Positions 1 to 55,575 of a stretch of DNA of 55,575 bases are shown here, piece by piece (position 1 is the first letter of the stretch; each line of letters starts with the position of its first letter). The stretch is taken from NCBI GenBank assembly GCA_023270185.1, contig JAGLCY010000029.1, forward strand, positions 1 to 55,575, read 5' to 3'. Source of the stretch: Candidatus Krumholzibacteriia bacterium. Its GTDB lineage: Bacteria > Krumholzibacteriota > Krumholzibacteriia > LZORAL124-64-63. The position numbers and the translations under genes were made by a program. The notes under the pieces were generated by a model. The model had not been told where the DNA came from. It was given only the letters and a program-made list of their open reading frames with translations, and ran no database searches.

Positions 1-477
1 CTAACCTTGAACTACCTTCACATGGGACTGGCCGAAGCGGCGGTGAACACCGGTTCCCTCGATTTCGGCATCATGTACCGGATCGGTATCAAGGATCTGA
101 AGTTGGGCATGACCATCCAGCACCTGGGCGGGAAGTTCAAGTTCGATGAACGCGAATCCAAGTTGCCGGTCGCCTTCAAGGTTGGAGCGAGCTTCAACGC
201 CTTCCGCAGTGATAATCAGCGGTTGCTTGTCGCTCTCGAATTCCAGCATCCTTCAGACAACCTGGAGAGGGCGAATGTCGGCCTGGAATACGGTCTCAAC
301 GAGATGTTCTTCGTGCGGGGCGGGTATCATATCAACTACGATACCGACGGACTTGCCTTCGGATTCGGCGCCGGGTTGCCCACCGGCGAGAACACGAAGA
401 TTTCCGCGGATTACAGCGCGGTGGACATGGATGCCATGGGTTATGTCCACCGGTTCACCGTTTCGGTTACATACTGA
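1..477 (+). CDS. PorV/PorQ-like outer-membrane beta-barrel protein, C-terminal fragment (5' end lies outside the window)
   Basis: Frame 1 is open from nt 1, with no stop before the TTG at 7. The sequence shows an alternating hydrophobic beta-strand pattern, Gly-rich turns and an aromatic C-terminal residue (...HRFTVSVTY*), all typical of OM barrels. The resemblance to T9SS PorV/PorQ C-termini is from memory, not a search. Confidence 0.55.
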   Translation, partial: LTLNYLHMGLAEAAVNTGSLDFGIMYRIGIKDLKLGMTIQHLGGKFKFDERESKLPVAFKVGASFNAFRSDNQRLLVALEFQHPSDNLERANVGLEYGLNEMFFVRGGYHINYDTDGLAFGFGAGLPTGENTKISADYSAVDMDAMGYVHRFTVSVTY

Positions 478-540
478 TCTGATCCTGGAGAGGGTGCTGA
501 CGACCTTCATGACACAATTCAGGACATCGGTTCCGCCCCG

Positions 541-570
541 CCGCCCCGTGAAAACGGGGCGGCGCTTTTT
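541..570 (+). terminator. Rho-independent terminator after the PorV-like gene
   Basis: Inverted repeat CCGCCCCG (541-548) / CGGGGCGG (555-562) with loop TGAAAA, followed by CGCTTTTT. It sits 64 nt after the stop codon at 475-477. Confidence 0.7.
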
Positions 571-694
571 CAACCTGATCGGTTTTTTCGGTATTTCTGG
601 CAATTCCCCCGCGAATTCCTTACAATCATGGCAATCGGGCACGCCCGATGCCGGTCGAGGGGGATCGGTTGGTCACCACAGTAAAGGCCTGGTC

Positions 695-2341
695 ATGGCA
701 GTCGAGTCACGCCGCTTCCGACGGTTTGTCCGCTCGCATACTTACATCTGTTACTTTACGCTGCTGTTGCTCATGCTTCCCGGTGTGGCGGGGGCCATGT
801 TGCACCCACTCGATGGCGCGGGGAATTTCCACGCTTATGTCGATGTCGTCAACAGATGGGTAACCGAGGACAGGCTCGATGTCCTGGTCCTGGTTGAAGT
901 GGCAAACGGCGACCTCAAGTACAACGAAGAGGACGGTGGATATGTCGGGCGCATGCGCCTTGAGATCCAGTTGGAGTCCTCTGACGGCCAGGTCATATCC
1001 CAGAAACGCCATATTCGCACCGAGACCCTCACGGCGGTCGAGTCATCCACCCGCACACTGTTCCAGGTCTTTGGTTTGGTCCTGGAAGACGTTCCTTTCC
1101 GATCCGGTCGGCTGGATTGTCAGATTTATGACGTCAATCGCCGTAGGGCAGGGATTCTGAATCAAGCCAAAAAGCGCAGTTCCCGCAGCGAGTGTTCCAC
1201 TGCCTGGGCGGCCGAAAATGCTCCCCGGACGCCGGAGGGAATTGCCTTGGAGGATCCCCTGTTCCTGGTGCATGCCCCGTTTGACGAATGGAACCCCGAA
1301 ACCACCGCGGAGGCCTCCGGTAGTGGCGGCTGGTTGCACGACTACACGCACCCCTCGCGTCGCTACGGTCTGGAGCAGGACCGTTTGCAGATTTTCCAGC
1401 CTGTGTGGCCGCGGGCCGGGGGCATCGCCATGGACGATGAGAATCTGGGACTCCGGGTCCAGATTGTCAGCATGGACATGGAATACGTGATCAACGACAC
1501 CATCAGGTTCGACCGGCGGGGCAGGGCCGCTCTGGCCGCGGGACGACCTTCCGCCCTGTTTTACGAATTGGACGTCAATCTGCTGCCTGAAGGCGCTTAC
1601 CGGATGAGCCTGGCCCCTCTGGGCGGACAGGGCAGGGGATCCCTGGTCGATTTCGACGTGGTCTGGCGCTTGGAAGCCCTCGGTCGCCACCGCAGCCAGA
1701 TTCTTGGTGAAGGCAGGACTGTTCTTGAGGGGAAAGATCTGAAGGAATTCCTTGCTGCCAGCCCCGCCGAGCAGGAAAAACTGCTGGACCATTTCTGGGA
1801 AAGCCTTAACCCTGATCCCGAGAGTCCGGTCAACGCGGTTTATCTCGAATTCCAGTATCGTCTGGCCTATGTGCGGAATTTCCTGGGCGGGTTCGGCCAG
1901 TTCGGCGCCAACGATGACCGGGGTGAGGTGTTCCTTCTCATTGGACCTGCGGACGAAGTCCAACTCCACCACATGCCGATGAACTTTCGCGACCAGGACG
2001 ATGCCCGGATCAAGGTCTATAATAGATTCGCTCCGGATCGTGAGGGTACCGAGGCGAAGGGCGGCAGCGCGGGCGGAACCCAGGGCATCGACCCCTACCA
2101 GGACATCGGGGGCATCCCCATGCCATATTCCCGGCGTGCGGAGTCTCAGCGTCAGACACAGGTTTTTTCTCCAACCCACAACTTCGCCTTCGAATTGTGG
2201 AAATATGACGATGTCGGGAACACCTTATTCCCCAACAGGTTCTCCCGGAAGGGCATGGGACAGCGCTTCCTGTTCGTCGACCGGACCGGTTCCGGGGATT
2301 ACTCCCTGGAATCTTCGAACGTGCTGCAGGGGGAAGAGTGA
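695..2341 (+). CDS. GWxTD-domain protein (secreted/periplasmic)
   Basis: ATG at 695 is in frame with ORF 146..2341. The N-terminus ...YICYFTLLLLMLPGVAGA looks like a signal peptide. The C-terminal part carries FWESLNPDP...NAVYLEFQYRLAYVRNF...GANDDRGEVFLLIGPADEV. This fits the GWxTD-domain pattern (FW..DP, Y.R..Y, G-x-x-D-R-G, G.PDE) with the W and T substituted. Confidence 0.65.
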   Translation: MAVESRRFRRFVRSHTYICYFTLLLLMLPGVAGAMLHPLDGAGNFHAYVDVVNRWVTEDRLDVLVLVEVANGDLKYNEEDGGYVGRMRLEIQLESSDGQVISQKRHIRTETLTAVESSTRTLFQVFGLVLEDVPFRSGRLDCQIYDVNRRRAGILNQAKKRSSRSECSTAWAAENAPRTPEGIALEDPLFLVHAPFDEWNPETTAEASGSGGWLHDYTHPSRRYGLEQDRLQIFQPVWPRAGGIAMDDENLGLRVQIVSMDMEYVINDTIRFDRRGRAALAAGRPSALFYELDVNLLPEGAYRMSLAPLGGQGRGSLVDFDVVWRLEALGRHRSQILGEGRTVLEGKDLKEFLAASPAEQEKLLDHFWESLNPDPESPVNAVYLEFQYRLAYVRNFLGGFGQFGANDDRGEVFLLIGPADEVQLHHMPMNFRDQDDARIKVYNRFAPDREGTEAKGGSAGGTQGIDPYQDIGGIPMPYSRRAESQRQTQVFSPTHNFAFELWKYDDVGNTLFPNRFSRKGMGQRFLFVDRTGSGDYSLESSNVLQGEE

Positions 2342-2361
2342 TCCACCTTGTTGAAAAGGGT

Positions 2362-2391
2362 TTGACTTGGTACCCCCATCTACACTAATTA
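2362..2391 (+). promoter_or_regulatory. Candidate sigma70 promoter for the exbB-exbD-exbD-tonB operon
   Basis: TTGACT (2362-2367), 18-nt spacer, TAATTA (2386-2391), inside an AT-richer island of the 225-nt intergenic region. Confidence 0.45.
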
Positions 2392-2566
2392 TATCAGGCG
2401 TCTAGACTCCAATGACCGGGTGATTAAAGGGTCCCGCCGCGCAATTTTGTGGCGTACAGCGGACCCATTGGTAGCTGACAAGCAGATCCCCACCTGCTTT
2501 TGTCGCTTTTAATCCCGGCACCAGTCTTTCTAAGGGTCCCATTTTCTGGAAAGGGAGACTTGCACA

Positions 2567-3442
2567 ATGGCTCGTCACGGTATGTTGAATAATGCCATTT
2601 TCCGGCTCACCATCTTCGGGTTTCTGGCCCTTCTGTTCGTCACTCCTGTGCTCGCGCAGGACGAGGCGGCTGAAGAGCAGGGCGAGGACAAATTTGCCAA
2701 GATCCAGGCTACCAGTGATTCACTGGGCTTCGGTTCCACGACGGCGGACTCCCTGCGGGAAGTTCCCCAGATCATCGAACCCCTCGGCGGGCTGAGTGGG
2801 TATGTTGATCGCTCACCGCTGGGCAAGACGGGGGCGGGTGAACTGTTCGTCAAGGGTGGCATCTTCATGTGGTGGCTGTTGACGGTTGCCCTGGTGGGAT
2901 TCGTCTTCATCATCGAACGCCTATGGACCCTCACCCGGGCTCGCGTCAATACGCGCCGGCTCATCGGGACCATCATCACCACGCTTCGCAATGACGGCGT
3001 CCAGGCCGCCTCGGAGGAATGCCAGAAGGTGCGCGGCCCCATCGCCGCCATCCTTTACGCCGGTCTCCAGAAGGCGGACAAGGGCCGTGACCAGGTTGAA
3101 AAGGCCATCGGTACCGCCGGTACCATCGAGATGTCCTTCCTCGAGCGCGGGCTGATCTGGGTCTCCTCGGTGACCACAATCGCTCCGCTGATGGGCTTCC
3201 TCGGTACGGTGTCCGGTATGATCAACGCCTTCGAGGCCATCGCCGCCAGTGAGCAGGTCAACGCCAAGCTCGTGGCCTCCGGTATCTCCGAAGCCCTGAT
3301 CACCACCGCCACCGGTCTGATCATCGCCATCCCCGCGACCATCGGCTACAACTACTTCGTCTCGACGATTGACCGTTTCGTCATCGAGATGGAAGAGACT
3401 GCTGCCGAACTGATCGAGGAACTGGAGCGCATGAAGGGCTGA
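2567..3442 (+). CDS. exbB: MotA/TolQ/ExbB-family proton channel
   Basis: The 291-aa ORF has an N-terminal signal/anchor (IFRLTIFGFLALLFVTPVLAQ). It also has a TM segment GGIFMWWLLTVALVGFVFIIERLW and the conserved C-terminal TM pair ...TIAPLMGFLGTVSGMINAF...GISEALITTATGLIIAIPA typical of ExbB/TolQ. Two ExbD genes and TonB follow. Confidence 0.85.
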   Translation: MARHGMLNNAIFRLTIFGFLALLFVTPVLAQDEAAEEQGEDKFAKIQATSDSLGFGSTTADSLREVPQIIEPLGGLSGYVDRSPLGKTGAGELFVKGGIFMWWLLTVALVGFVFIIERLWTLTRARVNTRRLIGTIITTLRNDGVQAASEECQKVRGPIAAILYAGLQKADKGRDQVEKAIGTAGTIEMSFLERGLIWVSSVTTIAPLMGFLGTVSGMINAFEAIAASEQVNAKLVASGISEALITTATGLIIAIPATIGYNYFVSTIDRFVIEMEETAAELIEELERMKG

Positions 3443-3503
3443 GCGGAAGATTGACCCGGGTTTCGCGGATCCCGGCCCCCTGGCCGGGAAGGAAGGTGGA
3501 TCG

Positions 3504-3923
3504 ATGTCTGTCATGAAGAAAAGAAAGAAAGAGCCCTTGGGCGAGTTGCGCATGGACTCGACCGCCGACGTGGCCTTTCTTCTGCTGATTTTCTTCATCG
3601 TCACGACGATTTTCGCGGCCGAGCAGGGCTTGACCCTTGTCCTGCCCGGCAAAGCGAAGGAAAAAACCGACACCGTCAAGGTGAAGGAAAGCAACATCGC
3701 CACTATCTTCGTCCAGGAGGACAATAACATCACCCTGGACCGCAAGCCCATCGAAGTCAACCACATCCAGATAGCCATCGAGGATCGTCTCCTGTCCAAT
3801 CCCAAGCTGGTTGTACTGCTCAAGATCCATCCTGAGGCGGACTACGGCAGGATGATCGCCTGCCTGGATGAATTGCGGCTTGCACGCGCCAATAAGGTTT
3901 CACTCAAGACGGCGAAAAAGTAG
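3504..3923 (+). CDS. exbD: ExbD/TolR-family biopolymer transport protein
   Basis: 139 aa. The N-terminal anchor MDSTADVAFLLLIFFIVTTIF is the ExbD/TolR signature. Position is between ExbB and TonB. Confidence 0.85.
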   Translation: MSVMKKRKKEPLGELRMDSTADVAFLLLIFFIVTTIFAAEQGLTLVLPGKAKEKTDTVKVKESNIATIFVQEDNNITLDRKPIEVNHIQIAIEDRLLSNPKLVVLLKIHPEADYGRMIACLDELRLARANKVSLKTAKK

Positions 3924-3939
3924 GGGAGGAGACTTAACC

Positions 3940-4362
3940 ATGAATTTTGGCCGATCAACAGGCAGTGGCACCTTCATCCCCACCTCGTCCATGGGTGACA
4001 TCGCCTTTCTTTTGCTGATCTTTTTCATGGTGACGACCATTTTCCGCGAAGAGTCGGGGTTGCCGGTGGAACTGCCCCGGGCCGAGGCGGGCGAGGAAGT
4101 CAACCGTGAACTGGTTTCCAACATCTATATCAATCGTGAGGGACAGATCTCCATTGATGACCGCCTGGTGCAGGTCAAGCACATTACCGACATCATCGGC
4201 ACCAAGATCAGCGACAACCCACAGTTGATCGTGGCTTTCAAGACGGACACCTATACGGATTACGGAGTTGTCAGTGACGTCATGGAGGAGTTGAAGGAGG
4301 TCAACGCGGTGCGCGTTTTCTTCAACAACGACATCGAAGGCTCGCCAGGGCAGAAGTACTAG
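3940..4362 (+). CDS. exbD: ExbD/TolR-family biopolymer transport protein (second copy)
   Basis: ATG at 3940 is preceded by GGGGAGGA (3923-3930). The motif SSMGDIAFLLLIFFMVTTIF is present. The longer ORF from 3868 overlaps the preceding exbD and is not needed. Confidence 0.85.
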   Translation: MNFGRSTGSGTFIPTSSMGDIAFLLLIFFMVTTIFREESGLPVELPRAEAGEEVNRELVSNIYINREGQISIDDRLVQVKHITDIIGTKISDNPQLIVAFKTDTYTDYGVVSDVMEELKEVNAVRVFFNNDIEGSPGQKY

Positions 4363-4369
4363 GAGCGGT

Positions 4370-5047
4370 ATGTCCAGTCTATCGGCAAATGGCAATGTTC
4401 CGAACGATGTCGTACCCGGCATCCGGACGTCGGCCAATGACGAGTTCAAGGCGCAATACAACAAGCATATGCGCTGGTCGGCGCTTATCGCGATTGTGAT
4501 TATCCTGATCGGGGCCATGCTTTCGCCTACCTATGTGCCCAGTCCCTACAAGCTGCGTCAGGAAGAATTCGAAGTCGTTGAACTCGATGACCAGGAAATC
4601 ATCGATATCCCGCCCCCGCCGGTCGAGGCGCCGCCCCCGCCCAAGGTGATCGAGGCCGCTCCGGACGACGAGGTCGATGATGACGTGGATATCGCCGATA
4701 CCCTGATGGATCTCGATTCGGCCATCAGCAGTTCCATGATGGATTTCGGGTCGGGGGGCGACGAAGGTTTCGTGGCTTCCTCCACCAACCCGAAAATCGT
4801 CAACTACGCCAAACCTAAATACCCGGAAATCGCCCGGCGTTCGCAGATTGAAGGCACGGTGATCGTCAAGGTCCTGGTTGGGCCCGACGGCAGTGTCATG
4901 GACGCCCAGATCATCCAGGGAGTGCACCCGTTGCTCAACAAGTCGGCTCTGGCCGCGGCTCGGAAGTGCAAGTTCATTCCCGGCAAGCAACGTAACATTC
5001 CGGTGAAAGCCTGGATGGCCCTGCCCTTTAATTTCCGGTTGAACTGA
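4370..5047 (+). CDS. tonB: TonB-family energy transducer
   Basis: One TM (WSALIAIVIILIGAML), a Pro-rich spacer (IPPPPVEAPPPPKV) and a C-terminal TonB domain (YPEIARRSQIEGTVIVKVLVGPDGSV...AAARKCKFIPG). Confidence 0.85.
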   Translation: MSSLSANGNVPNDVVPGIRTSANDEFKAQYNKHMRWSALIAIVIILIGAMLSPTYVPSPYKLRQEEFEVVELDDQEIIDIPPPPVEAPPPPKVIEAAPDDEVDDDVDIADTLMDLDSAISSSMMDFGSGGDEGFVASSTNPKIVNYAKPKYPEIARRSQIEGTVIVKVLVGPDGSVMDAQIIQGVHPLLNKSALAAARKCKFIPGKQRNIPVKAWMALPFNFRLN

Positions 5048-5105
5048 TCGGGCGCCGTTTCAAGGACGGGATTTCACGGAGTTTTCTCCGAACTTTTTTT
5101 GTATT

Positions 5106-5135
5106 GGCCACGTCTTCAGGACGTGGCCTTTTTTT
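5106..5135 (+). terminator. Rho-independent terminator after tonB
   Basis: GGCCACGTC (5106-5114) / GACGTGGCC (5120-5128) with loop TTCAG, followed by a T7 tract (5129-5135). Confidence 0.8.
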
Positions 5136-5209
5136 CTGGAAATGATAGATTTCCTGTGCCGGGGCGAAACCGGGAGTGGGATTTCTGCGTAGAACCTCAG
5201 GTTAATTGG

Positions 5210-5238
5210 TTGGAATCGTGGACCGGTGGAACTATGAT
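5210..5238 (+). promoter_or_regulatory. Candidate sigma70 promoter for the TolC-family/ABC ATPase genes
   Basis: TTGGAA (5210-5215), 17-nt spacer, TATGAT (5233-5238), about 80 nt upstream of the ATG at 5319. Confidence 0.4.
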
Positions 5239-5318
5239 CACCACCGGAAGCATTCAAGGACAATGGCCCTGCCCGGGATGGGTGGACAGGGCCGCTGGAT
5301 TATACCGGGAGTATCACA

Positions 5319-6785
5319 ATGTATCCTGTCCGAGCGGCAAAATTTCGGAACACGCCCTTTGTCATTCTGTGGACGGTCTTCCTGGTCTCACTGTCGGTCC
5401 TGGCGGTGACATCGCTGCCCGCAGGGGCCCAGGAGTCGCAGGGGCCGGAATCGAACCTTCCCGTCCTTTCGCTCAGGGATTGCCTCGAGGTGGCTCTTGG
5501 CGACAGTCCCATCCTCATGGTTTCCGACGAGCAACGCCACATAGCATCGCAGGATGTCACTGGAGCGTGGGGACAGTTCCTGCCGACGATCAGTCTGGGT
5601 TACGACTGGCAGAAGGCGGAGCGTACGGATTTCGATCAGAACCAATACGTGTCGGGACCCAACTTGCATATCTTGACGCGAGAGGGAATTGATCTTCCCT
5701 ATCCCACTTCGATCCCCGCCGGCCAGGCCGATGAAACCATCATCACCAAATACAAGGGGTTGAACGGCCAGGTCCGCCTGAACGTTTTCCAGGGGTTCGC
5801 GAAGTTCAGCCGTCTCAGCAGCGCCAAGAACTCGCTCAAGGCAGCCGAAGCCACCCGGGACTACACCCGGGAGCGGGTGGTCGAAGACGTGACCAGCGCC
5901 TACTTCAATCTGCTTCGCTTTCAAAGGCTGCTGGAGGTGGCTGTCGAGACGAGGGACCAGACCCAACTCGAATTGGATCGGACCGAGACCTATTTCCGGC
6001 TGGGCAGCGCGGCCAAGAGTGATGTGCTGCAGCAGCGGGTCCAGGTGGAGAACGCCAAACTGGACGTGGTGGTGGCCGACAATACGGTCAAGAAGGCTTT
6101 CGCCGACCTGGCCTATAACATGAATCGTCCCCTGGCTGAGGGGTTCACCATCGACGAGTCCATCCTCGATACGGACTACAACGTGCCGAATGTTGACGCG
6201 CTCTATACCGAAGCTCTGGCCAACCGCCTGGATCTCATCAGTTCCGAACACAACCTTAATGCCCGCAACAAGGATGTGACTACGGCCACGAGTGCCGCAT
6301 GGCCGAGTTTTGACGTGTATCTCAATCATACCCGTTATGAAAACGATTCACCCTTCCGTTTCGGTTCCAGTAAATCGGCCAGCACGACCTACGGCTGGTC
6401 GGCCTCCTGGAACGTCTTTGATCGTCTGCTGACCTGGACGGGCCGTTCCCAGGCCAAGGCGAACGCCCGGATCGCCGAATACCAGCTTCAACAGGCCAAG
6501 CTGAACGTTCAGGTCGAGGTCCGTCAGCTTTACAACTCATTGGTGGAGGCCCGCGAGAAGGCCCACGTGAGTCGTGAGACGATCATCCAGTCCGAAGAGG
6601 AACTGAGACTGGCCCGCGAAAGGTTCCGTGTGGGGGCGGGCACGACGCTGGATATTATTCTGGCCCAGGCCAACCTGACCAACTCCAAGGCCCAGGAGGT
6701 TCAGGCCATGTGCGATTTCCTGATCACCCAGACACAGATGTACCGTGCCGTGGGGCGGACCAACGCCTGGGCCGGTGAGCAATAG
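5319..6785 (+). CDS. TolC-family outer-membrane efflux protein
   Basis: 488 aa with a signal peptide ([26 protein letters not shown]). [17 protein letters not shown] resembles a TolC N-terminus. There are two long coiled-coil-like repeats with the characteristic ...[33 protein letters not shown]... and ...[26 protein letters not shown]... halves. Confidence 0.8.
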
Positions 6786-6787
6786 CC

Positions 6788-7498
6788 ATGCTTGAATCGA
6801 CCGAAGAACCCCTGATTGCCGTCAAGGATCTGCACAAGATATACCAGGTCGGCACGCAGACCGTGCCCGCTGTCCAGGGTATCGACCTGGTGGTGGATCG
6901 GGGCGAACACGTGGCCATCATGGGTTCCAGCGGCTCGGGAAAATCCACTTTGATGAATATGCTGGGCTGCCTGGATACGCCGACGCGGGGCACCTATCAC
7001 CTCAACGGCACCGAGGTGAGCACCCTCAGCGATGACCAGTTGGCGGAAATCCGCAACCGGGAGATCGGTTTTGTCTTCCAGACCTTCAACCTGTTGCCCC
7101 GCAGTACTGCCGCCCAGAACGTGGAACTGCCCCTGATCTATGCCGGGGTGAAGGCTCGCGCGAGGGCCGACAGGGTCACCGCGGCCATCGAAGCGGTGGG
7201 TCTGGCGGACCGGCGGACCCACAAACCCAATGAACTGTCCGGCGGCCAGCGACAGCGGGTGGCCATTGCCAGGGCCCTGGTCAACAATCCTTCGCTCCTG
7301 CTCGCTGACGAACCCACCGGCAACCTGGATTCGACCACCAGTGACGAGATCATGCAGATTCTGGATGGTCTCAATGCCAGGGGTCACACGGTGATCATCG
7401 TCACCCACGAGGAGGAGATAGCTGCCCGTTGTCGACGCGTCATCCGGCTTCACGACGGTCGAATCATCAGCGACAAGGCCCAGACTTCGGCAGCCTGA
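6788..7498 (+). CDS. ABC transporter ATP-binding protein (MacB/LolD/FtsE-like ATPase)
   Basis: Walker [11 protein letters not shown]-loop, signature [15 protein letters not shown] and Walker B LLLADEPT. It starts 2 nt after the TolC-family stop codon. Confidence 0.9.
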
Positions 7499-7627
7499 CC
7501 CTCATTTCATCCAGCAGTTCAAGTCGGCCCCGATTCGGTCGAAATATACCAGAGAAGCACAAATCCCAACGAGACGGACAACCCGGGACACCGGTGCTGC
7601 CATCGGCAGGGACCGTGGAGTCGACGG

Positions 7628-8896
7628 ATGTATTTTTTCTATTTCTATCCACTGGGCCTGGATCGTCGGCGGACACGACTCCCCGTGTTGTCCCGATTCC
7701 TGATGGCGTCCATGGTTGTTGCCTTTCTTTGGGTCCGGTATTTCCCAGACCAGGGCCCCTGCTCGCCCTATGATCTTGTCTTTTACCCGGGAGACGGGTC
7801 CCCCCTGACCGCGCTCACCGCGATCTTCCTTCACGCCGGTTGGATGCACCTGTTGGGTAACCTGCTGTATCTCCATGTTTTTGGTCCCCCTCTGGAGGAC
7901 CGGTTGGGGCATGGGAAGTTCCTGATCTATTTCCTGATCATGGGTGTGGGAGGGAACCTGGCCCATGGCCTGACCTCGGCACTGGATTTGCTCGGTCAGG
8001 GCGGAACCGGAGTGATGGGGGCTTCAGGCGCCATCGCGGGCCTGCTGGCATTTTCCCTCGTCCGTTTTCACGACTCCAGGGTGGAGGTGGCCTGGTGGGT
8101 GCTGGCGCCCCTTGGTGGGCACAACAAGGCGGGCAGATCCCGGATTCCCTTGGCCGCGGCGGTTGGTTTTTGGCTTCTGCTGCAGGTCGTCCAGGCTCTG
8201 CTTGCGTCGGAAACCGGAGCCAGTGTTTCCTTCGGAGCCCACTTCGGTGGATTTGCCCTGGGGCTGGTGCTGGCTCTATTGATGGGAGAACTGGAATCCG
8301 GGCGGATTGAAGCACTCGGCGCGCGAGCCGAGCGGTATTTCCGGGACGGGCAATTCCACGCGGCGGCCGGAGCCTGGACAGAGTATCTGGTCCGTTCCCC
8401 GGGCGACCTGACGGCGAGGCTTGAATTGGCACGGGCCCAAAAGCTGTGCAGGCAGGACAGGGAATCGTTGGATAATTTCCGGAAGGTCTTCGATGTTCTG
8501 CTGTCCTCAGGTCGGATTCCCAAAGCCCTCGATGTATTCAACGAGGCGGGCCGCGGTCGGGATGGTCGTTGGCTACCGCCTGCGGACCTGGCCAAAGTGG
8601 CCTACTTCAAGGAGAAGCAACTTGATTACACGGGAGCCCTGAACGCCTATCGCCAACTCCATGAGGCATATCCCCTACACCCTGAAGGTCAACGGGCCCT
8701 GGTCCGGGTCATTGTCTTGTACCACGGCAAATTGGCTGATCAGCGGCAGGCTCGCCAGTGGCTGCAAAGGGCGTGGCGCCAGATGCCGCCCGGAAGCTGG
8801 CGGGAATATCTGGAAAGAGAATTCAGGCTGGCAGAAGAGCCGCGTGAAGCTGTTTCGGAAGGTTCGGCGGCAGGTCACCCGTCACGAGAATCCTGA
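7628..8896 (+). CDS. Rhomboid-family intramembrane serine protease fused to a C-terminal TPR-like helical domain
   Basis: Rhomboid motifs are present: [19 protein letters not shown] (H..xN), [10 protein letters not shown] (catalytic GxSG) and HFGGFALGL (catalytic His). The C-terminal ~190 aa are helical-repeat-like ([18 protein letters not shown]..., [13 protein letters not shown]...). Confidence 0.8.
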
Positions 8897-10133
8897 GTGC
8901 CGAACCGTCGGCTCGCATCCTCCACACAGGACATTCGAAATCCCGCAGCAGGTCGGAAACGTGTCGCTGGACTTCGAGCCAGCTGTCCGGTCTGCCGCCT
9001 GTCAGGCTGATGCATGCCAGATCGTCCTGCCAGATCATTGTTCCGTTGTCCGGATCGGCTACCGCTTCCAGGGCTTCCCGCAATCCGTCCAGGGTCGATC
9101 GCCGCGCCAGAACCTCCCAACGAAAACCTTCGCCGCTGTCGAGCCATTCGGTGACCATGCCGGCGGGATCGATCCGGCCCAGCAAAAGGTCGCGCCATCG
9201 CCGGCCCAATTGGTCGTCGTCGGTGGTCAGCCTGATCCTGGTGAGATTGCGGTCCACATTCATCACCAAAGGGCGATAGCGGACTTCCCGTCGGCAGGGG
9301 GCCGGCGGTTGTGCCGGGTCATGGGCATCAAAGAATTGTCCAGGTGAATCGACGACTGCGGTGGTGCCGATCGTTGTTCCGGGACCATCGTGAAAACTGG
9401 AGCGCACTGTCAGGGGGACCTGGTGAACAGCGGCGTATTCCACGGCTCTGATGTGAACGACCCCGCAACCGGAGGAAGCGATTTGGCGCATCTCATCCCA
9501 ACTGAGGTTTTCATGGCGGTGGGCATCGGGCACCAGCCGGGGATCGGCGCTCATGACGCCGTCCACGTCCTTGAGGATTTCACATCGCACGGCCTGCAGA
9601 GCCGCTGCCAGGGCCACGGCGGTCGTGTCGCTGCCGCCGCGGCCAAGTGTGGTGATCTCCCGCTCGCGGCTGACTCCCTGGAATCCCGCGACCACAACAG
9701 TGAAGCCGTCGGCCAGGGCTTCCCTGACACGATCGCCCTTGACCTCGAGTATCCTGGCATCGTTGTGGCTGTTGTCCGTGATGATACCGCACTGGCTGCC
9801 GGTGAAGCTGATGGCGGGGCAGCCTTCGGCCGCAAGGGCCATCGACAAAAGGCTCATGGTGATGCGTTCACCCACCGAGAGCAGCATGTCCAACTCCCGG
9901 CGAGGAGGGGAAGGATTGGTTCTGCGGGCCAACTCAGCCAGGTCGTCCGTCGTCTTGCCCATGGCGCTGACAACGACGACAACCTGATGTCCCTGGTCGC
10001 GAGCTCGTCGAATGTCCTTGGCCACAGCCTGGATCCGGTCGATACCCGCAAGGCTGGATCCGCCGTATTTCCTGACCAGGACACTCCCCGGGGGACTGGG
10101 GCTGGGATCAGTCAAACCTACACCTTTCACCAT
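8823..10133 (-). CDS. lysC: Aspartate kinase
   Basis: [10 protein letters not shown]... and [15 protein letters not shown] are the kinase N-terminal signature. ...[15 protein letters not shown] follows, and C-terminal ACT-like repeats are present. The 3' end overlaps the rhomboid gene by 74 nt (convergent). Confidence 0.9.
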
Positions 10134-10203
10134 GAAATCAACCAGGAACGGAGTCGCCGGTTCGGGACCGGTGACGCCGATTTACTCTTCATGACAGGAA
10201 ATC

Positions 10204-10941
10204 ATGTTCAAAAGCAATAAGATAGTCCAAAATAGGGTCCAATCCGGTCCATCTTCACGGACCGCCGTCGAACCCGCGGAACGGGACCGGGAATGGCGGT
10301 TGGGCCGGTTCGGTCCCGAAGGGTTGACCGACCGCGAACTTATTTCCTGCGTTCTGGGGCCTGGTGGCCGTATTCCCGCATCCGAAGCGGCCGGGAAATT
10401 ACTCGAATCCTATCGGGGCCTTGGGGAACTGGCGGCCGAACGTCCGGCATCCCTGGTCCATGGTTTCGGGTTGGGGACGGTTCGGATAACACGATTGTTG
10501 GCAGCTTTTGAACTGGGATTCCGGGCCGGTGGCCCTCCGCGGAGAGCCGGTTTTGCCGTTCGAAGCCCCTCGGATGTGCACCCGTTGCTGAAGGAAGAAT
10601 TTCGCGGTCTTGACAGGGAGCGCTTCCTTGCGCTTTATCTCGATACGAGGCATCGTCTCCTGGCGACCGAAACGGTCTCCATCGGGTCATTGAACGCTTC
10701 CCTGGTCCATCCACGGGAGGTCTTCAAACCCGCGGTCGCGATGTCTGCGGCCGCGGTCATCGTGGCGCACAATCACCCCTCGGGCGACCCCAGTCCCAGC
10801 GGTGACGACTTGGACTTGACGGCCCGGCTTGATCGTTGCGGAGATCTGTTGGGTATTGCACTATTGGATCACCTCGTGGTGGGTGACGAGGAAATCATCA
10901 GCATCAGGGAATATGGCTGGCCGGAATCGCCCCGTGAATGA
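10204..10941 (+). CDS. radC: RadC-family JAB-domain protein
   Basis: ELISCVLG...ELAAE is HhH-like. The JAMM motif HNHPSGDPSPSGDDLDLTARL is present. The classical position immediately upstream of mreB is kept. Confidence 0.9.
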   Translation: MFKSNKIVQNRVQSGPSSRTAVEPAERDREWRLGRFGPEGLTDRELISCVLGPGGRIPASEAAGKLLESYRGLGELAAERPASLVHGFGLGTVRITRLLAAFELGFRAGGPPRRAGFAVRSPSDVHPLLKEEFRGLDRERFLALYLDTRHRLLATETVSIGSLNASLVHPREVFKPAVAMSAAAVIVAHNHPSGDPSPSGDDLDLTARLDRCGDLLGIALLDHLVVGDEEIISIREYGWPESPRE

Positions 10942-10974
10942 TTCGGCGCGGTCCTTCCGGAAGGATTCGGAATA

Positions 10975-12009
10975 ATGCTCAAACGCATCCAGGGGATGTT
11001 CACCAACGACATTGCCATCGATCTCGGGACCGCCAACACGCTGGTTTACATCAAGGGCAAGGGCATTGTCCTGAACCAGCCTTCGGTCGTTTCGCTGGAC
11101 AAGGACACGGGCAAGGTCTACGCGGTCGGCGCGGAGGCCAAGGCGATGCTGGGGAAAACCCCTGACAGGATTTCCGCTATCCGGCCCATGAAGGACGGCG
11201 TGATCGCCGACTTCGAAGTAACCGAATTCATGCTGCGCGAGTTCATCAAACTCGCCCAGAAGAAGCGGCACTTCATCGCCCCGCGGATCGTTGTCTGTGT
11301 ACCTTCCGGTATTACCGAAGTTGAAAAGAGGGCTGTGCGCGACAGCGCGAAGCATGCCGGCGCCCGTGAAGTGTTCCTGGTGGCCGAACCCATGGCCGCG
11401 GCCATCGGTGTCGGACTGCCGGTGGACCAACCCAGTGGTAACATGATCATCGACGTGGGCGGGGGCACCACCGAGATCGCGGTCATCGCGCTGAACGGCA
11501 TTGTTTGCGACACGAGTATCCGGGTCGGCGGAGATGAGCTGGACGAAGCCATTGTCAGTTACATAAAGAAGAACCACAACCTGCTGATCGGCGATCAGAC
11601 CGCCGAGAACATCAAGAAGACCATCGGCTCGGCCCACAAATTCGACGAAGAGAGGGAAATGGAGGTCAAAGGGCTGTACCAGGTTTCGGGTGTGCCCAAG
11701 ACCCTCAAGATCTCTTCCATGGAGATCCGCGAAGCCTTGATGGAGCCCATCCAGGCCATTTGCGACGCCCTGAAACAGTCCCTGGAACAGACACCTCCCG
11801 AATTGGCCGCGGACATCAAGGATCGCGGCATCGTTCTCACCGGTGGCGGCGCGCTTCTGAAGGGCCTGCCCGAGCTTTTGCGTGAGCAGACGGACCTGCC
11901 CATCAACCTCATGGATGATCCCCTCTTCTGTGTGGTGTTGGGAACAGGCAAAATCCTGGACGATTTCGAACGCTACCGGCCGGTCATCATGCGGGGCGGC
12001 CGTACCTAG
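10975..12009 (+). CDS. mreB: Rod-shape-determining actin homologue MreB
   Basis: DIAIDLGTANTLVY, VCVPSGITEVEKRAV, IIDVGGGTTEIAV and GIVLTGGGALLKGL are all present. Confidence 0.97.
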   Translation: MLKRIQGMFTNDIAIDLGTANTLVYIKGKGIVLNQPSVVSLDKDTGKVYAVGAEAKAMLGKTPDRISAIRPMKDGVIADFEVTEFMLREFIKLAQKKRHFIAPRIVVCVPSGITEVEKRAVRDSAKHAGAREVFLVAEPMAAAIGVGLPVDQPSGNMIIDVGGGTTEIAVIALNGIVCDTSIRVGGDELDEAIVSYIKKNHNLLIGDQTAENIKKTIGSAHKFDEEREMEVKGLYQVSGVPKTLKISSMEIREALMEPIQAICDALKQSLEQTPPELAADIKDRGIVLTGGGALLKGLPELLREQTDLPINLMDDPLFCVVLGTGKILDDFERYRPVIMRGGRT

Positions 12010-12039
12010 CTGGCTGCCAGGAAGAGTGGGCCCGAATCT

Positions 12040-12894
12040 ATGATGGGCAAATCCTTCAGCTTTCCCCTGCGGGGCGAGTACCTGATCTTGGTGGTCTGTA
12101 TGGCCATTTCCGTCACTTTGCTGTTTCTTCCGTCAAACAGGCAGGTCATCGTGGCCGACCGCCTCGGTCTTGTGCTGACGTCTCCCTATTTGCGGGCGCG
12201 GGATTTCGGGCAGGACGTGTCGACCGTCAGGGAGGACAATGCCTGGCTCAGGAAGCGGGTGGCCGAACTGGAACTTCTGGCCGCCAGCGGTGAGCGTATG
12301 CAGCGTGACGCGGGCCGCATGGCCGGTCCCGCCCTGGATCCCGGATACGACGGTGATCTGGTTCCCTGCCGTGTGGTCATGCGGCAGCGCGCCCGGTTTG
12401 CCACCATGGTCAAGGTTCGCAGCCTGATTCCCGTAAACTGGCAGCCCTGGCAGCCCGTAATATCCAGTGGGGGTTACCTGGGCCGGCTGAGCTCGGTGAT
12501 CAACGACCATGAGGCCTGGGTGGAACTTTTGACCGCCCCCGACTTCGCGCTGGGGGTCGAGATCGAAAGGACCGGACTACTGGGCGTGCTGCGCCCCAGG
12601 GGTGATCGGTTCATTGTTGAGATGGTCGGTCGGGACGAGGATGTTCAGCCCGGGGATACGGTCATCACCTCGGGCATCGCGGAGATCCGTGAGGGAACCG
12701 CCGACCTGGGAGGCGGATCCCTGACTCAGCGGGGCTTCCCGGTCGGCACCATCGTGGAAATATCTTCGCCTTTTGATCAGATCTTCAAGCGAATCGTGGT
12801 TGATCCATCCGCTTCCTTCGATTTCAACGAAACGGTATTTGTCGTCACACCGTTGGCTCCGGCCCCCGGAATTAATTCGGGAGGGTCACAATGA
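12040..12894 (+). CDS. mreC: Rod-shape-determining protein MreC
   Basis: The position after mreB, an N-terminal TM, a coiled coil (ENAWLRKRVAELELL) and C-terminal beta domains (GDTVITSGIAE..., FPVGTIVEI) support the call. Confidence 0.85.
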   Translation: MMGKSFSFPLRGEYLILVVCMAISVTLLFLPSNRQVIVADRLGLVLTSPYLRARDFGQDVSTVREDNAWLRKRVAELELLAASGERMQRDAGRMAGPALDPGYDGDLVPCRVVMRQRARFATMVKVRSLIPVNWQPWQPVISSGGYLGRLSSVINDHEAWVELLTAPDFALGVEIERTGLLGVLRPRGDRFIVEMVGRDEDVQPGDTVITSGIAEIREGTADLGGGSLTQRGFPVGTIVEISSPFDQIFKRIVVDPSASFDFNETVFVVTPLAPAPGINSGGSQ

Positions 12895-13382
12895 GACAGT
12901 ATCTGCGTCTTGTCCTGCTCTGTCTGGTGGTGGCCTTCGTGGGCGGCACCATGATAGGACCTCTGATCGCGATCAAAGGCGTGGCGCCCGATTTCACCAT
13001 CATCGCCCTTGTCATTCTGGCCCTGGCCGCCGGCCCGGGTCCCGGTAGTGTCGGTGGGTTCCTGCTGGGTCTGGTCCAGGACCTTTCCAATCCGACCCTG
13101 CTTGGGTTGCAGGCTCTGTGCAAAACGGGACTGGGTTTCGGGCTCGGCAGGCTGCGGGGTCGGCTGGTCCATGGAATGCCGCTGGTGGAGGCCACGGTGG
13201 TCGCCATTACGGTCGTGACCCATGACCTGTTTTTCCTGATGGTCCAGAGCAGTCTCACCACCGAGAGCAATTTCCTGTCCCTGTTCACCAGGACCCTGCC
13301 CATAGCCGTGTATTCGGGACTGGCGGGGGTTCCACTGCTGCGGTTGGCCGAGTTTCTGGGCATCCTGAGGCAGGAGGACTGA
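12891..13382 (+). CDS. mreD: Rod-shape-determining protein MreD
   Basis: A 163-aa polytopic membrane protein. Its start overlaps the mreC stop (ATGA), and it sits in the canonical position. Confidence 0.8.
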   Translation: MRQYLRLVLLCLVVAFVGGTMIGPLIAIKGVAPDFTIIALVILALAAGPGPGSVGGFLLGLVQDLSNPTLLGLQALCKTGLGFGLGRLRGRLVHGMPLVEATVVAITVVTHDLFFLMVQSSLTTESNFLSLFTRTLPIAVYSGLAGVPLLRLAEFLGILRQED

Positions 13383-13383
13383 C

Positions 13384-15180
13384 TTGCCCGAACGGGAACA
13401 CATCCTGCGCCAGGGTATTTTCCGGTCCGTGGTGATCATCCTGTTCCTGATTCTCGTTGGTAATATCTTCGTGATGATGGTTCCCAAACACCAATTCTAC
13501 AAGGACCAGGCCCTGAAAAACCGGCAGGTCAGGTTTCGGCACCGGGCGCCGCGCGGACTCATCCTGGACCGCGACGGGGTCATTCTGGCGGACAACACCT
13601 ACATCGCGGATATTACCCTGCCCTTTCATTCATTGACCGCCGATGGACCGGATTCCACCCTTGTCCGGCTCATCAACTGGTTCGATCTGCCTCGGGAAGC
13701 CACTCTGGAAAGGCTTCGGGAACAGAAGACTGCGGGGGGCCGGGGAGTTCTTGTTCTCATCTCGAACGCTACGATGCCGCAGATATCGGCCATCGAGGAA
13801 AGGGGGCGGCAACTGCCCGGGGCGCGGGTGGATTCCCGGCCGCGGAGGCGCTATTTGTACGGGGAATTGTTCGCCCATGTCATCGGTTACGTGGGTGAGG
13901 TTGTGCGTGCTGATCTGGATACGACGGGCGGGCACACCGGTTATAAATTAGGTGACATGATCGGAAAACAGGGCGTTGAAACGGCCTTGGAAGACCTCTT
14001 GCGCGGAGGTAGCGGAATCAAGCTGGAGGAAGTCAACGCTTCCGGACGCGTGGTCGGCAGGGAGGCCATCTGGCTGGAGGAAGTGACTGCGGGGCAGGAC
14101 GTGACCCTGTCCCTTTCCTTGTCCCACCAGTATCAGATGGCCCAGGCCATCGGCGAGAGGACGGCTTGCGGAGTAGCCTTGGACACCCGAACCGGGGAAG
14201 TGTTGGCCGCCTACAGCCATCCTGTCTTCGATCCGAATCTCATGACCGTTCCGATCACCGCCGAACAATGGAATGTCCTGTCCAATGATCCCGACAAACC
14301 ATTTTTCAACCGCATCGCGCAGGCTACGTATCCGCCCGCTTCCCTTTACAAACCGGTCACCTCGTTGGCCGGACTTCGCAACGGTGTTATCGGAATTTCC
14401 ACAGTGCTCGAACCTTGTCTGGGTGGGTGGCAGTTCGGGAACCGTTATTTTCGATGCTGGAAGCGGAGTGGACACGGGCTGGTGGACCACACCGAGGCCA
14501 TCGTGCAGTCGTGCGACACCTATTTTTATCAACTGGGACTCCGTCTGGATATCGATCAGTTGGCCGAAGCCGCCCGCTCATTGGGCCTTGGCAGGGTCTG
14601 CACCGATATTTTCGTGGATGAAGCGGCCGGCAACGTTCCGGACACCGCCTGGTATGACAAGAGGTTCGGCAAGGGAAAATGGACCCGCGGTGTTTTGCTC
14701 AACAACTCCATCGGACAGGGTGAGCTCCTGGTCACACCTATCCAGATGGCCATGCTCGTTGGTCGGCTCGCCACTTCCGGTCGGATGCCGGACCCGGTGT
14801 TTGTGACCGACCCTCCTCGCCTCCGCAAATCACCGGATCCACTGCCGTTCAGTGAGCGTGATTTGGCCTGGGTCCGGCGCGCGTTGGAACTGGTTGTGTC
14901 CGAGGGTACGGGTAAGGCGGCTGGGCTGGATAGTGTCTCGGTGGCCGGAAAGACCGGTACGGCCCAGAACCCGCACGGCGAGGATCACGCCTGGTTCATG
15001 TGTTTCGCTCCCGCCGATGATCCTCAGGTGGCCCTGGCCATCATCGTGGAAAACGCGGGCCACGGCAGCAGCGAAGCCGCCCCGGTGGCCGAAAAATGGC
15101 TGCAGGCCTATTTCGCGGCTGAGGATTCTCTTCCCGGCCTTCCTTCCCCGGTGTTGGTCAACGGCAGGATGGGACGATGA
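13384..15180 (+). CDS. mrdA: Penicillin-binding protein 2 (elongasome transpeptidase)
   Basis: The transpeptidase motifs are SLYKP (SxxK), SCD... (SxN region) and KTGTAQ (KTG). It has an N-terminal TM and lies between mreD and rodA. A TTG start is assumed. Confidence 0.9.
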   Translation: MPEREHILRQGIFRSVVIILFLILVGNIFVMMVPKHQFYKDQALKNRQVRFRHRAPRGLILDRDGVILADNTYIADITLPFHSLTADGPDSTLVRLINWFDLPREATLERLREQKTAGGRGVLVLISNATMPQISAIEERGRQLPGARVDSRPRRRYLYGELFAHVIGYVGEVVRADLDTTGGHTGYKLGDMIGKQGVETALEDLLRGGSGIKLEEVNASGRVVGREAIWLEEVTAGQDVTLSLSLSHQYQMAQAIGERTACGVALDTRTGEVLAAYSHPVFDPNLMTVPITAEQWNVLSNDPDKPFFNRIAQATYPPASLYKPVTSLAGLRNGVIGISTVLEPCLGGWQFGNRYFRCWKRSGHGLVDHTEAIVQSCDTYFYQLGLRLDIDQLAEAARSLGLGRVCTDIFVDEAAGNVPDTAWYDKRFGKGKWTRGVLLNNSIGQGELLVTPIQMAMLVGRLATSGRMPDPVFVTDPPRLRKSPDPLPFSERDLAWVRRALELVVSEGTGKAAGLDSVSVAGKTGTAQNPHGEDHAWFMCFAPADDPQVALAIIVENAGHGSSEAAPVAEKWLQAYFAAEDSLPGLPSPVLVNGRMGR

Positions 15181-16448
15181 GGTTTATCTGGTTCCTTTTT
15201 CCGCCGGGCGATCGCTGGATTCTTCTCTCATGGGTCCTTCTTTGCCTGATCAGCCTGGCCGTCCTGTGGTCTGTGACCGAGCCTATCCAGGGGCCCTATG
15301 ACGAACTGGACCCGGTCGTGGCCAAGGGGGTTTTCTACAGACAGGCCTTCTGGATGATGATCAGCTTCGGAGCCCTGCTCCTGGCCTCCCGGGTGCCTCT
15401 GCGTTACCTGGATAATGTGGCCATGCCCCTGTTCCTGTTCTCTTTGCTCCTGTTGGTTCTCATCCTGCTGATCGGTCCCCGCATTGGCGGGGCCAGGCGT
15501 TGGCTGGTGATCGGGCCGATCCACCTGCAGCCATCGGAACTTGCCAAGGTCACCTTCATCCTGGTTACGGCCAATATTCTGGGCCGGTCCGTGGAGGAAG
15601 GTAGGGGAATGATGGCGGCCATGGGCTCTTTCCTGGTCATGGCTGTGCCCATGGTCCTGGTGCTGCGGGAGCCTGATCTTGGCACGAGCCTCGTGTTTCT
15701 GGCCGTATGGGTAGGCATGGTCTTCTGGTACGGATTCCCCGGCATTTTGCTGTTGGGTGCCGGCAGCGCGGTTTTCAGCGCGGTGATCATGTTCTATTCC
15801 GAGTCCGTGGCCGAGGAAGCCTTGCCCTGGGGGCTCTATATCCTGCTGATCCTGGTTGTGCTGTATTTCATACGTCTGAGCATCCTTTCGAAGGTTGTGC
15901 TGCTGGCCATCAATGTGGGTTTCGGGATCGGCATCCCCTTTTTCTGGGAAAAACTCAAGGGTTACCAACAGGAGAGGATCCTGACCTTCTTTGATCCGAG
16001 CCGGGATGCCTTCGGCAGTGGCTACCAGGCGATCCAGTCCAAGGTGGCGATCGGGTCCGGTGGACTCTTTGGTACGCATTACCTGAAGGGAACTCAGAAG
16101 GGACTGGCGTTTTTACCTGAACGGCACACGGATTTCATCTTTTCGGTGGTGGGGGAGGAACTGGGGTTTTTCGGCGCCACTGCCTTGCTGGGGTTGTTCC
16201 TGGTCATTCTCTTGCGCGGTATCGACCATGCGGCCACTGCGCGCCGACCCTTTGGTCGTTTTGTTGCGGTTGGGGTGGTTACTTATTTCACTTTTCACGT
16301 GGTTGTCAACGTGGCCATCACCACCGGCCTTTTGCCGGTGACGGGTTTGCCGTTGCCCCTGATCAGTTACGGCGGTTCGAACCTGTTGGTCAGTTCGCTG
16401 CTGTTGGGTTTGCTGCTGAACGTCAGTTCGCGTACTTTCGAAAATTGA
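15177..16448 (+). CDS. rodA: SEDS-family peptidoglycan glycosyltransferase RodA
   Basis: A polytopic FtsW/RodA/SpoVE pattern is present: QPSELAKV, FLPERHTDFIFSVVGEELGF and LPLISYGGS. It overlaps the mrdA stop. Confidence 0.9.
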   Translation: MRFIWFLFPPGDRWILLSWVLLCLISLAVLWSVTEPIQGPYDELDPVVAKGVFYRQAFWMMISFGALLLASRVPLRYLDNVAMPLFLFSLLLLVLILLIGPRIGGARRWLVIGPIHLQPSELAKVTFILVTANILGRSVEEGRGMMAAMGSFLVMAVPMVLVLREPDLGTSLVFLAVWVGMVFWYGFPGILLLGAGSAVFSAVIMFYSESVAEEALPWGLYILLILVVLYFIRLSILSKVVLLAINVGFGIGIPFFWEKLKGYQQERILTFFDPSRDAFGSGYQAIQSKVAIGSGGLFGTHYLKGTQKGLAFLPERHTDFIFSVVGEELGFFGATALLGLFLVILLRGIDHAATARRPFGRFVAVGVVTYFTFHVVVNVAITTGLLPVTGLPLPLISYGGSNLLVSSLLLGLLLNVSSRTFEN

Positions 16449-16502
16449 CCCGATGGTGTGTTGCCGTTGGATTCTCCGGTAGGGTCCGGGAAGGAAATCT
16501 TC

Positions 16503-17276
16503 ATGTATCCTGAAATATTCGGCGTGATCAAATCCTACGGGCTGATGATGGCCATCAGTTTCGCGCTGGGGTTCTGGTTGAGCGTGGTGCGGGGCAGAAA
16601 ATATGATCTGTCCTCGGAGGTCATCCTCGACCTGGTGTTCGGAGTGTTCGTTTCGAGCCTCATCGGCGTCCGGTTGATGTTCGTGCTGACCCACCTGGGG
16701 GATTTTAACCCTTGGTACCGCGTCTTTTTTATCTGGGATGGGGGCCTCACCCTCTACGGTGGCATTGGGCTGGCCACGCTGACTGTGTGGTTCATGACCC
16801 GTCGGCGGAACATCCCTTTCCTGGTCATGGCGGATATCTTTTCCCCGGGAGTCATTCTCGGCATCGGGATCACGCGCATCGGTTGTTTTCTGGCGGGTTG
16901 TTGCTTCGGAAGCCCCACCGATTGCGCCTGCGGGATCACTTTTCCCGCGGACGCGCCCGCTTCCTTGCAATACGGACACGTTGCCGTCCTGCCTTCCCAG
17001 CTTTTCGCGTCCGCCGGTGGTTTCATTATTTTCGCCCTTCTCCTGCTGCTCGAACGGGTTTCAAACTATCGCGGCGCCACTTTCGGCCGGTTCCTTCTTC
17101 TGTATGGTATTTCCAGGTTCGCCGTCGATTTTTCCCGATATTATGAACCCGAGCAGATCATGATGCTGGGTTGGAACAACAACCAGTGGATAAGTGTGGG
17201 CATGATGCTGGGAGGATTGGCGATCATGGTGATTTTTGCCAGGCGGGCGCGGAACCGGGAGAGCGGCCGTGCTTGA
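16503..17276 (+). CDS. lgt: Prolipoprotein diacylglyceryl transferase
   Basis: ATG at 16503 gives MYPEIFGVIKSYGLMMAISF.... The motifs WDGGLTLYGG, GRIGCFLAGCCFG and RF.VDF.R are Lgt-like. Confidence 0.88.
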   Translation: MYPEIFGVIKSYGLMMAISFALGFWLSVVRGRKYDLSSEVILDLVFGVFVSSLIGVRLMFVLTHLGDFNPWYRVFFIWDGGLTLYGGIGLATLTVWFMTRRRNIPFLVMADIFSPGVILGIGITRIGCFLAGCCFGSPTDCACGITFPADAPASLQYGHVAVLPSQLFASAGGFIIFALLLLLERVSNYRGATFGRFLLLYGISRFAVDFSRYYEPEQIMMLGWNNNQWISVGMMLGGLAIMVIFARRARNRESGRA

Positions 17277-18150
17277 CGTTCTGGAACTCGGTGCGGAAGG
17301 CTGGTTGCGCAATGGTGAGTCTTGGCAACCCCTCCGTCGTTTTTATGGAGTTCTGGGTGACCCGGTTGGCCATTCCCTGTCTCCGACCATGCACAACGCC
17401 GCGCTAAGGGAACGGGAAATCGACGCCGAGTACCTTGCCATCCGCATGGAACCGGGAAAGTTGCGTCAGCTGAAAGAGGGAGAGGCATCCCGGATGTTGG
17501 CCGGCTTCAACGTCACCGCTCCGCTCAAGGAGGCTGTCGCTGCTCTGTGCGACGGTCGCACTGACCAGGCTCGGGACACCGGTGTGGTCAACACCGTTCG
17601 CGTCGAGGAAGGGAAGTGGCTGGGACACAATACCGACAGCGGGGGGATCCGCACAGTGCTGGCCGAGGCCTGGTCGGGCGATGGGCCGCCCGCGAAAGCA
17701 ATCGTACTGGGGGCCGGAGGGTCGGCCCGGGCCGCGGTAGAGGCCATGGTGCAATGGGGAATACCCCACGTGGAAATCCGCAATCGTTCGGCATCCGGTC
17801 GCCAGAGGATCGGTCAATGGCTGACTGCTCGAGGATTGGCCGATTCGGTCAGGGTCGGTCCATTGAACGACATCGGGGATGCCGTCCCCGACTCGGCCAC
17901 CATCTGGATCTGTTGCCTGGCCGCCGGGGTGGATGTCATGTCTTTCCTGCCCGTTGCCGCGGGTCAGGATGCTGCCCTTTTGTTGGATCTTCGTTACGGT
18001 GATCAGCTTCCATCCGGCAGCCCACCGCTCGGATTCACCTGTCTCGACGGTCTACCCGTTCTTTTGATGCAAGGCGGTCTGGCCTTTGCCTGGTGGTTCG
18101 GGCCGCCGGTGCCCTGGGCGGTAATGCGTGACGCCCTGTCGACGGGCTGA
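17269..18150 (+). CDS. aroE: Shikimate dehydrogenase (start codon uncertain: GTG 17269, TTG 17305 or upstream ATG 17236)
   Basis: FYGVLGDPVGHSLSPTMHNAAL is the AroE N-terminal signature. NVTAPLKE, NTD..G and VLGAGGSARA (NADP site) are also present. Confidence 0.85.
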   Translation: MLDVLELGAEGWLRNGESWQPLRRFYGVLGDPVGHSLSPTMHNAALREREIDAEYLAIRMEPGKLRQLKEGEASRMLAGFNVTAPLKEAVAALCDGRTDQARDTGVVNTVRVEEGKWLGHNTDSGGIRTVLAEAWSGDGPPAKAIVLGAGGSARAAVEAMVQWGIPHVEIRNRSASGRQRIGQWLTARGLADSVRVGPLNDIGDAVPDSATIWICCLAAGVDVMSFLPVAAGQDAALLLDLRYGDQLPSGSPPLGFTCLDGLPVLLMQGGLAFAWWFGPPVPWAVMRDALSTG

Positions 18151-18204
18151 TCCTCCCTGGTTCCTGTGGACCCTCCCTTGTCCTTCTCCCTTCTGGTGGT
18201 AAAC

Positions 18205-18996
18205 ATGAAGCGGTCTGTGTGGATCGTCGAATCCCTTCTCGAACTGGTCTACCCGGAAAGATGTTCCCTTTGCGGAGTGGAACATGTGGAAGATTCCTGG
18301 GTCCCGCGTGGTGATCGGATAACGGGGCTGCGATTCTGGGATGGGACCCATCTATGTCGGAGTTGTTTTTCAGGTCTCGCCTCCGGCTGTGTCACGGGCA
18401 TGGCGGGAGCAGGAAATGGGTGTGGCCTTCCAGTGGCCGCTGCCTCGTCCACGAATCCTGATCTCGTAAAACTCGTGGGCCAGTTCAAGTACCATGGGGT
18501 TCGGGGGTTGGCCTGGCCCCTGGCGCGTATGCTGCGGAAACCCCTGGCCACCGCCCGTCACCGGTGGGGTCAGGTGGATGCTCTGGTCCCTGTGTCACTG
18601 CATTGTCGCCGCCGCCGTGTTCGCGGCTTCAACCAGGCCGAGATCCTTGCGCGACTCCTGGCAGAGGATTCGGAAACTCCAGTGATGACCGATGTATTGG
18701 TCAGGCATCGTAATACTGGCCAGCAGGCAAAAATCATATCATCAACGGAGCGCGGAAGGAATATGGCCGGCTCGTTCAAGGCCCGGCCACCCGTCACGTC
18801 AGGGGAAGGTCGCCCGGAGGGTGAAACCAGGATCGGACTGGTTGACGACCTGGTCACCAGCGGTTGGACGGTAATTGGGGCAGCTAACCGGTTGAGGGCC
18901 GCCGGCTGGGATGTCAGGTGGGTTTTGGCCCTGGGATTGGCGGCTGAAGCAAAAAACTCAGGTCGTCGTATTGACACTTGGGAGGACGGTTTCTAG
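18205..18996 (+). CDS. comF: ComF-family protein (phosphoribosyltransferase-like; alternative start GTG 18166)
   Basis: An N-terminal Cys pair (ERCSLCG...LCRSC), then a PRTase loop (IGLVDDLVTSGWT). Confidence 0.8.
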   Translation: MKRSVWIVESLLELVYPERCSLCGVEHVEDSWVPRGDRITGLRFWDGTHLCRSCFSGLASGCVTGMAGAGNGCGLPVAAASSTNPDLVKLVGQFKYHGVRGLAWPLARMLRKPLATARHRWGQVDALVPVSLHCRRRRVRGFNQAEILARLLAEDSETPVMTDVLVRHRNTGQQAKIISSTERGRNMAGSFKARPPVTSGEGRPEGETRIGLVDDLVTSGWTVIGAANRLRAAGWDVRWVLALGLAAEAKNSGRRIDTWEDGF

Positions 18997-18999
18997 TAT
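18971..18999 (+). promoter_or_regulatory. Candidate sigma70 promoter for pgk
   Basis: TTGACA (18971-18976), 17-nt spacer, TAGTAT (18994-18999), 65 nt upstream of the pgk ATG. It lies across the comF stop codon. Confidence 0.5.
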
Positions 19000-19063
19000 A
19001 GCCAATGCCAAGACTCCGGGATGTTCCGATCCGGCCCCGTGGGGCCAAAACAGGTGGAATGAA

Positions 19064-20263
19064 ATGCATAATAAATTGAATCTAGCCGATTTTGAACCCG
19101 CCGGTCTCAAGGTGCTGATGCGGGTTGATTTCAACGTTCCCCTGGACAACAACCGGGACATCACGGACGACACGAGGATTCGGGCCGCGTTGCCTTCGGT
19201 CCGGTATATCATTGACGGTGGTGGCAGCGTCATCCTCATGAGTCATTTGGGTCGTCCCAAGGGGAAGATTGATCCTTCCCTTTCCCTGCGCCCGGTGGCG
19301 GACCGCTTGGCCCAGCTCGTCGACGCACCGGTGAAATTCGCCCTCGATACTGTCGGACCCGATGCGGTGAAGCAGGCTCGCGAGTTGGCGCCGGGAGAAA
19401 TTCTCCTGTTGGAAAATCTTCGTTTCAATCCTGGTGAAACAGGCAACGACCCGGGATTTTCCGCCGGTTTGGCCGAGCTCGGCGACACCTATGTCAACGA
19501 TGCGTTCGGCACCGCGCACCGCGCCCATTCCTCCACCGTCGGCATCACCCGGAAATTCGAAGCCTGCCGGGCGGGTTTTTTGATGGAAAAGGAATTGGAA
19601 TTTCTCGGTTCACTTGTCATCGATCCGGCGCGTCCTTATGTGGCTGTTCTGGGTGGGGCCAAGGTGGCCGGAAAGGTGGATGTCATTCTCAACCTTTTGG
19701 ACAAGGTGGACACATTGCTGATCGGGGGGGGGATGATCTTTACCTTCCTGAAGGTCCACGGTCTTAATATCGGGAACAGTTTGTTGGACGAAGGCAGCCT
19801 TGAGGTGGCTCGGGAAATCCTGGATAAATCCCGGACCAGTTCAACACGCCTGGTGTTGCCCGAAGACTGTGTGGTGGCGAGTGCCTTCGACGACAAGGCC
19901 GAGAAAAAGGATTGCCTCGTGACGGACATTCCCGCGGAGTGGATGGGCCTTGATATCGGCCCCAAGACGGTGGCCATGTACCGGGAAATCCTTGTCCCGG
20001 CGCGTTCGATATTCTGGAATGGCCCGATGGGGGTTTTCGAATTGCCGTCCTTCGCCCACGGCACCCGAGCGGTGGCCGAGGCCATCGCCGAAGCCACTGA
20101 TGCCGGGGGACGCAGCATCGTCGGAGGAGGGGACAGCGTGGCGGCCCTCAATCAAATGGACCTTTCCGGACGGATCAGTCACGTCTCGACCGGTGGGGGC
20201 GCTTCCCTGGAATTCATGGCTGGGCGCGAGTTGCCCGGGATCACCGCTTTGACGGACGCCTGA
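19064..20263 (+). CDS. pgk: Phosphoglycerate kinase
   Basis: ATG at 19064 gives MHNKLNLADFEPAGLKVLMRVDFNVPLD.... SHLGRPKG, DAFGTAHRAHSS and GGGDS follow. The product is 399 aa. Confidence 0.97.
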   Translation: MHNKLNLADFEPAGLKVLMRVDFNVPLDNNRDITDDTRIRAALPSVRYIIDGGGSVILMSHLGRPKGKIDPSLSLRPVADRLAQLVDAPVKFALDTVGPDAVKQARELAPGEILLLENLRFNPGETGNDPGFSAGLAELGDTYVNDAFGTAHRAHSSTVGITRKFEACRAGFLMEKELEFLGSLVIDPARPYVAVLGGAKVAGKVDVILNLLDKVDTLLIGGGMIFTFLKVHGLNIGNSLLDEGSLEVAREILDKSRTSSTRLVLPEDCVVASAFDDKAEKKDCLVTDIPAEWMGLDIGPKTVAMYREILVPARSIFWNGPMGVFELPSFAHGTRAVAEAIAEATDAGGRSIVGGGDSVAALNQMDLSGRISHVSTGGGASLEFMAGRELPGITALTDA

Positions 20264-20311
20264 TGTTAACCGGGGAATTGCAATAACTTCCCGGGTTTTG
20301 GGCCAGTCGGT

Positions 20312-20340
20312 TTGACAACCTGAAAGGCGGGTGTTAATTT
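20312..20340 (+). promoter_or_regulatory. Candidate sigma70 promoter for secG/tRNA-Leu
   Basis: TTGACA (20312-20317), 17-nt spacer, TAATTT (20335-20340). A perfect 9-bp hairpin CGGTCCGGC-CTGC-GCCGGACCG follows in the leader. Confidence 0.5.
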
Positions 20341-20412
20341 TCCCGTCCCTTGCCGGTCCGGCCTGCGCCGGACCGTCGGCACTTGTGTGACCTACGACAG
20401 CCCCGGGAGCGA

Positions 20413-20847
20413 ATGGGCATGCTGTATACTTTGTTGATTGTCATTCACATCTTGATCTGCATTACTCTGGCTCTGGTGGTCCTGCTTCAGTCCAGTAAGG
20501 GCGGTGGTCTGGCTGGCGCGTTCGGCGGCGCGGGTGGCGCTCCCCAGCAGCTGCTCGGGTCCCGAGGTATGACTTCCCTCCTGCACAAGATGACCATCTA
20601 TTTGGCTGTCGCGTTTTTCATCTCCAGCTTCCTGCTGTTCATGGTCGACACCAGTGGCTCTTCCCGGAGTGGCGGCAGCAACGTCGTGGGCGACGCCGCC
20701 CGCGAGGGTGACATCAACGTGCCCATCCAGGAAGATCCCCTGCAGGATCCCATCCAGGTTCCCGCGCAGACTCCCGCTGAAACACCTGCTGGTCAGAGCA
20801 GTGGACAGACCGGTGACGATGCCACCGATGAAGACGGGGGCAACTAA
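20413..20847 (+). CDS. secG: Preprotein translocase subunit SecG with an acidic low-complexity C-terminal tail (start 20413 or 20419)
   Basis: LYTLLIVIHILICITLALVVLLQSSKGGGLAGAFGG is the SecG signature, and a second TM (MTIYLAVAFFISSFLLFM) is present. The tail is QEDPLQDPIQVPAQTPAETPAGQSSGQTGDDATDEDGGN. Confidence 0.85.
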   Translation: MGMLYTLLIVIHILICITLALVVLLQSSKGGGLAGAFGGAGGAPQQLLGSRGMTSLLHKMTIYLAVAFFISSFLLFMVDTSGSSRSGGSNVVGDAAREGDINVPIQEDPLQDPIQVPAQTPAETPAGQSSGQTGDDATDEDGGN

Positions 20848-20869
20848 AATTCTGATATGCTCAGAGTGT

Positions 20870-20955
20870 GCCCGGGTGGTGGAATTGGTAGACACGCTAT
20901 CTTGAGGGGGTAGTGGCCACAAACCGTGCGGGTTCGAATCCCGCCCCGGGCACCA
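20870..20955 (+). tRNA. tRNA-Leu (anticodon GAG), CCA encoded
   Basis: The acceptor stem is GCCCGGG/CCCGGGC and the D-arm is GTGGAATTGGTAGACAC. The anticodon stem CTATC/GGTAG carries the loop TT-GAG-GG. A long class-II variable arm and the T-arm GGGTTCGAATCCC are present, with a 3' ACCA. Confidence 0.9.
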
Positions 20956-20962
20956 CACATTG

Positions 20963-20993
20963 GGAAACTGTCTGCGGACAGTTTCCTTTTTTT
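20963..20993 (+). terminator. Rho-independent terminator after tRNA-Leu
   Basis: GGAAACTGTC (20963-20972) / GACAGTTTCC (20977-20986) with loop TGCG, then T7. Confidence 0.85.
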
Positions 20994-20996
20994 ATG

Positions 20997-21026
20997 TTGA
21001 CACATTTTTAACTGAGTAGAAATAAT
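20997..21026 (+). promoter_or_regulatory. Candidate sigma70 promoter for the lysine-repeat gene
   Basis: TTGACA (20997-21002), 18-nt spacer, AATAAT (21021-21026), in a very AT-rich stretch directly after the terminator. Confidence 0.4.
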
Positions 21027-21157
21027 GGCTCTACTTCAGCTGGCAGCCTGACGCCAGTCGGAGATGATAACAACATCCGAGACAGGAGGTCTTGCTCGGA
21101 TCCCACTGGGTGCGGGGTCCGGGTGGACGCAGGAACTCTCAACAAGTGAGGTCCGGT

Positions 21158-21604
21158 ATGGAGGAGAGGGAAGCCTTGATGGCCGCTGGCGCGACCAAAA
21201 AGAAGGCCAAGAAGAAGAAGGCTGCCAAGAAAAAGGTCACCAAGAAAAAGGCGACCAAGAAGAAGGCGACCAAGAAGAAGGCCACCAAGAAAAAGGTGAC
21301 CAAGAAAAAGGCCGCCAAGAAAAAGGTGACCAAGAAGAAGGCCACCAAGAAGAAGGCCGCCAAGAAAAAGGTGACCAAGAAGAAGGCCACCAAGAAGAAG
21401 GCGACCAAGAAGAAGGCCACCAAGAAGAAGGCGACCAAGAAGAAGGCCACCAAGAAGAAGGCGACCAAGAAGAAGGCCGCCAAGAAAAAGGTGACCAAGA
21501 AGAAGGCCACCAAGAAAAAGGCGACCAAGAAGAAGGCTGCCAAGAAAAAGGTGACCAAGAAAAAGGCCACCAAGAAGAAGGTAGCCAGGAAAAAGAGGAA
21601 GTAA
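21158..21604 (+). CDS. Histone-H1-like, extremely lysine-rich repeat protein (148 aa; probable nucleoid/nucleic-acid-binding protein)
   Basis: ATG at 21158 has a GAGG RBS 6 nt upstream. The product is MEEREALMAAGAT followed by 27 pentapeptide units K-K-K-[A/V]-[T/A]. Of the three forward frames, only this one puts G/C at nearly every third codon position (aag/gcc/acc), matching the genome's codon style. It has its own promoter and terminator. Confidence 0.75.
   Translation: MEEREALMAAGATKKKAKKKKAAKKKVTKKKATKKKATKKKATKKKVTKKKAAKKKVTKKKATKKKAAKKKVTKKKATKKKATKKKATKKKATKKKATKKKATKKKAAKKKVTKKKATKKKATKKKAAKKKVTKKKATKKKVARKKRK
21197..21601 (+). repeat. 15-nt in-frame tandem repeat (27 units) encoding KKK[AV][TA]
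   Basis: The unit aagaa(g/a)aaggc(c/g)acc is reiterated with few substitutions. 27 x 15 = 405 nt exactly fills 21197-21601. Confidence 0.9.
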
Positions 21605-21648
21605 GTGGCTGAATGAACGTTTCAGGCCCTGCAAGGGGACTGGAATCG

Positions 21649-21680
21649 AAAACCGCCGGGGTTTGCCCCGGCGGTTTTTT
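21649..21680. terminator. Bidirectional rho-independent terminator between convergent genes
   Basis: AAAACCGCCGGGG / CCCCGGCGGTTTT with loop TTTG. It is flanked by A-run and T-run, so it reads as a hairpin plus U-tract on both strands. Confidence 0.85.
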
Positions 21681-21728
21681 CATGCATCCAGGTCCGGATG
21701 CCATCTGCCCTGTCGGTGTGTTACGGGA

Positions 21729-22646
21729 TCAGTTGTTCTTCTCCGCCATGTGGGAAGCCCGGACTTCAGGGGGAACCACATCCAGATAAACGGTCAACCC
21801 CAGGCTGAAGGTCACGAAGTTGACCATGTTGGAATATCCAAGTTCTTCAACATCATAGGCGAAGTTGGTCAGGTCGACCTGGCCGGCGATCTGGAAATTG
21901 TCGAAAAGTTCGAAGTTCAATCCGAAGTTGCCTTCGAGATAAAGTCCGGTGACATCCGACAGTTCGCTGTAACGGTTGATGATTCCCCCCAATCCGAAGC
22001 CCAGTCGGGGAACGATTCCGAAAAAGGTGGCTGGGGTGGCGTCGTACATGAGGGCCAGTCCGCCCTTGAACATCTTGTAGCCGTCGTCCTTGTCGACCTC
22101 GATCCGTTCGGATTTGTCGGGGAAATTTTCCGGGTCCGACGTGAAGCGCATGGTTGTGACCGCCTGACCCGTGGCGTAGGTGCCCAGGAGGTCCATATGG
22201 AAGTCGTCGGAAATGTAGATGCCGATCCGGGCGCCGTAGGCCGGGCCTTCCTTAATCTCCTTGTGCGCGCCGGTGTAGTGAACGGGATCCTGGGATACGA
22301 GGAGGACTTCACCATCGTAACCCATGATGTCTCCGGCACCGCTGGCTAAGATCGTGCGGTCGGGAAGATCCATATTCTCAAGATACTTGGCACCGGAAAA
22401 TTGGCCGCCGAATACGGTGATGGCGTAACCCTTGACGGTGTAGTCGTCGTAGATCAGGGGTTCTTCCGGGATGGGGGCCGGGTCCTCCAGGGGGGGGGCC
22501 TCGGCGGGGGTGGAGTTCTCCTGGTCGGTCTGTTCGGCGGGGGCCGGAACAACAGGATCATCCGTTTCTTCCTGGGCCATCAGGGCAGGTCCGGAAAGGA
22601 GCAGGCCCATAGCAATCAGCAAGGACACCAAAGTTCTGAACTTCAT
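21729..22646 (-). CDS. Outer-membrane beta-barrel protein (unknown function) with Pro/Glu-rich N-terminal linker
   Basis: A signal peptide (MKFRTLVSLLIAMGLLLSGPALMAQE) and an acidic Pro-rich linker come first. Amphipathic strands follow (GARIGIYISDDFHMDLLGTY, GLYLEGNFGLNFELF, VNFVTFSLGLTVYL). Confidence 0.6.
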   Translation of the reverse strand: MKFRTLVSLLIAMGLLLSGPALMAQEETDDPVVPAPAEQTDQENSTPAEAPPLEDPAPIPEEPLIYDDYTVKGYAITVFGGQFSGAKYLENMDLPDRTILASGAGDIMGYDGEVLLVSQDPVHYTGAHKEIKEGPAYGARIGIYISDDFHMDLLGTYATGQAVTTMRFTSDPENFPDKSERIEVDKDDGYKMFKGGLALMYDATPATFFGIVPRLGFGLGGIINRYSELSDVTGLYLEGNFGLNFELFDNFQIAGQVDLTNFAYDVEELGYSNMVNFVTFSLGLTVYLDVVPPEVRASHMAEKNN

Positions 22647-22831
22647 CTAGTCACCTCAACCAGGCGCTGGCAACGGAGATTGGTGCATAGACCGCCTGAC
22701 AACTGGCTTTTTCGTGGGGCGCATTGGGATTGGGACGGCCGGAAGTTCCGGTTCCGTAACCCGAATAACGGTAGTGTACCGGCCTGTTTGTGTCCAGAAC
22801 TTTCCCCTTCTCCTATTCCGGTCCGGCCATG

Positions 22832-22860
22832 TTGACAGCGACTTGTCATACTATTACCAT
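22832..22860 (+). promoter_or_regulatory. Candidate promoter for the EF-G paralogue, with a palindrome over the -35 box
   Basis: TTGACA (22832-22837), 17-nt spacer, TACCAT (22855-22860). TGACA-N6-TGTCA (22833-22848) overlaps the -35 element. Confidence 0.35.
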
Positions 22861-22976
22861 TGCCGTTCGTCAAAAAATCCCGTCCTTGGATTATGGTACC
22901 CGGTCATGGGTGCCTGAATCGCGGTTTCGGCCGCGGTTAACCAACATTTGATCCCCTCGACTTCGGAGGATGTCCG

Positions 22977-25070
22977 TTGAAGACCTTTCCCATGGAAAAA
23001 ATCCGCAATGTGGCCCTTGTCGGCCCTCACGGCGTAGGAAAAACCAGCCTAGCCGACTCCATGCTTCATGTTTCCAAGAAAGTTGGTCGTAAGGGCAACG
23101 TGGGTGACGGAAGTTCCCATTTCGATTATTTCGAAGAGGAAATCGAAAGGAAGCAGACCGTTACCGCGAGCCTTGCCTGGACGGAATTCGAGGGTAACAA
23201 GATCAACATCATCGACACCCCGGGCGTGGATGATTTCCGGGGCGATGTGCATGCCGCATTGCGGGTGGTCGAGGGTCTCATGTTTGTGGTCAAGGCCGAT
23301 GGCGGCTTTGAGGTCGCATCGGAGAACCTTTGGAACCTGATCCGCTCCACCGAACTGCCAACCTTCATCGTGGTCAACCGGATGCACAAGGAGCAAGCGG
23401 ACTGGCGCTCGGTAATGAATGGTTTGAAGGATCGCGTGGCGGGCGTTGCCCCCCTGCAGTTGCCCATCGGCAACGGGGACAGCTTCGAGGGCGTGATAGA
23501 CCTGATCACCTTGAAGGCCTACAAGTCGACCGGTGAGGAATCCATCGCCATCGATATTCCCGCCGACATGAACGATGCCGTTGAGGAAGCGCGTGAAATG
23601 CTGATGGACGCGGCCGCCAGCGCGGACGACGATTTGACCGAGAAGTTCCTGGAGGAGATGACACTGAGTGAAGAGGATGTCATCCTGGGTCTGAAGAAAG
23701 GAACCCTGGAGGGTACTGTCTTCCCCGTCTTCTTCACCGATGCCGAGAAGGAAGTCGGCGTGCGATCCCTTCTGCGTTCGGCCAATAACCTGCTGCCGAG
23801 CAGCTTTTCCCGAACCCGCAGCGAGATGAAAGGCGTGCGGGCAGGGTTGGAAGAGGAAGCCTCGTTCACGCCCGGGCCCGACGGGCCTGTGGTCGCTTTG
23901 GCTTTCAAGCGGCAATATGAAGCTCAGGGAGGCGATGTCACCTGGCTGCGCCTTTTCAGCGGCAGCCTCAAATCCGGTGACAACCTTTCCTGCAGCGACG
24001 GCCGCACCAGCGAGCGCATGGGGCAGTTGAGCGTGACGGTGGGCAAGGCCAAGGAAAAAATCGACGTGGCGAGCCCCGGGGACATCGTGTTGGCCGCGAA
24101 ACTGAAAAACACCCAGACGGGGGATACCCTGACCTCGGGTGTGGATTTCGCCTTTGTCCCGATCACATACCCGGTGCCTACCAGCGCCGACGCCATCAGC
24201 CCGGGCACCAGCGGAGACGAAGACAAGATGGCCGCCGGGCTCAACAAGATCCACGAAGAGGATCCGACATTTTCCCTGATCCATCAACCCCATCTGGCCC
24301 AGACGCTGCTGGCCACCCAGGGTGAGACACACACCAACTTCATTCTCGATAAACTCAAGAGACAAACCGGTGTCACCGTGGAACGCCGACGCCCCCGTAT
24401 CAATTTCAAGGAAACCATCCGCGGCACGGCCGAAAAGCAGGGTCGGCACAAGAAGCAGAGTGGTGGCCGGGGCCAGTTCGGAGATGTCTTCATCCGCATG
24501 GAACCCCTGGAGAGGGGGACGGGTTTCGAATTCGCCAATGAGATCGTCGGCGGGGTCGTTCCCGGCAAGTTCATTCCTGCGGTGGAGAAGGGCTGCCGTG
24601 AGACCCTTCTGGAGGGGCTGATTGCCGGTTACGAAATGGTCGACGTTCGTTGCGCCCTCTATTTCGGTTCCTTTCACAATGTGGACTCGAGCGAAGCCGC
24701 GTTCAAGATGGCCGCGCGCAAGGCACTCAAGGCCGCCAGCGTGGAAGAGGCGGGTAAATTGCGACCGGTCATTCTCGAACCGATCATGCAGGTCAGGATC
24801 GTCGTTCCCCAGACCTACATGGGTGACGTGATGGGCGACGTGTCCACGCGGCGAGGCGCCCTGCAGGGTACGGACGCGGACGGTCCGTACCAGATCATCA
24901 TCGCCAATATCCCCGAGGATGAACTCTACCAGTACGCCACATCCCTCCGTTCCTTCACCCAGGGCACGGGTATCTTCACCATGGAATTCTCCCACTATGC
25001 CGAGGTTCCCGGTGACGTGCAGAAGCGGCTGATTGCCGATCACCAGAAAACCGAGACCGCTGAAGAATAG
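22977..25070 (+). CDS. Elongation factor G paralogue (EF-G2-like translational GTPase) with non-canonical G motifs; start TTG 22977 or ATG 22992
   Basis: Full five-domain EF-G length (697 aa). G1 is GPHGVGKTS, G3 is NIIDTPGVDDF, and domain IV/V-like segments (KKQSGGRGQFGDV, PVILEPIM) are present. It is not in an rpsL-rpsG-fusA-tuf context. Confidence 0.8.
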   Translation: MKTFPMEKIRNVALVGPHGVGKTSLADSMLHVSKKVGRKGNVGDGSSHFDYFEEEIERKQTVTASLAWTEFEGNKINIIDTPGVDDFRGDVHAALRVVEGLMFVVKADGGFEVASENLWNLIRSTELPTFIVVNRMHKEQADWRSVMNGLKDRVAGVAPLQLPIGNGDSFEGVIDLITLKAYKSTGEESIAIDIPADMNDAVEEAREMLMDAAASADDDLTEKFLEEMTLSEEDVILGLKKGTLEGTVFPVFFTDAEKEVGVRSLLRSANNLLPSSFSRTRSEMKGVRAGLEEEASFTPGPDGPVVALAFKRQYEAQGGDVTWLRLFSGSLKSGDNLSCSDGRTSERMGQLSVTVGKAKEKIDVASPGDIVLAAKLKNTQTGDTLTSGVDFAFVPITYPVPTSADAISPGTSGDEDKMAAGLNKIHEEDPTFSLIHQPHLAQTLLATQGETHTNFILDKLKRQTGVTVERRRPRINFKETIRGTAEKQGRHKKQSGGRGQFGDVFIRMEPLERGTGFEFANEIVGGVVPGKFIPAVEKGCRETLLEGLIAGYEMVDVRCALYFGSFHNVDSSEAAFKMAARKALKAASVEEAGKLRPVILEPIMQVRIVVPQTYMGDVMGDVSTRRGALQGTDADGPYQIIIANIPEDELYQYATSLRSFTQGTGIFTMEFSHYAEVPGDVQKRLIADHQKTETAEE

Positions 25071-25079
25071 GGGGCGATC

Positions 25080-25835
25080 ATGTCAGGACATTCCAAATGG
25101 GCGAATATCAAGCACCGCAAGGGTGCCCAGGACGCCCGGCGTGCCAAGGTGTTCACCCGCTTGATCCGGGAAATTACCGTCGCTTCCCGGCAAGGGGGGG
25201 GAGACCCGGAGGCCAACCCGCGGTTGCGGGCCGCTGTCACTACCGCCCGCGGTTCCAACATGCCCAACGATACCATCACCAAGGCCATCAAGCGTGGCAC
25301 CGGTGAGCTGGGCGATCTGATCATCGAAGAGGTCAATTACGAAGGGTACGGACCCGGCGGGGTGGCCATCCTGGTGGAATGCCAGACCGACAACAAAAAC
25401 CGGACGACCGCGGAAGTTCGTCATGTCTTCACCAAGTTCAACGGCAATCTCGGCGCCAACGGATGCGTGTCATACCTCTTCGAACGCAAAGGTATGATCG
25501 TACTCGACGGTGAGCGTTGCGATCTGGAGGCCGCCATGGACGTGGCCATCGAAGCGGGTGCCGAAGACGTTGAGGAGGAAGGCGAAATCATTTCGGTGAC
25601 CACCGCCATGGAGGATCTTCATACCGTGAGTGCCGTCCTCGGCGAAGCCGGCCTGCCGGTGACGTCCGCGGAGCTGGCGCAGATGCCCAGTATGACCGTC
25701 AATGTCGCCAAGTCCGATGCCCTGACATTGATGAAACTCATCACCAACATGGATGATCTCGATGACGTGTCCCAGGTTTCGGCGAACTTCGACATCGACG
25801 ACGAGGTGATGGCGGAGATAGAGGACAAACTTTGA
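25080..25835 (+). CDS. yebC: YebC/PmpR (TACO1) family protein
   Basis: MSGHSKWANIKHRKGAQDARRAKVFTRLIREI... is the invariant family N-terminus. It lies upstream of ruvC, as in many bacteria. Confidence 0.95.
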   Translation: MSGHSKWANIKHRKGAQDARRAKVFTRLIREITVASRQGGGDPEANPRLRAAVTTARGSNMPNDTITKAIKRGTGELGDLIIEEVNYEGYGPGGVAILVECQTDNKNRTTAEVRHVFTKFNGNLGANGCVSYLFERKGMIVLDGERCDLEAAMDVAIEAGAEDVEEEGEIISVTTAMEDLHTVSAVLGEAGLPVTSAELAQMPSMTVNVAKSDALTLMKLITNMDDLDDVSQVSANFDIDDEVMAEIEDKL

Positions 25836-25851
25836 CTTCGGGAGGCCGCCG

Positions 25852-26331
25852 GTGATCATACTCGGCGTTGACCCCGGTTCCCACGCGACCGGTTTCGGTG
25901 TGATTTCCACCGGGTCGGTCGTTCGTATGTTGGGCGGAGGGGTGATCAGGGCCGGCAAGAACGCGCCGTTGTCCGATCGTTTGCTGACCATCCATACTGA
26001 ACTGGCGGCGGTGATCGATAAGTACAGTCCCATGACCATGGCGGTCGAAGACCTTTTCAACGCCAAGAACGCCCGGAGTTCCCTGATTCTGGGCCATGCC
26101 CGGGGCGTGATCCTGTTGGCGGGGTCCACGGCAGGGCTGCCGGTGTCCGAATACGCGCCCCGCGAAGTGAAAAAGGCCCTGACCGGAAACGGGGCCGCCA
26201 CCAAGGAGCAGGTTCGCTTCATGGTGATGCGGTTGTTGGCCCTGAAGGAATCCCCCCCGTTGGATATGAGCGACGCACTGGCTGTGGCTCTGACCCACGC
26301 TGGCCGCTCGCAATTCTCCGGGCTGGCTTGA
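25852..26331 (+). CDS. ruvC: Holliday junction resolvase RuvC
   Basis: IILGVDPGS..TGFGVI, the YSP..MAVEDLF region, and position before ruvA. GTG start. Confidence 0.9.
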   Translation: MIILGVDPGSHATGFGVISTGSVVRMLGGGVIRAGKNAPLSDRLLTIHTELAAVIDKYSPMTMAVEDLFNAKNARSSLILGHARGVILLAGSTAGLPVSEYAPREVKKALTGNGAATKEQVRFMVMRLLALKESPPLDMSDALAVALTHAGRSQFSGLA

Positions 26332-26396
26332 TCCCGACTTCTGGCGGATAATGACCGAGCGGATGATGAACCTCCTTCGGTTGGGAGAATTTAGCG

Positions 26397-26993
26397 ATGA
26401 TCGCGTTTCTGGAAGGCACACTGATTTCGGGAGGTACCGAGGCAACCGTATCGGTGGGCGGGGGTGTGGGCCTGGACGTCATACTATCCGCCCTTTCCGC
26501 CGAGCGTTTGCCGGCGGCCGGACAGCCCGTGCATTTGTGGACCCATCTGGCGGTACGTGAGGACAACTGGTCCCTCTACGGATTCGTTGAGGCCGAGGAG
26601 AGGGCCATGTTCCGCCTGCTGATATCGGTGTCCGGCGTGGGACCCAAGGTGGCCATGGGCATGCTTTCGCGTGTTTCGGGCAACCAGATCGCCGCCTACC
26701 TCCGTACAGGTGACGAAAAGGCCCTGACAGGGTTGCCGGGGATCGGCAAGAAGAGCGCGGCCCGCCTTGTGGTCGAGTTGGGGCAAAGGGTTCCCGATGC
26801 CGGCAGCCTGGACGATGGGGGTGGCGTCGTCGGTAGTCCGATGGAAGGTATGGGCCGGGCACTGGCGGTCCTTGGAGCCATGGGATTAGCGCCGGCGCAA
26901 GCTGAGCAGGCTCTCCTGCGGGCCAGGCAGACCGATGGTGAAATCGACCAGGACCTCGAAAAGTGGGTCAAGGCGGCATTGCAGAATCTCTAG
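26397..26993 (+). CDS. ruvA: Holliday junction branch-migration protein RuvA
   Basis: MIAFLEGTL..., LYGF..EER.MFRLLISVSGVGPKVA (HhH) and LPGIGKKSAARL. Confidence 0.92.
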   Translation: MIAFLEGTLISGGTEATVSVGGGVGLDVILSALSAERLPAAGQPVHLWTHLAVREDNWSLYGFVEAEERAMFRLLISVSGVGPKVAMGMLSRVSGNQIAAYLRTGDEKALTGLPGIGKKSAARLVVELGQRVPDAGSLDDGGGVVGSPMEGMGRALAVLGAMGLAPAQAEQALLRARQTDGEIDQDLEKWVKAALQNL

Positions 26994-27038
26994 TAGAATC
27001 TCTAGCAGAATCCCTGACAGACTGCTGAAAGGCATGGC

Positions 27039-28070
27039 GTGGAAGAACAGCGGTGGACAGATCCCGGCGAACAGAAAAGTGATGGGGACCTGGATCTCAG
27101 CCTGAGACCGCGGACCCTGGCGGATTTCGTCGGACAGGATAAGATCAAAGAGAACCTGCGGGTTTTCATCCAGGCCGCTCGCCAGAGGGGTGAGGTCCTT
27201 GATCACGTCCTGCTTCACGGACCTCCCGGTCTGGGCAAGACCACCCTGGCCCAGATTCTCGCCGTCGAAATGGGTCTTGAAATCCGACTGACCAGCGGAC
27301 CGGCCTTCACCAACAGCGCCGAATTGATTGCCCTGCTGAGTGAACAGACGGACCGTCGGGCAATCTTTATCGACGAGATCCACCGCCTGGGCCGTGTCAT
27401 CGAGGAACACCTCTACCCGGCCATGGAGGATTGGCGAGTCGAACTGATCATCGACAAGGGGCCCAACGCCAGGCACTTCAACCTCCAGTTGGAACCTTTC
27501 ACGATGATCGGTGCAACCACTCGCGCCGGGTTGATCACGCCGGCCCTGCGGAGCCGGTTCGGCATCGTGGCCCACCTCGATTTTTATCCACCCGAGGAAT
27601 TGGCGATCATCGTGACCCGAAGCGCGGGTATCCTGGGCATAGGTATTACCGAAGGCGGCGCCCTGGAAATCGCGCGGCGCAGCCGGGGCACGCCGCGGGC
27701 GGCCAACCGTCTGTTGCGCCGCGTGCGCGATTACGCCCAGGTCGACGGGCACGAACTCATCGACCAGGCGAATGCCGATTCGGGTCTGACCCGTCTGGGG
27801 GTAGATGTCCTGGGTCTCGAACCCCTGGACCGGCGGTATCTCCAGTTGATCATCACCCATTTCAACGGTGGTCCGGTGGGTATCCAGAACATGTCCGTCA
27901 GTCTGGGTGAAGAGTCCGACACGCTCGAGGATGTCGTGGAGCCGTTCCTGATCCAGTCCGGTCTGTTGATGCGCACGCCCCGCGGGCGTGAGGCGACGGT
28001 CCATGCCTGGACGCATCTGGGTCTTGAACCGCCTTCCGGCCCCGGGCCCGGACCGGGCGAACTTCTCTGA
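27039..28070 (+). CDS. ruvB: Holliday junction ATP-dependent DNA helicase RuvB
   Basis: LRPRTLADFVGQDKIKENL, Walker A GPPGLGKTT, Walker B FIDEIHRL and GTPRAANRLLRRVRD. Confidence 0.97.
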   Translation: MEEQRWTDPGEQKSDGDLDLSLRPRTLADFVGQDKIKENLRVFIQAARQRGEVLDHVLLHGPPGLGKTTLAQILAVEMGLEIRLTSGPAFTNSAELIALLSEQTDRRAIFIDEIHRLGRVIEEHLYPAMEDWRVELIIDKGPNARHFNLQLEPFTMIGATTRAGLITPALRSRFGIVAHLDFYPPEELAIIVTRSAGILGIGITEGGALEIARRSRGTPRAANRLLRRVRDYAQVDGHELIDQANADSGLTRLGVDVLGLEPLDRRYLQLIITHFNGGPVGIQNMSVSLGEESDTLEDVVEPFLIQSGLLMRTPRGREATVHAWTHLGLEPPSGPGPGPGELL

Positions 28071-28084
28071 TCCGGCGCGCGGAT

Positions 28085-29281
28085 ATGTCAGATCCATCAC
28101 CAGCCGAATCCTACGACTACGATCTTCCCGCGGAACTGATCGCCCAGGACCCACCGGACCGACGGGGGGACTCACGTCTCCTGTTGGTGGAACCCGGCGA
28201 CCGGGTGGTGGGCGAGAGGGTTTTCCGTCAGTTGCCGGAAGTCCTCAGGGCCGGCGACCTGTTGGTCCTCAATGAAAGCCGGGTCCTGCCGGCGCGCCTG
28301 TTGACGGTGCGTGAAGATACGGGCGGCCGGGTGGAAATTCTTCTGGTCCGACCGGTGGCGGCGGACAACACATGGCTGGCACTGGCTCGTCCGGGCCGAC
28401 GCTTAAGGACAGGCACGCGGTTGTTGCTCGGTGCGGGTTCCGCTCATGACGCACCGGTGTTGGAAATTTCCGAACGCCTGGACCAGGGCCAGGTTCTGGT
28501 AACCGCCCGGCGTGATCCGGGGCTCCTTGCCGAACAGTGGGGAGTGATGCCCCTGCCTCCCTATATCAAACGGGGTCATGAGGACCTGGTTTCCGAACGG
28601 GGCAGGCGGGACCGGGACCGCTACCAGACGGTTTTCGCGGTTCCCGACGACAAGGGGGCCGGTTCGGTGGCGGCCCCGACCGCGGGGCTTCATTTTTCGG
28701 ATGCGATCCTGGGCGAGCTTGCCAACGCCGGCATTGAGACGGCTCGGGTTTCCCTGCATGTGGGCCCGGGCACATTTCGCGAACCCACCGTCGAGCAGTT
28801 TGCCGCGCGTCGTCTGCACCGGGAGTATTTCCATCTGCCTGCGGACACGGCCTCGCGCATCGCCGAGACGCGCCGCGGCGGGGGGCGGGTCATCGCGGTG
28901 GGCACCACTTCCCTGCGTGTTCTCGAAACGGTGTCACGCCTGGGGCTGTCGGAAGACGGCCCGGATCACCTGAATTTCCGGTCCGGGGCCGGTGAAAGCC
29001 TACGGGAATTCACGGGTGAGGCGATGCGTCGAGATGGTCACTGGGAAGTCGTTGGCCAGACACGGTTGTTCCTTCGTCCACCCGACAAAGTCTCCTCCGT
29101 AGATGGTCTGCTGACCAATTTTCATCTGCCGGGATCTTCCCTGCTGATGCTCGTGGCCGCCCTGGCCGGTGAAAAAACATGGCAGTTGGTCTATGCTCAC
29201 GCGGTTGCCGAGCGGATGCGGTTCTACAGTTATGGTGATTGCATGCTCATCCTGCCCGGAGTGTCGGGCTGTTCCGGGTGA
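28085..29281 (+). CDS. queA: S-adenosylmethionine:tRNA ribosyltransferase-isomerase
   Basis: YDYDLPAELIAQDP...RGDSRLL, LPPYIKR, YQTVFA...GSVAAPTAGLHF and VGTTSLRVLE. Confidence 0.95.
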   Translation: MSDPSPAESYDYDLPAELIAQDPPDRRGDSRLLLVEPGDRVVGERVFRQLPEVLRAGDLLVLNESRVLPARLLTVREDTGGRVEILLVRPVAADNTWLALARPGRRLRTGTRLLLGAGSAHDAPVLEISERLDQGQVLVTARRDPGLLAEQWGVMPLPPYIKRGHEDLVSERGRRDRDRYQTVFAVPDDKGAGSVAAPTAGLHFSDAILGELANAGIETARVSLHVGPGTFREPTVEQFAARRLHREYFHLPADTASRIAETRRGGGRVIAVGTTSLRVLETVSRLGLSEDGPDHLNFRSGAGESLREFTGEAMRRDGHWEVVGQTRLFLRPPDKVSSVDGLLTNFHLPGSSLLMLVAALAGEKTWQLVYAHAVAERMRFYSYGDCMLILPGVSGCSG

Positions 29282-29295
29282 AAGGATCCTGAAAC

Positions 29296-30495
29296 GTGAC
29301 CAGTAACAGACAGGAACATTCCCTCGCCACCCCCTTTGGTTTTTCCATTGGGAAGAACGATTCCGGCAGCGAAGCCCGCACCGGAAAGCTGACCACCGGC
29401 CACGGCGTCATCGAGACCCCGGTCTTCATGCCCGTGGGAACGGTCGGCTCGGTCAAGGCCGTCACCTTCGAACAGGTCTGGGCCACCGGCGCCCGGCTCA
29501 TCCTGGGCAACACCTATCACCTGTACCTGCGTCCCGGCCACGAACTGATCGGTCGCCAGGGAGGACTGCACAGGTTCCAGGGTTGGGACGGGGCCCTTCT
29601 GACCGACAGCGCGGGGTTCCAGGTCTTTTCGCTCAACGAACTCAACAGGATCACCGAGGACGGTGTCGAATTCCGTTCCCACCTCAATGGCAGCAAACAT
29701 TTTTTCAGTCCGGAACTCAGCATGGAAGTGCAGTTGGCTCTCGGTGCGGATATCGTCATGGCCTTCGACCAGTGCGCCGCCTACGGCGCGGACCCGAAGG
29801 AAGTGGCCGCCGCCGTGGACCGCACCACCCGATGGCTGAAGCGGTGCCGCGACGTCTTTGGCGGTCGTGACTTCCGGGACGGCTGGGAGAGGGTCCTGTT
29901 CGGCATCATGCAGGGCGGGGTGGACGAAACCCTGCGCCGCCGTTCGGCTGCCGAGATCCTCGAGTTGGATCTGCCGGGTTATGCCATCGGCGGCTTGTCG
30001 GTCGGTGAACCGACGGCCGCCATGCGAGAGATGACGGAACTCGCGGCGGGGTTGTTGCCCGCGGACCGTCCCCGCTACCTGATGGGAGTCGGTTTCCCGG
30101 ACGACATCCTGGCCAGCGTCCAGGCGGGTGTCGACATGTTCGATTGCGTGCTGCCTACCAGGATGGCGCGCACCGGAACCGTTCTGACCAGGGATGGCCG
30201 TCTCGTCATCAAGAACCACGAATTCGCCGAAGACAGCCGGCCCATCGACGAAGAGTGCGGTTGCCCGGTCTGCGCAAGGCACAGTCGCGCCTACATCCGG
30301 CACCTGTTCCAGGCCAAGGAGATCCTTGCCAGCACGTTGGCGACCATTCACAACCTCCATTTCTACCAGGAATTGATGTCCGGCATTCGCGAGACCATCC
30401 GCCAGGAACGCTTTGGCGCATTCGCCGCGGAGATGTCCGGCCGCTGGCTGGACGGCGAAGCGGCCCGCCTGGACGAGGTCAAACGCCGCCGGTAG
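29296..30495 (+). CDS. tgt: tRNA-guanine transglycosylase
   Basis: [31 protein letters not shown]-like [18 protein letters not shown] and the Zn site CGCPVC...H. Confidence 0.97.
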
Positions 30496-30626
30496 CTTCC
30501 CGGCTTCCCGTTGGAAAGTTGACCGGGCCGGACCCGGGACCCATTTTGGTGTGGCGAGTTTCGACCATCCCGGACCATCTTATAGCGGGTTCGGACCATC
30601 CCTACCTGAAGAACGAGGAGATGTTC

Positions 30627-30947
30627 ATGCCATTCGTGAACCTGCTGGCCATGGGGTCCCCCAATGGCGGCGAAGGCGGAGCCAGTTCCATGCTGAGCTT
30701 TTTGCCTCTTGTCCTGATTTTTATCGTGTTCTGGTTCATGATCATCCGTCCGCAGAAGAAGCAGCAGGATAAGCGCAAAACCATGATCGGAGCTCTCAAA
30801 AGAGGCGACCAGATCATCACCAGCGGCGGATTGTTCGCCATCGTCAAGGACGTCAAGGGGGATCGCGTGGTCGCGACCATCGCGGACGGAGTCAAGGTGG
30901 AGATCAGCAAGGGATCCATCAACGGCGTGGTGGAAGTAGGCGAATAG
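30627..30947 (+). CDS. yajC: Preprotein translocase accessory subunit YajC
   Basis: ATG at 30627 is 6 nt after GAGGAG. The product has LPLVLIFIVFWFMIIRPQKKQQDKRKTMIGALKRGDQIITSGGLFAIV. The tgt-yajC order is conserved. Confidence 0.9.
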   Translation: MPFVNLLAMGSPNGGEGGASSMLSFLPLVLIFIVFWFMIIRPQKKQQDKRKTMIGALKRGDQIITSGGLFAIVKDVKGDRVVATIADGVKVEISKGSINGVVEVGE

Positions 30948-30951
30948 CGCC

Positions 30952-31500
30952 ATGGGTGCCCGGGTGGCCCGGATTCGACGGTACGGCAACAGGTGTTTGC
31001 GCCGCAGGGCCAGGTCCGTGGATGCGGCTGACCGGCGGACACGTGAACTGTTGGATACGCTTTGGGCCACTCTTCTCGCCGATGGCGGTGTCGGTCTGGC
31101 CGCCCCGCAGATCAACCGGGACTGCCGGGTGGTGGTCGTCATGGACCCGGAGAGGCCTTTGGGAGAGCAACGGCTCGATCTTGTGAATCCGGTCATCCTC
31201 GAAACCTTCGGTCCGAGCGTTGCCTTTGAGGAAGGTTGTCTCTCTTTCCCGGGGCTGTATAGGACGGTGTGGCGCCCCCAGGGCGCTGTTGTCGAGTTCG
31301 ACGGGCCGCAGGGAAAGCAGACCTTGCGGGATGATGGACTTAAGGCGCGGATCGTCCTGCACGAGATCGATCACCTGGACGGGATCCTGTTCATCGATCG
31401 ACTTCCGTTCTGGACGAGACTTCTGCTGTCGCCGAGGCTGATTCCGTTTCTGATGTCCGAGTACTGGCGGAAAATTTCCGGGAAGGGGAGGAGCGGCTGA
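30952..31500 (+). CDS. def: Peptide deformylase
   Basis: The three Def motifs are present: GVGLAAPQI, EGCLSFPG and HEIDHLDG. Confidence 0.95.
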   Translation: MGARVARIRRYGNRCLRRRARSVDAADRRTRELLDTLWATLLADGGVGLAAPQINRDCRVVVVMDPERPLGEQRLDLVNPVILETFGPSVAFEEGCLSFPGLYRTVWRPQGAVVEFDGPQGKQTLRDDGLKARIVLHEIDHLDGILFIDRLPFWTRLLLSPRLIPFLMSEYWRKISGKGRSG

Positions 31501-32435
31501 TGAAGGTCGTTTTCATGGGGTCACCGGATTTCGCGGTGCCGAGTCTCGAAGCCCTGATCGAAGCCCGCTTCGAAGTGCAGTTGGTGGTTACTCAGCCCGA
31601 CCGGCGAGCCGGACGTGGGCGGAAGATGCTTCCCACCGCGGTCAAGGCCACCGCCGGCGAACACAACCTTTCAGTCATCGATTTCGGGAAGGGCCAGGGC
31701 AAGGCGGTCGCGGCCCAGGTCATGGCCCTCGAACCCGATGTCGTGGTGGTGGCCGCCTTCGGCCATATCCTTCGTAAACCCCTCCTTACTGCCCCGCCCT
31801 TCGGCTGCATCAATGTCCACGCCAGCCTTTTGCCGCGCTGGCGGGGTGTGTCTCCCGTCCAGTATTCCATTCTTCACGGCGATTCCTGGACCGGGGTGAC
31901 CATCATGCAGATGGATGCCGGGGTGGACACCGGCCCGATCCTGGCCCAGCGCTCGGTGGCCATCGGCCCGGAGGACACCGGGGGAGAACTGCTGGATCGG
32001 TTGGCGGGTCAGGGGGCGGATCTTTTGATCCACACCCTGCGGAGACTGCAGAACGGACATGTCGAGCCCGCACTCCAGAGTGATGAGGGCGCCGTCTACG
32101 CACCGAAGCTGACCCGGGCTCTTTCAGCCGTGCGTTGGGATCGGGATGTCGTCATCGTTCACAATCAGATCCGTTCCCTGATTCCCTGGCCGGGAACCAC
32201 TACCTACCTGGGAGAACAGACCCTCAAGATCACTGAAGCCCGTCCCATGTCCTACAACAGTTCGGGAAAGGAACCCGGCACCGTGCTGGACGTTGTCGAG
32301 GAGGGTGTGGTCGTTGCCTGCGGTGAAGGATCCCTGTTGTTGACAGGCATGCAGTGCCCGGGTCGCAAGGCCATGCGGGTGGATGAGTTTCTGCGCGGTT
32401 TCAAGATTTCCGCCGGGGACGTGTTGCGCTCATGA
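31500..32435 (+). CDS. fmt: Methionyl-tRNA formyltransferase
   Basis: MKVVFMGSPDFAVPSL, VVTQPDRRAGRG and NVHASLLPRWRG. The start overlaps the def stop (TGATG). Confidence 0.95.
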   Translation: MKVVFMGSPDFAVPSLEALIEARFEVQLVVTQPDRRAGRGRKMLPTAVKATAGEHNLSVIDFGKGQGKAVAAQVMALEPDVVVVAAFGHILRKPLLTAPPFGCINVHASLLPRWRGVSPVQYSILHGDSWTGVTIMQMDAGVDTGPILAQRSVAIGPEDTGGELLDRLAGQGADLLIHTLRRLQNGHVEPALQSDEGAVYAPKLTRALSAVRWDRDVVIVHNQIRSLIPWPGTTTYLGEQTLKITEARPMSYNSSGKEPGTVLDVVEEGVVVACGEGSLLLTGMQCPGRKAMRVDEFLRGFKISAGDVLRS

Positions 32436-33817
32436 AGGCTGATCCGGTTCGCCGGCGGGCCCATGAGATCCTGATCGCGGTGGACGAGGGGCATCCGCTG
32501 GATCCGGTGCTCGCCAGGGGTCTGGATAGGACTTCCGACCCCAGGGACCGCGCCTTCCTGGCCGAGTTGGTGCGGGGGACCCTGCAGTGGCGGGGTCGGT
32601 ACGATCATCTCATCAAACATTTCTCGAGCAGGAAACCCCCTGCCGATTCACCCACCCTGTCCCTGTTGCGCATGTCCCTGCACCAGATTCTGGGTCAGGG
32701 TTCGGTTCCCGCCTACGCGGCCATCCACCAGGCGGGAGAGCTTTGCCGGCGCAGGCCGGGGGCGCGCAAACTACCGTTCGTCAATGGGCTGTTGCAGAAC
32801 GTGCGGCGCAAGGTGTTGGGTGATGATGAACAAGGCCGACTTGACCCGGACGAAATCGAAAGAAGGCTGCTTCCGTTTTTCGAGATGGCCGACGGCGACC
32901 AGGCCGCCCGGTTGGCCGCATGGCAGTCCCACCCGGAGTGGCTGGTCCGCAAGTGGATCGCCCATTTCGGGTATCAGAAAACCGATGCGATCTGTTCCTG
33001 GAACAATCAGCCCGTGCCTCTTGTATTCCATGTCCTGTACCCTGCCGATCCGGTAGAGGCCGCGCGCCTTCTTGCCGAGGCGGGCTGTCCGGTCACCTCG
33101 GATGGGCCTCGACATAAGACTTTGGTTGCCACGCATCGTATCGGTCGTTTGCAATTGGATGGGATTCTGGCTCGTTTTCCCTGGCTGATTGTCCAGGATC
33201 CAACGGTCCAGAGGGCCACGGCATGGTTGGCCGCCGATCTCGCGGATCACGTCAGGGTGAGAGAACAACCGGTGTTGGACATGTGCGCTGCGCCGGGTGG
33301 GAAGACGGCGTTCCTCGCCTCCCGGTGGCCCGGACAGGGCAGGATCGTGGCCATGGATCACCACCCCGACCGTCTCGCCTTGCTGGTCTCCACAATTAAA
33401 AGGATTGAGGCCGACCGGGTGGACGTGGTATTAGCGAATGGCAAACAGGCTCCATTCGGTCCCGAGACTTTTGGCGCGGTGCTCCTTGATGGTCCCTGCA
33501 GCGGAACCGGAGTGCTGCGGCACCATCCGGAGGGGCGCTGGATGCTGAATAGTGATGTTCCGGGCAGAAATGGCCCCACGCTTCTGGAGCTGGCCGAAAA
33601 CGCGGCCGGGTTGCTGGAGCCTGGCGGCCTCTTGATGTACGCCACGTGCTCCCTGGAGCCTGAGGAAAACGAAGTGGTCGTAGACCGCCTGCTCGCCGAA
33701 AGATCCGATCTGGAGCCGGCCCCGTCGGCGGTCGACGGTCAATGGCGGCGGCTCTGGTTGCCGGGCGAATCTCCGGGAGACGGATTTTTCGCCGCCCGGA
33801 TGCGAAAGAAGGGATGA
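32432..33817 (+). CDS. rsmB: 16S rRNA (cytosine-C5)-methyltransferase RsmB/Sun
   Basis: An N-terminal NusB-like domain, the SAM site LDMCAAPGGKT, LLDGPCSGTGVLRHHPE and YATCSLEPEENE. Confidence 0.92.
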   Translation: MKADPVRRRAHEILIAVDEGHPLDPVLARGLDRTSDPRDRAFLAELVRGTLQWRGRYDHLIKHFSSRKPPADSPTLSLLRMSLHQILGQGSVPAYAAIHQAGELCRRRPGARKLPFVNGLLQNVRRKVLGDDEQGRLDPDEIERRLLPFFEMADGDQAARLAAWQSHPEWLVRKWIAHFGYQKTDAICSWNNQPVPLVFHVLYPADPVEAARLLAEAGCPVTSDGPRHKTLVATHRIGRLQLDGILARFPWLIVQDPTVQRATAWLAADLADHVRVREQPVLDMCAAPGGKTAFLASRWPGQGRIVAMDHHPDRLALLVSTIKRIEADRVDVVLANGKQAPFGPETFGAVLLDGPCSGTGVLRHHPEGRWMLNSDVPGRNGPTLLELAENAAGLLEPGGLLMYATCSLEPEENEVVVDRLLAERSDLEPAPSAVDGQWRRLWLPGESPGDGFFAARMRKKG

Positions 33818-33821
33818 GCCC

Positions 33822-34547
33822 GTGAAGTTGTGGAAACTCCTGCTGCTGTTGACGTCCCTGGTCGTGACCGGGGGAGTTCTGCTGTTGCTGGTGAACTTCC
33901 TGGTGATGCCCTCGCTGGTTCACGGCAACAAGGTCGTGACCATGACCGATATCCGCGGCATGAGTGTTACCGGCGCCGAGGTCCAGTTGCGGAGTCTTGG
34001 CCTGAAGGTTGAGGTTTCCCGTCAGAATTCCCATCCTTCCATCCCCGAAGGGATGATCCTGGACCAGATTCCCGCGCCCGAATCGCAGATCCGCGGCGGC
34101 CGCACCGTTCATGTGGTGACGAGCAGCGGGCCGCCGACAGGTTCATTGCCCGTATTGGCGGGCTTGAGCTTGCGCCAGGCCGAAATCACTCTGCAACGCG
34201 AAAATTTCCGACTGGGCAGGGTGTTGAAGATCAGACGGCATGGGGTCACCCAACCGGTCGTCGCGTATCAGAACCCTATGGCGGGAACGGATCTTTACAA
34301 GGGCGCCGTTGTGCACCTGGTCGTTGCCGAACCGGCGGCAGCCGAGCTTCTCAGGATGCCCGACCTGCGGGGCATGCCCCTTTACCAGGCCCGACAGGCC
34401 ATATCCGAGGCCGGGTTCATTCTGGCGCCGGTCACTTATGAACGGACCTCCCGTTCGGCACCCAATCTCGTCCTGTCACAGCATCCCCCCGCCGGTGAAC
34501 GGATCACCAAAGGAGAGCGCCTTGAATTGGTTGCCTCGTCCCGTTGA
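33822..34547 (+). CDS. Membrane-anchored PASTA-domain protein (TM + about 3 PASTA repeats, no kinase or PBP domain)
   Basis: The N-terminal TM is LLLLTSLVVTGGVLLLLVNFLV. Repeats of the PASTA pattern follow: (M/L)PD(I/L)RGMS...A...L...GL...(V), GMILDQIPA, VAYQNPMAG and VLSQHPPAG. GTG start. Confidence 0.75.
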   Translation: MKLWKLLLLLTSLVVTGGVLLLLVNFLVMPSLVHGNKVVTMTDIRGMSVTGAEVQLRSLGLKVEVSRQNSHPSIPEGMILDQIPAPESQIRGGRTVHVVTSSGPPTGSLPVLAGLSLRQAEITLQRENFRLGRVLKIRRHGVTQPVVAYQNPMAGTDLYKGAVVHLVVAEPAAAELLRMPDLRGMPLYQARQAISEAGFILAPVTYERTSRSAPNLVLSQHPPAGERITKGERLELVASSR

Positions 34548-34560
34548 CGGCAGGGCGCAC

Positions 34561-35196
34561 GTGGCGCCGTCATTGTTGTCCGCGGATTTCGCGGATCTGA
34601 AATCCGATGTCGAGGACATGACCACCGCCGGGGCGGATTTGCTCCACCTGGACGTCATGGACGGACATTTCGTGCCCAACATCACCTTCGGTCCTTTCAT
34701 TTGTCAGGCCATCCGTCGGATCAGCAAGCTGCCGCTGGATGCCCATCTGATGATCACGCATCCCGGACAATACGTCGAATCCTTCGCCAAGGCCGGCGTC
34801 GACGCGCTTACCATTCACGTCGAAGCGGATGGCGACATGGGGGAGACACTGGACGCGATCGGGGCCCTGGGAATCAAGCGCGGGATCTCACTCAAACCAG
34901 GCACGCCCCTCGAGGATATCCTGCCCTGGTTCGACCGTTTGGATCTGGTCCTGGTCATGAGTGTGGAGCCGGGTTTCGGGGGACAGAAGTTTGATCCGAC
35001 CGCCGTGGAAAAAATCGCGGAACTGGATCGCCGGAGGCAAAGCGAGGGCCGAGGATTCCTGGTATCGGTCGACGGGGGCATCAACGAGCAGACGGGCGCT
35101 CTCTGCCGTGAAGCTGGAGCGGATATTCTGGTATCGGGATCCTGGCTTTTCGGAGCCGAGGACAGAGTTTCGAGGATAACCCTTTTGCGGGGCTGA
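34561..35196 (+). CDS. rpe: Ribulose-phosphate 3-epimerase (start GTG 34561; TTG 34522 possible)
   Basis: (M)APSLLSADFADL, LHLDVMDGHFVPN, DAHLM, SVEPGFGGQKF and VDGGIN. Confidence 0.93.
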   Translation: MAPSLLSADFADLKSDVEDMTTAGADLLHLDVMDGHFVPNITFGPFICQAIRRISKLPLDAHLMITHPGQYVESFAKAGVDALTIHVEADGDMGETLDAIGALGIKRGISLKPGTPLEDILPWFDRLDLVLVMSVEPGFGGQKFDPTAVEKIAELDRRRQSEGRGFLVSVDGGINEQTGALCREAGADILVSGSWLFGAEDRVSRITLLRG

Positions 35197-35237
35197 AACT
35201 GACTGTTTGGCCATATCCTTGTCGTTGTGCCTCTTAC

Positions 35238-35266
35238 TTGCGAAATACCCCTCAAAATGTTAGATT
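35238..35266 (+). promoter_or_regulatory. Candidate sigma70 promoter for the ffh-rpsP... operon
   Basis: TTGCGA (35238-35243), 17-nt spacer, TAGATT (35261-35266), in the AT-richest part of a 255-nt intergenic region. Confidence 0.4.
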
Positions 35267-35451
35267 TCCCCTCTTGCGGAAAAACAGGGCCCGTACCGAA
35301 CTTGTTGCGGCTCAGGCTTGGTGTTTCGTAACTTGTTGTTACCCAGCAGGCTGCGCCTGTGAATTGATGTGGTGGATTGACCATTCCCGCCAGTCGGTTC
35401 GGTGCGCCTGAGTGTGTTTTGTCAGGCTGGATGCCCGGCCCGGAGCTGATT

Positions 35452-36798
35452 TTGTTTCAGGAACTGACCAGACGGCTTGACCGGACCATGAAAAAACTGG
35501 CCGGCCAGGACCGTCTGACCGAAGAAAACATCACCGAAGCCCTGCGCGAGGTCCGATTGGCCCTCCTTGAGGCGGACGTGAACTTCGCGGTGGCCAAGAA
35601 GCTTGTCGCGGCCATCCGTGAGAAAGCCACCGGTCAGGATGTGATCGGTAGCCTGACCCCGGCCCAACAGGTGGTCAAGATCGTCAACGAGGAGTTGACG
35701 GCGCTTTTGGGTGGTCAGGCCGCGGAGTTGAATCTGGATCCCGCCAACGCCAGGGCCAAGGGCATCAGCACGGTGATGGTCATGGGATTGCAGGGATCGG
35801 GCAAGACGACCTTCTGTGGAAAGCTGGCTCTCCGGCTCAAGAAAGAAGGTCGGAAGCCCATGCTGGTGGCCGCGGATATCTACCGTCCGGCGGCCATCGA
35901 ACAGCTGCAGGTGATCGCCGACAGCATCGACGTTCCGGTGCACAGCGATCGCGAACGCAAGAACGCGGCGCAGATCGTCAAGCTTGGCATGCGGCGCGCC
36001 AAGGACAACAAGTGCGATTGCCTGATCGTCGATACGGCGGGCCGCCTGCACATCGACGACACGCTGATGAACGAACTCGAGTCCATCGTCAAGATGGTGC
36101 CGATGGACGAGAAGCTTCTGGTGCTGGACGCGATGACCGGCCAGGAGGCCGTGAACATCGCCGAGACCTTCGCGGACCGCCTTGATTTCGACGGGGCGAT
36201 CCTGACCAAGATGGACGGTGATGCCCGGGGTGGAGCGGCCCTGAGCGTGTTGGAGGTCACCGGCAAGCCCGTCAAGATGGTGGGCATGGGAGAGAAACTG
36301 GAGGACCTCGAGGTCTTCCATCCCGACCGCATGGCCGGTCGGATCCTGGGGATGGGGGACATGCTGACCCTCATCGAACAGGCCGAAGAGAAAATGGATC
36401 TGGACGAGGCCGAGCATTTGGCCGGCCGCTTCGCACAGGGTGAGTTCTCCCTGGAGGATTTCCAGGCCCAGATCAAACAGATGAAAAAATTGGGTCCCAT
36501 GAAGGGGATCCTGAAGATGCTGCCAGGCATGAACAGCGACGTACTGGATAAGGCCAAGGTGGACGACAAACAGTTCGGCAAGGTCGAGGCGATCATCAAT
36601 TCGATGACGCCCGGGGAACGTCGCAAGCCCGACATCATCAACGGTTCGCGTCGCAAACGGATTGCGCGCGGAAGCGGGACCACGGTCTCGCAGGTCAACA
36701 AGCTGCTCAAACAGTACCGGGACATGAAGCGGATGATGCGTCAAATCAATTCCGCCGGCGGTCTCGAAGAGTTCGGCAAGAACGTTCTGGGTGGATAG
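35452..36798 (+). CDS. ffh: Signal recognition particle protein Ffh
   Basis: A TTG start at 35452 gives (M)FQELTRRLDRTMKKLAG..., the canonical Ffh N-terminus. GLQGSGKTT, DTAGRL and TKMDGDARGGAAL follow, plus a Met-rich M domain. The ORF's upstream extension (35377) has no homology-like features. Confidence 0.93.
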   Translation: MFQELTRRLDRTMKKLAGQDRLTEENITEALREVRLALLEADVNFAVAKKLVAAIREKATGQDVIGSLTPAQQVVKIVNEELTALLGGQAAELNLDPANARAKGISTVMVMGLQGSGKTTFCGKLALRLKKEGRKPMLVAADIYRPAAIEQLQVIADSIDVPVHSDRERKNAAQIVKLGMRRAKDNKCDCLIVDTAGRLHIDDTLMNELESIVKMVPMDEKLLVLDAMTGQEAVNIAETFADRLDFDGAILTKMDGDARGGAALSVLEVTGKPVKMVGMGEKLEDLEVFHPDRMAGRILGMGDMLTLIEQAEEKMDLDEAEHLAGRFAQGEFSLEDFQAQIKQMKKLGPMKGILKMLPGMNSDVLDKAKVDDKQFGKVEAIINSMTPGERRKPDIINGSRRKRIARGSGTTVSQVNKLLKQYRDMKRMMRQINSAGGLEEFGKNVLGG

Positions 36799-36861
36799 CT
36801 TGATCAATGCACGCGGCGCGCATGGTGCGTGTCGCGACACCGCACGAATTGGAGGTCGATA

Positions 36862-37515
36862 GTGTCGACGACAATCAGACTTACCCGTATGGGTCGCAAG
36901 AAGCGTCCCTTCTACCGTTTGGTCGTTCTGGACAGCCGCAAGCGGCGCGACGGCGCCTACCTGGCGAACCTGGGTTTCTACAACCCGTTCACCGAACCCC
37001 ATGAAATCAACATTCACGCCGACGAGATCATCCAATGGCTGAGCAAGGGCGCCACCATGAGTGAGACCGCCCGGAGCCTTCTGAGGACCGAAGGCGTCCT
37101 CCACCAGTATTCCCTGGTCAAAGAGGGCCTGGATGCCGCCGAGATCGAGACCCGCATGAATGAATGGCGCGCCACCGCTGAAGCCAACAGGCAGAAACGC
37201 GTGGATGCCAAGGCAGCCAAGGCCGCGAAGGTCGAAGCTGAAGCCAAGGCAGCCGCCGAAGAAGAAGCCAAGGTCGCCGCCGAAGCTGAAGCCGCCGAGA
37301 AGGCCGCCGCCGCCGCGGAGGAAAAGGCCAAGGCTGATGCCGAAGCCGCCGAAAAGGCCGCAGCCGAGGCTGAAGAAGCTGCCTCCGCTGCTGAGGAAGC
37401 TCCCGCCGAGGCCGAGGCCGAGGCCAAGGCCGAAGAAGCTCCCGCTGAGGAAGCTCCTGCCGAGACTGAAAAAGTCGAAGAGGCTGAAGAAGTGAAAAAG
37501 GATGAGGACAAATGA
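36862..37515 (+). CDS. rpsP: 30S ribosomal protein S16 with a ~130-aa Ala/Glu/Lys-rich C-terminal extension
   Basis: The GTG at 36862 is 6 nt after GGAGG and gives (M)STTIRLTRMGRKKRPFYRLVVLDSRKRRDGAYLANLGFYNP. The tail is KAAKAAKVEAEAKAAAEEEAKVAAEAEAAEKAAAAAEEKAKADAEAAE.... Confidence 0.9.
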   Translation: MSTTIRLTRMGRKKRPFYRLVVLDSRKRRDGAYLANLGFYNPFTEPHEINIHADEIIQWLSKGATMSETARSLLRTEGVLHQYSLVKEGLDAAEIETRMNEWRATAEANRQKRVDAKAAKAAKVEAEAKAAAEEEAKVAAEAEAAEKAAAAAEEKAKADAEAAEKAAAEAEEAASAAEEAPAEAEAEAKAEEAPAEEAPAETEKVEEAEEVKKDEDK

Positions 37516-37847
37516 GCGACCTGGAAGAAAACACGACTGACGACCAGGAAACCACTCCCGAGAGCGAAGCCGCAGTGGACCAGGACGATGACCTGTTGAA
37601 CATCGGGCAGGAGAGGGTTCTCGAACTCATCTCCTATCTGGTGGTCAACCTGGTGGAGCATCCCGATGATGTGACCGTCGATATCGTCAGGCGCCAGGAC
37701 CGGGACGTTTACCAGGTGCGCGTCAATGAAGCGGATCTGGGCAAGGTCATTGGCAAGGGTGGTCAGACCGCCCAGGCCATGCGTGTGCTGCTGACCGCCG
37801 TCAGCGCCCACACGGACCAACGGATCGGCCTGGAAATCGTCGAGTGA
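37512..37847 (+). CDS. KH-domain RNA-binding protein (YlqC/UPF0109 family) with an acidic N-terminal extension
   Basis: LVEHPDDVTVDIVRRQDRDVYQVRVNEADLGKVIGKGGQTAQAMRVLL contains the GxxG KH motif. It keeps the canonical slot between rpsP and rimM. Confidence 0.88.
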   Translation: MSDLEENTTDDQETTPESEAAVDQDDDLLNIGQERVLELISYLVVNLVEHPDDVTVDIVRRQDRDVYQVRVNEADLGKVIGKGGQTAQAMRVLLTAVSAHTDQRIGLEIVE

Positions 37848-37854
37848 TCAGGGT

Positions 37855-38382
37855 ATGAACCGTTTTATCGTCATCGGCGAGTTGGTCAAGGCCGTCGGGT
37901 TGAAGGGTGAGGTCAAACTCTACCCCCTGCTGGACTTTCACGAGCCCCTGCTGGACAGCCCGTACCTTGTTTGGGAAGACGGCGGACCTGTGGAGATCCA
38001 GTGGCACCGCCAGGCCGGCAGTTGCGAGGCCGTCAAGGTCAGAAGTGTCGATGGACGGAATGCCGCCGAGGCTCTGGTCGGTCGCAATTTGGGTTTCATG
38101 AGCGAGAGCTACCAGGAACCGGATTTTCCCCGTCCAGCCGGTGGCTTGCCTTTCCGGTATCTGGGGCGGCAGGTGACGACAGTGGCTGGACACGAGGTCG
38201 GAACGGTCGACGAAGTCCGTTTCACCGGCAGCAATTATCTGTTGGTGATTCCGGATGCCCGGGCCGTGGGCAGGGAGATCCTGATCCCGGCTGTTGAACC
38301 GATCCTGAGATCGGATGAGGGTCTCGATGACGTGTTGGTGATCGATCCTCCGGAAGGATTGCTCGATGTCCAATCCGGTTGA
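37855..38382 (+). CDS. rimM: 16S rRNA processing protein RimM
   Basis: IVIGELVKAVGLKGEVKLYPL..., a PRC-barrel C-terminal domain, and conserved position. Confidence 0.9.
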   Translation: MNRFIVIGELVKAVGLKGEVKLYPLLDFHEPLLDSPYLVWEDGGPVEIQWHRQAGSCEAVKVRSVDGRNAAEALVGRNLGFMSESYQEPDFPRPAGGLPFRYLGRQVTTVAGHEVGTVDEVRFTGSNYLLVIPDARAVGREILIPAVEPILRSDEGLDDVLVIDPPEGLLDVQSG

Positions 38383-39103
38383 AGCACCGGTCATCAAGGT
38401 GTTGACCCTCTTTCCGGACATGGTTCGCACCGTGCTGGAAACGAGCATCACCGGGCGGGCGGCCAAGGCCGACCGGGTGCGGTACGAGATTGTCGATATC
38501 AGGGAATTCGCGGTGGACAAACATCGCACCGTCGACGATTCCGCCTACGGTGGCGGAGCGGGCATGATCATGATGGCGCCTCCGGTCGTGGAGGCGGTGG
38601 AGTCGGTTCGCCAAAGGGACGACGCCACGGTGATCCTGACCACTCCGCAGGGTGAGACCTTCAACGAGGCCCTGACCCTGGAACTGCTGGACGATGTCCT
38701 GGAAAAAGGTGAACTGATCCTGATCTGCGGGCATTACAAGGGTGTCGACGAACGGGTGAGGGAACTGGTGGTTACACGGGAAGTATCCATCGGCGACTAT
38801 GTCCTGACGGGCGGGGAACTGCCGGCCCTGGTGATAGCCGATGCCCTGGTTCGCCGGATCGAGGGCGTGTTGCACAACGGCGACTCGGCCGGCAATGACA
38901 GTTTTACGGAATCCCGCGGAGGCGGCCTGGATTGCCAGTGGTACACCAAGCCCCCCGAGTACCGCGGACTCAAGGTGCCGGATGTTCTTTTGTCGGGACA
39001 CCACGGCAACATAGATAAGTGGCGGAACGAACAGTCCGCCGACAGAACCCGTTCACGAAGGCCGGATCTTGCGGGTCCTGACTCCGGGAACGATGTGGAT
39101 TGA
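38366..39103 (+). CDS. trmD: tRNA (guanine37-N1)-methyltransferase
   Basis: IKVLTLFPDM, DDSAYGGGAGMIM, ICGHYKGVDERV, IGDYVLTGGELPA and GHHGNIDKWR. Confidence 0.96.
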   Translation: MSNPVEAPVIKVLTLFPDMVRTVLETSITGRAAKADRVRYEIVDIREFAVDKHRTVDDSAYGGGAGMIMMAPPVVEAVESVRQRDDATVILTTPQGETFNEALTLELLDDVLEKGELILICGHYKGVDERVRELVVTREVSIGDYVLTGGELPALVIADALVRRIEGVLHNGDSAGNDSFTESRGGGLDCQWYTKPPEYRGLKVPDVLLSGHHGNIDKWRNEQSADRTRSRRPDLAGPDSGNDVD

Positions 39104-39188
39104 ACAATAGTCGAGTGTAACGCCGGACCCCGGTCCAAGTGTCAGAAGCGAGGACACGACACCGGGCAGGCATTAATTGGAGGCAGAG

Positions 39189-39533
39189 ATGAACATCGTC
39201 GAACAGATGCGGGCCGAGGGCCTGCGGGACGATCTTCCGGATTTCAATATCGGTGACACCATCAACGTCGCCGTGCGGATCGTGGAAGGCGGTAAAAGCC
39301 GTATCCAGAATTTCATCGGAGCGGTGATCGCCAGGCAGGGTACCGGGCATGAGGCTTCGATCACGGTGCGCAAGATTTCCGGAGGGATCGCGGTTGAGCG
39401 TATCTTCCCGGTTGAATCGCCCAACGTGGATTCCATCACGGTGAAGAAACGGGGCCGTATTCGTCGCGCCAAGCTCTACTACCTGCGCGGCCGGACCGGC
39501 CGTAAGGCCAGGATCCGCGAAGCCCGTCGGTAG
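39189..39533 (+). CDS. rplS: 50S ribosomal protein L19
   Basis: ATG at 39189 is 6 nt after GGAGG and gives MNIVEQMRAEGLRDDLPDFNIGDTINV.... RIQNFIGAVIARQG and YYLRGR are also present. Confidence 0.95.
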   Translation: MNIVEQMRAEGLRDDLPDFNIGDTINVAVRIVEGGKSRIQNFIGAVIARQGTGHEASITVRKISGGIAVERIFPVESPNVDSITVKKRGRIRRAKLYYLRGRTGRKARIREARR

Positions 39534-39539
39534 GCGACG

Positions 39540-40172
39540 GTGCCCGGCAAAGTAGGTCCCCTGGCGCTTTTCGACCGGGAGAAGACCGGCCGGGGCCAGC
39601 GGTTGCTTGCGGGTGTCGACGAGGCGGGACGTGGGTGCTGGGCAGGTCCGGTGATCGCCGCGGCGGTTATTCTACCGGATAGCTGGTGTCCTGACGGCTT
39701 GGACGACAGCAAGAAATTGACCGCTCGCCAGCGTGAAGATTTCTATGAGCAAATCCAGGCAAGCGCCCTCAGTTGGGGCGCTTGTGCTGTTTCTTCCGTG
39801 GAAATCGACCGGACGAACATTCTGCGCGCCACCCTGTGCGCCATGGCCGGTGCGGTAGCCCGTCTGGATCCACGGCCGGACCTTGTCCTGGTGGACGGTC
39901 TTCAGGTTCCAGATGTTGAATACCCTGCCGAAGCGGTGGTCAAAGGGGACTCCACCAGCGCTTCCATCGCCGCCGCGAGCGTGGTGGCCAAGGTTCTGCG
40001 GGACAGGGTGATGGTTGCCTGGGACAAACGGTTTCCAGGTTATGGTTTCGCTGCCCACAAGGGTTACGGGGCGGCCTCGCATCGCCAGGCTCTGGTCCGG
40101 CTGGGGCCCTGCCCCCTGCACCGCTTCAGTTACCGCCCGGTTGCCGAGCTTGATCAGGGCCGGCTGTTCTAG
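39540..40172 (+). CDS. rnhB: Ribonuclease HII
   Basis: AGVDEAGRGCWAGPVIAAAV, DDSKKLT and ASIAAASVVAKV.RD. GTG start. Confidence 0.93.
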   Translation: MPGKVGPLALFDREKTGRGQRLLAGVDEAGRGCWAGPVIAAAVILPDSWCPDGLDDSKKLTARQREDFYEQIQASALSWGACAVSSVEIDRTNILRATLCAMAGAVARLDPRPDLVLVDGLQVPDVEYPAEAVVKGDSTSASIAAASVVAKVLRDRVMVAWDKRFPGYGFAAHKGYGAASHRQALVRLGPCPLHRFSYRPVAELDQGRLF

Positions 40173-40270
40173 CTAGCAGGCTGTTGAATCAAACGGTGGG
40201 CACTCCTTTTGCTTGGATTCTCCATAGTCATTTCATCCAACCGGATCCTCCCCGAAGGAGAGTTGGGCTC

Positions 40271-40633
40271 ATGCCCGAGAAGCATTCCCTTGGACGATGG
40301 GGTGAGGATGTTGCCTGTCGGTTCCTCGAAATGTGTGGCTATCAATGTCTGGACCGGAGGTTCCGTCGCCCTGGTGGTGAAATCGATCTGATTCTCGCGC
40401 GGGACTTGATGGTGGTATTTGTCGAAGTCAAGACACGGGGGCCCCGGTGCCAGGTTCCTCCCGAGGTGTGGGTGACCCCTCGCCAGCGGTCCCGGTTGCG
40501 ACGTATGGCCAGAATCTGGCTGGCCGATCACCATGACCCCGCCTGGATCGGCTATCGTTTCGACGTGGTTGCCATATCATATGGTGGGAGCGATGGCGGA
40601 TCGGAACTCCGTCACCTGGTCGGAGTTGGTTGA
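40271..40633 (+). CDS. yraN: YraN-family (UPF0102) endonuclease-like protein
   Basis: ATG at 40271 gives LGRWGEDVACRFLEMCGYQCLDRRFRRPGGEIDLILARD..VVFVEVKTR, a PD-(D/E)xK-like core. It follows rnhB, as in many genomes. Confidence 0.88.
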   Translation: MPEKHSLGRWGEDVACRFLEMCGYQCLDRRFRRPGGEIDLILARDLMVVFVEVKTRGPRCQVPPEVWVTPRQRSRLRRMARIWLADHHDPAWIGYRFDVVAISYGGSDGGSELRHLVGVG

Positions 40634-40866
40634 TCCCTGCATCGGCTGTGGACTGTTGCGGGCGGGTTGGCTCCTCCTTACCTTCATTCGATTCGGAAAC
40701 GCCCAGGTTTGGGCCTGCAACCCGAGATACCCCACCCACACCAACCGCCTCCGGTATTTTCGGGTCGAAACCTCGACCGCGCGGTTGCGTAGGAAAGTCA
40801 ACATACGTTGGCAACCCTGCCTCGGAGGAAAATCCGGGGAGACACTTCGCTTCCATTAGGACGGAC

Positions 40867-43800
40867 ATGCTCGCAGACCGCACAGTTCTGGCCCGACATG
40901 AGGCTTTCGATGGCTCCTTTTTCCGCTCGAGCCGTCTTTTGGCCCCTCGCGCTGCCTGGATCTGTCGGTTGGGATCCCCACGGAGCATCGGGTTCGCCTT
41001 ATTCGTGCTGATGCTGGTGGGGATCCTGCCGGCGGTTGGGGCTCCCATCCTGCTGGATAATGACGGTAACGGGGTGGAAGACCTCCTCGACGAGTGGCTG
41101 GCCGGTCGCGCGGGGTGGGAGGACCTGCGTCAAACGGCGTTGGCAGCCACCTTGCGAATGGATACCGACAAGGCCGCCGGTTCCATCCCACCCGATGATT
41201 TTTCCCCGAATGCAAAACCCGCGGAAGGTGGCTGGTTGGCCGGCAACCTGCGCCTGCTTTGTCTGGGATCCACAGCCGCGGGTCTGGCCCGGGCGACGGA
41301 GGCGGGGTCACGCGCCGGCCAATGCCGGGTCCTTCACTCACTGGACCGTTTCGGTGGGGTAACCGTCCTGGATCTTGATGAAGCGGGCTTGCGCGCTTTC
41401 CTCACCAACCGACCATTCGGCCGTTTTCTGCTGGACCGGGACGGTGTGCCTGCCCTGGCGGACAGTCGCGGCCTGGCCGGGGCAGCCCGGTTGGAAGCCG
41501 GCAGATGGCGGCTGGGGGATGATTGGTCCTCCACCGTGGCCATCCTGGATTCGGGTTGCGACACGGCCCATGGTGATCTGGGGGATTTCCAGGACGACGA
41601 TATTGACGGTCCGGCTCCCGCCGTCGGCGACGAGGGAGATTGGTTCCCGGCCGACAACGGCTGGCCCTTGTTCGAGGGATACAAGGTGGTCGGCTGGCAC
41701 GACGTGACCGACGATTTTCCCCTTGCCGCGGGGCCCTGGGATTATCATCACCACGGCACGGCCCTGGCTTCCGTGGTCGCCGGGAGCGGTTCGGTCGATC
41801 CCGATTACAGGGGCATGTCGCCGGGGGCCCGATTGACCGTGGTGAAGTTCTACGATTTTGACCAGACCTGGCATGCCTGGGCCGGAGATTTCCTGGCCGC
41901 CTGCGCGTGGACACTCGAAAACCGGGACGTCTACAGGATCCGCACCGTTCTTATGGCGGTGAACTGGGATGTGGATGCCGGGATCAGTTCGGCCATGGCC
42001 GATTTTGTTTCCGCTGGTCTGCTTCCGGTGGCGGCTGTCGGGAACCACGGCATCGAATCGGTGGGCCCAGGTTTTCCGGCTTCCCTTCCCGACGTGTTGA
42101 CAGTCGGCAGTGTGGACGGGTCGGGCGCCTTGGCTGCCTACAGTGGACGCGGGCTGACCGTGGAGGACAAACCCGACCTGCTTGCACCGGGTGGCGGATT
42201 GCTCATCGGCGGCGGACGGATCATCGCCGCGGACAACGAACCTGACGACACCTACAGCGGGCGCTTCGGCACCAGCCTGTCCGCCGCCCACGTGGCCGGC
42301 GCGGTCCATCTGCTGGACGAGGCCCTGCTTGAGAACGGAATCATCCTGCCCCCGGACCGAACCTCGGTCCTGACCAGGTCGGCCCTGCTGAAACTTTCCG
42401 CCGCGGCGGTGGTGCGGGCAGAGAATTCCGAGGGCACAGGCCACGAAACCATGATCTTCCCGGCTGGTCCGGACGCCCTCCGGGGCTGGGGGTTGCTGAG
42501 GGTCGACACCGCGGTCGAGGCTGCGCTGCGGCCGCTCATGCCGGGCCAGGACCAGATTGATACCTTGACCGCGGATTGGGACAAGCCGGTGGTTGCCCGC
42601 AGGCTGATCACCAATCCTCAGATCCGCTATTTGATCGAGGCGGTTCCTTCCAGTGGACTAGACATCGTTCTGGAAGTGGTCGACCCGCGCTGGCTGGACG
42701 ACCCGGCCACATACGACCGTGTGCGGCGCCGGGATGCCAATGGACCGGGAGTTTCGGAATTCACTTATCTGAGGCCTGATCACCACAGTTGGTTATCGCT
42801 GGTCGTCAAACGCAAGACCGGCTCGGGGACCGTTTCCCTGCGAATCCGGGAAGCCGATTCCTTCCCGGACCAGGGAATATTCTCGGTGCTGCCGGGTCTC
42901 GTCACCGGTGCTCCCAATGCCGGCAATGTTACTGGTTTCAACGATGTTTCCCTTGTGATTTCCTCCAGGGTAACCGTCGACCTGGGAGCCAGGTCCCTGA
43001 ATGTCATGAACACCGCCGGCGTTTTTCGCCCGGGTTGGCCCGTTTTCGTGTTTCCCCACAGCTCCAGCCAGGGCGGGCTTTCCCAACCTCTGGTCTGGGA
43101 CATGGATGGGATTCCCGGTGACGAGATAGTGGTGGCATCCGATTTCGGATCCGTTTACTTCTTCAACGGATCCGGTGTTCATGATGAGGTTGCGCTTACC
43201 CTGAACCGGTCCCTCACCACGCCGGTTGGTGTTGTCACCGCCGGAGGGGACCACCGTGTCGCCGTAGTGGACAAACTTGGCACGGTCAGAATCTGGTCCC
43301 ACGGCCCCGTGCTGGAAGGCCAGACGGATCTGGGCCACAATCTTCCCCTGGCGCCAGCCGCCGGCCGGTTGGTGTCCGGTTCCGGGGAATCGCTCGTTGT
43401 GGCTTTTGCGGATGGACATGTGGCTGCCCTGGGTGAAGATCTTTCCCCCTTGCCGGGATGGCCGCGGGATCTCGGCGTTGCCCTGGGCGTGGCGCCGGTG
43501 ATGTGTGACCTGGACGACGACGGGATTCATGAAATCGTGCTGCCCGCCCTTGATACCCTGACCGGGCGGCTGACCATGCGGGTCCTGGATGCCCAGGGGC
43601 AGTCGCTTTTCGGGAATGGGGTGGTGGTTCCGGCTCCGGAGGGTGGTGGCTGGCTGGCTCTTTCCCCGGCCGTGGTGGCGGGTGGTTACGGAACCGGTGA
43701 CCTGCGCGTCACTCTCACCGGCCTGGCGGATAACGGCCTGTTCGGGGATCAGGACACATGGGTTCTGGGCCAAGGGGCACTGCTTGCCAGTGGTGTTCCA

Positions 43801-44550
43801 TCTGTCGCGACGCGACCCGGATTCCGGGTAAAGGCTTCCACCTCCCAAGGTATTCTCACCCTTGATCATGTCCTTTTGCCGGCTCCGTTGGCCTGGGACT
43901 TTCTCGGAGGCAGTGGAACCGAAGTCAATTCCCTGGTGAGCGTGAACTGGTCCGAAGTGCTCATCGGGCTGACATCACTGCCCGGAGCCTGCACCAGTTG
44001 GTTCGGGCCCGGCGATGAAACCCAACCCCTCGTCAAACGGCAGCCCCTGACCCTTGGGGGCAGGGCGGACGAAATGTTCGCCAGCGCGGGCACGCTTCTG
44101 ATTCCCGGGCAGGGGGATGTTTCCCTGCGTGTGGATGTTCTTGAGCACAGGGTGGGCGTCCTGCCAATCCGGAAACTCACGAATTCAGTGACCCCCTGGG
44201 TTGCCGCCCGCTGTGACGGTCGTAACAGTGGGGCTTTCCCCCTCCGCCAACTCGTGTCCTCCGTTCCGGAACGGGTTCCCGGAGGTGGGCGCCTGATTGT
44301 CTATCCCAATCCCGGAGGTGGTCAGTTCAATTTCAGGGTATCCGGTATCATGGTTTCTTCAGGGCTCAGCTTGGAAATCTTCGACTTGCGTGGCCACCGA
44401 GTCCGGGTGCTGGATTTCGGGGCCGAACCGGGTTTGATCCGCTGGGACGGAACCGGTCGGGACGGCAGGCCTTTGGCCGCCGGCACGTATCTGGCAGTCA
44501 CCAGGGGCGGGGGCAAATCCCTGGTGGCCAGGGTCGTTCTCACTCGTTGA
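40867..44550 (+). CDS. Secreted multidomain subtilase: S8 peptidase + FG-GAP/VCBS-like repeat region + T9SS/FlgD-Ig-type C-terminal domain (start uncertain)
   Basis: The S8 triad motifs are VAILDSGCD (Asp codon 41548-41550), HHHGTALAS (His 41752-41754) and GTSLSAAHVAG (Ser 42274-42276). A hydrophobic leader (IGFALFVLMLVGILPAVGAP) and a Ca-binding-like DNDGNGVEDLLD are present. FG-GAP-like segments are DMDGIPGDEIVVASDFGSVYFF and CDLDDDGIHEIVLP. The C-terminus is LIVYPNPGGGQFNFRV...LEIFDLRGHRVRVL...IRWDGTGRDGRPLAAGTYLAV. Confidence 0.8.
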   Translation: MLADRTVLARHEAFDGSFFRSSRLLAPRAAWICRLGSPRSIGFALFVLMLVGILPAVGAPILLDNDGNGVEDLLDEWLAGRAGWEDLRQTALAATLRMDTDKAAGSIPPDDFSPNAKPAEGGWLAGNLRLLCLGSTAAGLARATEAGSRAGQCRVLHSLDRFGGVTVLDLDEAGLRAFLTNRPFGRFLLDRDGVPALADSRGLAGAARLEAGRWRLGDDWSSTVAILDSGCDTAHGDLGDFQDDDIDGPAPAVGDEGDWFPADNGWPLFEGYKVVGWHDVTDDFPLAAGPWDYHHHGTALASVVAGSGSVDPDYRGMSPGARLTVVKFYDFDQTWHAWAGDFLAACAWTLENRDVYRIRTVLMAVNWDVDAGISSAMADFVSAGLLPVAAVGNHGIESVGPGFPASLPDVLTVGSVDGSGALAAYSGRGLTVEDKPDLLAPGGGLLIGGGRIIAADNEPDDTYSGRFGTSLSAAHVAGAVHLLDEALLENGIILPPDRTSVLTRSALLKLSAAAVVRAENSEGTGHETMIFPAGPDALRGWGLLRVDTAVEAALRPLMPGQDQIDTLTADWDKPVVARRLITNPQIRYLIEAVPSSGLDIVLEVVDPRWLDDPATYDRVRRRDANGPGVSEFTYLRPDHHSWLSLVVKRKTGSGTVSLRIREADSFPDQGIFSVLPGLVTGAPNAGNVTGFNDVSLVISSRVTVDLGARSLNVMNTAGVFRPGWPVFVFPHSSSQGGLSQPLVWDMDGIPGDEIVVASDFGSVYFFNGSGVHDEVALTLNRSLTTPVGVVTAGGDHRVAVVDKLGTVRIWSHGPVLEGQTDLGHNLPLAPAAGRLVSGSGESLVVAFADGHVAALGEDLSPLPGWPRDLGVALGVAPVMCDLDDDGIHEIVLPALDTLTGRLTMRVLDAQGQSLFGNGVVVPAPEGGGWLALSPAVVAGGYGTGDLRVTLTGLADNGLFGDQDTWVLGQGALLASGVPSVATRPGFRVKASTSQGILTLDHVLLPAPLAWDFLGGSGTEVNSLVSVNWSEVLIGLTSLPGACTSWFGPGDETQPLVKRQPLTLGGRADEMFASAGTLLIPGQGDVSLRVDVLEHRVGVLPIRKLTNSVTPWVAARCDGRNSGAFPLRQLVSSVPERVPGGGRLIVYPNPGGGQFNFRVSGIMVSSGLSLEIFDLRGHRVRVLDFGAEPGLIRWDGTGRDGRPLAAGTYLAVTRGGGKSLVARVVLTR

Positions 44551-44607
44551 CCAGCCCTTTCTAATTTCTCCCTCCCTTCCTGCGGGTATCCGTGATAGAT
44601 TTCCGCC

Positions 44608-47600
44608 ATGGAAAAAGACAACCTGAGCGAACCAAATTACTGGAAGATTCTCAGCGCTGCCGAGGAAACCCTGGCAAAGGGTGATTTCGCCGGAAGCGAA
44701 TATCTTTTTCACGATGCTTCCGGACGCCGTGACCGCTCGCCAGGGCGAGTGTTTTTTTCCGAGAAACTGACCGACGGCCTCAAGGGACTGCTCAACAAAA
44801 CAACACATGGGGATGAACGGGAATCCGATTCCCCCGGTCGATGGTCCAGGCGTACGTTCGACTTCAGAAGCCGCTTCCTTGCCCTGGGTGAAAAAACCGT
44901 TCGCGAAGGTGTCCGGGTGGCGCAATTGCGCCCCGAGGATGATCCCGCCACAAATCAGCCGGTGCTTGAGGCGGCGCTTTTCCTGGTTGCGCGAAGCAGT
45001 ATTTTCCAGGAAGAACCCTCATCCGCCGTCCCGTTGCTCAAGGGGTTGTTCCGGACCGCCTGCCGTACGGCGCGGCCATTCGATTTCAACCTGGTGCGGC
45101 ACGACCTCCCATTGACCGAAGAGGATCGACTCTGGCTCGCCGGCAAGGGCGGTGAGCTGTTCGATGTCTTTATCGAGCAGGAGGTGCTGGTGCCCGGTTC
45201 CGCCGAAGCGGGGGAATGGGCCCGGGTGGTTCTGCAACTGCTGGAACCCCGGTATTTCGGGTCGGCCGGTCGTCTGGAAGAGGAGAGGAGTTGGCTCGAG
45301 GCCGTAACGGCGGATCGTCTGTTGGGCAGGGCCGCCGCCAGCGTCGAACTCTACCGTGCCTATCTCGGGGTCGGATCCATTTCCGGGGCTCGAAACGATG
45401 AAGCCCGGGTGCGCCTGTTGGAACTCATGGGCAACACCGACGCGGAACATTTCCCGGTGCCCCGTTATGACGAAGCTGTCTCCGCCCTGTCTCCGGACGG
45501 ACTTTCCCCCGGAAGTTCCCTTGTATCCCGCTGGGAATCCGCCCGTGCCTGCATCGATTATCGGCGTCCCTTGTCTGGAACAAATGAGGACCATTCCGGC
45601 GCCTGGGCTTCGCTGGCTCTTGAGCCTGATGGTTGTGTCACGATTGTTTTCTGGTGGGACGATGAGCCGAGAGATGTGGCCTATTGGCGCCAAGGTGAGA
45701 ACACCGGTCCGCTGGATGAATTTCTCGCTCCCTGCCGGGGGCGTCTGGTGGCCTACGATGAAGCCGTTAGTCCTTTTGTCTCGACCGCATGGAGGGAAGC
45801 GCCCGCATCCTGGACCGTGAGGGAGTTCATGGGGGCGGTCATGGAAAGCCGCCTTCCGGAACACGGACTTGATCAGGAAACCCTGCTCGGTCTGTGTCTT
45901 GCGGAGACGGGACCTTGGCGGACGGGGTGGAACCCGGCCGCCGGACATCCGGAACTGGAACCCCCGCGCAGTTCCTCTCTGCTGGAGACATGGGAAGAGG
46001 GCCCCGCGGCTGGTGCCCTTGTGGCAGGCCTGTCCTGGTTGGCCGTTCGCAACCGGGTGGCCTCGGGAGATCCTGCCCTGCGCGCGGGCATTGGTGAACT
46101 GGCGCGTCGCGGTGATCCGGCCTCAATGTTTATCTACGGTTTCATCACCATGGATTCCCATGGCGACTCCGGGCTCGACGCCGCCTTCCAGCCCTGGACC
46201 CTGCCTTTGCTGTGGACGAGGCCCGATCCCTTCGGCTGGACAACCTCCGGTGTTTCGGGGCGCGGAGAAATATCAAAATCTTCGGATCACGGCATCCGGC
46301 TGGATCTTGGCCGGAATGATCTGGCCATCGTTTCCACGGGGGAACCGACTTCGGTTTTGGCCGCTTGGGGCGATGGAAGCCAGAGGTGGCGGGTGGTGCT
46401 GGACCGTCTGGACCGATTGGAGTCCCTGGCCCAGGTTGCACAGGGAGTCATCGGGCCGGTGACCCTGATTCCACCGGCGGGGACAGTCCATTCCCTGGGC
46501 GCGGCCCTGGAATTCCTCGAATCGCTCCTGACGGATGTTCGTCCCGAGCAGGATGCCCTGCTGCCCCTCTTCCATTGGTTGCGGCTGGTCGAGACCCACA
46601 ACGGAGACCTCCTGGACTTTCGACAGGTCAGACCACGACCCTCGGGCCTCTTTCCCTTGTACGACCGTTACGCCGAGGCGATCGGATTTCTGAACCGGGA
46701 AGAACCGCGTCTGGATCCCGAGGGTCACCTGGATTCCTGGGCGGGTCAATTCAGTCAAAGGGTGCGCAAGGCGGGCCTGGTGGCCGGACCGGTTGATCAC
46801 CTGGCGGTGACGCCGGATAGGCTCGACAGCCTGTGGGGAGTGTTCGAGGGCAGTGATGTTTCCTGGGTGTTCCTCGACAGTGCCGCTATCCACTGGACCC
46901 TGCTGCGGAGGGGCGGTGTCGGTATCCAGGAAATCCATGCCCTCCTGCACAGTCGCGGGCGCCGTCATTTATCCCTGCTGACGGGTGCGGTTTGGCTCCC
47001 GTCGGAACTGGAGGCCCTGCTGGGTTCCTGGCTGGGGGTCTTCGGAAATCCCTATTGCCTGTCCCTGACCGATGGCCGCCCGCCCACATTGCGCCTGGCG
47101 GACAAGGGTATCCAACCGGAAGCCCGGGTTCTGGTCTCCGAAGCGCTGGCCAGCCAGGCGACCTGGTTGGACCGGGCCTTTGTTGAATCCGGTGGAGGTT
47201 TTATTCAGTTACCCGTCGAAGGTCGGGCCGCGGCCTTTTGGAATTCCGTCAGCAATGGTGAGGTCGCCCTGGCGGGGAGGAACTGGAATTTTGTCCCACC
47301 GGTAAATGATGAACCCCACGAGAGTCCCCGCGGTGGCGGCATGCTGGCGGTGCCTTCCCTGGCCAGTCTGGAAATCGAGGCCATGCCGGTGGCGCGTTCG
47401 GACACCCGCGCTGATTGGGCCAAGGCCGATAGCGAACGGAGCACTTTTTTCTCCTGGCGCAGGCAAGTCTGCTCCCTTGAGATAGCCGCCTATCTGGCCG
47501 GACCGTGGGAAACCGTCGCCATCCTGGATACGCGCTGGTGGAGGCTCCTTTTGAAGGGGATTCCCTCCGGGTCGGTGACCGAAACGGTTCAATCCTCACC

Positions 47601-50600
47601 GGGCGCCGAAGCTGTCCGATGGGCAACCGACCAGACAGGTCGGGTCATGGATCTTCCGGATTCCGATCCTCGCGGACGTTATCCCGTGGATGGAAGGATT
47701 CTGTCCCTGGTCAACGATTGGTTGGCGACCCGACCAGTTGATTCTCCACTTGTCAAGCCCGGGGCACGCTCCGGGGAGAGTCCGGTCATGCCGGCCAAGG
47801 GCGTGAACCTTTTATTGGGAGATGAGTCCGCCACCTTGCTTGAAATCATGAACCGGGTTGCCGAAGCCTGGGAGCGGGGGCGCGTGGAGGACTGGATTCT
47901 GTTGGTCGCCGACGCCGCCCCTGGCGGAGCCGCGGACCTTGTGGCCGGCGCCGGGATGGCGGGGATTTCCATATGGGCCGGAGGTTCGGACGGTCAGGTC
48001 CCGTCACCCTTGATCTGGGTTGAACCGGAGGATTTCGGCGATCCTGGATTGGGGGCTTTCCTGAAGGTTCATCCACCCACCATCGTGGTGGCGGGTGATG
48101 TTGCCGACTGGATGCCAGGTCCCGACAGAGAGGCCCAGGAAACTGCTCTTGCCCTTCGGATGATCCTGGATTGCGGTGCGGAAACCGTCCTGCTGCATAC
48201 GTCGGCGCTTACCGATTCCCGGGTCCGTTTCCTGGTCTCGGCTTGTGGGGCCAACCTGATGGCCGACGGCATGGAAAATTCCACGGCTTCCGCCCTGCCG
48301 ACGGTTCCCACCATTGAAGGGCTTTGCCTGGACTGCGGACAGGCGAGGGACGCGACGGAAGTGGTCCGGCGGCTTGGCGCCCTTTTTCCCCGGCTGCGTG
48401 ACCTGTCGTCGCCCAGGGTGGACGGGCAGGACGAACCTGACGCTTTACTGCCTCCACCACCAGGTCGCCAGTTGTTGTCTTTGGCTTGGCTGGGTAATCT
48501 GGCGGGTGTCGCGGCAGCCGACATCGCCGAAGGAGTTCGTCTGTTGCGCTGGGCCGCCCGACTCGCGGGTGATTCCCTGTCATCGGCCGGGTCGGAAAGG
48601 TCGGTTGATCCTCGCCAGAGCAAAGGTCATACCCTGGTTATTCCCCGGCGATTCGTGGACATGGAGAAAGCCCTCGAACAACTGGAGGGGAATCTGGGGG
48701 TGATGCTGCCCATGTGGTTGGGTGGCGGTGCCCCAGGCAATCTCAACTGGGTCGATCTGGAGTATCCCCCTGCCAGGATCGACGATACCGAGCTCAACCT
48801 GTTGGACTGTTTCCTGATGTGGAACGGGTCACGGGATGAGTCCGGAACCGATGAGTCCCCCGAGGCCCAATCCGGTTTGATCTATTGCTGTCCGCGGGGT
48901 CTGCTTCATTCGACCCAGCGTCTGGTGGGATGCGGTCTTCCTTTCGGTGAGGTCATGCAGGACCTGGCCAAACGATTGAGATTGTTCCGCTCGCGGATCG
49001 AGGAAATCATGGCGGGGGCCCTGGAAACGGGGGAGGGTTTCCTTGTCGAAACGGGACTTACGGATCTGCGCCCCGAAGAAAAATCATTCCTGGGACTCGG
49101 CGCCGCCCTCGGCTTCTGGCGTTGGATCGGTCCACCTTGTCATGGCGCCATCCATTTGGTGGATCTGTTGACTTTGGCAGACAGCAGGACGGTCCGTGAC
49201 CGGTCCCACGGGTGGGAACTGGTGCGCTCTGAAGCGGTTGGCCGCTATCCTGGATTCGGGCCGGGAAACACCGGTACGCGGGCGCTGGAACCCTCCATTG
49301 CGGTATCGGGTCGGGGATTGCGCGGTTTCCGCTCGCTGATGGCCGGGGGCGCAGAAAAGCGGGACGATCTTGACTCCGTGGTGGCAAGGGTCGCCGATCT
49401 GGCTCAAGGTGTGGACAGCGCCTCCCTTCTCGTTCTCAAGGGCGTGTTCGGGTCAGGACGCCACGAGGCCCTCGGGCGTGGATTGCTGAAGGCCGGTCAG
49501 GCGGCCGGGAACATTCCGGAGATCACTGTTTACTGTCCGGATGAAGCAGTGGCGGCCATGGTTTGTCGCGAATTTTTACGTCTCGGTTTGTCGGGCCCGC
49601 TGGATGTCCGGGTGTCTCACGCCGACCCTGCCCGGTCCGAAACCCCATCAGCAAGGACCTCTCTGGCCGACCCCTCGTCCGCTCTGGTTGTCATGTGTGA
49701 AGCACAGCGGTTTGACCCCGAAACACGTTATCGGATCGCTCAGACCGGACGTGGACGACGGCTGCTCATGACCGTGGATCCGGTGGCTACTCTCGAACCC
49801 TGGGAACATCTCTTCCTTACCACGCCGCGCACCAGTGATATCGTTGATCTGCCCGGTCAGCGCAGGTCGGCCAGGAAACTGTGGTCGGAAGTCCGCAGAC
49901 TGGTCCCTTCCGAATACCAGAATGGAAGTGTCCAGCGCCGGGACAAGGGAGTTCTGATCTCGGACTATGCCGCCAACCTGGACCAGTGTCTGTCACGGGT
50001 GGTTCATGAACACCAAGCCGGTAAACTCATGGCTCCGTTGCGGATGACCGCCCCCATGCCAGGGGATCTGGAGTATCTTGGTTCGTCCATCAGGGATCGC
50101 GGCTGGCTGGCTGTTTTGGAAACCCGGTTGGAAAGTCTGTTCTTGCCCGGGCCCCGGGAGTTTCTGGCCGCGGCTACCGACCACCTCGCGTTGGGAGGCC
50201 ATATGGATGAAGTCCTGGGCCTGCCGGCCGGATCCGATGAGAAGCCTGATCTGTTGATTCCCCGTTTGCTGGGGCCGGGCGGAGTGGCGGCCTGGAAGGA
50301 TTGGGTGGCCGGACGGGATTTTTCGGCTGACATCACCCTGAACGAATTCGCGGCATTGATGGAGCCGACCAATTGGGCCAATACTTTCCTGGCTCGTCCC
50401 GCGGCCAGGACACGGATTCTGCGTTTTCTTGAACAGTATGGCGAGGAACCATTGTCCGTTTTGAGAACGGTGCCCCTGTGGGAGGCCTGGTGGTATATGA
50501 TGTTGGATGATGTGACAGCCAAGGGTCCCCGTTATCGTCGGCCCCTGGCGGTCCTGACTTCCGCCGCCAGACCGCTTGGGTGCGCCATGCCCGGGATGGC

Positions 50601-50721
50601 GTACCTGTGCCTGGGGACCGAGCCTGTCGGGCAGCATTATGAATCCCTGGTCAGGGTCACCGACAGTCTCCTGGTCCTGTACCAGGAGAAGTCCCCCTTG
50701 CCTTCGGAAGCGCCCGAATAA
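44608..50721 (+). CDS. Giant (2,037 aa) cytoplasmic protein of unknown function; the C-terminal ~450 aa resemble a degenerate SF1 helicase/P-loop core
   Basis: A 6,114-nt uninterrupted ORF with the same G/C-ending codon style as its neighbours. No signal peptide or TM is seen. No family motif is recognised in the first ~1,600 aa. The C-terminus carries ordered but mutated Walker A / motif II / III / V-VI-like strings (see findings). Confidence 0.85.
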   Translation: MEKDNLSEPNYWKILSAAEETLAKGDFAGSEYLFHDASGRRDRSPGRVFFSEKLTDGLKGLLNKTTHGDERESDSPGRWSRRTFDFRSRFLALGEKTVREGVRVAQLRPEDDPATNQPVLEAALFLVARSSIFQEEPSSAVPLLKGLFRTACRTARPFDFNLVRHDLPLTEEDRLWLAGKGGELFDVFIEQEVLVPGSAEAGEWARVVLQLLEPRYFGSAGRLEEERSWLEAVTADRLLGRAAASVELYRAYLGVGSISGARNDEARVRLLELMGNTDAEHFPVPRYDEAVSALSPDGLSPGSSLVSRWESARACIDYRRPLSGTNEDHSGAWASLALEPDGCVTIVFWWDDEPRDVAYWRQGENTGPLDEFLAPCRGRLVAYDEAVSPFVSTAWREAPASWTVREFMGAVMESRLPEHGLDQETLLGLCLAETGPWRTGWNPAAGHPELEPPRSSSLLETWEEGPAAGALVAGLSWLAVRNRVASGDPALRAGIGELARRGDPASMFIYGFITMDSHGDSGLDAAFQPWTLPLLWTRPDPFGWTTSGVSGRGEISKSSDHGIRLDLGRNDLAIVSTGEPTSVLAAWGDGSQRWRVVLDRLDRLESLAQVAQGVIGPVTLIPPAGTVHSLGAALEFLESLLTDVRPEQDALLPLFHWLRLVETHNGDLLDFRQVRPRPSGLFPLYDRYAEAIGFLNREEPRLDPEGHLDSWAGQFSQRVRKAGLVAGPVDHLAVTPDRLDSLWGVFEGSDVSWVFLDSAAIHWTLLRRGGVGIQEIHALLHSRGRRHLSLLTGAVWLPSELEALLGSWLGVFGNPYCLSLTDGRPPTLRLADKGIQPEARVLVSEALASQATWLDRAFVESGGGFIQLPVEGRAAAFWNSVSNGEVALAGRNWNFVPPVNDEPHESPRGGGMLAVPSLASLEIEAMPVARSDTRADWAKADSERSTFFSWRRQVCSLEIAAYLAGPWETVAILDTRWWRLLLKGIPSGSVTETVQSSPGAEAVRWATDQTGRVMDLPDSDPRGRYPVDGRILSLVNDWLATRPVDSPLVKPGARSGESPVMPAKGVNLLLGDESATLLEIMNRVAEAWERGRVEDWILLVADAAPGGAADLVAGAGMAGISIWAGGSDGQVPSPLIWVEPEDFGDPGLGAFLKVHPPTIVVAGDVADWMPGPDREAQETALALRMILDCGAETVLLHTSALTDSRVRFLVSACGANLMADGMENSTASALPTVPTIEGLCLDCGQARDATEVVRRLGALFPRLRDLSSPRVDGQDEPDALLPPPPGRQLLSLAWLGNLAGVAAADIAEGVRLLRWAARLAGDSLSSAGSERSVDPRQSKGHTLVIPRRFVDMEKALEQLEGNLGVMLPMWLGGGAPGNLNWVDLEYPPARIDDTELNLLDCFLMWNGSRDESGTDESPEAQSGLIYCCPRGLLHSTQRLVGCGLPFGEVMQDLAKRLRLFRSRIEEIMAGALETGEGFLVETGLTDLRPEEKSFLGLGAALGFWRWIGPPCHGAIHLVDLLTLADSRTVRDRSHGWELVRSEAVGRYPGFGPGNTGTRALEPSIAVSGRGLRGFRSLMAGGAEKRDDLDSVVARVADLAQGVDSASLLVLKGVFGSGRHEALGRGLLKAGQAAGNIPEITVYCPDEAVAAMVCREFLRLGLSGPLDVRVSHADPARSETPSARTSLADPSSALVVMCEAQRFDPETRYRIAQTGRGRRLLMTVDPVATLEPWEHLFLTTPRTSDIVDLPGQRRSARKLWSEVRRLVPSEYQNGSVQRRDKGVLISDYAANLDQCLSRVVHEHQAGKLMAPLRMTAPMPGDLEYLGSSIRDRGWLAVLETRLESLFLPGPREFLAAATDHLALGGHMDEVLGLPAGSDEKPDLLIPRLLGPGGVAAWKDWVAGRDFSADITLNEFAALMEPTNWANTFLARPAARTRILRFLEQYGEEPLSVLRTVPLWEAWWYMMLDDVTAKGPRYRRPLAVLTSAARPLGCAMPGMAYLCLGTEPVGQHYESLVRVTDSLLVLYQEKSPLPSEAPE

Positions 50722-50826
50722 TCGGGAAACCCCGTTTCCACCGGGCTTGTTTCCGGACTGGGCAATGACTAGTTTCGGTATCGTACCTTGTCGAAATATT
50801 CCACAGCCTGCCAAGGAGATTCGTCC

Positions 50827-52227
50827 ATGGACCTGCCCTTCGAACCCTACCGTATCAAGGTCGTCGAGAAGATCCAGAGGGTCAGCCGCGAAGAGCGGGT
50901 TAAACATTTGCGCGCCGCCGGGTACAACCTTTTCAAGATCCCGGCCGAAGCCATCTACGTCGATCTGTTGACCGACAGCGGGACCGGCGCCATGAGCGAT
51001 CTGCAATGGGCCGCGCTCATGAGTGGCGACGAAGCGTACGCCTGCAGTAAATCATTCGCCGAATTCGAGAGCACCATCAAGGACATCTACGGTTACAAGC
51101 ATGTTATTCCCACCCACCAGGGTCGGGCGGCCGAGGGCATGCTTTTTACCGTGACACTCAAACCCGGTGACGTTGTGCCCAACAACATCCACTTCGACAC
51201 CACCCGGGCGAACGTGGAACACATCGGGGCCATCGCCCTGGACTGCATCGGCGCCGAGGGGCTGGATCCCGCAACCGAGGGTCCATTCAAGGGGAACATG
51301 TCGCTGGATAATTTGCGGGCCGCTTTTGATAAATACGGGACACCCCGCATTCCCTTCGTGATGCTGACGATCACCAACAACAGTGGTGGTGGCCAACCGG
51401 TTTCCATGGCCAACATGAAAGCTGTTTCCGCCTTCTGCCGCGAAGTTGGTGTGCCTCTTATCCTGGACGCCTGCCGTTTTGCCGAGAACGCCTGGTTCAT
51501 CCAGCAACGGGAAGAGGGTTACGCCGACAAGGAGATCAAGGATATCTGCCGGGAAATGTTCGCCCTGGCGCAGGGTTGCACCATGAGCGCCAAGAAGGAC
51601 GGCCTGGTCAACATCGGCGGTTTCCTGTGCCTCGACGACGACGCCTGGGCGCAGGACGTCACCAACCTGCTCATCCTGCGGGAGGGTTTCCCTACTTATG
51701 GAGGGCTGGCCGGACGCGATCTGGCGGCCATCGCACAGGGGCTCCGAGAGGTGCTGGACCCTGATTACCTGGCCTATCGCATCGGACAGGTTGCCCGACT
51801 GGGCAGGCGTCTCGACGAACTTGGTGTGCCGTACCTGCGGCCCACCGGGGGTCACGCCGTCTACCTGGATGCCCGCAAGGCTCTTCCACACATTCCGCAA
51901 TCACAGTTTCCGGCCCAGGTATTCACAGCCGCCCTTTATCTCGAAGGCGGCGTCAGGGGCGTCGAGATAGGCAGCCTCATGTTCGAGCACAAGGATCCTG
52001 ATACGGGGGAGATGGTCAGTCCGGCGATGGAACTGGTCCGGCTCGCGATCCCTCGCCGGGTCTACACACATACCCAACTGGATTACGTTGCTGAATCATG
52101 CGCGCGGGTCATGGAGATCGGCGAAAGGCTTCGTGGGTTGAAAATCACCTGGGAGCCTCCGGCTCTGCGGCATTTCACCGCTTCGCTGGAACCTGTCGGC
52201 GGCGGCAAGATGATTGCGAAAGCTTGA
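50827..52227 (+). CDS. Beta-eliminating lyase (tryptophanase / tyrosine phenol-lyase family, PLP-dependent)
   Basis: ATG at 50827 is 9 nt after AAGGAG. The product has FEPYRIKVVE, DLLTDSGTGAMS and THQGRAAE. The PLP-lysine region is SAKKDGLVNIGGF, followed by AVYLDA. I cannot tell Trp-specific from Tyr-specific by eye. Confidence 0.88.
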   Translation: MDLPFEPYRIKVVEKIQRVSREERVKHLRAAGYNLFKIPAEAIYVDLLTDSGTGAMSDLQWAALMSGDEAYACSKSFAEFESTIKDIYGYKHVIPTHQGRAAEGMLFTVTLKPGDVVPNNIHFDTTRANVEHIGAIALDCIGAEGLDPATEGPFKGNMSLDNLRAAFDKYGTPRIPFVMLTITNNSGGGQPVSMANMKAVSAFCREVGVPLILDACRFAENAWFIQQREEGYADKEIKDICREMFALAQGCTMSAKKDGLVNIGGFLCLDDDAWAQDVTNLLILREGFPTYGGLAGRDLAAIAQGLREVLDPDYLAYRIGQVARLGRRLDELGVPYLRPTGGHAVYLDARKALPHIPQSQFPAQVFTAALYLEGGVRGVEIGSLMFEHKDPDTGEMVSPAMELVRLAIPRRVYTHTQLDYVAESCARVMEIGERLRGLKITWEPPALRHFTASLEPVGGGKMIAKA

Positions 52228-52247
52228 TCGCGGAAGGTGGATCCGGA

Positions 52248-52913
52248 ATGACTGTCCCTCCGCTTCAGGTTTCCTGCGTGGGAATGCCGGACGACCTGGT
52301 CGTTGCGTTGGCGCCCTTGGTCGAAGTGGCGGCCAAGGCCCTTGACATGGGCCGTGATGTATCGGGTGTCCGGATCTGCGGTGATGACATGCCGGGAGAT
52401 GACGGCCCCTGGTATCGTCTCCAGCCGGGTTCCCATGCCGGTGAATTGCCGGAGCTGATCCTGTTCTGTCATGGGGGGTGTTTCGGGCGCCGGGATCGGG
52501 CGGGGAACTCGTTGAATCCACCACCGGCCATCTGGGAACAGTCGCCAGCGCCCGAGGTGGAGCTGTCCGAAGGTATGATGGGGTTTTCGGCGGAAAGATC
52601 GGCGATCTTTCTGCATCACCACCTGTTGACCGCGCGGGATCTGGTCCGTGGAGACGTGGTGGGACGGAATCTTCCCGCGGGTCTGACAGAAGCCTTTACC
52701 GAGTCCTGGGCCGTTGTCGTGGATGGACGACTGGTCCGACAGGGCTTGCCCGGTTTTCCCCTGGCCGAAAGGCGGGGCCGGTTCGCCCAGGTGTTTTCTC
52801 CCGCGGGTATTCTTTTGCCGGACCATTGGCAGGTATTTGAGTCTCTCTGGGATGGAGCCCTGTCGAGCCAACAGGATGTCCTGGACGTAGTCAAAAAGTT
52901 GCCGGGCCTTTGA
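52248..52913 (+). CDS. Hypothetical protein (221 aa), translationally close-coupled to the lyase
   Basis: ATG at 52248 is 21 nt after the lyase stop, with GGAAGGTGGA upstream. The + frame has genome-typical codons, whereas the antisense ORF 52083..52871 translates to R/G/P/Q-rich junk. No recognisable motif. Confidence 0.55.
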   Translation: MTVPPLQVSCVGMPDDLVVALAPLVEVAAKALDMGRDVSGVRICGDDMPGDDGPWYRLQPGSHAGELPELILFCHGGCFGRRDRAGNSLNPPPAIWEQSPAPEVELSEGMMGFSAERSAIFLHHHLLTARDLVRGDVVGRNLPAGLTEAFTESWAVVVDGRLVRQGLPGFPLAERRGRFAQVFSPAGILLPDHWQVFESLWDGALSSQQDVLDVVKKLPGL

Positions 52914-53030
52914 TTAACGATTTCCCGGGAGTGATTCAACGGGTTGCCGGGGGCCCGCTGTCCGGTGTCGTGGGAATGCATTTGCTTTTTACCCCCGGAT
53001 ACCCCAATTTCATGGTGTCGAAGGCAACTG

Positions 53031-53059
53031 TTGACGGTTTTCAAGTCCGGATCTAAAGT
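53031..53059 (+). promoter_or_regulatory. Candidate sigma70 promoter for the lipoprotein gene
   Basis: TTGACG (53031-53036), 17-nt spacer, TAAAGT (53054-53059). The direct repeat AAGTCCGGA x2 overlaps the spacer and -10 box. Confidence 0.45.
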
Positions 53060-53118
53060 CCGGACCTAGTCTGTTCCCACCTGCAAGGCCAGGAGCATAC
53101 CTTTTGGGAGGTTGGTTC

Positions 53119-54009
53119 ATGTTCGGTGTTTCTTCCGCGCGTCGCTGGGTTTCGGTTATGCTGCTCGGTCTGCTGGCCATGACTTTCGTCGTCCTTTCCG
53201 GTTGCGGAGAAAAGGAAGCAGTGGACCCCTACGTCTATGACTCCCTCCGCCGGGTCACCCGTGGCGACACCCTCAGCACAAATTTCCTTTTCGAGATCGA
53301 TGCTCCCGAGTTCGATTATGTCCGTGGCAACACCGCCCTGGTGCGTGACGGGAACCTCCTTGAGTTCCTGGTCGGCGAGGACCTCGAACACAATTACAGG
53401 AATTTGTCCGGAACCCTTCTGGGTGTGAGAAAAACATTCTCCCCGGCCCCGACACATCTGGTGATCCAGCGGATCAAGCGCGGTGGCGTTGTTGAAGCCG
53501 ACAGTCTGCCGGTGCCGCCCCACTACACGCTGCCTACGCTGCTGCGTGCCGGAGCCGTGGATCTCGAGACCCCGGGCGCCCCGCTGCCCGATCTCGGTTG
53601 GAAGACCAAAGACCTGAAGGAAGCCCGCGCCACCTATCTGCCCGAGGAAGAGGGCGACGACCTGAAGCCCATCCAGACCGGCATCGAGACTTTCGTGTAC
53701 ATGCCACGCCACGACCTGGCTGATTCGGTGAAGGCCAATCCTTCCGCCGAGGATTTCGCCTGGTACGCCGTGTTCGCCGAGTCGTCGGTTGAAATTACCG
53801 AACTGACCGACGGGGCGGAATGGATGTTGCATCTCCTGTTGGCCAAGGATCTGCCGCTCATCGGGTCGTTCTCGATGCTCTCCATCGAGGATGAGTACAA
53901 GAAGCGCAAGATCGAGCACGAAACCCTCGGTCACGTTGTTGGAACCATGAAGATCAACTGGTTCAAGTTCGGCAATACCTTCGTTGAAGGGGCCGAACGG
54001 GATATCTGA
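53119..54009 (+). CDS. Lipoprotein of unknown function
   Basis: ATG at 53119 is 7 nt after GGGAGG. The signal peptide has the lipobox MLLGLLAMTFVVLSGC. No recognisable domain. Confidence 0.65.
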   Translation: MFGVSSARRWVSVMLLGLLAMTFVVLSGCGEKEAVDPYVYDSLRRVTRGDTLSTNFLFEIDAPEFDYVRGNTALVRDGNLLEFLVGEDLEHNYRNLSGTLLGVRKTFSPAPTHLVIQRIKRGGVVEADSLPVPPHYTLPTLLRAGAVDLETPGAPLPDLGWKTKDLKEARATYLPEEEGDDLKPIQTGIETFVYMPRHDLADSVKANPSAEDFAWYAVFAESSVEITELTDGAEWMLHLLLAKDLPLIGSFSMLSIEDEYKKRKIEHETLGHVVGTMKINWFKFGNTFVEGAERDI

Positions 54010-54039
54010 TCCCCTTCCTGTCTGGTGGAAGAAAAAGAG

Positions 54040-54071
54040 CGGGCTCCCTGTCGGGGAGCCCGTGTTTTTTT
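54040..54071. terminator. Bidirectional rho-independent terminator (lipoprotein gene / pfkA)
   Basis: CGGGCTCCC (54040-54048) / GGGAGCCCG (54054-54062) with loop TGTCG, then a T8 tract. An A-rich run lies upstream, so it also works on the - strand. Confidence 0.85.
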
Positions 54072-54094
54072 CAATGGATAGTCCGTTATAAAGG

Positions 54095-55054
54095 CTAAAC
54101 GAGGGTTTCCATCAGTCTGGCGTCCCGGAGAACGGCCTTGGCGGACACCTTGGTTTTTTTATCCAGACTGCTGGTCTTGAACTTGTTGGCCACCACACCG
54201 ACCATCACCCCGTGATTCCCTTCCAAGAGCATCTCGGTGGCCCGATGACCCAGGCGGGAAGCCAGGATGCGGTCGTACCCCGAGGGTGATCCGCCCCGCT
54301 GGACATGGCCCAGCACCACCATGCGGACACCCCTTTGCAGTCGCTCCTTGATTTCATAGGAGATGTAGGATGCCTTGCCGGCCCCTTCGGCGACGATGAT
54401 GATGGCGTGCTGCTTGCCCCGCTGGTATCCCTTGGCGATGTTCCGGCAAACATCGTCCAGGTTGAAGGGAATCTCAGGCAGCAGAACCTCCTCGGCGCCC
54501 GTCGCGATGGCCGTTTGCGCGGCCAGAAGTCCGTACTCGCGTCCCATCACTTCGATGACGAAGATCCGACCGTGGCTGGTGGCCGTGTCGCGGACCTTGT
54601 CCACCGCCTCGATGGCGATGTTCAGGGCCGTGTCGAAACCGATGGAGATGTCGGTACCGGGGATGTCGTTGTCGATGGTCGCCGGAACGCCCACCACCGG
54701 CAGATCGAACTCCCTGGTCAATTTTGTCCCGCCACGGAAACTGCCGTCACCGCCAATGATGACCATGCCGTCGAGATTCAGTTTGTCGAGAGTCCTGGCG
54801 ACCGGGGCGGTGCCTTCGTCGGTGGCGAACTCGGGATAGCGGAAGGTCCGCAGGATGGTTCCTCCCTGGTGGAGGATCCCGCTGACCGAGCGGGGTGTCA
54901 GTTTCACGGTGGAGCCCTCGGCCAGGCCTTGCCAACCCTTCTTGATGCCGATGACTTCGGCCCCCATCCGGGAAGCGGTGCGCACGACGGCTCTGAGTGC
55001 CGTGTTCATGCCGGCAGCATCGCCACCGCCCGTTAAAACTCCGATTCGTTTCAT
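54095..55054 (-). CDS. pfkA: ATP-dependent 6-phosphofructokinase
   Basis: MKRIGVLTGGGDAAGMN, IIGGDGSFRG (a Gly, not Asp, in GGDGS favours ATP dependence), PATIDND and MGREYG. Confidence 0.93.
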   Translation of the reverse strand: MKRIGVLTGGGDAAGMNTALRAVVRTASRMGAEVIGIKKGWQGLAEGSTVKLTPRSVSGILHQGGTILRTFRYPEFATDEGTAPVARTLDKLNLDGMVIIGGDGSFRGGTKLTREFDLPVVGVPATIDNDIPGTDISIGFDTALNIAIEAVDKVRDTATSHGRIFVIEVMGREYGLLAAQTAIATGAEEVLLPEIPFNLDDVCRNIAKGYQRGKQHAIIIVAEGAGKASYISYEIKERLQRGVRMVVLGHVQRGGSPSGYDRILASRLGHRATEMLLEGNHGVMVGVVANKFKTSSLDKKTKVSAKAVLRDARLMETLV

Positions 55055-55575
55055 TCGTTGTCTCCCGTGTCATGTTCTGGTGGTGTGGAAGTTTTCTCGG
55101 TCCTTGTCCGGCGTCGAGTATGCCACTTTCGGATCTGCTCCATGCGCGCCGCCAATTCGATCTCGAAACCTCGCGTTCCCGGTTGAAAATAGTCGGTACC
55201 CTTCAAGCTGTCCGGCAGACAACCCATGTCCCCGATGCCGTCATCCGTATCATGGGCGTAGATGTAACCTTCACCGAATCCCAGTCCCTTCATCAATCGG
55301 GTCGGCGCGTTCCGCAGGTGCATCGGGACGGGCGGGTTGTGACCGGAGGCCACCTCGCGGGATGTCTTTCCATAGGCTTTGTACAAAGCGTTGCTCTTGG
55401 GGGACAGGGCCAGGTAGACAACAGCCTGCGCCAGGGCCAGGGCGGCCTCGGGCATGCCGAGAAAATGGACAGCGTCCCGCGCGGCCAGGGTACGCCGCAG
55501 GGCGTCGGGATCGGCCAGTCCGACGTCTTCGCTGGCGAAACGGACCAGACGCCGGACGATGTACAAGGGATCTTC
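55051..55575 (-). CDS. rarA: Replication-associated recombination protein A (RarA/MgsA), C-terminal fragment; 5' end outside window
   Basis: The frame is open to the window edge. YIVRRLVRFASEDVGLADP, FLGMPEA...AQAVVYLALSPKSN, PVPMHLRNAPT.LMK.LG.G.GY.YAHD are all present. The stop overlaps the pfkA start (ATGA). Confidence 0.9.
   Translation of the reverse strand, partial: EDPLYIVRRLVRFASEDVGLADPDALRRTLAARDAVHFLGMPEAALALAQAVVYLALSPKSNALYKAYGKTSREVASGHNPPVPMHLRNAPTRLMKGLGFGEGYIYAHDTDDGIGDMGCLPDSLKGTDYFQPGTRGFEIELAARMEQIRKWHTRRRTRTEKTSTPPEHDTGDNE

Follow-up and report, generated by a model that had tools for sequence, protein, structure and literature searches.

Genomic locus and conservation of the gene

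The window analyzed here, i.e., the whole 55,575-nt stretch of DNA, carries downstream of an S8 protease (subtilase) gene a long open reading frame (ORF) preceded by a promoter-like motif:

44608..50721, + strand: complete ORF, ATG start, 2,037 codons plus stop
44593..44601, + strand: extended -10-like motif TGATAGATT, ending 6 nt 5' of the ATG; candidate promoter for a leaderless mRNA

At 2,037 aa, against 1,306 aa for the S8 ORF in second place, this is the longest ORF in the window, as the preliminary description had it. Codon usage correlated with that of 10 other genes in the window (r = 0.89; off-frames 0.24–0.26), GC3 (0.67) lay inside the range of the neighboring genes, and housekeeping-block synteny (ffh...PFK) was kept in 6/6 homologue contigs examined, which bears out the earlier view of a native gene. 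It is probably a vertically inherited core gene. The gene order ffh-rpsP-KH-rimM-trmD-rplS-rnhB-UPF0102-S8-X-tnaA-...-PFK-RarA, with X denoting the gene studied here, was identical in relatives at 56%, 45%, 40%, and 33% identity, and the syntenic block spans 25 kb. This genomic context holds no functional clue.

We identified 90 homologues on independent contigs, mostly full length (about 1,960–2,290 aa) with a few partial, at 33–90% identity; the full-length ones are collinear and come from independent assemblies. GTDB species genomes held 64 loci. Two database members, P0119 and P0136, look like frame-shifted translations and are exceptions. Compared to an 80%-identical orthologue, dN/dS was 0.16 overall and 0.11–0.24 across six segments (dS 0.69); the gene is real and evolves under purifying selection.

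The S8 stop lies at 44550, 57 nt upstream of the ORF, and a scan of this gap (44551–44607) for a terminator-like site found none, in agreement with the earlier report of a 57-nt spacer lacking a hairpin or T-tract. The co-transcription with S8 that had been proposed fared less well. The S8 gene is directly upstream in the window and in only 4/6 relatives examined, i.e., orthologues do not always sit next to an S8 protease, with LeuRS, or STAS/SpoIIE/HDOD/LeuRS, intervening in the other two (L003 and L005). Since the whole 25-kb block is syntenic, S8 adjacency carries little information, and the link between the two genes is weak. In addition, the pattern TG.TA...T followed by 5–8 nt and ATG occurred at 26/51 GTDB loci, every one in the window's clade. 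The TGnTAnnnT motif is conserved 6–7 nt 5' of the ATG while the intergenic DNA flanking it diverges among loci, and the 21-mer around it (≤5 mismatches) occurs a single time in the window. A conserved extended -10-like motif abutting the start codon suggests that the gene is transcribed from a promoter of its own into a leaderless mRNA and does not depend on the upstream subtilase gene.

A sequence orphan

At the level of sequence, the 2,037-aa protein is an orphan. No Pfam or NCBIfam family was matched at E ≤ 1 over its whole length, the last 430 residues included; four divergent homologues searched against Pfam matched no family; PADLOC yielded no match for the protein or three relatives; and a profile of 39 sequences detected no helicase at E < 1 among PDB sequences. 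An exhaustive HMMER search with the N-terminal 1,150 aa against 1.84 billion representative proteins returned family members only. The Pfam and profile searches and phyletic mapping that the preliminary description had proposed thus gave no significant match to any characterized family and placed all named members in Krumholzibacteriota, an uncultured phylum from which alone the family appears to be known so far.

Signature domains, repeats, and secretion signals of RHS/YD proteins, RTX proteins, Ig/cadherin adhesins, PKS/NRPS, and polymorphic toxins were absent in Pfam, NCBIfam, repeat, and hydropathy scans, so that the earlier exclusion of the usual giant-protein classes stands, as do several of its simpler observations. 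The only DNA tandem repeat within the ORF was a 23-nt chance match. The maximum 19-residue Kyte–Doolittle hydropathy was 1.53, a heuristic by which the protein has neither a transmembrane segment nor a signal peptide. It shows no hydrophobic N-terminus or export signal and is probably cytoplasmic. The composition is rich in Leu, Ala, Gly, Arg, and Trp (12.9, 10.3, 9.5, 8.5, and 2.9%, respectively). All segments are acidic (pI 4.3–5.8), with a net charge of -69.

Predicted domain architecture

AlphaFold2 (AF2) was run on tiles, reaching a pLDDT of 84.5 and pTM of 0.73 for aa 1–1150 and a pLDDT of 81.0 and pTM of 0.78 for the C-terminal tile B. Together with Foldseek and family alignments, these models delineate the following features:

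44608..45582, + strand: aa 1–325, all-alpha N-terminal solenoid, TPR/ARM-like (AF2 helices, weak Foldseek matches)
45583..46302, + strand: aa 326–565, Trp/Arg-rich middle domain, three-stranded sheet then helices (AF2 secondary structure)
46303..47742, + strand: aa 566–1045, first helicase-like alpha/beta region (Foldseek of tile 1–1150)
46570..46620, + strand: aa 655–671, FHWLRLVETHNGDLLDF, most conserved family signature (alignment of 51 sequences)
47743..48327, + strand: aa 1046–1240, Rossmann-like beta-alpha-beta domain, fastest-evolving segment (AF2 tiles A and B)
48325..48339, + strand: aa 1240–1244, CLDCG, remnant of a CxxC...CxxC zinc ribbon (alignment block)
48328..49359, + strand: aa 1241–1584, mixed alpha/beta region with a low-confidence linker at about aa 1551–1584 (AF2 tile B)
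49360..50718, + strand: aa 1585–2037, UvrD/Rep/PcrA-like SF1 module with degenerate ATPase motifs (Foldseek, weak hhalign)
49441..49464, + strand: aa 1612–1619, GVFGSGRH, Walker-A-like loop with Arg for Lys and no Ser/Thr (alignment)
49687..49713, + strand: aa 1694–1702, VVMCEAQRF, motif II-like (alignment)
50602..50703, + strand: aa 1999–2032, YLCLGTEP..QHY...RVTD.LLVLYQE.SPLP, motif V/VI-like strands and SPL tail (alignment)

The N-terminus was modeled as helices at aa 11–319, with pLDDT mostly around 90, and contains YW, SPGRVF, and PLTEEDRLW as conserved motifs. It had been described as a helical repeat: its helical nature holds in the model, while the repeat class was matched only weakly (TPR/ARM proteins in Foldseek, E 0.016–0.12; no TPR in the Pfam search). 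The middle domain, with 5.4% Trp, contains the invariant or near-invariant residues W333, W349, R355, D356, W360, R379, G474, G494, G502, W530, and R538.

The fold match of the first helicase-like region was moderate (E 2.6e-5 to 1e-3, with low global TM-scores); as Foldseek prints no query ranges, its extent, aa 566–1045, was inferred from strand/helix alternation in the AF2 model. Matches to tile 1–1150 included SETX (8fth, E 2.6e-5), Aquarius, Cas3, RecQL5, and HrpA, along with CasDinG (8s36_M/7xf0/8v44, prob 1.0, E 9e-5 to 1e-3, TM to target 0.32–0.44). Neither catalytic motif was found there: a Walker A GK[ST] is absent from the strand-loop-helix at 572–588, which reads LAIVSTGEPTSVLAAWG (LAIVSTGEPTS at 572–582), and FLDSAA (WVFLDSAAIHW, 753–763) takes the place of a DExH/Walker B. 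Within the family signature, G666, D667, and L668 are invariant in all 51 sequences, the most divergent members included, and H656, W657, H664, N665, and D670 show ≤3 exceptions in the same alignment. Further downstream, dN/dS of the Rossmann-like segment was 0.17–0.34. Long-form relatives (P0093–P0116, P0170) have a zinc ribbon at the CLDCG position and an insertion of roughly 170–200 aa, and the mixed alpha/beta region retains G1300, W1315, D1400, G1431, R1438, G1498, and W1504.

The fold assignment of the C-terminal module was clear. Foldseek matched its tile to UvrD (2is4, E 1.1e-9, prob 1.0), then Rep, PcrA, AddA, AdnAB, RecD, and Dda, with 50 PDB matches at E ≤ 1e-3 that were nearly all helicases, mostly SF1. 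In the model, aa 1585–2037 has two RecA-like lobes of UvrD/Rep/PcrA topology, the second of which carries a helical insertion. Weak hhalign alignments linked it to RecD around Walker A (pairwise E 9e-4, register-consistent) and to UvrD around motif IV (pairwise E 0.009–0.025), placing, with weak statistics, TVDP..EPWE onto GDDDQSIYGWRGA and L..QRRS onto L..NYRS. Taken alone, none of these sequence-profile links to helicases reaches significance.

The nucleotide-binding motifs of this module depart from the canonical ones. No GxxxxGK[ST] was found; the family consensus is G-x-x-G-[STCA]-G-R-[HLGQM...], with G1612, G1615, G1617, and R1618 invariant in 39 sequences and H/L/G/Q/M, not S/T, after the Arg. 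In divergent members, this position is K (only P0095 and P0097), R, or lost, and the Arg is missing or the loop altered in some (GTGA in P0113; Gly replaced in P0100 and P0115). The two retained Lys would fit an origin of the family in a helicase that was active. Motif II reads [CLAVP]-E-x-Q-R instead of DExQ, i.e., C/L/A/V/P stand in for the Walker B Asp while Glu1698 and Gln1700 are mostly kept, and no conserved Q-motif Gln was found upstream. In the motif V/VI-like stretch, C2001, G2003, E2005, H2010, S2029, and P2030 are invariant (39 sequences).

The earlier statement of no recognizable domain, made for the first ~1,600 residues, holds at the sequence level and fails at that of predicted structure, with a helicase-like region from ~aa 566 and a UvrD-like SF1 module at the C-terminus. 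These Foldseek-supported models point to a protein that derives from known folds and has diverged strongly from them, rather than to an unknown fold.

Comparison with known helicases and pseudohelicases

The C-terminal ~450 aa resemble UvrD/Rep/PcrA (SF1A) in their predicted two-lobed RecA-like fold with a second-lobe helical insertion, and in motif-like stretches that seem to follow the SF1A order (I, Ia, II, III, IV, V, VI). They differ in giving no HMM match, in having Arg for the Walker A Lys, and in the loss of the Ser/Thr and the Walker B Asp. Only ~50 aa separate the motif Ia-like and II-like stretches, hence the absence of a long 1B insertion, and the module ends a 2,037-aa protein whereas UvrD/Rep/PcrA enzymes are ~650–720 aa long.

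RecC and AddB, of RecBCD and AddAB, are dead SF1-like folds that serve as DNA-guiding scaffolds. Their chains were absent from the top Foldseek matches of both tiles; unlike them, this protein has no active motor partner in the same polypeptide or adjoining it, and no nuclease or nuclease-like motif was recognized in it. The large SF1B proteins Aquarius and Senataxin/Sen1 have the overall layout that is predicted here, in which a long helical arm at the N-terminus precedes a putative RecA-like core, and were the best whole-tile matches for aa 1–1150 (8fth, E 2.6e-5; 4pj3, E 4e-3), but these eukaryotic proteins are active ATPases whose motifs are canonical, and the global TM was only 0.16–0.20, with no sequence similarity. 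Brr2, a weak Foldseek match, likewise has two helicase-like modules per chain, at least one of them non-catalytic; its cassettes are duplicated SF2 Ski2-like units of which the second is inactive, whereas here hhalign found no mutual similarity between the two modules and both look catalytically degenerate. CasDinG, a type IV CRISPR-associated SF2 protein, gave the best per-target overlap for the central region (TM 0.44, prob 1.0), but the present protein has no CRISPR context, Walker A/B, or PADLOC match.

A parallel in catalytic residues is PriA of Deinococcus-Thermus, which retains the helicase fold with exactly the same Walker A Lys-to-Arg replacement (PMC4504706); this natural variant has lost ATPase and unwinding and kept DNA and DnaB binding, and Escherichia coli PriA K230R is ATPase-dead (PMC4504706). 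Past the generic fold, PriA, RecC, and AddB have no detectable homology to this protein.

Alternative explanations

With the helicase fold kept in the models and the catalytic Walker residues replaced, the protein is a putative pseudohelicase. We tentatively favor, with somewhat less than even confidence, a lineage-restricted "dead helicase" scaffold, i.e., a multidomain helicase derivative that would have no ATP-driven motor. The replacement of the ATP-burning residues in the helicase-like modules makes a non-motor scaffold most likely; as in RecC, AddB, and PriA, the protein would have lost ATPase activity, bind nucleic acids, and act as a scaffold. The acidic segments throughout lend no positive support to nucleic-acid binding.

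Conservation is tight at Arg1618, Glu1698, and Gln1700, in the Gly-rich loop, and along the motif III/V/VI-like stretches, and this C-terminal site could equally be a working, unorthodox nucleotide site. An active SF1 ATPase or translocase, in which the Arg P-loop, Glu1698, and Gln1700 still support hydrolysis, would then be a motor in DNA repair, transcription, or RNA processing, its dead first module being accessory as in Brr2/AdnAB. The C-terminal module is indeed the most constrained (dN/dS 0.09–0.18, the lowest of the protein), and in 39 sequences its four P-loop residues never vary and E1698 and Q1700 hardly do. Lys occupies the Walker A position in two divergent members, and the module strongly matches active UvrD in fold. 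We nonetheless consider an active motor somewhat unlikely: Walker A Lys-to-Arg abolishes ATPase in tested helicases (PMC4504706), the Mg ligands Ser/Thr and Walker B Asp are unconserved, the Arg itself is lost in some members, and the upstream Q-motif Gln is not conserved.

Alternatively, the helicase folds may be a mere structural chassis with no involvement of nucleic acids, either for a protein–protein scaffold or chaperone (for S8, envelope biogenesis, or a lineage-specific process) or for an enzyme using the H-N-G-D-L-x-D site. The N-terminal alpha-solenoid, the acidity of every segment, and the many invariant Trp, Arg, His, and Asp outside the helicase motifs, HNGDL being the best conserved of all, would fit such a role, but HNGD matches no known catalytic motif. 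The S8 gene immediately upstream in the window and four of the six relatives examined would fit as well, but this adjacency says little in a fully syntenic block, is lost in L003 and L005, where LeuRS and other genes intervene, and is offset by a conserved promoter-like motif suggesting separate transcription; moreover, the S8 protein is secreted (signal peptide and T9SS-like tail), whereas this protein has no export signal. This explanation is unlikely.

Many mobile or anti-phage defense systems rely on large helicase-like proteins of SF1/SF2, and weaker Foldseek matches here include ZorD, GajB, Cas3, and CasDinG, but a part in such a system is highly improbable. PADLOC gave no match for the protein or three relatives, every relative examined has the locus at a fixed place among housekeeping genes, composition and codon usage are native, and the gene occurs once per contig and has neither a nuclease nor a methylase as partner. 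That the ORF arose through misassembly or misannotation (chimera or run-through of several genes) is refuted by the comparative data and practically out of the question: homologues that are full length and collinear occur on dozens of independent contigs (some 0.68–4.7 Mb), every segment is under purifying selection, AF2 models are confident across segment borders, and there is no sign of the chimerism raised as a concern in the preliminary description.

A putative pseudohelicase scaffold of Krumholzibacteriota

In the pseudohelicase scaffold that we favor, the predicted order of domains would be solenoid, Trp/Arg-rich domain, helicase-like region lacking the P-loop Lys, Rossmann-like domain, alpha/beta region, and UvrD-like SF1 module, with the zinc ribbon and extra domain of relatives placed between the Rossmann-like domain and the alpha/beta region. 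The N-terminal alpha-solenoid would probably be a protein-binding arm, and the Gly-rich loop with its Arg may still hold a nucleotide or phosphate with no motor action. The helicase folds themselves would be non-translocating modules that bind or scaffold nucleic acid and partner proteins, as do RecC, AddB, and Deinococcus PriA.

Conservation and distribution of the giant ORF

The giant ORF lies at 44608..50721 on the forward strand, exactly where the preliminary description had placed it, and runs for 2,037 codons from an ATG. No ORF in the window is longer; the upstream subtilase (S8 peptidase) ORF comes second with 1,306 codons, and the 57-nt spacer between the subtilase stop and the start of the giant ORF contains zero terminator-like sites. 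Neither a signal peptide nor a TM segment was evident (maximum Kyte-Doolittle mean 1.53 in 19-residue windows), Tandem Repeats Finder returned nothing relevant, and the Leu/Ala/Gly/Arg/Trp-rich composition first noted by eye was borne out (12.9, 10.3, 9.5, 8.5, and 2.9%, respectively). The codon style also appeared native, with r = 0.89 against ten other window genes vs 0.24–0.26 for the two off-frames.

Among 5.8 billion protein clusters searched, 90 relatives were recovered, nearly all of them 1,960–2,290 aa long and covering the query end to end at 33–90% identity. None of the 90 had a Pfam domain on record, and the named members were “hypothetical” without exception. Against an 80%-identical orthologue, the giant gene displayed a Nei-Gojobori dN/dS of 0.16 (dS 0.69), with values of 0.11–0.24 in six segments. 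Taken together, this purifying selection and the collinear full-length relatives, found on contigs as long as 4.7 Mb, indicate that the ORF is not the assembly chimera whose possibility had been raised. Two relatives, P0119 and P0136, are apparent frame-shifted or run-through gene calls from very GC-rich contigs with patchy matches, and the N-terminus of P0119 is UPF0102-like.

At E ≤ 1, Pfam and NCBIfam yielded no family for any part of the giant protein, C-terminus included, and Pfam, NCBIfam, and PADLOC gave no match for it or its divergent relatives. Searches of all PDB sequences with phmmer and a 39-sequence profile returned chance matches only (TAL effectors, E ~0.1; H2A.Z, E 0.03), while word-indexed searches with the full alignment, then with that of the C-terminal module (aa 1585–2037), retrieved only family members or fragments. 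The same was true when 1.84 billion representative proteins were searched exhaustively by HMMER with a profile of aa 1–1150: all 84 proteins detected at E ≤ 1e-3 were family members or fragments, with no outsider. The profile and database searches proposed in the preliminary description thus matched no characterised family, and its claim of no recognisable domain stands by sequence (Pfam, NCBIfam) but not by structure, since AlphaFold2 and Foldseek point to helicase-like regions. Nothing on the giant protein emerged when the literature was queried by locus tag and phylum, the tags tried being absent from the searched literature; if the overall reading is correct, the family is undescribed and has neither a Pfam nor an NCBIfam model.

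All named sources of family members were Candidatus Krumholzibacteriota or Krumholzibacteriia. Scanning 185,579 GTDB species genomes from two motif seeds ([ET][TS]HNGDL[LM]D and PL[TS][EA]EDRL[WH][LM]) identified 64 giant-gene loci, MAGs in every case, labeled Krumholzibacteri- (23), “uncultured Fibrobacteraceae” (18), unclassified (22), or Gemmatimonadales (1; L022, P0043). The “Fibrobacteraceae” loci were L028, L033, L035, L046, L047, L051, L054, L056, L057, L061–L064, L066, L068, L069, L072, and L073. These labels look imprecise, because L051 (same contig as L006), whose flanks were inspected, shows the gene order of Krumholzibacteriia contigs.

Genomic context and start region

Upstream of the giant gene lies a block comprising, in order, ffh, rpsP, a KH-domain gene, rimM, trmD, rplS, rnhB, UPF0102, and the S8 peptidase; downstream are tryptophanase, a pair of genes without Pfam matches and, on the opposite strand, PFK and RarA. 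The giant gene held its position within this ffh…RarA block in all six relatives examined (33–56% identity). Whether orthologues always sit next to an S8 protease, as had been asked, received a mixed answer: the synteny is shared, but LeuRS alone or STAS/SpoIIE/HDOD/LeuRS lie in between in two of the six relatives. Because of these intervening genes, we interpret the adjacency as general synteny without a specific link, and a functional tie to the S8 protease was set aside given the interrupted adjacency and a separate promoter-like motif.

Features of the window other than the giant ORF
146–2341: 731-aa ORF, no Pfam family at E ≤ 1
20870–20955: single tRNA-Leu(GAG)
21001–22000: lowest-GC kilobase of the window (0.52), after the tRNA, strong AT skew (+0.41), possibly a small inserted element
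40630–44550: S8 subtilase ORF
44590–44610: promoter-like motif at the giant ORF start
44734–44751: terminator-like hairpin and T7
52098–52913 and 53104–54009: downstream genes, no Pfam matches

The ATG at 40867 (Met80 of the ORF) is the probable start of the S8 subtilase and gives ~1,228 aa, comparable with S8 relatives of 1,210–1,244 aa. This ATG is followed by a hydrophobic signal-like stretch, and the C-terminus has a FlgD_ig/T9SS-type sorting-domain signal under the Pfam cut-off. Both Pfam-less downstream genes were kept in six of six relatives, adjoining the giant gene directly in L005, a homologue locus without tryptophanase, and the second begins with a lipoprotein-like signal (...LSGCGEKE).

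The last 21 nt upstream of the giant ORF start (CCGTGATAGATTTCCGCC-ATG) were kept in relatives with saturated synonymous sites, and conservation was absent from the remainder of the 57-nt spacer. A TG.TA...T element followed by 5–8 nt and ATG occurred at 26 of 51 loci (from L010–L073), exclusively in the window's clade, where it reads TGnTA(G/A/T)nTT, 6–7 nt 5' of the ATG. A second, mostly long-form clade, with protein start M-[NS]-Y-W, has a GGAGG/GAAGG Shine-Dalgarno 6–10 nt 5' of the ATG. Judged by sequence, the TGnTA motif looks like a leaderless-type promoter, i.e., an extended −10 ending 6 nt 5' of the ATG, as a leaderless mRNA would need. Co-transcription with the subtilase, previously considered plausible, is weakened by this extended −10-like element, which is deduced from conservation. 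The hairpin with T7 at 44734–44751, 127 nt into the ORF, was rejected as probably fortuitous: the stretch codes for the conserved peptide RSPGRVFF, the DNA of relatives has retained neither T-run nor stem, and terminator-like sites are as numerous as in shuffles.

Predicted structure

Two overlapping AlphaFold2 models, built from a 39-sequence alignment, cover aa 1–1150 (pLDDT 84.5, pTM 0.73) and aa 881–2037 (pLDDT 81.0, pTM 0.78).

Layout of the giant protein as predicted by AlphaFold2
aa 11–319: all-helical arm
aa 332–361 onward: small sheet, helices after it to about 525
aa 572 onward: strand/helix alternation
aa ~1065–1220: Rossmann-like stretch
aa ~1285–1545: mixed region
aa 1551–1584: low-confidence linker
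after the linker to the C-terminus: compact alpha/beta module

Foldseek comparison of these tiles with the PDB, a check suggested in the preliminary description, pointed to helicase-like folds in both. The C-terminal tile had 50 matches at E ≤ 1e-3, the best being UvrD (2is4; E 1.1e-9, probability 1.0), followed by Rep, PcrA, AddA, AdnAB, RecD, Dda, SLFN11, and nsp13. For the N-terminal tile, matches included SETX (E 2.6e-5), three CasDinG entries (all at probability 1.0, with TM to target reaching 0.44), Aquarius, Cas3, RecQL5, and HrpA, while the helical arm gave weak TPR/ARM matches. Viral structures yielded none at E ≤ 1e-3. On these models, a UvrD-like fold is well supported for the C-terminal module and a helicase-like fold moderately supported for the central region (about aa 566–1045). 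An internal duplication between the two was rejected, as mutual similarity was absent (hhalign E 0.37).

A zinc ribbon and extra domain precede the UvrD-like module in some clades only: relatives of 2,065–2,290 aa (P0080, P0086, P0093–P0116, P0170) carry a CxxC...CxxC zinc ribbon and a ~170–200 aa insertion at aa 1240–1244 (48325–48339), and the window's clade is left with “CLDCG” only.

Remodelled active sites

In the C-terminal module, motif-like stretches follow the SF1A order.

Motif-like stretches of the C-terminal module
Motif I: LLVLKGVFGSGRHEAL (canonical GSGKT)
Motif Ia: ITVYCPDEAVAAM
Motif II: VVMCEAQRF (canonical DExQ)
Motif III: LMTVDP..EPWEHLF
Motif IV: L.GQRRSARKLW
Motif V/VI: YLCLGTEP..QHY...RVTD.LLVLY

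Across 39 sequences, G1612, G1615, G1617, and R1618 were invariant, and the position after R1618 was H, L, G, Q, or M, with no Ser or Thr conserved there; in place of the Walker B Asp stood C, L, A, V, or P. In divergent members, the Walker A Lys position holds Lys (P0095, P0097) or Arg, or is lost (P0113), and the retained Lys fits descent of the module from a canonical helicase. When aligned by hhalign to E. coli UvrD, Rep, and RecD, the stretches for Walker A, motif III, and motif IV fell into the register expected, at statistics too weak to stand alone; when six segments were compared with E. coli UvrD, Rep, RecB, and RecD, signals were marginal and confined to the C-terminal module.

GK[ST] is absent from the first helicase-like region, in which the loop after the first strand reads STGEPTS. 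The best-conserved element of the family is FHW.RL.(E/A)THNGDL.D (aa 655–671, hereafter the HNGD site), with G666-D667-L668 invariant in 51 of 51 sequences. A metallophosphoesterase-like reading of “GDLLD” was rejected, as in the AlphaFold2 model it lies on a loop that joins two helices.

A candidate pseudohelicase family

Overall, we tentatively read the giant protein as a pseudohelicase scaffold, to which we give slightly less than an even chance. PriA of Deinococcus-Thermus has a natural Walker A Lys-to-Arg and, without ATPase or unwinding activity, still binds DNA and DnaB, and an engineered K230R kills the ATPase of E. coli PriA (PMC4504706). The C-terminal module shares this Lys-to-Arg and has lost its Mg ligands too. 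The helicase folds would then be retained as binding and scaffolding modules with a protein-binding helical arm attached, in a protein without motor activity. The C-terminal module probably descends from SF1A helicases and works like them, but fails that family's defining motif and HMM tests, and hence we do not file the giant protein as a UvrD-family enzyme. We class the family as a helicase-derived pseudoenzyme and lineage-wide orphan, and found no described counterpart for its combination of solenoid, dead helicase-like region, zinc ribbon with extra domain (some clades), and degenerate UvrD-like module.

The main rival, an unorthodox but active ATPase, is supported by how very tightly the Gly-rich loop, Arg1618, Glu1698, and Gln1700 are conserved; we consider it unlikely, and the pseudohelicase reading the most likely, because Lys is replaced by Arg as in PriA and the Mg ligands are missing too. 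A role unconnected with nucleic acids, consistent with the acidity of every segment and an uninformative genomic context, seems somewhat less probable again. Less probable still, the family may be an essential, lineage-defining machine of a new kind rather than a passive helicase relic, in which two remodelled helicase modules, the alpha-solenoid, and the invariant H-N-G-D-L-x-D site cooperate, e.g., as an ATP-independent or nucleotide-sensing platform that could, in Krumholzibacteriota, take the place of a canonical factor for repair or replication restart, or as an enzyme that could have new chemistry at the HNGD site. A defence-system component is disfavoured by the lack of PADLOC matches and the housekeeping block in all six relatives examined, and an artefact by the dN/dS of each segment.

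Wherever it is found in this uncultured phylum, the giant gene occupies ~6 kb of the genome, under strong purifying selection. The family illustrates how a complete sequence orphan can be placed by structure prediction, and with its signature motifs it is a candidate marker for Krumholzibacteriota contigs. If the pseudohelicase reading is correct, it would extend the short list of natural pseudohelicases by a large, phylum-wide example, and would offer a natural Lys-to-Arg P-loop for probing what such sites still do.
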